A stretch of DNA of 63,981 bases, the filler included, from Reclinomonas americana ATCC 50394 (taxonomy: Eukaryota), in NCBI GenBank assembly GCA_048213135.1. It is 14 parts of 14 records of this genome, joined end to end, with 100 filler letters (N's around TTAATTAATTAA, not from the genome) between each part and the next. Parts side by side here need not be neighbours in the genome. Positions count along the whole stretch, not along the records: positions 26,396 to 34,394 come from AFZH01022551.1; 13 more parts are not named here. One strand, 5' to 3'. The notes below the pieces were generated by a model, which did not search any database, was not told where the DNA came from, and worked only from the letters and a program-made list of their open reading frames with translations. Each line of letters begins with the position of its first letter. Position 1 is the stretch's first letter. Shown piece after piece: positions 1-63,981 of the stretch. Both the position numbers and the translations under genes were made by a program.

Positions 1-3000
1 TGGAGCGCACAATCGTGCCCTCCTGAATGTCGGTGAGCTTGCAAATGTCGGCGAATGGCTGCGGGGGGACACACACACTGTCAGTCGACAAAAACAACAA
101 ACCATCCACAGGAGAAACACAAACCGTGCCCTTGGCCCACTCGTATGCCACCTCCATGAGTCCAAAGCGCAGCGACTCACGGGCATAATCCTCCGGATTG
201 GTGTCGACTGTCGCGAAGAGTGAGGCACTGTGATTTGCACTTGTCGCCATCCAACCAGTCACTCACCTCCGCATTCCTTCTGGATCTGACCGAGCACCTT
301 GGCCAAATCAATCAGACGGGCCTTGGCCTGCGCAATCATGTCATCGGCAGCAGCACACACACATCACATGCACCACGCCTTTGACGCACCTCCTGCAGCG
401 TCTCGGTCAGCGTCGGCTCGCCCGTCTCGCCCTTCTCCTGGCACACCAGGCACGACAACACAGAGGCGATCTCCGGCGGCTCCAGAGTCGTCAAGAAGTT
501 TTCAAAGATCATCTCTGTCAGGATGAGCTCCTCGGCCGTGTTAAGCTCGGCCGCCACTCGACCCTTAAGATGCACGATGCGATCCTGATCCACATAGTTC
601 ATGCGTTGCAGCAGTCGCACGCGGCACTCGAATTCCTGCATCACGAACAACAACTGTCAGAGCTCACATCCATGCAGAAAGGCAGACGCATACACATACA
701 CACACACCGGCATCAGCTGCAAGTTGGCGTCCGACAGAGCATGCTGGATCTGTCCAATCTTTTGCTGCAGCCGCTTGCGCTTGCTCATGCCCGTGTACTG
801 CTCCGGCAGCTTCGGGCACTGTGAACACTTGGAGGTGCGGAGGAGCGACGCCAGACTGTTGCGCTGCGTGAACAGCTCCGAAAAGTCCATGTCCGTGATC
901 TTGTAGTCCTGCATCGCACACACTCTCTCTCAACACCACCACCGATCTTCCACAGATAGACAGAGCGACATCCCCAGCCACTCACCTTGACGGGATGGAA
1001 TGCTGGCACACCCTCCTCACCGGCCTGCGCCCACATCTCCGCCAGTTCATTCGCCACACGCACAATGTCTGCTCGGCGCGGCTCAAAGTCCTCGCCCGAC
1101 GCGTGCTTGATGCGCTGCTTGGTGATCGACACGATGCTGGCAAACGGCAGTGCCTCCAGCAATCCGCGCTCTTCCGGCGGTCGGATTTGCACCGTGGAAT
1201 AGTGCGGCAGGCCGCACAGTGTCGGCTGCGGGGGTAGGGATGTCAGAGCACAGCAAGTGGAAAAAACAAACGGGTATCAAGACGCACCGCCAATAGGTCC
1301 ACGGGCTGGTACGGCCGCAGCCACACGGCGACAAACTTCTCAGGTGGCGCCGCCGACGATGACGGCAAACTCATGCCGGTGGATGACAGAGAGATGCCGG
1401 CAGCACGTGCGACGCGCGAGTGAAGGATGCAGGCCAGCGTGAGGCCACACTCCATTGAGCGCGCCACCACCACACGCCCCGGCGTCAACTGCTGCAGGGC
1501 GCTCTTGCCACGCAGCGCCGTCGCACGCAACTGCTCGTCCATGTTCACAAATGGCTGTGACACAAAAAAGGATGAGAAGAGAGAGCAGCTGTGGGGCGGG
1601 ATAGAGCTTCGTGGCGCGGACGCAACAGCATGCAGCTCGTAGAAATTGTCAATGTCGGGCTCGCCAAAGATGCAGTCCACGTCGCTCATGGTGTGCAAAA
1701 TCTCCTGTCCACGTCGCAAAATGTCTTGCGAGTCCGGTGCCAGGCGCTGCACGTGGAACTCGCCAAAGCTGCGCTTGATCATGTCCTCGACACGGAAGTC
1801 CTCCACACGCAGCAGGTTGAGAATCATGTTGTACGTGAGGCGGAACTGGCTCTCCAGCTTTTGCGCACGTCCGAGGATCATGCGCGTGATGGTGGCAGAC
1901 TCTGGTACCTGTAAGCGCGGTGAGCTCCGTGCATGAAGGCGGCATGCCCTTTTGCACGAAAAAAGACAAACCTCTGTCCAGCAGCCGATGATGACCGTGC
2001 CGACTGTGTCGAGTCCACGACGACCGGCACGACCACTCATCTGAATGTACTCGCCCGCTTGCAGATCGCGGTGCTGGCGACCGTCGTGTTTCCGCAGCGA
2101 GTTGAAGACGACAGTGCGCGTCGGCATGTTGACGCCCATGGCAAACGTCTCGGTGGCGTACAGCACCTTGACGAGGCCGCGCGAGAACAAAATCTCCACA
2201 ATCTCCTTGACAATCGGCAGCAGACCGGCGTGATGCACACCGAGGCCACGTCGCAGCAGGTCGCGCATGCGTACAATCTGCGGCAGCTCGCGGTCCGGCG
2301 CACGCAAGCGACTCACACTCGTGTCGATAATGTGAGTGATTTCGCTCTTCTCCGCTCCCGTCGTCAAATTGATAGCGGTCAGCGAGTTCGCAATGGCCTC
2401 GCATCGCTTGCGCGAAAACGTGAAGACGACCACCGGCATGAGCTCCCGCTTTTGCAAAAAGTTGACCATCTGTATCCACTCGTTGCTGCAGGTAACAAAA
2501 TCACGCAGCGGTAAGCACTGTGTGCCAAGCACAGCACAACAGACAACTCCCCGCGTAGCAATCACCGTTCAGTCTGCTCCTTGGCTGCGCCGCTGCCGGT
2601 GCGCAGAGCCGACGACTTGGCTTCACGGTCGTGGAAATACTTGCTGGCGTCGCGGTAGCCCTGCAGTTGGAACGCGCCGGCGTGGTCGACAACCTTGAAT
2701 GTTTGGCCCTTGACGTACAGGTAGTGTTCGAGAGGCACCGGTCGACGGTTGGTGCCCACCACGAAAATGTTCTTCTTCTTCGTGCGACCCACCCAGTCGG
2801 CAAACTGCAATGCAAGACGCAGAAACATGAGTCGCCATGCAAGGGGAGAAGGAAAGGAAGCTAGCCAGCGCACCTCAAATGCGTTGGGCACCGTGGCCGA
2901 GAGCATGACAATGTTAATGTGCGGCGGCAGCATGATAATGACCTCCTCCCACACGACGCCACGGTCCTGGTCGTTGACGTAGTGCACCTCGTCGAAAATG

Positions 3001-4893
3001 ACCCACTCGACGTCGCGCACCATGTCAGCGCCGCGGTACAGCATGGAGCGCAAAATCTCGGTCGTCATGATGACACAGGCTCCAGTCGGGTTGATCTGCA
3101 CGTCGCCCGTGAGAATGCCTGCACCGTTGTCGTCGTCGGCGAGAGATGTTAGATGTATGGACTGATGCGCGGCACATCAATGCAACCAAGGTACGCACCG
3201 ACATCGCCAAAGCGGTTCTTAAAGTCGCGGAACTTTTGGTTCGACAGCGTCTTGATGGGCGACGTGTAAATGGCCTTGGTCATGTGCTTCTGCGACAGCG
3301 CAATGGCGTACTCGGCGACCACCGTCTTGCCGGCCGATGTGTGCGCCGCCACAAACACCGACTCGCCGTTCTCCATGTGGTATACGGCCTCCTTCTGGAA
3401 CCAATCGAGCTCGAACGGGAACTCCATGGCCATGTTGGGCACCAGCGTGCGGAAGTGCGTCTGCGAGAGAGGGAGAAGGGGGGCGGTGAGGATGTAACAA
3501 AAAATGGGAGTCTTCCTCTGTTCTGCCTCACCATGTCCATGCGCTCCATGACGGCCCATGTCTTCCTCTCCGAGTCTTGCTTGCCGTCGCCCGACCCACC
3601 GCCGGCGATCGCGGCAGCCTTCTCGCGCATCTCTTGCTGGCGCTTGAGACGCGCCAAATCCGACACCTCCGTCACCGCGAAAATGTCGTCGATGGACACG
3701 CCGGCCGAGGGTGCTTCCCTGAAATCCAACACCTCCGCATCCTCTGGCAGCAGCGGTGCGGCTGCGGAGGCGCCTCCCGCGCGGCGTGAACCCGAGGCCA
3801 CCGACAGAGCACCGCTGGCCACGGCACGCGGTTGACGCACGGGCAGAGTGCGGGCGTCGAGTTCGGGGTCGCGAGGCGCCACAAAGCCAGGATCACGGAG
3901 GCCCAGTTCGATGAGTTCCTGCTCCGCGCCGCTGGCAAAAATCTGTGGGAAATCCCGTCAATGATTCAACAGAGAAGGGGGACGCCAAACGGGAAGCGCA
4001 CGCACATCATCCAACGTGATTTGCACGCTTTGCACTGCACAGGTTGCAAGCACAGTTGAGCGCCCATACACCATTACTTCACCCCTACATAAACACGCAT
4101 ACACGCAACCTGGCGGCTCGACAATATCCCCCCGCTTGCCAGGTGCCGGAACCGCGCCACTGCGAATGGCGTCGAGGTACTGGCGCAGCATGCTGGACTT
4201 GTTGGAACCGATAGACAACAACTCGGTGGTCGCCGGTGCCGCCGACCGCGCACTCAAGTCGATTCCCTCACTCCAACCATGCGGCGTGCTCAGCAGCGAC
4301 GCACCACCGCCATTCAACGCCTCGATAAACACACGCGCATCGGCAAGCTCCTGCTCCGTCGGCGGTGGCGGAGGCTCCTTGTCAATGCCGCCCGGCTGGA
4401 ACGGGCGAATGCCGCTGCCGCCCGTCACAAACGAGTCCAGCGAGCTGTACGGCCGGTGCAGCGACGACGCATCGTCCTTGTCGATCTCCACCTGAGCCAG
4501 CTGCATGTTCAAAACAGAAGAAGACGCAACGTTTTCGCGATGAGAGAGACAACACACCAGCTTGGGTCCACGCAGCTCGCCTGTGAGCTCATTGCGGTCG
4601 ACATCGATCTGCAGCAAGTGCGGCGTCGACTTGACCTTTAACAGTGTGTCGCTGTGCATGGGTAGTCAGCAGCAGCACAAGAGAGACAAGAGAGAGGCCA
4701 ACTCAACAGCGCCAAATCGCGCGGAATGGCCGGCTGATAGCTGTTCCCCGCGGGAAACATCACCGGGCTCAACACATCACGCAAGTGCGCCACCGGCAAC
4801 ACACTCTCACACAGTTGCGTGGTCAGGTCCTCACTCACAGCAAACTCAGGCTCATGCTGCGACCAAAACACAATCAACACAATGCACACACAC
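1..4893 (-). CDS. SKI2: SKI2/SKIV2L DExH-box RNA helicase (multi-exon; both ends incomplete)
   Basis: Spliced exons give [69 protein letters not shown] and DSHCT-like [13 protein letters not shown]. The N-terminal RNELTGEL...[15 protein letters not shown] segment fits Ski2 rather than Mtr4. Introns checked are GT-AG. Confidence 0.93.
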
Positions 4894-4993
4894 NNNNNNN
4901 NNNNNNNNNNNNNNNNNNNNNNNNNNNNNNNNNNNNNTTAATTAATTAANNNNNNNNNNNNNNNNNNNNNNNNNNNNNNNNNNNNNNNNNNNN
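4894..4993. other. Artificial gap linker (44 N + TTAATTAATTAA + 44 N); first of 13
   Basis: The same 100-nt six-frame-stop linker occurs at 6750, 9162, 16894, 20827, 23427, 26296, 34395, 46184, 47317, 48493, 60128 and 62725. Confidence 0.98.
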
Positions 4994-5676
4994 GATATGC
5001 CAGTCGTGCGGGTGTGCGATGCGTGGCGGTCAGTCCCGACTGTCGATTTGTGGTCAGTGGTGGAGGTGGTGGCTGTGTGGCGGTGCACTCGCTGGTCGAT
5101 GGCGAGGTGCGGTGGTTTGAGGGGCACACGGACACGGTGCGATCGGTGGCGGTGACTCGCGATGGGCGGTTCGTGGTGAGCGGAGGCAGCGATTGCACGG
5201 TGCGAGTGTGGTCGGTGGCGAGTGGGCGGCTGGAGCGGCTGTTCGCGCGGCACACGGATGGCGTGCGATCGGTGGCGATCTCGGCCGATGGGCATCACGT
5301 GTTGAGTAGCAGTCGGAGCAAGACGACGCGATTGTGGGCGTTGGCGACGGGCGAGGAGGTGGAGTGCTTGGTGGATCGGCAGCAGCCGTGGCCGGTCGCG
5401 TGTACCGCCGATGGACACTTTGTGGTGGTGGGTGCGACCGATGGCGGGTTGCATGTGTGGGCGACGCCGCTTGAGTTGATGCAGCGTGAGGTGGCGGCCG
5501 TGCAGTGTGCGTTGCTCGAGGTGCAGTCGATGCTTGACGACACTGACGATGACAACGTGTGGTGTCTGCCCGAGATTGTGCTGCGGTGCTTCTTGGCGGA
5601 GGATGCACGACTCCGGTACCTGCGCGCCGAAGTCGACCTAGAGATGCAACGCAATGAACCAGTGACTATTCTCTAA
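4994..5676 (+). CDS. WD40-repeat protein with shared C-terminal motif (5' end in gap)
   Basis: GHTDTVRSVAVT...SGGSDCTVRVW-type repeats (about 4), followed by the tail ATPLELMQREV...WCLPEIVLRCFL; stop TAA at 5674-5676. Confidence 0.88.
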
Positions 5677-5796
5677 GCGTGAGTAACAACAAACAACGAA
5701 GCGGCCTTGCATTTTGCTTAATCAGCATTACAGATGAGCATATTACAGCGAGCGCATGCACAACCTATTGCACCGAGATAACACGTCCCGCCAATA

Positions 5797-6704
5797 CTAT
5801 GCGGGTACTTCATCCATCATGCGCGTTATCCGCTGAACGATCTCGTGGAAGTCGGGTCGTCGGTCGGGTTGCGATGCAATGCAGTCTTGCACGAGACGCG
5901 GGAATGCCGGATGAATTGAGGCGCCGGCTCCCGGTGGCAACTCCAGCCGCACCTGTGAACGCCGGTGGTGAGCAACAGCAATGGCCTCAGCACAAAAAGC
6001 GGAAGAGAGACGCAACATTCTGGCGGACCATGGCCACCAACAGCTGAATTGGTTCGTACGAATCAAACGGTCGCAGCTTGGTGGCCAGCTCCCACAACAC
6101 TGATTTTTGACAAGGCGTGAGTGGCAGCCAGTAAGCAAGTGCGAGGCATGAACACACGCACCGACGCCATACGAATACACGTCTGCTTTTTCTGAATATC
6201 TCCGACCACGCAGCACCTCGGGTGCCATCCATTGCGGCTGGCACACACACAGCTCTTGTGAGCAACATGTAGATGCACACACAATACACAACACAACACT
6301 CACCGTCCCGATCGATGATGTCATGGTGCTGGAGGCCTTGACTCGTGACAAACCAAAGTCGGCAATCTTCACACTCCAGTCCTCGCCCAGCAGCAAGTTG
6401 CCGGACTTGAAATCGCGATGCAGGATGGGTGGATCATGCGTGTGCAGGCAGAAGAGTCCCTTGGCGGCACCGAGGGCGATGCGCAGCGCCACACGCGGTG
6501 TGATCAGCGATGGTGTGCCGGTGCCCGGGTCGAGCACGTCAAAGAGCGAGCCTCTGCGTGAAATACGTGGGCGGTGAGGATAAACGAAAAAGAAAGAATG
6601 TCGACTGACTGCGTACCGTTTCATGTATTCAGTCACCATGGCGGGGTATCGCGATTCTTGGCACATGCCCATGATGAGGAGGATATTGGGGTGGCGGAGG
6701 GCCC
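5797..6704 (-). CDS. TKL-group (Raf/CTR1-like) protein kinase, C-terminal part
   Basis: LRHPNILLIMG, HRDFKSGNLLL, KIADFGLSR, GT|PQWMAPE, EKADVYSYG, RRPDF. The start of the N-lobe lies in the gap. Confidence 0.9.
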
Positions 6705-6849
6705 TGGTGGTGCATTCAGGTTAGCAAAGCACAGAAGGGGGAAGAGCGANNNNNNNNNNNNNNNNNNNNNNNNNNNNNNNNNNNNNNNNNNNNTTAATTA
6801 ATTAANNNNNNNNNNNNNNNNNNNNNNNNNNNNNNNNNNNNNNNNNNNN

Positions 6850-7914
6850 CTCCATATTAACAGAAACCTTCATCATATCGCCAATCATGAGCAGGGTGAA
6901 GCACGCGGTGAGGTAGGCGCACAGCATGATCTCCGGCCGCCGCCCATCCTTGATCTTGATCGTATACAACAACGCCATGGCAGTGACCACCGTGGCAATC
7001 GAGTCATACACCGCCCAGTACACCATGTTGACATAGTCGAGACAGTCGAGCAGATCCTCCAACCAGAAGAGCAGGAGGCCCGACACGAGAAAGCCGAGCG
7101 TGCCCATGCACGTGGCCCACATGAAGGGGTGTCGCGAGGTGCGTTTCGCCACCAGCAATGTAAGCATGTAGATTACGATAAACGACTGTCCTCCGGCATC
7201 AATCACCGCCACAGAGCCAATGGCCAACACATCGTGCTTGTCGGCGTCCACGAAAATGTTGCGAATGAACGAGGCCGTGTAGAAAATGCACACTCCCAAT
7301 AAGAACAGATGATGCGAGGGTAATAGAACGCGGAACGAGCTGCGTTGTCGCGCTTGACTGTCGCAAGAGTGAGCATTGAGAAGAGTGTGTGTGTGTGTTC
7401 GCGAATGAATCTTTCATGTTACCTGTGATTGAGCGCGAGTTTGCCCAGCAACACAATCAGCGAGATGACAATGACGCAGGAGAGCGCAAAGGTGTACGCT
7501 GGTGCGTGTAACACAAGCCCCGACGAGTACAGCTGTGCGCGCGTGTGTGAAAAGAGCGTGAGATGGCGGATGACACTCACTTTTTTTGTGACGCGCACAC
7601 CTTTTGGCACAGGCCCGGCAACGTGGTGCCGATCCAACACCGCTGCATGACGGCGTGGAAAGAAGACGAGCGGGCGAGTGAGGCGCGCGCACCGATTGTG
7701 TCTGATTATGGGGAATGCGTCTGGGACAACCTAAGCATTGATACGCCTGAGACAGGTTAACATTTCCGTGACGTAACAAAACAACTCCTTTCTCTCGCAA
7801 CAGAACAGGTGAGTGATGCAGTCTTCTCTGTGTCTGTGTGTGTGTGTGTGTGTGCGTGTGTGTGCGTGTGTGGAGAGAGAGTGAGAGTGTCCGCTTGAAG
7901 ATGCATCGCATCGC
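6850..7914 (-). CDS. Multipass membrane protein (about 6 hydrophobic helices; 3' end in gap; start uncertain)
   Basis: In-phase exons NQTQS|RCWIGTTLPGLCQK|LYSSG...LIVLLGK, then an open frame with hydrophobic helices (LGVCIFYTASFI, FIVIYMLTLLV, LGFLVSGLLLFW, IATVVTAMALLY, IMLCAYLTACFTLL). Confidence 0.65.
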
Positions 7915-8096
7915 TGGGGAAAAGATGCTGCGTTGGTGCGAGGATCTTTTTCCTTTCACACTCAAGCAGCGAGAGAGCGCAACACACACATACACACGCA
8001 CAAATGAGCGCAGAGAGAAAACCCATTGGTCTGTGCATGAGTGTGTGAGACAGAGTGCGCGACATGCTCACTCACTCTCTCTCTTTCTCTGTAGAT

Positions 8097-9161
8097 ATGT
8101 CACGATCGGCGGTGGTGATTGACTACGAGGAGCTGGCGAATCCCGACGCGGATCTGTCGGATCAGCTGGAGATGGCGGTGGGTCCGCACGGACTCGGTCT
8201 GGTGCTCATTCGCGGAGTGCCGACGTTCCCCGAGAAGCGCGCGCGTCTCCTCCCGCTGGCCTACAAGTTCGCCAATCTGCCCGAGAGCGTGCGCGCCAAG
8301 TACGAGAACGCAGAGTCGCGCTACAATGTCGGCTGGAGTCATGGCAAGGAGGCGGTGGAGAATGGGAAGCTTGGTGCGTCGTGGTCGTGTCGACATTGAA
8401 GATGCGGAGATGCTCATGTGTTTTTTGTTTGTGTAAAAAGACTTTGGCAAGGGCTCGTACTACGCGAATCCGGTGACGGATGCGCCCACGGATGATCCCG
8501 AGCGCATCAAGGCCATGCCGGAGATCTTGGCGCCGAACATTTGGCCGCGCGACGACATGCCGGAGCTGGAGCCGGCGTTCAAGGACCTCTCGCGGCTCAT
8601 TGTCGACACGGCGGTGCTGTTGGCTCGCCAGTGCGACAAGTATGGTGCGTGCGTTTTTTTTTTCTGCAAAGTTGCGCTCCTTGATTGCTGATCGACTGGT
8701 GTGGTGACAGTGCATCGCGTGCTGCCGTCGTACGGACCCGACAAGCTCGGTCGCATCATCGGCACCTCGCAGGAGATGAAGGCACGCCTGCTCTACTACT
8801 ACCCACCCGGCGAAACCCCCATCGATGCCGACGATCCATCGAGCTGGTGCGGCTGGCACCACGACCAGTTGCGTTTCGTCGTCTGCGATTCTTTCCTTGC
8901 CTCATTCCCCACTCACTTTCTCCTCCCCCCACACACACAGCGGCTCCATCACGGGCCTCTGCAGTGCCATGTTCTTCGACGGTGAGGGCAACCAGGTCCC
9001 GTGCCCCGATCCCAAGGCCGGCCTGTACGTCCGCAACCGCGCCGGTGAGACCATCAAGGTCAGCATCCCGGTCGACCATCTGGCGTACCAGATTGGCGAG
9101 GCGGCCATGGTCCACACGGGCGGCCGCCTGATCGCCACACCACACTGCGTCAAGTCGGTGG
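8097..9161 (+). CDS. 2-oxoglutarate/Fe(II) oxygenase (IPNS/DIOX-like), 3' end in gap
   Basis: GLGLVLIRGVP, YNVGWSHGKE, NIWP, RLLYY, WCGWHHD|GSITGL (HxD), AGLYV, YQIGE, ATPHCV. Confidence 0.88.
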
Positions 9162-9261
9162 NNNNNNNNNNNNNNNNNNNNNNNNNNNNNNNNNNNNNNN
9201 NNNNNTTAATTAATTAANNNNNNNNNNNNNNNNNNNNNNNNNNNNNNNNNNNNNNNNNNNN

Positions 9262-9980
9262 GAAGGGGGATGGATGGATCATGACAACTCACCGCCCCGA
9301 TAAACAGATTGCTTCCTGGTGCACCCCCCGCCCCAAACCGAGAACGAGCCGACATGGCACTCTTAATCGGCTTGTCGCCCTTGTCACCACCTGGCCCTCT
9401 TGCGCTGCCCTGCGGCTGCACCGAGCGTGGCGACACGCCCGTCTGTGACACATTACTCTGATTCGAGCCTCTCCGCTGCAGACGACGCGCTGCAATCGAC
9501 GACAATGGTGGCACTCCTTCGGGTCTGGGCTTCTTCGCACCACCACCCTCTCCATAGTCCGAGTCGCAGTCCGAGTTCACCTCATCGTCCGACGACGAGT
9601 CGGAATTCACGTCGGCCTCTGCTGCTGAGCACACCACCACCAGTCAGTCGCGTGAGTGAAGGGAGAGAGAGGGGGGGGGGAGGAGACACACACCTGCGGG
9701 TTCTGGTGGTGCTCCGTTCTTGGCCTCCCACGCCTGCAGCTGGATAGGGTTTCCGTTTTCGTCAAATACCTGCGCGTATGCGTGCCCAGCACGAGTTCAG
9801 CCACGGAGGGAAACGCACACGCGGGAGCGGGAGCGGGAGAGAGAAAGGAGGAGGGGAAAAAGAGATGACGATTCACACCTCTTCCATCAACAACGTGTCT
9901 GTCTTTTCGTCGCCTGTCTTGAGCGGCTGGAACCGCCGTAATGGTGCCACAGCCGCTGCCTTGCTTCCTCCACAACCCAT
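9262..9980 (-). CDS. Hypothetical protein with an MGCGGSK dual-acylation N-terminus (3' end in gap)
   Basis: ATG at 9980 gives MGCGGSKAAAVAP...LLMEE|VFDENGNP, then acidic and low-complexity exons; G2/C3/S6/K7 fits myristoylation plus palmitoylation. Confidence 0.6.
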
Positions 9981-10516
9981 TCCTGCTGTCTGCTTGCCTT
10001 GCTTGCTTCCTGTTGTGTGGTCGTCGTCCCGCACAGAGGCACACGTGCACAGAAAAAGAAAGAAGCAGTGCGGTTGACTCTTCCTCTCTCCACAAACTCC
10101 TCAAATCGCGAGAAAGAGAAACGCCCTCCCTTACAACGATACACACGCGCGCACACAGGAGCGTGTGTGTGTCTAATGTATAGGTGTGTGAGTGAGTGTG
10201 TGAGAGTGTGTTCAGCGACGCTTCCTTTGCGTTGAAGAAACGGAAATCGAGGCACGCTTAAAAACCAACCAAAAAAACCGATTTTTCGGTCCGTTGGAAA
10301 ACTCTGTCGCCACACGAACGTCTCCGTGCACGTGCGTGCTCACAAGCAAGAAGCGTGTGTGTGCGTGTGTGCGCGTACATGCACAGGTGACGGGGCGACG
10401 AACTGCAGGAGAGGAAAAACCAAGGCCACTGCGTCCACACGACCAAGAATTGCCAAGAGGATTGGCTGCCAGGCTTCGCATTGGTTTACGTATGACCAAA
10501 AGCGGTCACATGAGTT

Positions 10517-12232
10517 TTAACGTTCATTCGTCGCCGCTAGTTGTTTCCGCACTTCTTTGACGGCACGAGCCGACAGTCGTTGGAGAAGGCTCGGAGGACC
10601 GCGGTGGATCAATTGCAGGAGACGATCGACTTCCTGCACCGTGTGTTGTGCGATATCGATATTGGCAACATTGGTCTTCGCTGCCGAGGACCGTTGGCGA
10701 AGTGCGTATTCGACGGCCTCCACACGAACGACGGCGTTGTTGCAGAGTGGGCACTTGCCGGCACGATGTGTGTTCTCCAGTGCCTCCAGGCACTCTCGGC
10801 AGAACCCGTGGCCGCACGGAATCAGGCGGTGCGACGGCGCCACGAAATCGAGCAGATCCGTGTCGTCGTGGGCATCCATGCTCGAGTCGGGTCCCATGCA
10901 AATGAGACACTGGCGGTTGGTGTGCGCGCTGATTTGTACAGGAGGGGCGCCGGCGGCGAGAGTGGACGCCCGTCGTCGCAGCTCCGAGGCCAGCTGCAGT
11001 CGCTGTTCGACATTGAGTCGCTTCCGAAGTGCGCCCGTTGGCAAGGTGAGGTACTCGGCGAGTTGCAGTGCTGCGCAAGTGGTCGGAGTGCGGTCAGCAT
11101 GGGAGAAGCCGGAGGGAGAACGCATTGCATTGAAAAAATACTGGGCGCACTTGTGGAGGCTCCAGTGTACAGTATCGGCCTCGGTGGTGGGGGCGGAGGC
11201 GGTGCAATCGGCTCTGGTGGTGGCATGCGAAGCTCTACTCGGCCTAGAAGTCGCTGGCCGATGGCGCGACCCCATTCCCACAATATTCCACCGGCGATGA
11301 CACCGGCGGCCACACATTCGATAAAGGCGCCCACCAGCAACGCTCGGAATGCCCATATGTGCGTGGCGTCGGTACTGCCGATATCGACGTAGCCACGGTA
11401 GACAAACAGCCAGAGTGCGGTTGCACTGAGGGAGACCCCGGAAGTGCTGAGAGTGGCCAGCCAGAACGGCAGCGCCTGACCACCGCCTCGCACGAGCAGC
11501 ACGAACACGAGCAGGCCCGTTGTGTTTGGCAGAACACCACAGAACAGGCGTCCTCCAAAGGCGGAGACGCCCAGCTGACTGTCGAGTTGTATCAGCAGCG
11601 AGATCGACGCGCTGATCGCCCACACGGTCCACACGCTGTAGACTTGCAGCAGGCTGTCCGGGTCTGCAGAAGGCCTGGTTTCCTCTTTGGAGTGCACGCA
11701 CGACAAAGAGGGAGAGGCACAGTGAGCAATCTGCACCGCTCAGTCAGGAAGAAGCATCGTGAGCGCGCGCGCGCGCACCATTGTGTCCGTTTCGACGAGG
11801 AAACGACGGTTGCCAGCGATCGAAAGCGGCCATCAGCAGCATGGCCAAAATGCCCACGGTCGACCACAGCACCCGGTGTCTGAGCTGATCCATCTCCACC
11901 GTACTTCGGCAGTGTTCTGCACCGCGATTGCCGACGCGTTCGAGATAGCGGCGACTGATTTCCTCCCTCGACCATTCGTAAAGGCGACACAGGTACTGCA
12001 AGGGGACGTCAGATGAACGTCTGTTCGCGATCGCCTGTGTTTGTGTGGGTGTTCCACTCACCGACATGAGCGCCAACCATGTGCCGTAGGCGAGGATCGC
12101 GCACGCTGCCATCGAGAACGACCACTTGTCGAACCGAAGCACTCCGAGGCGAGCGGCAAGCCAGAAGCCGACGGCGTCAAAGAGCCACTGAGTGCCCGTC
12201 GGAAGGCGTCGGAGACAGTAGTGGTACCACAT
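10517..12232 (-). CDS. Multipass membrane protein with C-terminal C3HC4 RING (putative E3 ligase)
   Basis: Several TM-like segments, then CLIC...PCGHGFCREC...CPLC. Confidence 0.75.
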
Positions 12233-12367
12233 AATGGGGTGCTGGTGTCCGCGCGCTGATCAGAGTGAGAGAGACTGTGAAACGCGCCAAAGGATCGTTT
12301 CGGTGTTGTCAGTCCATGCCGGATCCCGCTTCAAAATATCCTGTCAAGCGTGACTTTATTCGCATCG

Positions 12368-14066
12368 TCAGCACAGCGGCGACGCTGTGCTCGGAGTCGG
12401 TGGACTCACAGCACTAAACAACTGATCGTCGCCCGTGAGTCGCAACAAGCGTGAAGGTCGCAATCTCCGCAGTTTCCGCTGCGCAGGATCCTCTCCTGCC
12501 TCTTCTGCGTGCTTCGTCGGCGTGCTGGCCGGTGCGTTGTCGATGCAAAGGTCGCTGACTTGCTGCACTGGAGACGGCATCTTGTCGATCGAGTCCGTCG
12601 ACGTCGCCACAGTCGCTGCCTCCAGCTCGATCCGCGCCTTCTCCGCCGCTTGTGCCTCCACCAGTTGTCTGCTGGCCACAATCTCCGCGAGCGCCTTGTC
12701 CACCATGCGCCTGTCGTGGAGAATGCAACAATGAGCGACAACTAATCAACAGATAGAGAGAGAGAGAGAAGAAAGCGCACCGTCCAGAGTAAGCACCGGT
12801 GCCGTTGACGTCGACTGACGCGAGAACGCCGCCGGTGGCACTGTCCGCGACAATGCGTGCCACGCACTGGTGGCCACGAGTGCGGAACGGATTGTTGCGT
12901 AGCTCCCAGCAGCGCAACGCACCACGGCGCATCAACGCACAGAGAGCCGGCTCTGCGCGCAGCAGACCTTCCTCGCTGATCTCGCAGTCTGCGAGTGCGT
13001 GCGGATGTTTTTGGTAAGTCACACATTGTTTTGACGACCACAATCGCCGACACAAACCATTCAAGCGCAGTGTGGTCAGTGACGGGCACCGTGCAAGGCT
13101 CTCCATCAGCGTCGCAAAACTCCGCGCATTACTCAGGTTGTTGCCCGCTGTACGCGCGCGATGGATGATCTCAGAATGCAGAATATCGAAAGTCGACCCT
13201 CGCGCGCAAGCACGACGCAACAGAGGTCCAGTGTGGCAAGTGACGGCATCGCAGGCACCGCCATGGCCACCGCAAACACCCAGTCATGCACGTCGCTGTT
13301 GCACGACGCCAGCGAGAGCGTATGCAGTCGCGGACACCCGAGACCAACGGCGCACACCTGTCAGCGACGGAGTGAGCACGTGACAAAACTCTAACAGCTG
13401 ATGTCCTGCGTACCAGGTCACCCACTGCACGTCCACCGTGGCTGCCCACAAAGCAGCCTGCACAACGAGCAGAGTTGAGGAGGGGGGAAGATCAAGAGGC
13501 TCTCACTGCACTCACGTTCCACTCGCAGCGATTGCAGCGCGTGCATGTGTCGCACAGCTTCACTCAGGTCGCTCACGTCGTCCAGCAGAATATCAAAACC
13601 TGGAGGAGGAGTGTGTGTCAACATGTGATCTTCAGGAGTGTGTGTGTGCGAGACGTACCCTCCAGCTTCAGGTCTTCCAGTGCGGGGCACGAGGCGGCCA
13701 CTGCCGAGAAGAAGGCGTCGCTGCCAGTGGACTGCATGCAGCAATCTGTGCGTGTGTGTGTCGCGTGAGCAACCGTCCTCTCATTTCGCGCTCACTCGCC
13801 GTGCACACTCACATCGCATGTCCAGTGAACGCAGAGGCAGTCGCGCACCGTGGAGTGGCTGCTGCTGCAGGTGGTGCGTCAGGGCGTGGAAGGAGACATC
13901 ACCGAGACCGGTGACTGTGACGAGGGAAAGCGATCTTAGGACATTGACGCGGGACGCCTTCTTATGCCCCCCAACCCGAGTCGCTCTCTCTCTCACCCAC
14001 GATGGTTTCCTCGGTTCGCCACTCTTCGATCAACGACTCGGAAGCGTAAGCGTTGGGCGATGTCAT
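12368..14066 (-). CDS. RNI-like leucine-rich repeat protein
   Basis: CPRLHTLSL, MPSLATLDL, NNLSN, CPSLTTLRLN, WELRNNPF, LASVDVNGT across GT-AG introns; start inferred. Confidence 0.65.
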
Positions 14067-14445
14067 GGCGCGTTGTTGTGTTCGCTCACAAAAAATACTG
14101 GTAGTGTGTCTTAATTTCTCAAGTGGCGTCGGAAAAACACCACGGGACGAAACAAAGCAGGCTGGCACTGGCCACCGTGTGGCCCACGCGAAGCCTGCTT
14201 GATCGTGTGCGATCCAGTGACAAACTGCAAGTCGGAATCTGTTTGTTGACATGATTAGCGACGTAAACGTTCACTCACGCCAACGGTGCACCGCCGCAAC
14301 GCATCCACCGCGCCTGCCGACAGCCGTTCCCATATGCTCGGAGGACTGCGATGAATCAGCTGCTGCAGACGGTCCATCTCACGGGCCTGCGTGCGATACA
14401 CGAAACCTACTGTCCGCCTTGTATCGAAAAAATAACCTACACTAT

Positions 14446-16893
14446 TTACTTGCTCATTACTTGTACATACGTCGACGGCACAAGTCCCTCCTGCACATCA
14501 CACAGTGAGCGATCCACCGCATTCACAGATAGAACAGAATCGATCAATGAATGCACTGACCTGGTTCCGCTTGTTGACACCAAAGAACCAGTCGCCACTG
14601 TGTGCACAAAACGTGGTGAGCAGCGTGATTCGCGCGGAAGCCTGACAAGAATACGAAAAACGCACCGTCGCCACAGCAGATCGACGATTTCGCCTTCGTA
14701 CAATCTCAGCATGCGTGCATCGTCGGGGGCGTAATCGTACAACACCTGCGTGGCGAATCAGCGTGATCAATCCATGCTGTGCCTGTGTGCAACGCTACTC
14801 ACCAAGCACTGCGTTCCAGTAACATCCTCGTACGAGGGTGCCACTGCAGCCTGCGAGTTGTCGTTTGACGACTGCGCGTTATCGTTCGCAGCGATCGAGT
14901 TTGTGTTTGAGGCAGTTGCCGTCGCCTCCCTACTCGCGCCTGAATGCGCAGCTGGCGGCGCTGCCGCTGCCGTCGTGGTGGTGGTGGTGGCGGTGGTGGC
15001 GACAACTGGCGTGGAGGCTCGTAGACCCATGGAGGCCAGTGTGCGCTTCGCGCTCTCATCGAGATGCGAGTCGGAGCGTGCGGCCGACGCTGGGGCCGCC
15101 GCCGCTGCGGCAGGTCGCGCTGGACTGATTCGTCCGTTCGCCACCCCACCACCGCTCACTGCTGTTGCCGCCGCCGGCGACGATGACATGGCCATCGGTA
15201 GCGTCGTTTGTGAGTTGACGACACCTGTGCGCAGAACGCCAACAAAAAAAGCGTCAGTAAAAGTGTGTGTGTGTGCGCGTGCTTGTAAAGAACGCACCAC
15301 CACACTTGGCCTTGCGGAAAGCGGCGAGGCAGGCGTGCAACAGATTGCGTCGCTTCGTCTTCAAGTAGATGATCGGCTCACCCGGTGCGGCACGAATGGT
15401 CATCTCGTTGCCTGACGACAGCGACGGCGTGAACTCCACCACCGGCGTGAAGCGAATATGCGCAATGTCTGCTTCGCGGCCAAACACTCGCTTCTCGTAC
15501 AGCCGGAAACCCTATTGGGCGCTCTCACCATGTCAGAAAGAAACACTCGCCAGGTGCGCACTCGAGTAGAGACGCAACAGATGAGTCAATATCGAGTCGC
15601 ACTCGGCGCTCCTTGTGCTTACTGCTGCCAGCAGCCGTGTACACCTCGAACGCCACCTTGCCCTCGCGCATGTACTCTTGCACGTCGCGCTCCTCGGCCT
15701 CGGTAAGCGGAATGATTTCCTCTGCGGCGCAGCAGCCGGTGTACATGAGAACAACAGGAGAACACAGGCACATACGAGAAGAATCGACAACGTCGCACAC
15801 ACCACGGAAGAGCGACTCTTGCGGAACAAAAGCATTGGCAGAAAAGTTGCTGTTCATGGCCAGGATGGTGACCGATTGCTGCACGAGCCACATGCGAAGG
15901 GTGAGAGCAAGCCACCATCAACAAAGAGAAAACTAACGCACCGAATCATCCTTGGCGTGGATCGTGTTTCGTCGACGCTGAGGGCTCACTGCACCGCCAC
16001 CGTCCAGCGGATCGCGTGGCGAGATGCCTGAGGCGGCCGATGCAGGTGCCATGGTCAGCGGAGTGGCAGCTCGAACGACAGGTGCAGCAGCAGCTGGCGT
16101 CGCTGCTGGTGGTGCTGCCGCTGATGCCGCCGTCGCAGGTGGCGCTACTGCGACACCACTCTCCGCCGCCAGTCGCTCCTTCTCGTGCTTCAAAATCTCC
16201 ATCATCTCCACTCGTATGGCCTCCTCGGACTGCGCGCCCACCAACGACGACGATGGCGCATCGCCGATACTCGGCAACGCGTGCGCAGGTGCGCCACCAA
16301 CACCAACACCACCGGCAGCAGGCACAGCGTTCGGGCTGGTGGCGTTACCGCCGTCATCGTGGTGTTTCCTTCTTTGCAGCTTTTCGTGTATCCTTGCCTT
16401 GATGGCGTTGCGCTGCTGACTTGGATCGTCGGAGGGCCTCTGCATCTCAAAGTGGGCGAGAGGAAGAAGTGGAGACACACGTCCGTGGCAACCCCCACTC
16501 ACACGCACCTCATCGACACCACCATTCGCGTCACCGGCATCACTGCCGTTGGCGGACCTGGCGGACTTGGGTGAGGTATCGCTCGCACCAAGGGGTGGCG
16601 TCGACGACACGGTTTCGCGCTTGAGACGGGGCAGTCGTGGCGGCTCCACACCAGCACCCTCGACAGATTCGTCCAACGGGGTTCTCGCTCGTGCCGCCTC
16701 GAAACCCTGCCGCCTCGGCTGGTAATCTCGGCCCGACAGTGAGAGAGACTCACTCGGCACCGGCGACGCAGTCCGGCCACCACTCTCCGGCGAAGCGCGA
16801 TCATCCAGCAGTCGCTGCGCACGGGGTCAGACGAACCATTTCTTGCGTCCGAGCAAGCACGCAGTGGCAAGAACCTTGGCGGGAGACTTTGGT
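14446..16893 (-). CDS. Low-complexity protein with PH-like domain and C-terminal SH3 (5' end in gap)
   Basis: Last exons give LYDYAPDDARMLRLYEGEIVDLL|GDWFFG|EGLVPSTYVQ (SH3); upstream beta-rich domain ends in the helix RRNLLHACLAAF. Confidence 0.75.
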
Positions 16894-17179
16894 NNNNNNN
16901 NNNNNNNNNNNNNNNNNNNNNNNNNNNNNNNNNNNNNTTAATTAATTAANNNNNNNNNNNNNNNNNNNNNNNNNNNNNNNNNNNNNNNNNNNNACACGCG
17001 GACACAAAGAAGACGAGCCCGCCTCTCGCGAAATTTCACCAACTCATCCTTCTCACCCTCACATGCGGCGGCGATCGGACCACGAGCGAGTGTGGAGCGC
17101 GGGAGAGGCGGCCGCCGCTCGCTGCCGTTATTCGCGCAATGGCGTTGTGCTGCACTACCGTCGTGGTGGGTGCGCTCTC

Positions 17180-18668
17180 ATGACCATGCTGGTCATTCCG
17201 TGTCTGGGTCTGCTGGTGGCCTGGGCGGTGGCCGCCAGTGCCACCTTTCGTTGCGTTATTATCTTGTGCTGGTGCGTGTGTGTGTGTCTGTCGCTCACTG
17301 GTGCGCAGAGGTGACGTGGACGTACACGCCGAGCAACTTTTCGCTGTTTCCCAAGTACTCGACCACGGGCTCGCGAGTGGTGAACGTGCACGTGCAGGCC
17401 ACGTCGTTCAATGCACCGACGGCGTCGCCGTATTTGATGATTGCGGGGACGGGGCCCAAGTACTACAACATCCTGTATGGCGTCGATATGAACACGCAGT
17501 ACACGGAGACGCTGCGGTTGACGACGTCGGCCATCAATCAGAACGGACAAGTGTGGGTCAATGAGCGGCTGCCGGTGTCGGACTCGTGGCGGTCGACGTT
17601 CCGCTTCCGCTTGTCGCGCGATCATGCGCGGATCAATCGGTGCTTTGACTGCTTGGATGCCAACACGCCCGACGCCACCGATCATCACCTCCCGTACAAT
17701 GTCGGCGAGGGATTCGCCTTTGTCATCTACAACACCAAGCGTGGCACGCAGCCGCTGCTCGGTGGCGGCGGCTCGCAGCTCGGCTACGGCAACTTGAAGA
17801 ATCTGCTGGCTGTGGAGTTTGACTTTCGCCTGTCGACCGACTTGCTGGATCCGAGCATGGCACACATTAGCGTGCGCTCGCAGGGCGACCAGGTGTGTGG
17901 GGGAGAGAGGAGCGTGTCTTGCTGTGCGTGTGTGTTGATTGCTTCTATGTACTGCAGTTGGTGACGGCCACACACGCGCTACCGTTTCCGCCCACTCCAC
18001 CACCAGCGTTTGGCACGTCGCTACAGTTCTCGGGAGACCAGTCGTACGCGCAGTACAGCTGGGAGAACAAGTACTCGCTGGTCAACTACTTGTCGCCGAA
18101 CGTGACGCCACCGTACTCGTTTGCGCACATTCCCGAGGTCTACGACAGTCACGTGCACAAGGTCGACATTCAGTACGACAACAAGATTCGCCGACTGCAG
18201 GTCTTCATGGACGACAGCCCCATTCCGGCGCTCACCAACACAGTGGATCTGCGCAACACGGTCATCCTCAACCAGTCCGACAAGTGCCCCTACAACGACA
18301 GCTGTCTGTGGTGCACCGAGGACTACGACGATCCCGGCTGGCTCTACTCCAATTGTCGCTGCGGCGGGCAAGACGGCGCACTGATCTACGACATTGACCT
18401 GCGGCCGATCAACAACATCATGACACGCGCCGCCTACAGGATCGTCGTCATCAAGGGCAACCGCGGCGGCAACCAGTGGCCCGACTGGGGCAAGTGCTAC
18501 CCGTGTCAGTACCGCATCGCCTGCGCGGCCTGGGTCGGCTTCACTGCCACCACCGGCAGCACCACCGACGCCGTGTCCAATCTGGACTTGTACGACTGGA
18601 CGTTTGACGGCACCTCGGTGCTCGATCCAACCACGCGCTGGATCCAGAACTGGGCCGGCAACGTCTGA
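17180..18668 (+). CDS. Secreted L-type (legume/ConA-like) lectin-domain protein
   Basis: Signal peptide MTMLVIPCLGLLVAWAVAASA; LRLT..NQNGQVW, STFRF, GEGFAFVI, GGGGSQLGY, LAVEFD, HISV, AWVGFTATTG. Confidence 0.85.
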
Positions 18669-18712
18669 GTGAAAACCACGAGGAAAATTTGTTTTGTTTC
18701 TTGTTGTTGTGC

Positions 18713-19462
18713 ATGGCCGCGAGCGCAGAGAGCAGCAGTGCGCGAGTGGAGGATGAAGAGGGGGAGGATACCGAGGTGGAGGCCCACATCACTGCCATGA
18801 TCGAGCGCGGCGAGTGGACTGTTGAGTGCAGCGAGAGAGAGTGACGAGCCTGTCTATCGCGCTGACATGCAGTGTGCCAGGTGGACAAGGCCTCACAGGC
18901 GTTCATCCTCAGTCTGGGCATGTACCCGGTGCTGACGCGCTCACTGGGTGGCGCGCAGACCACTCGTTGCGTTGTGTGATCATCGCTGAACAACAACAAC
19001 AACAAGCCCTCTCACATCGCGTGTGCACACAGGCTCCGTCCTGTCAGTGGTTCTGGCCGCACGCGACCCCTCCTCCACCTCCACCTCCACCTCCACCTCC
19101 TCCATCGACATGGAGACGGCGCTGTTCACGGCCCTCATGGACGAGTGGAACGCGATTGTCCGTCGCGTCTTTGCGCAACTGGAGCTGTGCGCTCGCTCCA
19201 CCTCCTCCTCCTCGGCATCACCCAAGGAACGCGAGGAGCTTCTGATCCGCGCATACGTGCGTGGAGCACTCGACCTGGAGATGAAGGTCCTCGATCCGCT
19301 GCGCCAGTTAACGTCGCACATTGAGGGCCAAAGCGCGCTGGACGAGTTGCTGCCCATGGCCGCTGCTGGCATGCGACTACACGATGATGGTTTGTTAGGC
19401 TGCAGCTTCTGTTGCTTCCCTTCTTGTCTTTTTTATGATGTCGACGTTGTGCGCAGAATGAG
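18713..19462 (+). CDS. Hypothetical helical protein
   Basis: GC3-rich exon METALFTALMDEWNAIVRRVFAQLEL...; the 5' exon structure is uncertain and may need GC donors. Confidence 0.5.
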
Positions 19463-19641
19463 CTGTTCTCGATCAGCAGCAGCGACCGTCGTCGAATGCG
19501 CTGGCCGTGTATAGAAAGCACACACACGCATGTACGCAGCTGACGAAAGCCTGGCTGGCTTTCGTTGTGATAAATGAGTGAACCTCGACGCGCGCGCGTG
19601 TCCTCTGAGTCACTCGCCGCATCTTTCTGCGTTGACGCACA

Positions 19642-20750
19642 ATGTCTTCGGCATCGAGCAGCACTGTGAGCTTTGCGGCCTCCACCACCACTGCGCATCT
19701 GGAGGAGCGCTACATGACAGAGTTGCGCGTTGTCTCACGCGCGCAATATACACACACACACGTGAAATGCGCGAAAAGAAGACAGTTGACCAGTTGCACT
19801 TTGTGAGAGCTTGTGCGCGCAAGTCTGAGTGTGTGTGCGCCTGTGCGCGTCTCTCTCACTCTTCACTCTCGCTGTGTGAGAAGTCGTTCATATGGCTTTC
19901 CCGCGCGCCATGGCTTCCTCTCCCTCTCACACACACGCTGTCTCTCTCTCTCACACACACACTCACACTGTTTCACTCACTGTTTCATTGTGGTTTCGTC
20001 ATTGCCAGTCGCATCGGCAGCGAAATCTTCTGCTTGCGATTCTCGACTGATGGACACTATGTCGCGTGCGGTTGTGGCGATGCCTCAGTGAAGGTCAGTG
20101 TGCTCTCTGTCTCTCTCACATACATTCTCTCCTCATTCATCGATCACCATGCTCAATTTGGTTTTTGCGATGAAAGGTGTTTTCGACGGCTGACGGTCAA
20201 AAGGTCTACAACATGGATCTCAAGCCGGAGCGCGGTGTGCCACTGCCTGTGACATGCATGCGATTCCGTCCCAGCTCAGTGTCGCGCTCCAAGAACATTC
20301 TCCTCTGCGCCAGTTGCGTTTGAAAGGAGAAGACGACGAAGAAGGAGAGGAGTGGGACTCGCGCTGGCTCACTCTCCCCTCCTCACCTTCTGCTTTTCGC
20401 TGCCTTCCCTGTTTACTCTCCACTGTGCTCTCTCTCTCTCTCTCTCTGTTCACTACATTCCATCTTTCTTCCTCTGTCCTCCACCACGCTCTCTCTTTGT
20501 CCGGACCTGCTCTGCTTCACTCTCCTCGCCTTCCTCACCTTTTGCTTCCGCATTCACAAGCTTCTTTCGTTGTTCCCTGTTTACTCTCCACTGTGTTCTT
20601 CTCTTTCTTTTCCCTCTCTCTCTTTATCGCTATCTTGCTCTCCTTCTATCTTGCTCTCGACCCACTCTGGTTCTCTATCCTCTCCTTCCTCACCTGTCAC
20701 CTGTCCACCTTTCTACTCTCATTTTCTGTCTGCTTCCACTGTCTTCTTCT

Positions 20751-20826
<76 letters not shown>

Positions 20827-20952
20827 NNNNNNNNNNNNNNNNNNNNNNNNNNNNNNNNNNNNNNNNNNNNTTAATTAATTAANNNNNNNNNNNNNNNNNN
20901 NNNNNNNNNNNNNNNNNNNNNNNNNNGTTCTTCGTCTTCCTACTCGTCTTCT

Positions 20953-21000
<48 letters not shown>

Positions 21001-21941
21001 ACCTTCTCTCTCATCCCCCTTCCCCACCTTGCAGCCGCCAACGGCACGGTGGAGCACTGGCATCTTGGCTCGGCGAAGCGAGTGTCGTGCATCACGGAGC
21101 CCGGCAATCAGGTGTTTGGTTTGGACTACCATCGTAACGGGAGCACCTTTGCGACGGCCGGCAGCGACTTCAAGATCCGCATCTACGACGAGGGCACCAA
21201 GGAGAAGACGCAGACGCTGGAGGGTGGTCACGGTCAGGAGACGGCCGGACACTCGAATCGTGTGTTCTCGGTCAAGTTCCACCCCGAGGACGACAATCTG
21301 CTGATGTCGGCCGGCTGGGATAACACGGTGCAGATCTGGGACACGCGTGTGGACTACTCGGTGCGCTCCATCTACGGACCACACATTTGCGGCGACGCCA
21401 TTGACATGTACGGCAACCTGCTGCTGACGGCATCGTGGCGGCGCGAGGAGCAAGTGCAGGTGCGTGTGTCGCCACCGCCTCATGTAAGTCTTCGCTTGCT
21501 TCTCCCTCTCACGTGTGGCAGATCTGGGACTTTGGCACGGGCGAGCTCATCAAGAACGTGCGCATGCCGAAGCTGGCACAGGGCGAGATGCAACCGTACT
21601 GCGCCGAGTTCAGTCACGACGGCAAGTTCTTTGCGGTGGCCGGCTCACACTCGTTCGAGGGTCTCCTCTTCAACACCTCCACGTTGAAGTGCGAGGCGTC
21701 GGTGTTTGGCATGGAGGACTCGTTGTACTCGCTGAATTTTTCACCCGACGACGAGTGCCTCGCGTTTGGTGGTGCCAGTGGACAACTCAATGTGCAGGTG
21801 AGTGTCGTGTGTGCGTGGGGAAGTGGTGGTTTTGCATATTGCTGATGAATGGGATCGCGTGGGACGCAGAATGTGGTGCGAAGAAGCGGATATGCGGACC
21901 CCGACAGTCCACGGTTGGGCGAGAGTGCCGTGTCACCGTGA
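19642..21941 (+). CDS. WD40-repeat protein (one intron spans the 20827 gap)
   Basis: EIFCLRFSTDG, FATAGSDFKIRIYD, GHSNRVFSVKF, SAGWDNTVQIWD, IWDF repeats. Confidence 0.88.
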
Positions 21942-22197
21942 TGCTCTTTTTCTGCTTTCTCCTTTCGTTGCCTCACTTCTCTCACACTCTCTCTCCATCT
22001 TTTGTATGTTTCATTTGCTTTTTTCTCCCCTTTGATCGACCGTTCGCTTCACCGGGTCCCTCTCCCCTCTCTTTCCCCCCGACACTCGTGTAAAATCGTA
22101 AAGTAGCGAGGCCGATGCGTATATTCCGCCACCGACGATACCACCACAACAACATTATGAACATACACAGAATCCACAACGACCTGCAGCAACGCGA

Positions 22198-23426
22198 TTA
22201 ATTGGTCCACTTCAGGGCAAACCACGCAGCGACCGACAGGACAGCCACGCCTGCCGCCGCCGAGTAAAACCTGTGAGGGAAAGAGGAGAGAGAGAGGGTT
22301 ATCATGCAGATTGTCACAAATGCTTGCGCGGAAATGGACGCACCGAAAAGTACGACTGCGTTTCCACAACCGCTGCAAAAAGTTGACCCCGCGCTTCCGC
22401 AGCGCCAACTCGGACCACTCACACAGCACCTCGTTCTGCAACTGCAGGGGAACACCCTCCTGTCGCATGTACAGCAGCGAGTCGTCCAGTGGTGCCAGTG
22501 GTGACCGCTCACTGGCCACCCTCTCGAGCTTCCACAGAGGCCACATGACGCGCAGCGACGCCGCTCGCACCAGCAGCGAATCAAAGTCGGCGTCGGCTGG
22601 GAAGTGCTGCAGGTGATGGTGCAGCTGCACAACAGAGAGAGGAAGCAGAGTGAATGATCCACACTACTCCATCTTTCTTTTCTAAGTGTGCTCACCATGG
22701 CCGCATCGCACTCCACAGCCAACAACTCATCACGCTGCGACAGTACCACCTGATTCCACGACGTCAGTACGGAAGGAGGAGTGAGAAGCATCAAGAGATG
22801 TGTGGTTGGTACGCACCGCCACGGACAAGTAGAGGCAAAAGTCTGGCGGCTGCGAGAGCAGCACGTCGTACACGCGGCACACATCGTCGTAGTCGTCGAC
22901 CACGTGACTGAACCAGGTGAGGATCCAGCTTAATGCAAAGTACGCCTGCCCGCGCACACACACGCACACAAAGGTGAGGATCTTCACCGCCCTCCCCCCT
23001 CCCTCCCTCGCAAAAAATCTGACCTCCAGTCGTGCCTCGTGCAGGTGCTCAAAGAGCTCCTTGTCCAGCGCCTCGATCGCCGGAATCAGCAGACGCAACA
23101 GCGAGATCACCGGCTCAAAGTCCGTGCGCATGCTCTCCCGCACATAGTACTCACACAGACGATCGATGGCGTAGTAGGCCAGCGATTCGCCAAGTGTGAG
23201 GTACAATACCCCACAGAGCTCGTGGAAACCCTGTCGGCGCGGATGCAAGTCAGTCTACTGCGTGTCTGCATGCTCGTTCCAGTCCACCAATCCACACCTG
23301 AAAGTAGTACAGCGACGGCTGTCTCTCCATGGTGCGATGCACCAGGCGGTACAGCACCTTTTGCTCCCGGTCTCGCAACCTGTGTCACAAATCACAAACT
23401 GACACCAGCACGTGCTTGTTTGCTGC
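22198..23426 (-). CDS. TBC1D20: TBC1D20/Gyp8-like Rab GAP with C-terminal TM anchor (5' end in gap)
   Basis: GFHEL after a splice, YFALSWILTWFSHVV, RVYDVLL, LYLSVA, and terminal hydrophobic AAAGVAVLSVAAWF. Confidence 0.75.
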
Positions 23427-23570
23427 NNNNNNNNNNNNNNNNNNNNNNNNNNNNNNNNNNNNNNNNNNNNTTAATTAATTAANNNNNNNNNNNNNNNNNN
23501 NNNNNNNNNNNNNNNNNNNNNNNNNNTTTTCATCTTGTTGTCTGTGTTGTGTTTCTACGAGAGGATAGGC

Positions 23571-24799
23571 ATGCCGCTGCAAAAGGTGTACATGACACAT
23601 GAGGTGTTCCTCACGGGCGTGCTGCACGCGCTGACCACCGAGAAGGAGGAAGTGATGGGATTGTGCCTCGGGTCCATTGATCATGTTGCGCGCGTGCTCT
23701 CTCTCTTCCACACACACACAACGCACGACACACTGTGTAGACAGTCTTGTGTCCACTGCTCTGCGCTGTGTGCGTGCGCTGTTGTCCGAGGAGTCGGGCA
23801 TTTCGCGCACTCACTCACCTTCTCTTCTTCTTCTCCTCACACACACACACACACACACAGGAGACCAGTGTGTGCCGCGTGTGGGGCATCTGCCATCTGG
23901 AGCGCTCCGACCGACGCACCGATCGCGTGGAAGTGAGCCCGGAGCAGCTGTCACTGGCCGCAGTGGAGGCAGAAGTTGCGCGTGAAGATAGAGAGACACT
24001 GTAATCATCACAGTCAAAACTCACTCTTTCCCACGCACACAGCGCGTGACAGCGGCCACTGGGCGTCCCACCTCTGTGGTGGGCTGGTACCACTCGCACC
24101 CGCACATGACATGCCGCCCGTCGCACGTGGATTTGCGGTACCAGGCCGACATGCAAATGCTCGACTCGGGCTTCATTGGCCTCATCTTCTCCGTCTTCAA
24201 TGACGACCAGCACGGCAAGAGCCGCATTCAGGTGCATGCGTGGCAGTCGGTGGAGGATCTGCAGCCGGCGGCGTCGAGTCATCGCGGCGGATCGTCGTCC
24301 ATGGCCGGCATGTATGGCATGGGAATGACGGAGGCGGAGCTGCTGGAGTTTACGGCCATGGAGGCGCAGGCGTCGTCGGATGGGTGGCGTGAGCATGAGG
24401 TGCCGATTGAGTTCTTTGACGACGAGCCCGGCATGTGCGATCTGTACAAGCGTCTCGTCACGCTCATGCGTATCTTTTACACCGAGGAGAAGAAGGTGTA
24501 TCAGACGCAGGTCAATGTGGCGCTGCCGGGCACGCCCGCCACCCCTCCCGTCACCGGACCACAAAAGAGGTACGCTCTCTCTCTCTTCCTCGTTGCGTGT
24601 GTGGATCTCTGATACTCTCTCCACGCGCAGTGCATACACGCGGTTGCATCACGCCGCCGTCTTCCAAAAGTCGGCCTCCAAGCTGCTCGAGTGCCTGTAC
24701 GCGCCACTCAAGCGCGCCCTCACCAACCTGCTGCTGGAGAACCAGAGGAAACTCACTCATCTCGATCAGGCGCTGGCCGCTGCTGCAGATGACAAGTGA
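23571..24799 (+). CDS. BRCC3: BRCC36-like JAMM/MPN+ K63 deubiquitinase
   Basis: HALTTEKEEVMGLCLG, RSDRRTDRVEVSPEQL, GWYHSHPH..RPSHVD, FIGLIFSVF; C-terminal coiled coil. Confidence 0.9.
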
Positions 24800-25485
24800 A
24801 TAAAAACCGCTACAACTACAAACAAGTATGTGTGGTATTCTTCTTCTCCATCTCGGAAGAGGATACAGACTGACAGATGCACAACAACTACGAAACGGGT
24901 ACAGGTGTGGTGATCCAGTTGCTCAATGGCCCTTCTCTCTCTCTCTCTCTCTTCCCACCCCCAGCAACAACGAGAAGCAAAACAAGTGTGTTCTCTTATC
25001 TCTTCCCATTCCAACAACTGCAGGTATTCTTCCTTTCGCTCTCTCTCTCTCTCTTGTTGATGACCTGCCTCTTCTCACCCCAAGCGAATGCGCAACAACT
25101 GAGCAGGTGTGGTGTTCTTCTCTAGCTCTTCCCATCCCAAGAACACACAGCAACATCTTCAACATACAGGCTTTCTTTCTGTCTTCTTCCCATCCCAAGC
25201 GAAACAAAAGGTACAGCTATTCTTCCGCTTGTTCAATAAGCGCCACCCTCACTTGTCTCCACTCTAAATCTATTGCTGGTGACTCTCGCCCACCCCAAAG
25301 TGATAATCTTCGCGTCTCGGCGATCAAGTGGGGGGTTTGGCTTTGATGAAAAGCCATTGTAGAAAAAAGTTGAAGAAGAGAGGCGAGCGGCCGGGCGAGG
25401 CAAGCTCAATGCCCGCCCGTTGTCCACCGCACCCCATCATCGAGTGCGTCACACACCAAACACACACACACACAGAGGTGTGTGT

Positions 25486-25966
25486 TTAGTAGGGCTGCGA
25501 CTGCGACGACTGGCCACCCTCGGCGCCCTTGCCCTTCTTCTTGGGCAGCAGCGAGCCGTGAATGTGCGGAATGACGCCACCCTGGGCAATCGTGACGTTC
25601 TTCAGCAGCTTGTTGAGCTCCTCGTCGTTGCGGACGGCCAACTGAATGTGGCGCGGCACAATGCGCGACTTCTTGTTGTCGCGAGCGGCGTTGCCGGCGA
25701 GCTCGAGAATCTCAGCCGCCAGGTACTCCAGCACCGCGGCCAGGTACACAGGGGCGCCAGCGCCAATGCGCTCAGCGTAGTTGCCCGACTTGAGGAAACG
25801 AGCCAGACGACCCACAGGGAACTGCAGGCCGGCGCGGGCGGAGCGCGAGATCGCCTTGTTCTTGCTCTTTGCAGACTTGTCCTTGCCTGTGACAACACAA
25901 CGAGTAAGCATATGTGTGTCTGTGTGTGTGACGACGACGATGACGAATGGATCACTCACCAGACAT
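25486..25966 (-). CDS. H2A: Histone H2A, H2A.X-like (C-terminal SQPY); intron 25887-25959
   Basis: [63 protein letters not shown] across a 73-nt GT-AG intron. Confidence 0.97.
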
Positions 25967-26439
25967 GGTGTAGTTTGTTCTCTCTCACGAGTTGTGCGAA
26001 AAAAGTGTGTGAGTGCATTGTCGATGAAAGTGATAAGGGGTTTCCTCAGGTGCGCCTCTGGTCGACTGAATGTTGGATGCCGCCGAGACCACTCCCTCTT
26101 GGCTCGGAATGTCGGCTGATGTGGCGGAATTCCGAAATGGACGTCTGAAACACCACATTTACGTTTTCCGCGCACACTCGGACCGCAAAGAGAACAATCC
26201 ACCCACACACTCACCCCACTCAAACAGGTGAGTTGCGCGAGCCGCTGCTGCTGCAGCGTGCACAGGCCTCTCTGTATGTGTGCGCAACTCCGATANNNNN
26301 NNNNNNNNNNNNNNNNNNNNNNNNNNNNNNNNNNNNNNNTTAATTAATTAANNNNNNNNNNNNNNNNNNNNNNNNNNNNNNNNNNNNNNNNNNNNAAAGT
26401 CAAAAGACCACACGTATTCTCTTTGCCCCGACGATGTCG

Positions 26440-26770
26440 TATGAACGGGCACCAGGTGGGCACCATCCACCGTTGAAAAACAGCGACTTTGAGACGAATG
26501 CAACTGAGAGGCGATCGATATTGGCCACATTCGACAACGTCGACAGCCAGCCAGGAAGCAACCTTCTTGCTTCTGCGATGATCCCATAAGAACGGCCACC
26601 AGATGGGCATCCTCCATCGTTGAAACAAAGACTTTGAAGAATGCAACGGAGGCGATTGATATTGGTCACATTCAGCGACATCGACAAGCCTGCGATAAGA
26701 ATGGCCACCGGATGGGCATCCTCCAACGTCGAAGACAGCGCGACACAAAGAGGCAATCGATATGAAGCCG
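26440..26770. repeat. Degenerate tandem repeat, about 3 units of roughly 110-145 bp
   Basis: A GGCCACCAGATGGGCATCCTCCA...GAGGCGATCGATAT-like core recurs near 26448, 26594 and 26703. Confidence 0.7.
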
Positions 26771-26823
26771 ACGAGATCGGTGTTTGCTTCAGCGTTTGCG
26801 AATGTTCCGACGAGGAATTTCAC

Positions 26824-28563
26824 TTATTGCTCCTCGTAAACCAGCAGTGCCACACCGACGGGCACGTGGATTACGTGCATGGTGAACACGACGGCGACCT
26901 TGCCGGGTCTGTGGAGAGGAGGGGAGAGACAAGGAAGTAAGCGAAAACGACAGAGAGAAGAGAGATGGTAGGAAAGAGGAGCATGGAGGAGAACGAGGAG
27001 GAGGAGGAGAACGAGGAGGAGGAGGAGAACGAGGAGGAGCATGGACGGGAAAGAGGAGGAGAAGTATGGAGAAAGATGGAGGAGGAGAAGAAGAAGAAAG
27101 AGGAGGGGAATGAGAATGGAGATGGTAGAAGTAAAAGGAGGAAGTACAGGAACAAGAAGAAGGAGAAGACGAAGAAGAAGAACAAGAACAAGAACAACAA
27201 CAAGAAGAAGGAGGAGGAGGCCACAAAAAAAGAAAGGAAGAAGAAGAACAATAACAGCAACAACAACAACAACAAGAAGAAGAAGAAGAAGAAGAAGAAG
27301 AAGAAGAGGAGAAGGAGGAGGAGAATAAGAAAAAGAAGAAGACTGAGTGCAAGTAAACAGAGTCACCGACAATTCAGCTCTCGCTCGTGATACCGATGCG
27401 GTCGCATCACCACTCCTCGTATTCCCACCCTTCTCCTCTCTCGCCCCGCCACTCACCCGACCACCGTGATACCCTCCATCTCGCCGCCGCTCTCCGTGGT
27501 GAACGAATCGAGCACGTTACCCGTCTGCAAGTCCACCACATACACCGGCGCATCGGCAGCGTTGCTCGACAAGTAGATGCGCGATTGCGATGCATCCACC
27601 GCTCCGCCTTGCACCTGCAGACACACAAACGCACGCACACACCAGTGAGCAGCAAAGTCACCTCGTCGGGAGAAGCCGCAGCACCACGCACCGCCTGCAC
27701 CGTCTCCGACAGCTTCAGCTGGCGAATCGGCTGCGTCACCGACGGCGACGCCGAGAACATGTCGCGCAGCGAGTACACCGACAGCGAGTCGACATTGTCG
27801 AACTGCACACAGACGAGCGAGTGAGAGTGAGTGAGGGAGGGAAGGAAAGCGCGAACAGACGCCTTTGCACCTCGCTCGAGTACGCCAGTCCAGCGGTACA
27901 GTCGACGGCAAACCACGGAATGTGTGCCTGCGGGGTGTAGGCGTACTGGCCAGTCCACGTGAGGTTGGCAGCGTGGTACAACGCCACCGATCCGTTGGTG
28001 AACGAGTGAGCCTCGATGGCCGCGTACAGCTGGTCGTCGCAGGAAGAGATGTCGCCTGCAGGGAGAGGGAGGGAGAGACAAGGGAGAGAGAATGCATGAG
28101 AAAGAGATGCAGAGGACGGGGAGAGGGACAGGGGGAGGGGGGAGACAGAGAGGGTGAGTTGCCTGCAGACCTCTTTCTTCCTGATCACTCACTCTCTCTT
28201 TCTCCCTCTCTCTCACTCACCAATGTGCCAGTAACCACGCTCGGCCAGTGGCGGAGGCACAGTGTCCTTGGTCACACTCTGCACAGTGTGAAACTCGGCA
28301 TCGGTCTTGCGCAGCAGACTGCGTCCCGAGAAGAGCCAGTGTCCCTGAGCGTCGTGGTGGCAGAATGACACGCCCTGTGGTGGAGTACACAAATGAGAGA
28401 GAGAGTGTGTGTGTGTGTGTGTGTGTGTTTGCGGACTTGCCTGCGGACTGAGAAGGAACGCGTCTGTCCACTCATGTCGTTGGACTTGCTTCCACTGTGT
28501 GGCAAGTGCACACACTGAGCAGCACACAAGCGTGACTGTGAGAAGAAGGAGTGCTCGCCGCAT
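26824..28563 (-). CDS. Secreted beta-rich (propeller-like) hypothetical protein
   Basis: Signal MRRALLLLTVTLVCCSVCALA; in-phase exons ...WHIG|DISS...IPWFAVD...VQGG...EMEGITVV|PGKVAVVF...EEQ*. Confidence 0.7.
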
Positions 28564-28670
28564 GGACTCAGAAAAACTTTATTGGGACAGCAGCATGGTC
28601 GTGGAATTCTACAACGTCGCGTAGACAGCGAGGAAGGATGACCATCTTGTGCCTCACTTTGCAGCGGTGG

Positions 28671-30290
28671 TCACGAGAGAAACACAAACCTGCCAACTGC
28701 CACAGCCGAAAGGTCAACGTGTTTTCGCACGACGCATGCACGGATTCGACTGCTGCTGCGCCTCGGTGCGCGTACTGAGACCTTGCGCGTTGTACATGCT
28801 GCCGGCGCGCTGCGAGACAAGTGGAATAATACCACCTCTGCCTCGCATACGATGAAGCACCGCAGCACGACATCGACGAGGCACCAGTCCGAGTCGTCGA
28901 GTGTCCGCACGGCGGCGGAAGCTTGCCGAGCGGCGGTGACCTCGGTCTGTGCCATCTGCAGTGGTGACACCAGTTCTCGTCGCAGTTCCATGAGGTGGTC
29001 CAGGTCGGCAATCGTGTCGCCTTCGTCGTTTTCGATCTGTCAGATGTGAACGCGTGAGGGGATGCAAAAGGAGGAATGCACAAGCACTCACTGGTAATTT
29101 CCTCAGTCGCTGATGTGCATTACCCCCTGGGCACAGTACGCAGTTGTCACGCAGGGCTATCAGGTTTGCGTCGCACCGCGGATCACTTACAGCGGTGACG
29201 AGCTGGCGGCAATCGACATCGCCACACAAATATCTGCGCTTCCACCACCACCTCGTCGTCGACAAGACTATCCGTCGTGTCATCAACAGCACTGTAAGCA
29301 GCGAGATAACGCGACGTGCGTCGACTTCACGCGACGCAACAATCCAGCATTCTCACGTTGCAGCTCCTCGTGCGAAATCAACTGTCGCAGTCCCCAGTCT
29401 GGCTCCCCGCGAGTGAATACCATCCTCATTTCTGGGTGGTTCGAATTCTCAAGCTCGTGAGAAAGCACGAGCACCACAACAAGCTGATCACCGACACAAC
29501 TTGTAAACGTTGACTGGTGCCCCAGTCCAGGCAGCTGACTGACGACACCGAAGGCAAACTCGGCCGCAGGAAGGATGGGGCAGTCTTCGTCGCGATCGCT
29601 GCTCACAGTTTGAGCGCAACAACCATCAACAAAGAAAGCAAGACCAAGGATGACTAACGCTTCAGCGCCGGCATCAACGGCAGTAGAATCAACGTCCCTC
29701 ATCGCCACGGACTCGAGGTACGCTGACAGGTGCAGGTAGAGTTCCCGTGTGGAAACGCGATGAGGCGCCTGTGCTCACGGAAGAGGAATGAGGGCCAGCA
29801 CATCTCATACTCGTCGACGGGTCGGTAGGCACCAGCGATAGCCCTTGCACTCGAATATGGACGAGACGAGTCGTGCCCTCGCTGCCATGTGTTGCGCAAA
29901 GTCATCAATCTTCCACCTGACGACACATGCATTCGCTGCGCATTCGGCCACTCAATCAATCAAGATGATGTGACACGCCACGCAGCACATGCTACACGCA
30001 CAAGCAGTGTACACCACGCGTAGACCAGGAGGTTGGTGAGAGTCTTCCTCCGAGAACAGCAGTGTCTCTGTCCCGATCGGCGGTCAGCAACATGTGCACA
30101 GACAGGAACGAAGATGTGGGACGGACCAACGCTCTTCTCCGGATCACTGTACGAGTGAAGGGAATGAGTCGGTGCAGGAGGAGGTTGAGGCGAGTCAGAG
30201 GAGCACGGAACCCGATCGCGAACATCGTGATTGGCTGACAATAATGAACCGAACACGACGGACACGAGAGTCCAGAACTCTCGAGCTCAT
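28671..30290 (-). pseudogene. MATH/TRAF-domain gene copy A, frameshifted near 29740
   Basis: Spliced RWKIDDF...SSIFECKGYRW|RLIAFPHGN; only 8 nt lie between Asn and HLSAYLES, against 12 nt in copy B. Then AAEF, FTRGEPDWG, AGF|LVDDEVVVEAQI. Could be a sequencing error; start inferred. Confidence 0.65.
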
Positions 30291-30368
30291 CGACTGCTAC
30301 GTCGCGAATGTACCAGCGCACACTGAGAATTGAAGATCAACAACGACGTCGAGATGTACGCTTACATT

Positions 30369-31802
30369 TCAGGACAAGTGGAACAAGACCACCTCTGCCT
30401 CACAAACCATGCAGCAACGCATCACCACATCCACGAGGCACCAGTCCGAGTCGTCGAGTGCCACAACGGCCTCCGATGCACGTCGGGCGGCCATGAGCTC
30501 CATTCGTGCCGCATGCTGCGGTGTCGCCAACGCCCGCCGCACTTGCATGAGGTGGTCCAGATCGGCAAGCATGTCGCCAGCTTCATTCTCCGTCTGTAAT
30601 GACAAGCACGATGTGTAAGTAGCCGCACGTGCACGTGCACGTTCGTGAGAGTGGAGATCAGCCCACCGATGCTGGCTTCAGTTGGAACACACTGCCACCT
30701 GGCGGAGTACAACACCGTCAACACGAGGAGCGATAAACATGTTTGCAGCACAGTGTGGAACCACATACCACGGCCATAAGTGGCAAAAGCTGTCTTTGAT
30801 CGCCAGGCAAAGATCTGCGCTTCCACCACCACCGCGTCGTCGACAAGGCTGCCCGTCACCAGCACCATCATCAGCAATGAAATGACGCGAGGTGCTTCGA
30901 CTCCATGCGACGCAACAAGCCAGCATTTTCGCGTTGCAAGTCCGCGTGTGAGATCACCTGTCGCACCCCCCAGTCTTGCTCCAAGGCATTGAATACCTTC
31001 CTCATCACTGCGCGATACTCTGGTGAGAACCACACTGGCACAGAAGCAAGCAAGCAGAGAGTCAACGCAACACGTGAAAGTTGACGGATGCCCGAGTCCA
31101 GGAAGCTGACTGACAGTGGCCACTGCAAACTCGGCCGCGGGAACTTCGGGAAGACGGGTGTCTTGGCTGCAGTCAACAGTTTTAGCACGTCGGACGCTTT
31201 GGCGGAGAAACGCAGCGTGAGGTTGCCATGACGAACACTCTAATGCCCGCGTCAATGGCAGCAACCTGAATATCCAAAATGTCCATTGACTCGAGATAGA
31301 GAGACAAGTAGCCACCGATTTGGTTGCCGTGGGGGAACGCGAGAAGGCGCCTGCACCGATCGCGAGGGAGGACAGAGGAGTGAGGAGACGCAGTATCTCT
31401 TGGGTGTGACAACGGTTCCTAGGCACCAGCAAAAGCCACAGCACTCAAATGTGGGCGACATGAGTCGTGTCTTCGGAGTCATCATGTGTTGCGCAAAGCC
31501 ATCAATCCTCCACCTGACAACACATGCATTCGCTGCGCATGCAGCATCAGTCAATCAAGCAGGGTGATGCACAAGACGAGGAACACGCACCAGCAGTGTA
31601 CACCATGCGCAGACCGGGAGCCTGACGAGAGTCTTCCTCTGAGAACAGCAGAGTCTCCGTCACTGCGCAAGGCATGTGCAGTCAGCAACACGTACGAGTG
31701 TGCAACAGGAACAGAGGCATGAGTGGACAGGCCTTCGCGCTTTACAGGTCTGTGAAGGGAATGAGTCAGCACATTAGGATGTTGAAGCGACACAGAGGCC
31801 AC
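30369..31802 (-). CDS. MATH/TRAF-domain protein copy B with shared C-terminal motif
   Basis: RWRIDGF...SPTFECCGFCW|RLLAFPHGNQIGGYLSLYL, AAEFAVATVSQ, FNALEQDWG, AGF|LVDDAVVVEAQI; start uncertain. Confidence 0.8.
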
Positions 31803-32034
31803 GCAACTCGTACGTATACTCCGTCATTGCATGTGTGTGCGGCAGGTGGACAAGATTTGCCGGAAATGACTCGGAAGTTGGCACACGTTCACGCCACGCT
31901 TTCACTCATATCGCTTTGAGAGGCTCGATGTGCTTATATGTCGCGTGTGCAAGAGAGAGAGAGAGCACAGCGACGACGCTGATTTCGTGAACGTCGATGT
32001 CCTCCTCTCTCTTCATCTGTCGGTCGAGCGTGGC

Positions 32035-33713
32035 ATGGGAGACGCGTTCCGCCGCTTCCTGCAAGAGCTTGGCCACTCCACTCCACTACCTGCATCACCC
32101 ACCACTCCTGCAATCGCCCCCCATAACAACAACAACCACACAGCATGTGCACTGCAAGCAGAGCGACTCCGCAATCAGCTGCGCGTTCTGCAAGAGGCTC
32201 TCGCGCGTCTCCCCCCACCGACCACCGTCACTGTGCCTCCCACTGACACAGCACTGGCCACGGCGCTCATCACGGCACACGTGCTGCGAGTGGCTCTGCA
32301 GCGGACTGTGAGGTATGTGTCATTCACGCTCGTGAACAGACTCTGTCGCTCACGCGTGCACGCAGCGACGTGGAACGCGAGCTGCGACAAGTGGAACAAG
32401 TGGATCGGTGGTGGCAATCGCGCTGGATGCTGCGTCTAGGCAGCGCGATCCCTCCGCTGTCAGTTGTCTCGACTGCGCCTCAGTCGAGTGACGACCACGA
32501 TGAAGTGCGCGGTTTGATGCAGCGGGCGGTGCTGGTCGCTCGACGACTATTGCAAGCCGGTGCGCTGGACAAGCCTTCAGCGCGTCAGTGCTTTGTGCAG
32601 GTGCATCGACTGTTGTGGCGATTGCACGAGCGATCGTTGGAGGTGAGCTGTGAGGTCGCCTTCTCTCCCCACAAGCACGCACACACACGTGGGTGCAGGG
32701 CACGAGGGAGTGGGAGTCTGTGCTGCTGGAGACTGCTATGCTGTGTCGACTGCGACGTATGCAGACGACTGCATGTCACCGGTGGGTGGTGCAGGTGGAG
32801 GGGCTCATGGAGCACGCGCTGCGCAAGCTGCGACGGCCAGGCGACGTGTATTGCAAGTGGTGCGTGTGGACGAGGCGCAAAGAAAAACAATGGTGTGCTG
32901 ATTGTGGAGGCGCAGGAAGCACGACTGTTGGAGGCCGGCGTTGGAGGCCAGTGCGGCGCGACTGGTGGAGCAGTCTGTGTGGCCGCTGCTGGAAGACAGG
33001 TGTGCTCTTGTTGCTCCCTTCAAGACCGAAGATGACGCCCACATTATGTTGCTCCCTGTCGCAGCCTGGCGACACTGTGCGATGGTCGCGCGAGCGCTCC
33101 TGTGCAAGGTGCAGTCCGATTGTGTTTGCGCAGTCGTTGTGTGCACTGACAGTCCTCCAGAGGCCGCCCTGGCCGCCGAGTTCGCGGCTCTGCCCAGTCC
33201 ACCCACGGCTCGGATGAGTGCATTCCTCGCACGCATGGCCAGCGTGCACGCGAGTGCGGCGAGCATGGTTGGCCAGCTGAGTGTCGGTGCCGAGCAACTG
33301 GTGGGTACGCTATACCACGGCTCCGTGCCATCCGCACAGTTTGTTCGCATCCTGCTGCATGGCTGTGCGCAGGGGGTGCAAGTGGCACGGGCGGCGGTAC
33401 GACAGTGGTTGGTTCGCGCCTACATCTCCAAGAGGTGAGCCGCGTTGTGTTGTTTTTGTGCGCTGACCAAAATACTCGCTCATCTCCCGCCCACCCGCCT
33501 GCCCGCAGCCTGAATTGTGTGCCTCGTCGTCGTCGTGAAGCTCTATTGCGCTTTGTTCGTGACACAGATCAGCGACTCACTGCGCCTGCGTTGCGCATGG
33601 TGAGCGAGAACAGAATTTGTGTGCATTCGTGGACCACATGCGTGTTGTTTGTGACTCGTGTGCGCTTGCAGACGATGCGTGTGCTACGGCGACTGGACGA
33701 GAGCATGAGGTGA
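32035..33713 (+). CDS. Hypothetical protein
   Basis: Exon-like GC3-rich blocks (MGDAFRRFLQELG; LEASAARLVEQSVWP...QWLVRAYISKR) with GT-AG boundaries; no recognised domain. Confidence 0.5.
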
Positions 33714-33779
33714 TTGTAAATGCGTTTCACTGCCACGACAACGGTGTTCAGTACGACAGTGCAGGAATAGACAGACCCT

Positions 33780-36575
33780 GACAAGCATACGTGCACGTGA
33801 GTGGTACAAAACGGTAGGGGAAAGAAAGAGTCAATCAGCCAACTGCTGTCATCTACTCGCAGACAGAGCCGTCAGCCGAAGGCGCAGTTCCGTTGTCACT
33901 GCACGGCAGCGTGTCAGACACGGTGTGGCGGTCGCGAGTTGAGAGCAGTTTTTTTGCAAATCCACTCACCACACTGTGCAGCTGGTCGAACCCGCCGGGG
34001 CCGCCGACCCAGCAGCGCATGGGTCACATGAGTTTCCGTTCTGGAACGTACCAGCCGTGCTGGTGAGGGACCGCTCCGCCAGTTAGCAACCAGCATTGAG
34101 GGACTCAACAAGAAAACTCAAGCATGCACACAAACCATTGCACGCAAGTGGTGCCGTCAGCGCTGGACACAAACCCAGCATCGCAGGCAGTGCAGCTGGT
34201 GGCGCCAGCAGCCGAGATCGAGCCCGCGGCACACAATTCACATGTATTGGTAGCGGCGCTCTGAGCTGTGCCAGCAACACTGCGGACGCAGGGTTTCAGG
34301 ATGAGTTGTTGCCAGACGGAAAGGATACTATGCACGCACTCACCATTGGTCACACGCGGTGCCATCAGCACTGGAAACAAAGCCAGCACCACAANNNNNN
34401 NNNNNNNNNNNNNNNNNNNNNNNNNNNNNNNNNNNNNNTTAATTAATTAANNNNNNNNNNNNNNNNNNNNNNNNNNNNNNNNNNNNNNNNNNNNGCCGGC
34501 AGCGCTGCGTGCAACAATCGGTGAGCATTCACCGCAGCACTCGCGTTCTCACACCCACACCACCAACCATTGGTTGCACGCGGTGCCGTCAGCACTGGAC
34601 ACAAAGCCAGCACCGCAGGCAGTGCATGTGGCGTCACCGGCAGCCGAGATTGATCCAGCGGCGCTGTTTGAAGACACACCGCATAAGCGCCCCTCATTCT
34701 CCAGTTCTTGCGCAACAACGCGCTGCTTACCATGCGGTGCAAGCGGAGGTCAGGTCGCCAGACGTTCCAGCGGGGCTGTAATACGCAAAGGCACACTTAA
34801 GCACCATGCGTTTGTGTCTCGTGCGATCGGACAAGCGCCTGCTTACCAGACACACGCATCACCAGCGGCGCTCAGCACCCGCGGCGCAGCACTGCGAGAA
34901 TCATGAGTTGGTATATGTTGCATGCCAGGGCCGTTCACAAACACATGCAGATGCGTACCAGCCGCACGAGTTGGTGGCCGGATCAAACACCAAGTTAGAA
35001 GGGCTGCAGAAAAACGGGACAGTTATGAGCACACACTCTCGTTCTCCACAACTGCGTCCAAAGATTCCTCACCAGACACATCCGTCACGAGCGGCGGTCG
35101 GCGAACTGCCAGCCGGGCTGCCAAATCAAAGTGACGTGAGTTTTTTGAACACACTTACATGACAAATGGCCAGCTTCGCCGACTCACCAAGCAATGCAAC
35201 GCTTGCCGTCGTGGTCATCATCGCCATCGTCGTCGTCGTCGTCATCATTGTCATCGTGATCGTCATCGTCGAGGTCACGAGGATGCTGATGATGTCCAGC
35301 GGGCTTGGAAGCAAGCCATTTGCCGGCCGGGCTGCAGAGATGCGAGTGAGACAACAGCCACAAGGGTGCAAAGCAGACAAAGTAATCACCAGACTTCGCA
35401 CGACCACGTGCTGGCGTCGAAAAACTTGTCGCGCAAGCTGACCGCCAATGGTGTGAGAAACACACACGCGTATCATCAAATTGTGAGTACAGCGGAGCGT
35501 ACCAGTGGCACACGTTGTCGTCCGACACGGCCACATCAGGGCACGGGCGACACGCAGCAGCTCCGGCTGCGCTCACCGAGTTGCGCGGGCTGCACGACAA
35601 AGGTCATATGCACGGAATCGCGATGAAGCTGCACATTGACAGCAAATGCGTACCAGCGCTTGCAGCCGGTGGCGCCGTCGGTATCGGAAAATGTGCCGGG
35701 CGGGCTGCGTACAAATGAATGCGCAGCGTGAGTCACATGCCTGTCACCCGCAAATGATTCACGTGCTTACCAATCGGTGCAGGCGGTGTTGGGGCGAGAC
35801 GAGAATTGACCAGCGTCGCTGTGCAGCACAGAGAGAGTGGTGAGGAAACGAAGTGAGCTCTGTGAAGCGCATGGCTCGAGAGCCAGGTAGTCCCACCAAA
35901 TGTTGCAGCTCGAGACATCGCCGCCGTAGCCGGGAGGGCTGCACATCATTTGTCAGTGCCCAATGCGAGATTTGAGAAAATGCGAGCAGCACATGGACCG
36001 CACCAATCACACTTGACGGCGTCGGCGTTGAAGACGAGCGGCGATCCACTGTGACAGAAAGGTGAGCCGAGTCGACAACGCAAGGGCGGACGGCATGAAC
36101 TTACCAAACACATGAATTGTGAGCGGCGTTGGCAGCCGAGTTGGTCGGGCTGATGTGGCGAATGTGAGCACGGAGAAAGGCAATGACAGAAGCAAGTTCT
36201 GGCGCACCATGCGTCACAGTTGAAGCTGCCAGCCGAGCTGGAAGAGAACGAGAGACAACGGTGTCGTCAGCGTCAGGGAGAGGAGAGTGTCAACGAAGAA
36301 GCCGGCGGCACACGTACCCCACACATGAGCGATTGGTAGTGCGAGTAAATGTGTTGCCAGTGCTGCGGTTGGCACACTATGAGGTCACCAACATGCCCCA
36401 CTGTCGTCAGACAACGACCACCAATCACGAACCATGCCATGCAGGTGCCGGCGGCCAGACGACACTGGCCACTGGCGCAACGGCTGCCACCACCGGCAGC
36501 GACAACGTGCAGGAGCAAGGAAGTGGCCACCACCACGAGCAGCAGGGAAATCGGTGAGGAAAGTTGACGGCGCAT
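33780..36575 (-). CDS. Cys-rich surface/secreted protein with ephrin-receptor-like (GCC2/GCC3-type) repeats; spans the 34395 gap
   Basis: Signal MRRQLSSPISLLLVVVA; repeated exons of the type CAAGSISAAGATSCTACDAGFVSSADGTTCVQ on both sides of the gap; poly-Asp tract. 3' end approximate. Confidence 0.7.
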
Positions 36576-37855
36576 AATTTTTCTGCTCACGCAGGAAGCA
36601 ATCGAGTTAGTTCTCAGACAAACAGGAAGGCGGTGCGTGTTCCCGAAATGCGAGCCCCAGAGACACGCGGAAGAGCAAAAGAGATAGACAAGGGAGACGA
36701 GTGCAGACGCACAATGTGTGCATCAGAGAGGAAGCAGATGCGCACATGGCACCCAAGGCACCCCGCAGCTTCGTCAATGCATTGGTCACGGAAATGTGTG
36801 CCAAATAGGGCGCACACGGTGCGAGAAAAATAGACTGTTCTCTGACAGTGCGTCTGTCGACGTGCTATGTGGTGGGAGTGTGAGTGGGAAAGAGAGACAG
36901 AGAGAGCCTGTGAAAGCGAAGGGGGAAAGTGTGGGGGGCAAGATATCAGACATATCGGAAAAGAGAGACTCGTGAGACGCAGAAAACGCACAGAGACACA
37001 GCAGAAGGGAGGGACGGAGGGAGGGAAGGAAGGAGGGAGAGAGAGACGTCACAATGTGTGACTGAGTGGGGGTGTGGTCTCCGCTCACCAGTCTTCGAGA
37101 AAAGAAAAATAAGACACGACAGATGCTCAAATCTGCAATATGCAGAGTCGGTTGCACGGAGAGAGGCGCCCCGTGGGGGCATCTCGGCACCCGACACTGC
37201 ATATGCGTTCGATGTGATTCACTCGCCTCTCTCGCACACACACACACACACACACGCACACGTGCTCTCTCACTGTCACCGTGCACCCAGTTGTGTGCGT
37301 GTACACCAATGCAACAGAAAAACGCGGAAAAACAAGTATCTTCGTTCCCGCAAACACAACATACAGGCCGCATACGGTACCCGAAGGCGGCGGCTCACCT
37401 CCAGAAAAATGCGGTTGCCCCCGGCCGGTCGGTGCCGTACGCGTCAGCAATGACGCATGCACAACAGATGAGTCAACGAACGGCGCACTGTGGCGCTGTG
37501 GCTCCCTCAACGACACTGACAGTGCAAGCTGCAGGTGCCGGTGCACGGCGGCCAGTCGATCCATGGTCCACTCTTCGGTTGGCAAAGTCGAATCGCCAAC
37601 GAAGCTGCAAGCGATCGTCGAGTGAGCACGAAGGCAGCTGCGAGGGAACGATCGACCATGCGATGATAGTTGCATCGCTCATCGATCCACTCAACGGAAA
37701 GGAGCTGCCTGCTGCTGCTGCCCGCCCAGTGAGAGACATGCAGCACCAGCAGCTCGCAACAATGCATCAGTTTTCTTCTTTACCAGCCCTCTATCTCTCT
37801 CACACGCGCTCACACGAGCGCGCTCACATGCAGGCTACTTATACGCGCTCTCTGA

Positions 37856-38350
37856 TTACTCTGGGCACTCCTGCACACAACGCCTCTTGATCTGCAAACG
37901 ACGACACGTGGTGGTGAGTCACACACTCACATGAATGCAAGTCAGTCACAACATTCACACACACCTCCTCAAAGTCGACCTTGTCCTTGGATAATCGCTG
38001 CACGCACTCCATGCGACACGCGCGCACCTTGTTCGCCTTCTCCTCAGTTTGCGCTGCACCCAGAAGCACAGAAGAGTGAGCACAATCACACACACGCACA
38101 CACACACACACACACCAGTGGCATAGTTACGCGGATCAGCGCCTGCAGCGAGGAGAGAGAGTCAGCAAGGAGAGAGAGTCAGCACTCGCGTCTCTCTCTC
38201 TCTCTCTCTCTCTCAGTCACCTGTCGGTCCTCGATACTTTGCCTCAGAGGCCAGACGCGCGTCCATAGGCGATGGGAGAAGGAGCCAGTAGAAGGCCAAG
38301 GCTGCGGCCACGACGGCAATGATTAGCACTGTGGAGTTGTTGCGTGCCAT
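37856..38350 (-). CDS. 93-aa signal/TM micro-protein with CX3C-X17-CX3C
   Basis: Exons 38221-38350, 38116-38142, 37965-38053 and 37856-37891; all GT-AG and in phase from ATG to TAA. Confidence 0.8.
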
Positions 38351-39060
38351 CGGAGATAACGAGATAGAAGAGTGACTTCACAGGACGAACTCGAATGCAG
38401 ATGTCAGTCTGTGCGTGCAGCCATCCTCTCCGCTGTATGCACGAAGACTTCCCCATTGTGCTGCACGCTGTCATTGCTGGTCATGCAGTCGACTTCTAAG
38501 CTGCAATTGTTCTCGATCCCAGCTAGCGCCGTCTGCCACTGTTTTGCTCCATAACCTGTCGTCAGCACCTGAGACATTTCCTTGCACCGTTAGCTATCCT
38601 CTCACGGTACTTGGTGAGCCCTTGGTCGCGATCGCTGCGCTGCATTCGAATTCAACGAGCGCCCTCGATTGCAGCTGATCATGAACCATGTCTGCGACAG
38701 ACACTCCCTTGCACTATTTGCTATCTTGCCGCAGCGCACCAAGTGACCCCTTAATGGCGATCGCTGTACGTTGTTGTGAACCAGAGCGTTTGCTCCGCCA
38801 TCTTCGCTGTCTGTCGGTGATCGTAAAATCATCTTCCCTGTTACCTTTCACCTTTTTGCTGTTCCACCAAGTCACGCGAACCCTTGGCGATCGCAGCAGT
38901 CGATTGCAAGCTCCTTCCTTCGATCGCTGCTGTTAACCCGTGTTCGCAGTCTACGCAAGCGGTCTTCTCCGTCGCCTGTACCTTCGTTTTCGATCGCTGT
39001 GTTTCCCACGGCCAGGTCCCTGATATGAGTAAGAACAACCCTTCATGAGCCTCCCCTCTT

Positions 39061-42000
39061 TCACAACCGGCTGATCCACAAGCGCATTGCATCCATGGCC
39101 GCCACGGCTTGTGGGCAATGTGTACGCACAAACTCCTCGTCTGTGGCCACCGACCGCGCAGCGTCGCCCTGCGGACAAGCGGGATTGTGAGCGTCGTCGC
39201 CATCGGAACGACGATACGACAACGAACCAAAGCGTACGAGGCCTTCAACGCCGCGGCGCCGTCAAAGTTCACGAATGCCAGTCGTGCAGTCAGTTCGTGC
39301 GGATGCCGCTCGAACGCCGAGCCTGCATGCATACTGCGAGTGAGACAGCGCAAAACGCTGCCCTAACTTCCTCCCCGCACGCACCAGGCAGCAGCGCCAC
39401 ACCCGACTCGGCCAGCAGGCGATCGCATAGCTCAGCCGAGGTGGTGATTCCACGTCGCGACAGCTGTTCGCGGAACGGCTCAAAGTCGGGGAACAAATAG
39501 AACGCACCCTGTGATGCCACCAACATAGAATGAGCCACGTCAAAGTGTTTCTCAGCTTCCACCGTCGTCACTCACCGCAGCCGGCACGCAAGGCACGCCG
39601 GCCACCTCGAGTGCCTGATGGCAGTGGCGAGCAATGGCACGGAGAATGTGGTTCTGGTGGAGGATGCAGCGCTGAATGCTGACGGGGAGAGCGAGAGGTG
39701 AGGAATAGGGAGAGACTCATCAAGGGGAGAGATGCTGCGCCACTCAACGATTTCTCGCTCACGTCGTAGGCCTTGATGGCGGCGTACTGCACTGGCGAGG
39801 CAACTGTTCGATGACGGTCAGTGCGATGCACCCTTCGGCCATTCAACTGACGCCACTCACCACAGCTGAATATCTGCGAGGCCACGGCGGATGCGGCCAC
39901 AACCAGCGACGACAGAGAGGACGGGTATGCCGCAAATCCTGTTAATCGAAGACTCGCGTGAGGGAGGAGACACACACACGCAGACAACTCGCCACTCCAC
40001 ACTCACCCAGGCGCCATCCACCTGCTCCCGCCCACCTGACACAATGCCAACAAGTCAGCGAAGAATGAGTTGAAACGCCAGAGTTGATACACATGCGAGC
40101 GCAACTTGGAGAGGCCAGAGAACAGAACAGTGCCCTCTGGGTAGCTGGCAGCCATCGACGCCGGCGTCCCCTCGAATGTGGCACTGGCGTAGATCTCGTC
40201 GCTATGGGGCACGGGTGGTCAGACTCAATCAAACAAAGGGGGGAAGATGGAAAGGGATGCGCTAAGCTGCGAGAAAGCAGTGCGATGCGCAACAGCGGTC
40301 TTGAAAACAGAAACACGCACCAAGTCTCTTCCACTAAACCCCTATCTCCTTGTTGTTGCTGTTGCTGTTCTTCTTCTTCTTCAATCTCGCGTTACACTTC
40401 CTCCGCCACCTGGTGTTCTTTTCGGCATTCTCCTTGCTCATTTTCTTCTCTCTCCCCCTCCATTTCATCTCTTCCTCTCCCAATGTCTCCCATCTTCCAC
40501 CAATGTCTCCTATTCCTCCTCCTTTGTCCTCGCCTCCTCCACGTTCCCCGTCCCTCACACACCCTTCTCCTTCTCGTTCTCCTTATTCTTCTTTTCCCCC
40601 TATCTTCCGTCCTTTTCTCTCTTACTTCTTCTTCTCCTTCGCATTCTTCTTCTCCTCCTCCTCCTCCTACTTCTCAGTCTCCCTTCCTCCCCTTCTCTCT
40701 GCCACTCTCTACCCCTCCCATGCTCCCTTCCTCCCTCCTTCCCCTCCCTCCATCTTCTTCTCCTCCTCCTCCTCTTCCATTCTCCCTTCCTCCCTCTCCC
40801 CCTCCTCTTCTTCCCTCCCTCCTCCCATTCTCCTTCCCCTTCCCCATTCCCGTCCCTCCTTGTTCTTCCTTCCTTCCTCCTCCTTCCCTCCCTCTCTCCC
40901 TCCCTTCCCCTTCCTCTCCTTTCCCTCCCCCCTCCCTCTCCCTCTCCCTCCTTGTGGCCTCACCTAAACACCAGCGCATTGTGCCGGCGCAACACCGACG
41001 CCAGCGCATCATACTCGGCCTTGGTGTACGCCTGCCCCGTGGGATTGCCCGGCGAGTTGAGAATGACGGCACAGTGACGGCGACGCCGCGGCACGAGGAG
41101 GGCGGCATCCAGAGCGGCCGGTGTCACTTTCCTGCATATTGCCTCCTTTTGTGAGTTTGTTGTGCGGGCGGCAGACGAGAAGAAAGAAAACGGACGACAA
41201 ACCAGCTGGTGTCGGCCGTGGTGTGCAACAGGTGCACGTGGCATCCGCTCATGTTGGCCTGCGCGCAAGTGAGCTGTATATCGATGGCAAACCCCCAAGG
41301 CACCCACGCACGCAACATGCGGTCGATACGACACCCACGTCGGCGTGGGAATGATCACGTCTGCGAGTGGTCGCCGGTCAGCGACAACCGCAACAACGAG
41401 CTCACTGCAGCGCGCGCACGGCTCACCTCCATCAAAGCACAATTGCGTAATGTACAGGAGGCCCTTTGATCCGGGGCCCACAATCACGTTCTCGGGTCGC
41501 AGGTGCACGCCCGGGAACTGATCGCCGAGCCACGAGACAATCGCATTGCGCAGTGCCGGGAGACCTGTGCAGGGCCCGACGAATGAGCAAGACAATAGAG
41601 AGATACACATACCAAGCTCAGGCACCTTTGACCTGCAAGTACGCATTCTCATGCGCGTGCTTCTGCAGCTCGTCGTGCACCACCGACGGAACCTGTCACA
41701 CACCAAAAAAAAATGTCGGGGAAATCCGGCAGCACACGTGTGTGTGGGGGTGGGGTGGGGACGCAACAGGAAAGGGGCTCTCGCCAAAGCCCATGGCAAA
41801 CACCGGCTGCCCTCGCGCTCGCATCTCTGCCAGCCTGCATTCCACAATGATGAGTGTGACGATGACAAGACAATGACTGAGGAGGAGGAGGAGACGACCT
41901 TGTGCTCATGGCCATTGTGGGTGACGAGTCGAGTGCGGCCATCTGTGTGCCACAGCATTGGTTGGTCAGAGTCAGCTGAAGTGAGAGTGGAGGGAGAGAG

Positions 42001-42179
42001 CAGACCTCCGGTTTCACGAGATTCTCAAACACAGCCTTTGGTGACACGCTGCGAGTGTGAACGCAGTGCGATGATGATGCCGAGGATGTGATCGTGCGTT
42101 GGAGGAGGAGAGGAGGCGGGAGAGGGGGCGACTGGCCAGCTCCTGTCGATCGCAGGAGGCAACGAGCGCGCGCAAACAT
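39061..42179 (-). CDS. PLP-dependent class I/II aminotransferase (aspartate aminotransferase-like), possible mitochondrial presequence
   Basis: GLPALRNAI, VGPGSK, PTPTWVSY, LNSPGNPTG, SDEIY, SGLSK|WAGAGGWRLG, GAFYLFP; Arg-rich N-terminus MFARARCLLRS. Confidence 0.9.
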
Positions 42180-42275
42180 AATTGCAGCGTGTTCGGAAAT
42201 CACTAGGACAGGGACGGAGGTGAAAGAAGAAGGGGGCGATGGTTTCACTGCGAGAGGCTCGTTCTGCGTGGTGGT

Positions 42276-43303
42276 CTACACGGGCGGCGCCGTTGTTCCG
42301 TAGTTCGTGTACGCGCCGGCACCGTTGTGAGCGGCATACTGCGCACCATACGGCGGCACTGGCGCGGCGTTGGCGTAGGCAGGCGCCGGTGCGTCGATGG
42401 TCTTGAGCGGCGGCCCGAGCTTGCGGTACGCGATCCACAGAGCAACGTAGCCGACCAGCAGCGGAATCCACATCACCCACACGGCTGCAGGTCGATTCCA
42501 ATGTTAGAGAAGAACGCATGTCTGCCAAGCACAGCAAACGCAACGCCAGCGAGGAGAGCAGAAGCCGTCGGCGCCAATAAAGGCAAACACAGTAACTATA
42601 GCGGTTCCAACGAGACCGCTCAGGAGACCTGCGTTTTTATGTGAGCGTGAACGCACAAGAAAAACGAGGAAGACTTCTCTTAATACCTCACCAACGGTGA
42701 ACACAAAAGCGTTGAGGCCGCGACCGCGCTCGCGAGTGTAGCGCACGTTGACAACAATGTGGATCACGTGCAGCAGCATGCACGAGCCGCAGATGATCAA
42801 CAAGGCCATGACGAAGGCGCCCACGGGATCGGAGGTGCCCGGGAACATGCCGGCGTAGAGGCCAAGAATGTCTCGGAACTCGCTAGGCGCCTCCGAGAAC
42901 GACCAGCAGGAGCACTCGGTCTCCAAACAGCCGCACACCTCGCTGTTCTTCACCAGCAGACCTGCAAGCGACAAGAGAGTGAGAAGACAACAGATGGCGG
43001 ACGAAACTACGCTGCTGCAAACAAAGAACACCCCCTACGATACCCTCTCTTACAACAACACTCTCTGGACTAACCAAAGCCAAGGGAGGCTCCAAGGTCA
43101 AACACCCGGACATGCGCCACGGACCAAATGTTGCCGCCGCCGGCGATCGCAATGATGGCCACGGCGATGCCGAGGCTCAGCAGGGTGAGCACAATGGTCC
43201 ACCGACCACGCGACGACTGCAGAGCCGCGCCGCACGAGACGGTGTCGCCGGCGCTGGCGAGCAACTGGCGCTGATCAGACTGCACGGAGGGCTGGGTATT
43301 CAT
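42276..43303 (-). CDS. About 4-TM membrane protein (claudin-like topology) with Pro/Tyr-rich tail
   Basis: Hydrophobic segments IVLTLLSLGIAVAIIAI, FVMALLIICG, LLSGLVGTAIVTVFAFI, WIPLLVGYVALWI; tail contains PPY. Confidence 0.6.
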
Positions 43304-43726
43304 GGCTCACGGAGAGACTGTCAAATGCACGTGAGAGGCGGACTGGATCAAGTTCAGTTCCACTTCATGTAGGTCACGCAACTGAAGTCTGTCTCGCGGT
43401 GTCGGCGGGTTTCTTCAATCCGAAAATATTGGGGTGTTCATCGATGGGGGACATCTCGACCAAAACTCGACCATACCGAGGTGTATCGGATTCCGCCAAT
43501 ACTGTGTGTGTGTGGGAGGCATAGCGGCGGCTAGGGATCCAGAACAAGCCACACGACTCACGGGCAGACGGCGGCCGGGGCAGATCCACAAATAGCACAT
43601 GTCACACACATGCCGTCAATTCGCAACGAGGGGGAACAGTTCCTCGAATGTTGCGGACAGAGGCGCCGTCGTGTAGAGTCACCAAGGCGCGCCAAGCCAT
43701 CGTCGCCAGTCGATATTTGACGGCCA

Positions 43727-45074
43727 TCACTCGGCGACATCAGTCGGGTCGCCCGCGGTCACCCATCGCCACCATTGCACTCGTGCATCTTCCTCGAGGA
43801 AGCAGCGCAGCACCATCAGCGGCAACGGTTCGCGTCCCACGCCGCCCTCATCGTCGCGGTCGCCGTCACTGTCGTCTACCAACTCGAGTAAATGATCAAA
43901 CGCTGATCGCACCAGGAGAACCTCGCCGGCCGCCCACTGCGGTGCATTCCACCGCCCTGCAGCCACCGACACAACACACTCTCACGAGATGAACACACTG
44001 CTGTGAGCTGTGTAACGCCACAACTCACCGGCCGGCCAGATACGAATGGTGCCGTCGCCCGAGCTGCTCGCCACACGTCCGTCGCACAAGAAATGCACCG
44101 ACGACGCACTCTGCTGATGACCGTAAAACACGGCCGCCGTGCGACCCGACAACACGCTGATTACCTCCACAGTGCAACCTGCGCGCACAAGACAACACTC
44201 GTCAGCCGCGGACACACCCTCCCCCTTCTCCTGCCGCTCACCAACCATACGACGCGACCACCACATACAATCCGTCGGCGGAAAAGTTGACAGACGACGA
44301 CAACACCGCGCGTCTCCGCAGCTCCCGCCTCTCGCCCGTGCCCACCTCCAGCAGGCGCAGACTGCCCTTGCCGTTGACCATGGCCAGCGTGCGACCGTCG
44401 GGCGACAGCGCCAGCCGCAACACCATCACCGACTCGACTCCATCATGATCTTCCACCGTGCGAACACACTCGCCCGTGGCCAGTCGCCACCACCGCAGCG
44501 TGTTGTCAAACGCACTGCCGACGACGCACTCTCCACACGACGACAGCACCAACGACGACACCAACGGCGACGTGGTGAACACCGACATGCTCAATCCCGT
44601 GGTCAGTCGCCACACTCGCGCCGATCCATCCAGCGCCGCGCTCACCACATGCCGATCATCGCGCGTCACTGCCACCGCATACACACCCTCACGATGTCCG
44701 CGCCCAGTCCACACGTGCTCCACTGTGGCGCGTTCCTTGTCGACCTCCCACAGCACGACATCGCACTCGGCATTGTGGCTGACCCCAGTGCCGCCGGCCA
44801 ACCAGCGTGCAGTGGTGGGCGAGAATGACACTACCCACATGGGACGATGGTAGTGCTGCTGCACGGCAGAGGAGGCGAGGAGGCGTCCGTCGGAGCTGTG
44901 GAACACGTGGACGAGGGCGTCGTCACACGCAGCGGCGATGAGTTGGGTGGAGGAGGCGGGTGGTGGTTGGAGAGGGGGTGAGAGGGCGATTTGGCTGATG
45001 CTGCCTCCGCATGTGAGGAGGAGGTGGTGGCTTGGTGGTGGTGGTGGTGGTGGTGGTGGTGGTGGCGAGCTCAT
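43727..45074 (-). CDS. WD40-repeat protein with shared C-terminal motif
   Basis: GHREGVYAVAV...SAALDGSARVW, SAFDNTLRWW, GHQQ...SSSGDGTIRIW; last exon ...PLPLMVLRCFLEEDARV. Confidence 0.85.
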
Positions 45075-45419
45075 TGGAAGACAAGTGGCGTGTTCGTCCC
45101 GTGCGAGCTATGCATGCACTTTGTCGCGAGGAGAACATGTACTAGTTGTTAGAGAGAAACAGTCTGTTGTGGCCCCAGCTTGTCGCTGCAAGCTCGAGGA
45201 GCGAAACACGGCCGTCGACGTTGCAGATCGCTGACAGCGAATTCGAAGGTTGATTGGTGCAGTGTCTTTGACGTCGACTCGCTCTTTCCGCTGTGCGTGC
45301 AGCTATCGATTATTCCTGCTCACTGCACCGCTGAAGAATGTTCCGGGCCTTGCAGCGACGCACAGAAGTCGACGTCACTGATTTCGCGCGCTTTTTGTTC
45401 CAACACTTGCGGAGAGCAA

Positions 45420-48492
<3,073 letters not shown>

Positions 48493-48592
48493 NNNNNNNN
48501 NNNNNNNNNNNNNNNNNNNNNNNNNNNNNNNNNNNNTTAATTAATTAANNNNNNNNNNNNNNNNNNNNNNNNNNNNNNNNNNNNNNNNNNNN

Positions 48593-49182
48593 GGCCGCGC
48601 AGGCGGCGACTGCTCTTTCGACGCCGCTTCTTGAAAATGAGCACCTTGTCGCCCTGTGCGTGTTCCTCCACGGTTGCCAGCACGCGGGCGCCGGGGATGA
48701 TCGGGCGGCCAATGACTGATGTTTCGCGATTGCCGAAGAGCAGGACCTGGTGGGGAGAAGGGGGGAGGGGAAGGGGGGATGAGAATGAGAAAGAGAGGGA
48801 AGGAGAAGCGGAGACTGTAACGCGAAGAGGGAAAAGAGATCACGAGAAAGATGCGCAGAGATTGCAGAGACGGATTGATTTGAAGGAAGGGAGAAGGAAA
48901 CAGTGAGGAAGAGCGTGGAGAGGGTAACATTGACAGCAAATGAGAAGAAAGAAATTCAGAGAGACAAACATGGAGAGCAGATGCACACATGTGATGAAGA
49001 AAGATAGTGAGAGCTCCAAGTTGAGCTTCCAGTTGACACTGCTGCATCTCTCTCCCAGTACTTCGCCGCAGCCTACTTCTCTCACTGCTGCGTTGCACCC
49101 TTTCGAATCCAACAGAGAGAAAGAGATAGCACACAGAGATGTGTCTTCTGCGAACACTGGTGCACGCAACTTCGTTCACTCT

Positions 49183-49222
<40 letters not shown>

Positions 49223-50654
49223 TTCGATGCATTCCCATCGCCTCCAACAGGACAGAACGAGACAAAGACGATGGAATGTGCAGACGGGAAATACAAAGCA
49301 AAAAGAAAAGAAACACGAGAGAGAACACACTGTGATTCTTCTTCTGCAAACACTGGCACACGCCAACTTCGTTCACTCTGCGAGGCGTAAAAACGCGACA
49401 GGCATGCGAAGAAAGAGAGACAAGAAAGTGCAACAACGACGGTCTGCACCAGAACGAGTTGAGGAGAAGGCATGAAACGCGAAGCACAGCAGATGAGCGC
49501 AGAAAAAAGAGAACAACAACAAGAAGGAGACAAAGATGAAAGTAACTGAGACCAGAGAAGAATGCAGCTGTGGCGTCAGCAGAAGACGTTGCACAGTGTG
49601 CTGTCTCGCTTTCTCCCCTCCATCTCCTTTCGTTCACAATGGCGTAGCTCGTGCAGATCTTCCTCCTTGTCTCCTCCTCGTTCTTCTTCTTTATCTCCAC
49701 CTCCTCGTCCTCTTGCAGCTGTTGTCGTTCTTCTTTCTTCTTCTTCTTCTTCTCATCTTCTTTCCCTCCTCCTCTTCCCTCTTTTTCCCTTCTCCTTCTT
49801 GTTGTTCTTCTTGCGGTTCTTCTTGTGGTTGTTCTTCTTCTTCTCCTCATTCACCTTCTCGTCCTCCACCTCCTCCTCCTCCTTCTTCTTCTTCTTCTTT
49901 CTTCTTCTCCTCTTCTCCTTAATCTTCTTCTTCTTGTTCTTCTGCTCTCCTTCATCTTCCTCCCCTTCTCCTTCTCGTCCTCCACCTCCTCCCCTTACCC
50001 CTCCCTTTCCCCCTTTCCCCTTCCCCCCTTTCCCCCTTGACCCTCCTCACCTTCTCCAACAATATCTTCGCCCCCACCGGCGCCCCCACCAACCGCTGCG
50101 TCACAATCCGCTCTCCCACCACCACCTTGAACTGCTGCCCGCCGACCGCCACCACCGCAAACGCCTGCACATCCGCATCCGCCGTTCGCGCCTCAAACAC
50201 CGCCTGCGCCTCACTCACACTCATGCCCGCATTCACCAACAACTCGGCTCGATGATGCACAATGTGCGGCTCGCGAATGTCAAACACCGGCGCCGGTGTC
50301 GGCGACGGTTCAGTGGGCGGAGAAGGCGGAGGAGGAGGCGGAAGAGTCGATGTCGACTTGGTGATGGATGATGATGATAATGAGGGGAAGAGTTTTGTTG
50401 CGAATGATCGCCCACCTCCTGTGCGCGTGTGTGCGTGTGAGGGAGCAGCATGTGCGGAGGAGGCAGAGCGTGTGCGCGCAACTGGCGAGAGTGGCGCCTG
50501 TGTGTGTGTTGCACATGACATGCCCGCACACGCATACACGCACGCACAAACAAAGGAATCACAGGAGAGCAGTGAGCGAGCTTGTCAACGCACACACAGC
50601 ACACAGGCTGACAGAGAGCACAACGCAACGAAAGGCATTGGCGCGCAACAGCAT
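48593..50654 (-). CDS. MRPL21: Organellar (likely mitochondrial) ribosomal protein bL21; intron 48747-50050
   Basis: FAVVAVGGQQFKV...ILLEK|VLLFG...IGRP...ATVEEH..GDKVLIFKKRRRK; long N-terminal extension; 3' end in gap; start inferred. Confidence 0.88.
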
Positions 50655-50864
50655 CGTGTTGTGGACAGTCGCGCTCGCTGCCAACTGTCCTCTGTCCTCA
50701 CTCGCACATAATCAACTCGTATCCCGCCTCTTCCCCTCTCGCTTTCTCAGCGCACACAGACGCACATACTGCATGCACGCAGACAGAGTGCACAACGCGC
50801 CCTTCACTTGCGAGACAGTCACGCTCGCCGGCAACTGTCCTTGCATTTGTCCCACCACGAAAAA

Positions 50865-53800
50865 ATGTCAAGTTCCGTGCGCCACCCTTGCCTTTTTCCC
50901 TTCTTCTCTCCACTCATTCACTCCCTCTCTCTAGCGATGGACGAACGCCTGAATCATGTCGCCATGTCGATGACTGCACAGGCGGCAGTGCTGTTCGAGG
51001 AGGACGACGATGGCGCGTCGCCAATGCCGCAGATTGAGCTGTCGGAGGACGCCTTGCTCGCGCAGCTGCAGCGGCTCGGCGCCACCTGTGCCACTGACGT
51101 CATGCAGATCATTCACGGTGCATCGATGATGAATGATTGGTGCGCGGCAGAGTGGCGGACACTGACTGATTGTGATCTTGTCAGATTTCGGACCGGTCGG
51201 TGCACGTGGGCTGATGAGTCGAGGAGTGGCGCGATTGCTGAGTCGCGTACTAGGCGCACGGGTTACCGATGCCATGCTGTTGAAATGTGCGCCGGCGATC
51301 GGGCAAATCGCCGAGGCGTTGCGCGCTCTGACACGAGGTCTCTGCAAGTTGTTGTCTGACTATCTCTCGCTGCGATGTGTCTGACTCGTTGTGGTCAGAG
51401 ATGAACGGTCGATTGCGAGTGCAGTTTGCCGGTGGCGATGGCGGAGGCACAGGGTCGGCGGTGCAGCTGTTGCAGCGTCTGGCGGAGCTGTCGGTGGAGA
51501 GTGACGATGTGCGCCGGATTGCCGTCTGTGCGCTGCATGTGGTCGGCGATGTGGTCGCCGGTGAGTCGCTTCCGCCCCTCCCCCCTCCAACCTCTTGAGA
51601 GTCTCATCCGAGTCGTGCATGCAGCTCCCGAGACGCGTGCGGTGTTTGGCGAGGACGGGTCGCGGGCGTTGGCGGAAGTAACCAAGAAGTTCTACGCTGA
51701 TGAGCGGGCTTGTGTGGCGGCGTGTCGGGCGATTGAGGCGACGCTGTATGGTGCCGACACGAGTGCGTCGGTGTTGCAGGCGTTTGTCGATGGACAGGGA
51801 GCGCAAACGTTGGCAATGGCACTGGTGGTGCACATGGAGAGTGAGCATGTGGTGGCGGCCGTGTGCGACGCGCTCATTTCGATGGGGCACAAGCTCGGCT
51901 CCTCCGATATGGTGGCCACGCCGGCTGATCTCACACAGAGTTGCGCCCTCTCTTACGCATGTCTCTCGCTTTCTAGTTTTCTCACTCGTTTGGGTGGCAC
52001 GCAGTGTTGCATGATTTTGGAGAGTACGGCATTGAGTCGCTGTGCGCAGTGGCACGCGACAGCACCACCTCGGAGCTCGTAATCGGCAAGATTGCTCGCT
52101 GCCTGGCCACCGTCGTGCGCTCGCACGGTAACCGCCAGCACTTCCGCGAGCTGCGTGGTCAGCTTGTGCTCGTCGACCTGGTCGGGCGATGCACCGGCAA
52201 CCCTGGAATTCTCATGGACGTGTGCCGCGCCATGCGTCTTGCGCAAAGTGCGATATCTCTTTCTCTATCCCCTCCTCCTGCTCTATGCAACTCACCCTGC
52301 GTGCATGCCAGTGCCTGGTCAGATCGACGACATGGCCGAGTCTCGTGGCTTTGAGCAGCTGGCGCTGGCACTCTCGGTGAACATGTCGCGCGACAAGCGC
52401 ACCCGCGTGACGCCCGTCATTCTCGATTTGTTGACGCGCGTCACTCGCACCCGCGGTACGTCTCTGTGTGTACATCTCTTTCCGTCACCTTGCTCATCCG
52501 CACAACGCAGCCGTCGACTGGGACGACGCGTGGAAAGCCATTCCGCTCGATCATGAAAGCCGTCTCTTCTTCTATGAGAACGCCGCCAAGGGCAAGCAGC
52601 GGTACTTTCATCCAAATTTTGGCCTGGTGCGTCGTGCTACGTGGTGTCGTCTCCTCTTCGACCTCTCACTGTCTGCCAGTCACCTGAGACGCCGCCGACG
52701 CTGGCCACCGAGGTCGAGTTCATTTTGACGCTCAGCGAGAAGATTCGCGTCATCAAGCGCTGGTGGCTTCAGCTGAAGGAGCAGAAGCGAGCACGAGGTG
52801 CGCGTGGTGTTACTGCCCGCGCTTACCACCACTACCTGCGCACACTCACTCTCCTCACCTCCGTCTGAGCAGAGTGCTTGCAGAAGATGCCCGAGTGGCG
52901 CCGAGTGCACTACCGCAACGGTGTCTTCTTCGAGTTTATCCGCAATCAGAAGGTGCTCGTCGAGATGCTGGACTTTTACCACCGAGAGATCATGGTGCCC
53001 ATGCGGCGGGATAAGATCATTGCGCCGCACAATGCCCGCGTCCTCTTCTCCAACTGGGAGGAGCTGATGCAGGTGAACGCCGACTTTCTCATGCATCTCG
53101 AGCTGTTGCCGTTCAATGGCACGCACTCGGCCCAGTTCACCATTGGCGAGGAGATTCAGCGAGTTGCGCACATGCTGTTGTGTGTCTGTGTGTGCACATT
53201 CATTGCCTGACACGTAGGTGTGCTGCGCAGTACGTCCGCGACTACGAGCGCCCGATCATCGACTACGTGATATCCATTAAGAGCATTTTCCAGTTCATCA
53301 AGGACAAGGACAAGAAGAAAAAGTACTGGCACTTCATCACCGAGGCCTTCAAGAAGCTGCCGAAGCGGTACACGTTGCCGGATTTCGTCACGCTGGTGAG
53401 TGCTGCATATTGTGGCGAGTTTTGCATCGACAACTCTCACATTTCTGTGCGCAGCCGTTCAAGCGCATCATCAACCACGAGACCACATTCCGCGAGCTCG
53501 TGCGACACTCGGATCCGGCACTGCACTGCTACCAGCAGCTAGTCTCCGCCCAGGAGTCCTTGTCTCAACTTGTCGATGCGGTGAACCGCGCACACGGTGT
53601 GGCCGACGAGGCGGCGTTCTTGGAGGAGATGCGTCGCCAGTTTTCATGGATGCCGTGGACGGTCTCTTGCTCCATCTTGTTTCTCTCGCCAGTGTGTCCT
53701 GTGCTCATCACATTCGCCACGCAGGAAATCCTCGCCAAGCCATCGCGGGAGCCACTGCAGCACTCCATCTATCACGTCCGCGTTACGCGCGCATCGGGCG

Positions 53801-55124
53801 AGCACACCTCGACGCCGCTGCCTTTGTTTTTCCCCTCCGTCTCCAGTGCCAGCGGTCGAAATGGGAGTGTAAGGTGCGGCAGTTACCCTCCCCCTGTTCT
53901 CCCCTCCCGCATCACTCAACATGAATGCATCCAGTCCGCGCGGTGGAGCGTCGCAGCCAGCAGCCCCGTGGCTTCGATCGGAGCCGCACTCACCCGTGGC
54001 GTCGCGCGCCATTTCCCCCACGCGACTCGGTCTGGCCAGTGTTGCCATGCGATCGCTGTCCGCGAGCAGCAGCGGCTTCAGTCACGCGTCGAGTGCGAGC
54101 AGCGCGGATGGCGACGAAGTCGAGGCGGAGCCGGTGAGGCTGGCCTACTGCTTGTGTGCCTCACGATAAGTTGACTGACACGCCGAGCGCAGTCATTGCT
54201 GGATGCTGATCGTGTCTGCATCCTCTTCTCGGACTGCATCATGTTCTTCCCCGACGCAACTGCCTTGTCGCCGCAGGCCGGCAGCTCGGCCAGCATGCTG
54301 CCGTTTGACCCCTCCAGTCGAGCCGTCGGTTTTGTGTACTTGCCTCTGGTCGAGCAGATGCAGTTTGCCGCCGGTGAGTGTGTGCATGAGCACGTCGCTT
54401 TTGCCTCCGTCATGTCTTGACGCAAACGCACCTCTCTGCCAGATTCGGTAACACTCCGGCTGCTCGACGGCACCTCCATTCTCCTGTCGCGCGCCGAACG
54501 GACCGTGCCTGATGCGCCGTCGCAGTGGTCGGAGCTGATCAATTCGGCGGTGGAGGGAGCACGTTGCGTCTGTTTTATCTTTCCATTGGTGGTCGGTGCG
54601 AGGAGTCTCATCCCTCTGCGTAGTGTCTTCTGTGCGACGTGAGTTGTGCGACAAACTGCCGGCGCGACAGCGCGTCAAGCACGTTGTCGACGATCTGAGT
54701 CGGGAGGTAGAGTGTGGGCTCGCAAATGCGCTTATTATTGGTTGTCTCGCTGACAATAATGTGCGCAGCTTGCGGGAGTGAGCAACAGGAGGTCGCAGAA
54801 GCACTTGTCGCTCATGAGTCAGATTTACAAAGTCCGCGCCGAGTACCTGATGGTCGAGGGACAGTTGCGTGTGTGTGTGTGTGTGTGTGCGTTTGGGTGA
54901 CGTGAGCGACGGCACGACTGAACACCGCTCACAGGCTGCTCACGCTGCTCGAGAGCGATCAATTCGTCTTGGAGCACCTGCTGGATGTGGCGTCGTACCA
55001 CAACTCGCAGTGGTCGGAGATGCTTGGGCCGCTGCCGGTGGGTGACTTCTTTCTGCTCTCCTCAGTATTGTGTTGCTGGCTCGCTCACCCATCTCTTGTC
55101 TGACAGAGCGACTTGCGCGGATAA
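50865..55124 (+). CDS. ARM-like + WW + IQ-like + degenerate DH (RhoGEF) + PH protein
   Basis: WKAIPLDHESRLFFYEN...YFHP (WW); IKRWW (IQ-like); RNGVFFEFIRNQK...LFSNWEELMQVNADFL, PFKRI, LVDAVNR (DH); RVCILFSDCIMF (PH). 3' end approximate. Confidence 0.75.
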
Positions 55125-55250
55125 CAATGTACATCTGCATGAGTGGTGTTTTTTCTTTACAAGCGAGACGTGGTGGTCTGATACATTTTTTACTGCAAAG
55201 TGCCAGCCGTCGCCGCCGGGTGTGGAGAAGAAGCAAAGGCAAAGGTCTGT

Positions 55251-57032
55251 TTAGTCCGACAACTCCAAGTCGGCCGCCGCTGCTTCGCCCTCCAGCACGA
55301 GGCGCGTTGCTCGCATAAACTGCACAAAGTAGAGGGTGTGAGAGCAGAGAAAGTGTGGAAGGAGTGATGAAAGCGAAGAAACTCTCTCTCTCTATGCAAG
55401 AGAAGAAACTCTCTCTCTCTTAATGAAAGAGAAGAAACTCTCTATCTCTCTCTCTCTCTCATAACAGGAGTTGGACGCACCTCATTGAAGTCGACCTTGC
55501 CCGACTGATCGATATCCAAATCTGCAAACGCCAACTGCATGGCATCGTCGGAGGGTGCAGGCCATCCTTGCGCTGCGTGTGCACTTGATGGTGAGCAACT
55601 GCATCCGTGTGCACGATACTATAACGAAAATGACGACAAACCCTGGCAGCAGGAGACCGTCAGGCGTGTCATCTCGGAGAAGTCCAGTGAGCCCGAGCTG
55701 TCAGCCTGCACAGTGTGTCATGTGTGAGTGCTTCTTGCGATTCTCGAGAACGCGCCCCGTGGCATCAGCACACGCAACGTCAGCCGATGTGAACAGTTGT
55801 CGCATTTCCTGGTCGCACGGGGAACACACACAGTGAGCGTATAGCGCAGAGGGAACAAGAGAAAGAGATTGAGAGACTGACCGCCTCGAATCTGTGAAGA
55901 GAAGGAAGATGATAAGCAAATTGCTTGCGACAGCAGGAGGAAATGCACTCGCACGAAACTGTGGTGATGCAACGTAGGCACGATAGTCGCGGCCCAGCTG
56001 CGACTCGGGTGGTGCGTCGCCAGCATCGCTCTCTCCGTCTTCGTCCTGCGCAACAAGTAGAGTCAGCGCCCGGTGCTGTCCGTCCACAGAGGTGCACGCA
56101 CACACACGAAACTGCAGCATCCGCCTCGTCGTCCACCAACGGCTCCACCTCCTTCTCGTTCTGCTTGGCAATCTGGATCTCCTCCAGCTTCTTCATACGC
56201 AGGTCGTATGCCTGTGTCACCCAGTTGAACAGCAAGAAGGCCGGGAACGAGGCGCGCTTGACACGCTCCAGTTGGACCACTGAGGGGCGACAAAATAAGT
56301 GACGTGATGATTGAAAGTGAGAAAGAATCTGCTGCGCTGCGCAACATTGCAAGATCTTGGCCACTCGTCCGTACTTCTTCTGGCGCTTGTCCTCCAGCGG
56401 GTCGTACGCCAGCACCGCATCGATGAACTTCTTTGACGGTCCAATCAACTATTCTCCAGCAGTGAGACTTTTGCTTTTTCACCTCACTCGACACCAAAGA
56501 CGATTGCCAAACCTGTCGGCAAGCATCCCACGACGTCACAGCCGAGCGCGGGCGATTAAAGACAATGTAGTGCACGGCCTTGACGGTCCGGAAGACCTCG
56601 CGCTTGACCTTGGAGTATCGCTTCAGCTCGTCAATCGAGCGGTGATCTGCGGGGAAGAGCATGGGTGAGGGAAAGAGGAGAAAAGGAGAGAGTGGGCTGG
56701 CGGACGCACCCAGTGAACTCTGGATCTGCGAGCGCGCCAACTTGAACAGCTCATGGCTTCGCACACGCTCCTCCTCCGCCTCAATCTCATCCGCCGTCTT
56801 GCCCGTCCGATCAATCTCAATCTCCTTCTCCTTGAGCTGCAACAGGAAGCGCGCCTGCTCCGCAATCAGCCGACGCTGCGCCAGCTGCTCCGCCTGTCGA
56901 CGCTCTTCCTCCTCACGCTGACGCTGCGCCTCGGCCTCGGCCTCGCGACGAGCAATCTCCTCCTGCTCCGCTTGCAGCTGCTGCGCAAAGAGCGCCTTTT
57001 GCTGAACGAGCTCGTGGCGCTCGCTGTCGAGC
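55251..57032 (-). CDS. Coiled-coil + dynein MTBD-like + two-EF-hand protein (first exon not located)
   Basis: IDELKRYSK..EVFRTVKAV...SWDACRQ...KFIDAVLAYDP...VKRASFPAFLLFNWV; EF loops D|ADSSGSLDFSE and DIDQSGKVDFNE|F; TAA at 55251-55253. Confidence 0.75.
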
Positions 57033-57097
57033 TGTGTGGGGGAAGGGTGGTGGGCAAGCGGAAGGGACAAGGAAAACAACAAAGGCTTGTGCGTGTG

Positions 57098-57246
<149 letters not shown>

Positions 57247-57628
57247 CGCAGAAGTGTGGGAGAGATGGATGTGGCTCGAATGCGTTGAGTATTGATTGTC
57301 TTGTCTCTTTCTCTCTCTCACACGCACACTCTCTCTGCTGGTGCGTGTGGTTGCACGCGCACACAAACACGCATTCGCTTCTTTTCGTAACTCTCTCTCT
57401 CTCTCTCTCTTGCAGTCTCTTCTCTCCTCTCTCTCTCTCTCTCTCTGTCTTACCGTTTCTCTGTCTCTCTCTCTCCCCTTCTCTTGCTGCGTCTGTTGCT
57501 CATAATCCGCTCGTCGCTCGTGTTCTCTGTCTCTCATTGTGTCTTCTTCGTCTCTTGTTCTTCTGTCTTTCTCTCACTCTCACTATTCTCTGACCTCTGT
57601 CTCCGCATCTCTCTTTCTTTCTCTCTCG

Positions 57629-58010
57629 CTTGCTTTCTTTCTTCTGCTGTGTCTGTTGCTCTTTCGTTTCCACATGCACACTCACCTGCGCTCCTTCTCT
57701 CTTTGACTCTCTCTCACTCTCTTCCCTTCCCTCCTCTCTCTCTCTCTGGCTTCCTTGCTCTCATTCTTCTGCTGTGTCTTTTGCTCTTTCGTTCGCACAC
57801 ACTGGTGCACACTCCACCTGCGCTCCTTCTCTTGTTGACTCTCTCTCACTCTCTTCCCTTCCCTCTCTCTCTCTCTGTCGTATCTCTCCTCTCTCTCTCT
57901 CTCTCGCTTGCTCTCATTCTTCTGCTGTGTCTGTTGCTCTTTCGTTTCCACATGCACACTCACCGGCGCTCCTTCTCTCTTTGACTGTCTCGCACTCTCT
58001 TCCCTTCCCT
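57629..58010. repeat. Three copies of a roughly 100-nt pyrimidine-rich unit
   Basis: A CTTGCT..TTCTGCTGTGTC..TTGCTCTTTCGTT...CACCTGCGCTCCTTCTCT-like unit recurs near 57629, 57754 and 57907. Confidence 0.8.
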
Positions 58011-58038
58011 TCCCTCTCCCTCTTCCCCCCACCCACAG

Positions 58039-59993
58039 GCCGCACCGAGTACCAGCTGACGGCGGTCGCCCAGCAGCTGCTGCTCAACCTGGGTCCTGAG
58101 TTGTACCAGGCGCGCTGCTCCGACTTGAAGACGTCGGCGGCGCAGGTCGAGCGAACCAAGTTTTTGAAGACAGTTACACTCTCTCTCAATCGTTCATGCA
58201 TTCACCTCGACGCAGTCACCCATTGGTTGTTGAATGTTCGCAGGTGGAGGAGGGCATGGGTCTGTCGGCCATGGATGGCGAGTTGCACAGTTTGCGCTTG
58301 GCGGATTTGCGGCTGGGTGCACAGAGTGCGGTGGTGCTGTCGCGCATGTTGCAGCATGCACTTGTGCGCCACCTCGACGTGTCGAACAATGTGTTGGGCG
58401 ACTATGGTGCGTCTGTCTGCTGTTGTACTCTCCATGTCGTTTCCCGCGTCTCACGCTCTTGCACGGGAGAACAAAAGGCATCATTGCCTGCCTGGCGGTG
58501 CTGAAGACTGCACCGCGACTGACATCGCTCAACCTGTCATGTAACATGTGTGGGCGGAGTGGAATTGCGGCGATTGCACGTGAGGTGGCGGCGTCGACCA
58601 AGGTACGCACGCGAGTGTGCACTTTCTGTGCATTGCGTAAGTCGATGACGGAGCATGTACGCAGCTGCGAGTATTGTCGCTCGGTTGCGCCGGCGGTCAG
58701 CAGGGCGCCAACGACTTGTCAGATCGGAGTGGTGTGGAAATTTTGGAGTCGCTGCTGAGCAATCGTTCGCTGACGGCCGTTGGTGGGTGTGGGGAAGAGG
58801 GACAGAGAAGAGGCAGGGGGAAAAGATAAGGGTGAAGCAAATAGAGACGTCGAAATGAGCAGAAGACTTACAGTGGCTGAGACAAGAAGAATGCAGCGAG
58901 CGAAGAGGGTACGGTGGACTGAGAGCGTTGAAAAGAGAAGAGGAAAAGTAGACTAGGCGACTGTGGGATCGGTACTAAGTAGTGTAGTCACCACATTTGC
59001 AGCAATAGTGAGAGCGGGAGAGAGACCAGGAAGGAGAAGAGAGAAAGGAATGGCAACTGTTGCTAAAAATCATGCTTGTCTCATCACAGATTTCTCATGC
59101 ACACAACTGGGAGTTGTGCGTGGTATGGGCGGCTCCAACGCCTCTTCAGGTCTGGTTGACTTGCAGGCGGAGCGGACAATGGTCGGTGCTGGTTGTGGAG
59201 TCTGTATCTCTCTTTCTCAATACTCACGATTCTTCGCCCGATCAGCGACTCTCCAAACCGATTCGCCAGACGCGCGTGGTGGAGTCGAGTTCTGTGTCTC
59301 GTCTGGATGCATTGTTGAGCACTGTGCCGCTGGATGCGTCGCTGGGCTCCTCCATGTCCAAGACTACACGTGGTGCTGTCACGCCTGCTCATGTGCGTGA
59401 ATGGAGAAGGGAGGAGGGGGGAAGGGGTGAAGGGGTGAATGGAGAGAAGGGGAAGTGGAGAGGGAGAGTAGGTGGATAAGAGGAGAAAGACAACAAGAAG
59501 GAAGAGCGAGTGCAGCAGCAGCAACAGGAGCAGCAAGAGCAGCAGCAGTTAGAGTAGCAGCAGCAAGAGCAGCAGCAGAGCGAGTAGCAGCAGCAAGAGC
59601 AGCAGTAGTACCAACAAGAGCAGATCCAGCATGAGCAGCAACAAGAGCAGCGAGATCGGCAGCAAAGTAGCGAGATCAGCAGCAGCAGCAAAAGCTGCGC
59701 CAGCAGCAAGAGCTGCGCCAGCAGCAAGAGCAGCACCATCAAGAGCAAGAGCAGCACCAGCAAGAGCAGCAGCAGCAGCAGCAGGAACAAGAGCAACAGC
59801 AGCAGCGGCAGCTGGGCATGAGGCGAAGTCAGTGGATGGGCGAACAAGGGGAAGCTGAAGTCTTGAAGATAAAGAACATATGCTTACGAGGCGATGTCGC
59901 CACTGATTGGAGAGACTGTTGTGCATGTTAGTGAGTGCCATCTGTTGAAGATAAGGTTTCTGTTGACCGTGTACGTCTGAGTCACTCTCTCCC

Positions 59994-60030
<37 letters not shown>

Positions 60031-60333
60031 TCTTCTTCTTCTACTTCGTTACTTACGTTACGTTACGTACTTACCGTTTACGTTTTACCGGTACCGGTAC
60101 GTACGTACGTACGTCCGTACCGTACGTNNNNNNNNNNNNNNNNNNNNNNNNNNNNNNNNNNNNNNNNNNNNTTAATTAATTAANNNNNNNNNNNNNNNNN
60201 NNNNNNNNNNNNNNNNNNNNNNNNNNNGTTTCGGTCGACTAGTTTAGGTTAGTAGTAGTCCGACTCTCGTTGTAGAAGTAAGTTACGTTCGTTGTCGTCG
60301 TACGTACGTCGTAGTCGTACTACTCTCCTTCCC

Positions 60334-60370
<37 letters not shown>

Positions 60371-62724
60371 CTTTTAACACTGGTAACGCAGAGTGGCGGC
60401 TGGGCGGAGGACCTCGGTCGGTTACTGGTGCAAGTGCTGGAGGAGACTCCGTTGGTGTCGCTGCGCGTTGGCGAGAACGAGTGGAATGAGGAAGTGATGC
60501 ACTTTCTCGTTCACGGGTTGGAGTTGAGCCACTCTCTCCAGCATATCGATTTTCATGGAAATTTTGTGGGACCACAGGTGAGCGATTGTCACCATTCTGT
60601 GTTCCCTGTGCACTCCCTGTTTCCTGCACACTCACCGCACAAACCATGCAGACCGCCGCGGTGCTGGCCGAGCTCATTGCTTCCGACATGGGCTGGCACA
60701 CGTTGCTGGCCAGTGACACGTCCATGGGCGATGGATCGATTGCGGTGGTGCAAGCATTGGCTGTGAGTCGCGCTATCCCCTCCATTCCACCTCCACCGTT
60801 CGCTCACTGTGGCGTGCACAGCACAATCACTGCCTGGTGTGCATTGATTTGAGCTCGGTGGGGCTCACCGACGAAGGCTGCGAGTTCCTCGGTGCCAGTC
60901 TCGAATCCAACTGCTCGCTCACCGACGTCAACGTCTCCGGCAACCTGTTCACCGAGGCTGGCGCGCGCCATCTCGCCGCCGCGATTCGCGTCAATCCGGT
61001 GCTGGTGCATCTCTCACTGGCCGGCAACCGCGTTCGCGACGATGGCGCCACGGCGATTGCCGAGGCCCTGGCAGTCGATGGGTGCGTTTTTTCTTTGGTG
61101 TCTGCGAATGATGCATTGCGCTGTCGCTCACTGGCTCATCTATCTGCAGAGTTGTGCTGAAGAAGCTTGATTTGAGTTCGTGCTGGATTGGAGTTGAAGG
61201 AGGACTCGCCCTCGGCCAGGCGCTGCAACAGAATCGCTCACTGACAACGGTGGCGATGGCCGACAACTTTTTGACTGAAGGTATGCCGTGGAGAGTTGCT
61301 GGGGTGTGCACGTTGCTTGGTCACTCACGATGGGCGATGATGGTGTGCAGCTTCCGGGCGCCAGTTTGTCGATCTCGTCTCGGTGAACAAGGACCTCTCG
61401 CATGTCGATGTGCGCGGCAACCAAGTGGATCACGCCACGGTGGTGCGACTGACCAAGCACTGCCTGGGCAATAAGCAGCGAAAGGCGGTGAGTATAAGGG
61501 AAGGGTGACTGGGGCAGGAATGGGAGGGAGGGAGGGAGAAAGAGAAAGAGAGGGAGAGGGAGAGGGAGAGGGAGAGGGAGAGGGAGAGGGAAGAGGGAAG
61601 AAAATAAGAAGGGAGGTGGAGAAGGAGAGCACGTCAAAGCAGTGGCTGAGTAAGGAGAGGAGAGTGTGAGAAGTGTGTGATTGGTTGGACAAGACTGGGT
61701 CACGCTTGCGAAACGTGGACCAGAGTTGAACCGTTGACTCCAAGAGTGTGGAAGGTCTGATCGGCAGCTGCTTTGGAGAAGTGAGACGTGGCAGCAGGAG
61801 AGAGAGAGAGAGTTGCAAGTCTGAGCTCGTGGTCGTTGTTCGTTGGCACGTGGCGAGTGAGAAGTGACGCCTGGCCGGTGTAGCATGTGAAAGAGTTGGG
61901 CGCTGTGGAGTTCTTCACGCAAAAGGAGGAGAGTGCGAAGCGAGAACAGGCCAATGCAAGCAAAAGGTAGTTAGTTGCATTGGGCACGAAGCGATTGACG
62001 AGACCTGGCAGTTGATTCTTGTGGCCGTATAGTTGGTGTGAATGAGCAAGGTGGATCTCATACTCATCGTTCTTTGGCACGAAATGAGTGAGAAGGGAGG
62101 GCTACAGAAATAGCACAGTGCATCTGTGTGTGTGCAAGTCAGGCGCGCAACTTGTCTTTCTCACTTGAGTCCGTTGCGTGCCTTCCAACGCTCATTATCT
62201 GTCCTTCGATGCAACGCACAGAGACGAGAGCCGGAGGTACTACGGAGAGAGATCACGCGACTGGAGTTCGAAGCGTCCAAGCTGCCGCAAGTACGCCAGG
62301 AATTGGCGGCCAAGCGCAAGCTACGCAACGCGCTGGTGAACGAGATTCGCACGATTGCGGCGCAATTGGACGGCATTGAGATGGAGCGCTCCAATCGGGA
62401 CGATTCGTTTGCCGGCCGCATTGCGTTGGAGGAGTCGAGCATTGTGAATCTGAAGGAGAGGGTCGCGGAGGCGCAGTCGGAGTATCTGCAGATGCAAAAG
62501 GAACTGGCCGGTCGGAAGGAGCAGATGACGAAGGATCTGGCGAAATTGCGAGCGGCCACTGAGGTGGGTGGGAAAGGGAGAGGGGGGAAGGGGGAAAGAG
62601 AGAGGGGGGAAGGGAGAAGGGGAATGGGGAAGTGGGGAAGGGGGAAGTGGGGGAGGGGAAGGGGAAGGGGGAAGGGGGAAGGGGAAGGGGAAGGGGAAGG
62701 GGGAGGGCGGAGGTGGGAACGTGG
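58039..62724 (+). CDS. RNI-like LRR protein (LRRC74/NLRC3-like repeats) with C-terminal coiled coil; spans the 60128 gap
   Basis: LDVSNNVLGDYG, LTSLNLSCNMCG, LTDVNVSGNLFTEAG, LVHLSLAGNRVRDDG, LKKLDLSSCWIG; coiled-coil exon about 62222-62563; both ends uncertain. Confidence 0.85.
59512..59812. repeat. Degenerate (CAG/CAA/GAG) trinucleotide tract within an intron
   Basis: cagcagcaagagcag units with TAG interruptions. Confidence 0.8.
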
Positions 62725-62842
62725 NNNNNNNNNNNNNNNNNNNNNNNNNNNNNNNNNNNNNNNNNNNNTTAATTAATTAANNNNNNNNNNNNNNNNNNNN
62801 NNNNNNNNNNNNNNNNNNNNNNNNGGTACACTCATCATTGGC

Positions 62843-63981
62843 TTAATACTTGAACTCCACGGCGAAGCTGAAGAACCGATGACCCAGTGCCCCGGCTGCC
62901 GTCGGGCGTCGTCTCGGACTGACAGTCAAGAGTTGCTTCACCAAGTCGACAGCTTCGTCGAGACGACGGCGTTGCCACTCGGTCTGCATTGACGAAGATG
63001 CCATCCGGCGCGTATGCCTGCGCAGTTGCCGCAGCAACCACTTTCGCATGCGGCAGCTGTCTGTGAAGCAGGTATCGTCGTCAATGTCCATGTCGCGCAT
63101 GCGGCAGCCGAGAATGGCCTCGGCAATCACAATGCCGGCACTCCACACGTCAGACGCGAAGTGCCACTTGCACTGGCGCTCCTCACACATCTCCAGCGGA
63201 TTCGGCTGCGACTCTGGCGCCTACAAGCACAAATTCAAAGATCAAACGACTGTGAGGTACCGCAAAACGATGCACCAATTGCAACACAGTTGACGATTGT
63301 ACGCACCCAGTAGCCTTTGGTGCCCACAATTTCAGAGTAGACTGGGTCATCGTCTGGTACGTAAAGTGCCAGACCCCAGTCGATCAGCACCGCCGACATG
63401 TTGGCGCGCGAGAAGCACACATTATCGCTCTTGATATCGCAATGCACGTAACCTTCCGAAACAGCATGTGTAAGTGCCTCAAGAAGCTGTCGTGCCAGCA
63501 TTCCCGCCTCGTCAAGCGACTCTGGCCAGTCACTACCATAGTACGGCATGGAGAATCCAACCCAGTCGCCCTTCGTCGAGCAGTATGCCAGCACGGTCGG
63601 CAGCGTCGCCACTTTCCGCGAACGGAGCTCCTCCAGTACTTGCACTTCGGGTGCCTGCCCGCCAAATGTGGTGTCGCACGGTCGATACTTTAGCCACTTG
63701 ACCACAATGTTCTCGTCTGGGGTAGTGTGCGAAAAGTTGGTTATTGGCGATACACTTGACAGCATTCGCAAAGCAGACTGACGGTTGACATACCAGGGTG
63801 AAGCAGAACGGAGCCGGTCGCTGTTTCATGCAGCCTAACAGCCATCGGGTCCAACAGTTCAGTGTCACTGGTTCCACCGTCAGTGCCGCCCTCACTCTCC
63901 GATTTGGATCCCCGATCGCCGTCTCGGTTTTTGTTATCGCCATCCGTGCCGGATTTGTCGTCGCGCGAGTTGGAACCGCCA
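62843..63981 (-). CDS. Divergent Ser/Thr protein kinase (5' end uncertain)
   Basis: IVVKW, VHCDIKSDNV, LIDWGLA, GTKGYW|APE, SDVWSAG, RRPTAAGALGHRFF. Confidence 0.85.

Follow-up and report, generated by a model that had tools for sequence, protein, structure and literature searches.

A C-terminal box shared by WD40 and MATH-like proteins of Reclinomonas americana, a candidate docking module with a predicted helix–acidic loop–helix fold

Introduction

Two WD40 genes and two MATH-like genes in a stretch of DNA from Reclinomonas americana ATCC 50394 encode proteins that end in similar tails. This raises the question of whether the tails are copies of a single module and, if so, what such a module might do behind two different N-terminal domains. 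The window, that is, the whole 63,981-nucleotide stretch analysed, consists of 14 contigs with N44-TTAATTAATTAA-N44 linkers between them. The host is an intron-bearing protist. A first-pass annotation had described four copies at three loci in 64 kb. All four segments are present where it placed them, and the peptides that it quoted agree with the translations (regular-expression and six-frame scans); its 'in 64 kb', however, refers to joined contigs, so that the three loci lie on three of 14 contigs and no genomic spacing is implied.

Results

Organization of the four genes

The splice sites and 3′ ends of all four box genes were read from sequence alone. The two WD40 genes comprise the following features.

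4996..5463, plus strand: WD40-1, propeller part with four WD40 blades (Pfam WD40, 2.9e-24)
5464..5673, plus strand: WD40-1, box (TPLELMQ...VLRCFLAEDARLRYL...PVTIL; six-frame scan, BLASTP)
43985..45107, minus strand: WD40-2, propeller exons (Pfam WD40 and beta-propeller families)
43957..44028, minus strand: WD40-2, phase-1 intron of 72 nt (GTGAGT...TGCAG, read from the sequence)
43730..43956, minus strand: WD40-2, last exon, which encodes the box (APQWAAG...DDSDGDRDDEGGVGREPLPLMVLRCFLEEDARV...; its acidic loop is long); stop TGA at 43727-43729

The 5′ end of WD40-1 is missing because its contig begins there (linker 4894-4993); propeller and box share one open reading frame (ORF) that ends at a TAA stop (5674-5676). 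In WD40-2, the 72-nt intron lies five residues ahead of the box, and splicing takes out an in-frame stop; the propeller exon ends at 44029, the span listed for the propeller exons overlapping the intron. Both N-terminal domains match the WD40 family above the Pfam cut-off (PF00400 at 2.9e-24 and 5.4e-13), and their assignment as WD40 is solid.

The two MATH-like genes, MATH-B and MATH-A, are tandem copies about 1.57-1.60 kb apart.

28818..28967, minus strand: MATH-A, box (SPLQMAQ...VVLFHL) with helix 1, DDSD loop and helix 2 (scan, BLASTP, hhalign, HMM)
28674..29036, minus strand: MATH-A, last exon (acceptor cag followed by ATCGAAAAC)
29186..30201, minus strand: MATH-A, upstream exons, MATH-like domain split by short introns (approximate limits, from paralogue homology)
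30372..30524, minus strand: MATH-B, box (TPQHAAR...VVLFHLS), directly followed by TGA at 30369-30371
30372..30593, minus strand: MATH-B, last exon, linker and box (acceptor cag followed by ACGGAGAAT)
30720..31798, minus strand: MATH-B, upstream exons, MATH-like domain (partial PF22486 matches and paralogue homology; limits approximate)

The last exon of MATH-A encodes, in order, a 24-residue linker (IENDEGDTIADLDHLMELRRELV), the box and a putative 48-codon run-on that ends at the stop at 28671-28673. The run-on is not conserved, homology between the paralogues stopping at 28816. Scored exon by exon, MATH-A matches PF22486 at 21.0 bits (E=4.3e-4, profile positions 3-35) and 16.3 bits (E=0.012, positions 80-126), and MATH-B at 16.9 bits (E=0.0079) and 14.1 bits (E=0.056), all of them partial matches lower than the 32-bit cut-off of the family; they are collinear in both paralogues. 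Searches of the protein data bank (PDB) with single MATH-A and MATH-B exons returned no MATH chains. The N-terminal domain of both proteins is thus described here as MATH-like, an assignment drawn from sub-threshold, partial Pfam matches only, and of the two N-terminal folds initially proposed the WD40 fold stands whereas the MATH fold falls short of the family cut-off.

Homology of the four tails

Pairwise and profile comparisons connect the tails of the two protein types. In BLASTP comparisons, the MATH-A tail matches the WD40-1 tail with E=5e-10 (20 of 44 positions identical) and the WD40-1 tail matches that of WD40-2 with E=1e-7, while the direct comparison of MATH-A with WD40-2 reaches only E=0.023. 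A hidden Markov model (HMM) built from WD40 tails only, run against the 1451 six-frame ORFs of the window, recovers MATH-A (7e-13) and MATH-B (2e-7), with 0.8 for the next match; the reciprocal model built from MATH tails picks up WD40-1 (3e-6) and misses WD40-2 (E=2). The claim that WD40 and MATH tails can be aligned profile-to-profile is borne out at a significant level: a profile of five WD40 tails aligns with a profile of the two MATH tails over 49 columns (hhalign probability 97.6%, E=2.6e-12). A model of all four tails finds no further copy in the window. By these sequence comparisons, the four segments are homologous copies of one module, with a resemblance well beyond chance.

The tails are coding and under purifying selection. 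All four differences between the MATH paralogues in their final 35 nt are synonymous, and comparison of their last exons gives dS=0.70, dN=0.19 and dN/dS=0.28.

Relatives outside the window

A search of 1.84 billion representative proteins returned seven, of which three are true members (P0001, P0004 and P0006). All three show the same C-terminal tail behind WD40 repeats, and one is an EST-derived ORF, which implies that this outside member is transcribed. Among longer proteins the box profile retrieved P0004 and P0006 alone, and among proteins of near length P0001 alone; the WD40-1 tail used as a query found no homologues among proteins of near length. The other four were rejected as spurious: P0002, P0003 and P0005 consist of HEAT/ARM-like repeats and match through 'LLEDSD..VR.AAI.CL', and the fourth, P0007, has a repeat- and retroelement-like sequence. 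The three members, together with WD40-1, WD40-2, MATH-A and MATH-B, form the seven-tail set used below.

In a first scan of JGI metagenomes, none of 84 pattern-matching stretches was confirmed. A second metagenome scan, in which VLRCF..E[DE]A was encoded as a degenerate DNA pattern, gave at least 117 loci; among the matches listed, none was confirmed and all score 18.7 bits or less against the box HMM, which is no more than the pattern itself yields. The listed loci include a NAD-kinase-like ORF, recognized by eye, and antisense frames. A single 15-residue match in viral contigs lies on the strand opposite a 341-residue ORF and was judged to be due to chance. No box was found in prokaryote genome contigs, and the ESM Atlas gave no usable box lead. 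Literature outside subscription journals and supplementary files yielded only one unrelated paper in full-text searches for VLRCF, VVLRCF and VLRCFL, and within the same scope searches on C-terminal F-box, PRANC, WD40, MATH and protists turned up no account of a box of this kind.

A portable C-terminal module

The first-pass annotation had placed a segment of ~55 residues at or near the C terminus, and the present analysis agrees: the box comprises ~55-60 residues and sits at the C terminus. Across the seven tails, the protein ends 22-37 residues past the invariant Leu of helix 2. In three of the four window genes (MATH-A, MATH-B and WD40-2), it is the last exon that carries the box, right after an intron. 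Box similarity also cuts across the type of N-terminal domain, as MATH-A shares 52% identity with the WD40 protein P0004 and 46% with P0001, compared with 38% between WD40-1 and WD40-2. Box identities that are independent of the N-terminal domain, the last-exon position in three of four genes and the lack of a Pfam family together support a single portable module, carried at the C terminus by proteins with either of two N-terminal domains.

Architecture and fold of the box

The box consists of an amphipathic helix 1, an acidic loop and helix 2. Helix 1 begins at an invariant Pro within the motif [ST]-P-L-x-x-A-R-x-E-L-x-x-A-R-x-A-x-x-A-V, the loop has a variable length of 4 to about 20 residues, and in helix 2 the first turns are near-invariant (L-[PV]-x-φ-V-L-R-C-F-φ-x-E-[DE]-A-x-V). 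An EF-hand was considered for the acidic loop; this reading was ruled out owing to the variable loop length and to the position-12 Glu, which is missing in most members. The helix–acidic loop–helix arrangement of the tail is predicted by AlphaFold from alignments of only 7-8 sequences, with helices at residues 6-29 and 39-66 of the tail model (pLDDT 78). A model of P0004 displays helices at residues 332-358 and 366-393 after a complete propeller (residues 1-330), which aligns with seven-bladed WD40 propeller structures with Z values of about 35.

The two helices differ in their pattern of conservation. Helix 1 has a single conserved face, an Ala/Val/Leu-rich stripe with a spacing of 3-4 residues, whereas residues 42-48 of helix 2 are conserved on all faces over seven consecutive columns, and several invariant residues of polar or special character (R45, C46, E50/D51 and A52) mark this helix. 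Such conservation on all faces is more in line with a stretch held by a partner than with a plain coiled coil.

Self-association, in which the tail would form an antiparallel coiled-coil hairpin pairing into a four-helix bundle or a higher oligomer and so render WD40 or MATH recognition multivalent, is suggested by the two long helices predicted in both models (tail and P0004) and by the single conserved stripe on helix 1. Coiled coils give multivalency to MATH proteins of the TRAF type and WD40 proteins of the coronin type. The generic VIA-align matches of the tail model include dimerising hairpins, namely the PRC1 N-terminal domain (Z=5.4), SYCE3 (Z=5.4) and the APS phenylalanine zipper (Z=5.3), scores that lie inside the noise range given by the tool for helical models and not above background. 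However, R45, C46, E50/D51 and A52, together with the seven conserved columns, exceed the needs of a coiled-coil core, and the length of the loop varies. A tail homodimer prediction, run without an alignment and with an uncertain fold, scored 0.01 against a mark of 0.32, a result that weighs neither for nor against pairing. Self-association is regarded as a live, if somewhat improbable, explanation of the box.

Fold searches with the tail model return generic helical hairpins only (best Foldseek match in the PDB E=3.7; VIA-align Z=6.4; BFVD E=1.3). F-box and SOCS chains are not among these matches, an absence that is uninformative according to the tools themselves (Foldseek and VIA-align); the non-significant BFVD result is likewise uninformative.

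Comparison with ligase-box signatures

WD40 and MATH domains recruit substrates to cullin ligases, and PRANC, SOCS box and BC box are short C-terminal boxes that plug such domains into ligases (PMC3185573, PMC6232478 and PMC4812663, each in excerpt). None of the seven tails matches any Pfam family at E≤10, including F-box, F-box-like, PRANC and SOCS_box, in searches where the HMMER filters let through few matches weaker than about 0.1. Profiles of four and of seven tails match none of 177,635 distinct PDB sequences, and so no F-box or SOCS chain. The description of the box as unrecognised thus holds for both Pfam and the PDB. The SOCS box combines a BC box with a Cul5 box, whose LPΦP motif is required for Cul5 binding (PMC4812663, in excerpt); the BC-box consensus [TSP]-L-x3-[CSA]-x3-φ and LPΦP are each present in none of the seven tails.

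Discussion

Candidate functions of the box

The box probably docks target-binding domains onto a common partner, as its portability and the conservation of helix 2 suggest. Its copies represent one mobile C-terminal module of ~55-60 residues, which would tether interchangeable recognition domains, either a seven-bladed WD40 propeller or a MATH-like domain, to that partner. The likeliest class of partner would be a cullin-RING ubiquitin ligase adaptor, which might engage helix 2 in the manner of a truncated, PRANC-like C-terminal F-box or of a SOCS box, and the WD40 and MATH box proteins would then act as substrate receptors. That the box is a docking module for a cullin-RING adaptor is put forward tentatively, as a possibility short of even likelihood, its ligase part being suggested by domain architecture. 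Of the 'shuffled adaptor box' originally envisaged, shuffling is borne out by homology across the two folds and by the last-exon position; the cullin-RING adaptor part finds no counterpart in Pfam (none of seven tails) or in the PDB. A bolder form of the proposal, which seems unlikely, holds that the box represents a new class of ligase-docking box, independent of F-box, SOCS box, BTB and H-box, which exon shuffling would have distributed among the WD40 and MATH receptors of a poorly sampled protist lineage and whose invariant L-[PV]-x-φ-V-L-R-C-F helix would provide the link to an E3, cullin-RING or other.

The evidence for a portable, partner-gripped module applies equally to a partner that is no ligase. 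The box would in that case dock to a lineage-specific scaffold, a cytoskeletal or membrane anchor or a signalling hub, bringing its recognition domains to a place instead of serving an E3. Pfam, PDB and fold searches give the box no sequence or fold link to known ligase boxes, and public data contain very few members of the family, with three relatives among the 1.84 billion representatives and none in prokaryote genomes, all of which suits such a partner. Nothing positive speaks for any specific alternative, though, and the best-known role of WD40 and MATH taken together is that of ligase substrate receptors (PMC3185573, in excerpt). A non-ligase partner is regarded as a live, if somewhat improbable, alternative.

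A narrower form of the ligase-adaptor reading takes the box as a very divergent, truncated F-box, a true member of the F-box/PRANC superfamily that would bind Skp1. The minimal F-box consensus is φ-P-x2-φ-x3-φ (PMC6232478, in excerpt). It occurs at the invariant core of the box in four of the seven tails (WD40-1, WD40-2, P0001 and P0006), against a background of 0.09 per 70-residue tail; as these tails are homologues, they do not count as independent matches, and in the other three (MATH-A, MATH-B and P0004) the Pro is replaced by Val. The box is also short and C-terminal, as in PRANC, and the two-helix truncated F-box of PRANC, only 13 residues in CP77, is reported to be enough for Skp1 binding (PMC3185573, in excerpt). 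A full F-box spans about 50 residues and three helices, and cellular F-boxes sit N-terminal to WD40 repeats (same source, in excerpt). By comparison, 22-37 residues follow the invariant Leu of the box versus 43 positions in the Pfam F-box model, and AlphaFold, from only 7-8 aligned sequences, predicts this stretch as one long helix, versus the three short helices of the F-box. The F-box definition includes nothing comparable to the conserved upstream helix 1, no tail has a Pfam match, and fold searches list no F-box chains, an absence that, as noted, is uninformative. A true F-box identity is therefore judged quite unlikely.

Lastly, the idea that the tails resemble one another by chance, are non-coding or stem from faulty assembly, conceivable in a window that is a chain of draft contigs, is effectively refuted by E-values of 5e-10 to 2.6e-12, synonymous-biased substitutions and independent relatives in other datasets, including the EST-derived ORF.

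Significance

F-box, SOCS box and BTB are short portable boxes that define whole families of ubiquitin-ligase substrate receptors, and recognising such boxes in protists is difficult. F-box protein diversification has hampered the discovery of these proteins in protists (PMC9485057, in excerpt). Many F-box- and SOCS-type chains are present in the PDB. The box described here now has a seven-member working profile, is common to two classic receptor domains and matches no Pfam family. If the box does dock onto a ligase, a receptor family hidden so far, and possibly a new adaptor interface, would come to light; if the tail serves oligomerisation or targeting, the gain would be smaller, namely a new lineage-restricted domain family. 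Either way, its sharing between MATH and WD40 proteins neatly illustrates how gene families exchange modules.

Comparison with known systems

Coiled-coil extensions drive oligomerisation in several relevant families, as exemplified by the TRAF coiled coil, plant MATH-coiled-coil proteins and the C-terminal coiled coil of coronin. Like those of TRAF and coronin, the box is a helical segment adjoining MATH or WD40; unlike the box, they are single, long and devoid of a conserved L-P-x-φ-V-L-R-C-F core, a distinction made by description.

With PRANC (PF09372) and F-box (PF00646), the box shares a short helical unit, placed at the extreme C terminus behind a repeat-type target-binding domain, and an L-P-x-x-φ-x-x-x-φ core in four of seven tails; like truncated PRANC, it is too short for a full three-helix F-box (PMC3185573, in excerpt). 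It differs in matching none of the corresponding HMMs (PF00646, PF12937 and PF09372; none of seven tails), in the Pro-to-Val replacement in three of seven, and in the extra conserved upstream helix and acidic loop of its unit. Its partner domains are WD40 and MATH-like rather than the ankyrin repeats found with PRANC, and Skp1 binding of the box is putative.

Resemblance to the SOCS box is most apparent in WSB1, where WD40 repeats are likewise followed by a helical C-terminal box of ~40-60 residues, with a first helix that starts with [ST]-P-L and a later helix that contains L-P (PMC4812663, in excerpt). Unlike the SOCS box, the present box shows neither BC box nor LPΦP in any of the seven tails and has no PF07525 match. 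In ANK/BC proteins such as ectromelia 010, a short C-terminal tail on a repeat domain confers ligase association (PMC6232478, in excerpt). The box resembles these proteins and VHL-type Cul2 adaptors as a transplantable short C-terminal tail, this role being only proposed for the box, and departs from both in having the BC-box consensus in none of seven tails.

The H-box of DCAF proteins, a helix-loop-helix, anchors WD40 receptors to the BPC of DDB1 from a position N-terminal to the propeller and is portable to unrelated viral proteins (PMC3928422, in excerpt). Whereas the helices of the box are C-terminal to the propeller and its binding to DDB1 is putative, both elements, compared by eye, are short alpha-helical motifs with conserved Leu and Arg residues beside a WD40 propeller.

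A C-terminal box common to WD40 and MATH-like proteins

Four genes of the window, the propeller genes WD40-1 (+) and WD40-2 (−) on separate contigs and the neighbouring MATH-like genes MATH-A and MATH-B (−) on a third, carry tails that are alignable across about 55–60 residues, here called the box. The four segments quoted by the first-pass annotation were all recovered exactly by regular expression and six-frame scan of the window. The MATH-A tail matches that of WD40-1 in BLASTP (E=5e-10, identity 20/44) and the WD40-1 and WD40-2 tails match with E=1e-7; the direct comparison of MATH-A with WD40-2 is weak (E=0.023). When the five WD40 tails, which include those of three relatives outside the window (P0001, P0004 and P0006), are aligned as a profile with the two MATH tails, hhalign returns a probability of 97.6% (E=2.6e-12, 49 columns). 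Searched with an HMM of WD40 tails alone, the 1451 six-frame window ORFs yield MATH-A (7e-13) and MATH-B (2e-7), the next ORF standing at E=0.8; in the reverse test, a MATH-only HMM recovers WD40-1 at 3e-6 and WD40-2 only at E=2. The hhalign and HMM results thus show that WD40 and MATH tails do align profile to profile, and the earlier proposal of one shared segment holds. Judged by these sequence scores the similarity is beyond chance, and chance or artefact is a very improbable source of it. The four-sequence HMM detects no fifth box copy within the window.

Genomic context

The window is eukaryotic DNA. Its GC content is about 52–60%, short GT...AG introns interrupt its genes, and the genes that Pfam identifies are those expected of a eukaryote (helicase, kinases, RING, JAMM, TBC and RNI-type LRRs):

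1246-4665 (−), Ski2/MTR4-like helicase
5800-6720 (−), protein kinase
10520-11743 (−), C3HC4 RING finger
22733-23254 (−), TBC RabGAP
23992-24796 (+), BRCC36-type JAMM deubiquitinase
40963-42024 (−), class I/II aminotransferase
60717-61471 (+), RNI-type LRR protein
63238-63825 (−), second kinase

All 13 N runs have the form N44-TTAATTAATTAA-N44, a six-frame-stop contig linker:

4894-4993, 6750-6849, 9162-9261, 16894-16993, 20827-20926, 23427-23526, 26296-26395, 34395-34494, 46184-46283, 47317-47416, 48493-48592, 60128-60227 and 62725-62824, contig linkers

The window therefore consists of 14 draft contigs placed end to end rather than one locus, so that gene neighbourhood across linkers is uninformative. 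Box genes lie on three of these contigs (4994-6749, 26396-34394 and 34495-46183). At several contig ends the sequence is a (CT)n or (CA)n microsatellite.

Structure of the box genes

PF00400 matches the window WD40 genes at 2.9e-24 and 5.4e-13, and their WD40 assignment is secure. WD40-1, truncated 5′ where its contig begins, holds propeller and box in a single ORF. WD40-2 is interrupted five residues ahead of the box:

44028-43957 (−), phase 1 intron of 72 nt, GTGAGT...TGCAG

Splicing it out removes an in-frame stop and joins ...IRIWPA-G-RWNAPQW.... GT...AG introns of very small size, some 70 nt at most, lie at 43957-44028, 29040-29110 and 30594-30680 (all −), and such introns split the box genes across frames in Table-11 ORF lists. 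Another WD40-propeller fragment (21405-21842, +; PF25174 at 4.2e-8) lies on a separate contig, and the four-sequence HMM detects no box copy in it.

The paralogues MATH-A and MATH-B lie in tandem, some 1.57–1.60 kb apart, with DNA identity of ~75–80% in exons versus ~45–55% in putative introns. Their last exons open at clear acceptors (cag followed by ATCGAAAAC and cag followed by ACGGAGAAT, respectively), and each codes for a 24-residue linker plus the box. All four differences between the paralogues in the final 35 nt (V-C-E-A-E-V-V-L-F-H-L) are synonymous third-position changes, and the whole last exon shows dS=0.70, dN=0.19 and dN/dS=0.28; this bias and ratio indicate that the MATH tail is translated in this frame, with purifying selection on both copies. 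Upstream of the MATH pair lies a long, purine-rich, low-complexity tract of GAG/GAA/AAC trinucleotide type (26900-27350). The N-terminal domain is only probably MATH: PF22486 (MATH_2) matches are partial and collinear, with 21.0 + 16.3 bits for MATH-A and 16.9 + 14.1 bits for MATH-B against a family cut-off of 32 bits, the exons having been searched singly, and PDB sequence searches with single exons found no MATH chain.

Terminal position and module exchange

In MATH-B, TGA directly follows ...FHLS, and paralogue homology stops at the same point; from the invariant helix-2 Leu to the stop there are 36 residues in WD40-1, 32 in WD40-2 and 24 in P0004. These stop positions, with the end of MATH homology, establish that the box is truly C-terminal. 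The MATH-A ORF runs on past the MATH-B stop position for 48 unconserved codons (28674-28817, −), which reflect either the recent loss of a stop codon or a 3′ splice that escaped recognition. Box identity between MATH-A and the WD40 proteins P0004 and P0001 is 52% and 46%, and that between WD40-1 and WD40-2 is 38%. Together with the last-exon location, this similarity across N-terminal domain types supports module exchange between gene families, in agreement with the 'shuffled' box first proposed, and argues against both convergence and a long shared descent with a single domain.

Relatives outside the window

The four-tail profile, searched against 1.84 billion representative proteins (E<=0.001), returned seven proteins, three of which proved on reading to be true members:

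P0001, 116 aa, WD40 + box
P0004, 394 aa, complete, WD40 + box
P0006, 147 aa, WD40 + box

Each shows WD40 repeats and a '...VWSTP' blade end, followed immediately by the C-terminal tail. At E<=1 the three relatives, taken at full length, match WD40-type Pfam families only, among the matches listed (best 25 of 33 for P0004, best 25 of 27 for P0001). P0001 is labelled an EST-derived ORF, which means that the family has at least one transcribed member. The other four were discarded as repeat proteins matching through a short acidic-loop-like motif; P0002, P0003 and P0005 are HEAT/ARM-like, with 7–8 matches each through 'VVKLLEDSD..VR.AAI.CL', a low-complexity trap for future HMMs of the box.

Word-index protein searches gave no further relatives, prokaryote genomes no box, and two scans of JGI metagenomes no member (in the second, none among the matches listed). 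In two metagenome stretches (L040, 82-1194, −; L065, 22-1710, +), 'VVLRCFVAEDARAD' is a chance identity to the helix-2 core in unrelated ORFs, which resemble NAD kinase by eye only; the sole match in viral contigs is likewise chance, on the strand opposite an ORF. As far as public data show, the box family is rare and confined to a poorly sampled eukaryotic lineage. That 3 of 14 consecutive contigs carry a member only suggests many more of them genome-wide, as the first-pass annotation expected, and the expanded family that it named is putative.

Predicted structure and conservation

AlphaFold2, run on the alignment of all seven tails, predicts helices at 6-29 and 39-66 linked by an acidic loop (mean pLDDT 78, pTM 0.43). 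The full-length P0004 model (pTM 0.77) places helices 332-358 and 366-393 (pLDDT ~80-87) after a complete 7-bladed propeller, and its residues 1-330 match WD40 structures with Z ~35. The tail model retrieves generic helical hairpins only: the top hit has E=3.7 in a Foldseek search of the PDB, E=1.3 in a BFVD fold search and, among the 48,161 chains compared by VIA-align, Z=6.4, which lies inside the stated noise for helical models. Column by column, helix 1 displays one conserved face (P6, E13, A20 and an Ala/Val/Leu stripe); helix 2 has seven consecutive conserved columns, hence all faces, at residues 42-48 (φ-V-L-R-C-F-φ), with E-[DE]-A-x-V next.

Proposed role and comparison with known boxes

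The box is a conserved, selected and portable module, predicted as helix-loop-helix, C-terminal to two kinds of target-binding domain, and would dock WD40 and MATH-like domains onto a common partner. Helix 2, conserved all round, looks more like a helix held in a partner's grip than like part of a simple coiled coil. WD40 and MATH domains are classic cullin-ligase substrate receptors, and C-terminal boxes are the known route for plugging such domains into ligases (PMC3185573, PMC6232478, PMC4812663); a ligase-adaptor docking box is therefore preferred. Putative and tentatively held, it is the single most likely mechanism, and the cullin-RING adaptor role of the first-pass annotation is reasonable but unproven. 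That the tail is instead a homo-oligomerising hairpin is possible, if rather doubtful. Docking to a lineage-specific partner outside the ligases is doubtful to the same degree.

A narrower form of the ligase-adaptor reading, in which the tail is a true divergent F-box, is unlikely. The minimal F-box core φ-P-x2-φ-x3-φ, a consensus taken from PMC6232478, occurs in 4 of 7 tails at the invariant helix-2 core (background 0.09 per tail), and its Pro is Val in the MATH-A, MATH-B and P0004 tails. At most 22–37 residues lie past the invariant Leu and the Pfam F-box model has 43 positions, so that an F-box could be accommodated only in truncated, PRANC-like form; for Skp1 binding, a two-helix F-box is enough, in CP77 just 13 residues, according to PMC3185573.

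No tail of the seven matches any Pfam family at E<=10, and neither the 4-tail nor the 7-tail profile finds anything relevant in the PDB sequence set, which bears out the description of the box as unrecognised. Two defining features of the SOCS box are absent from all seven: the BC box ([TSP]-L-x3-[CSA]-x3-φ, as worded in PMC6232478) and LPΦP, which Cul5 binding needs (PMC4812663). On sequence comparison, the box cannot be shown to belong to the F-box, PRANC or SOCS-box families. The DCAF H-box, compared by its description in PMC3928422, is also a helical anchor adjoining WD40 propellers, but is N-terminal to the propeller, whereas the present box is C-terminal. The box represents a new family within an already known kind of architecture.
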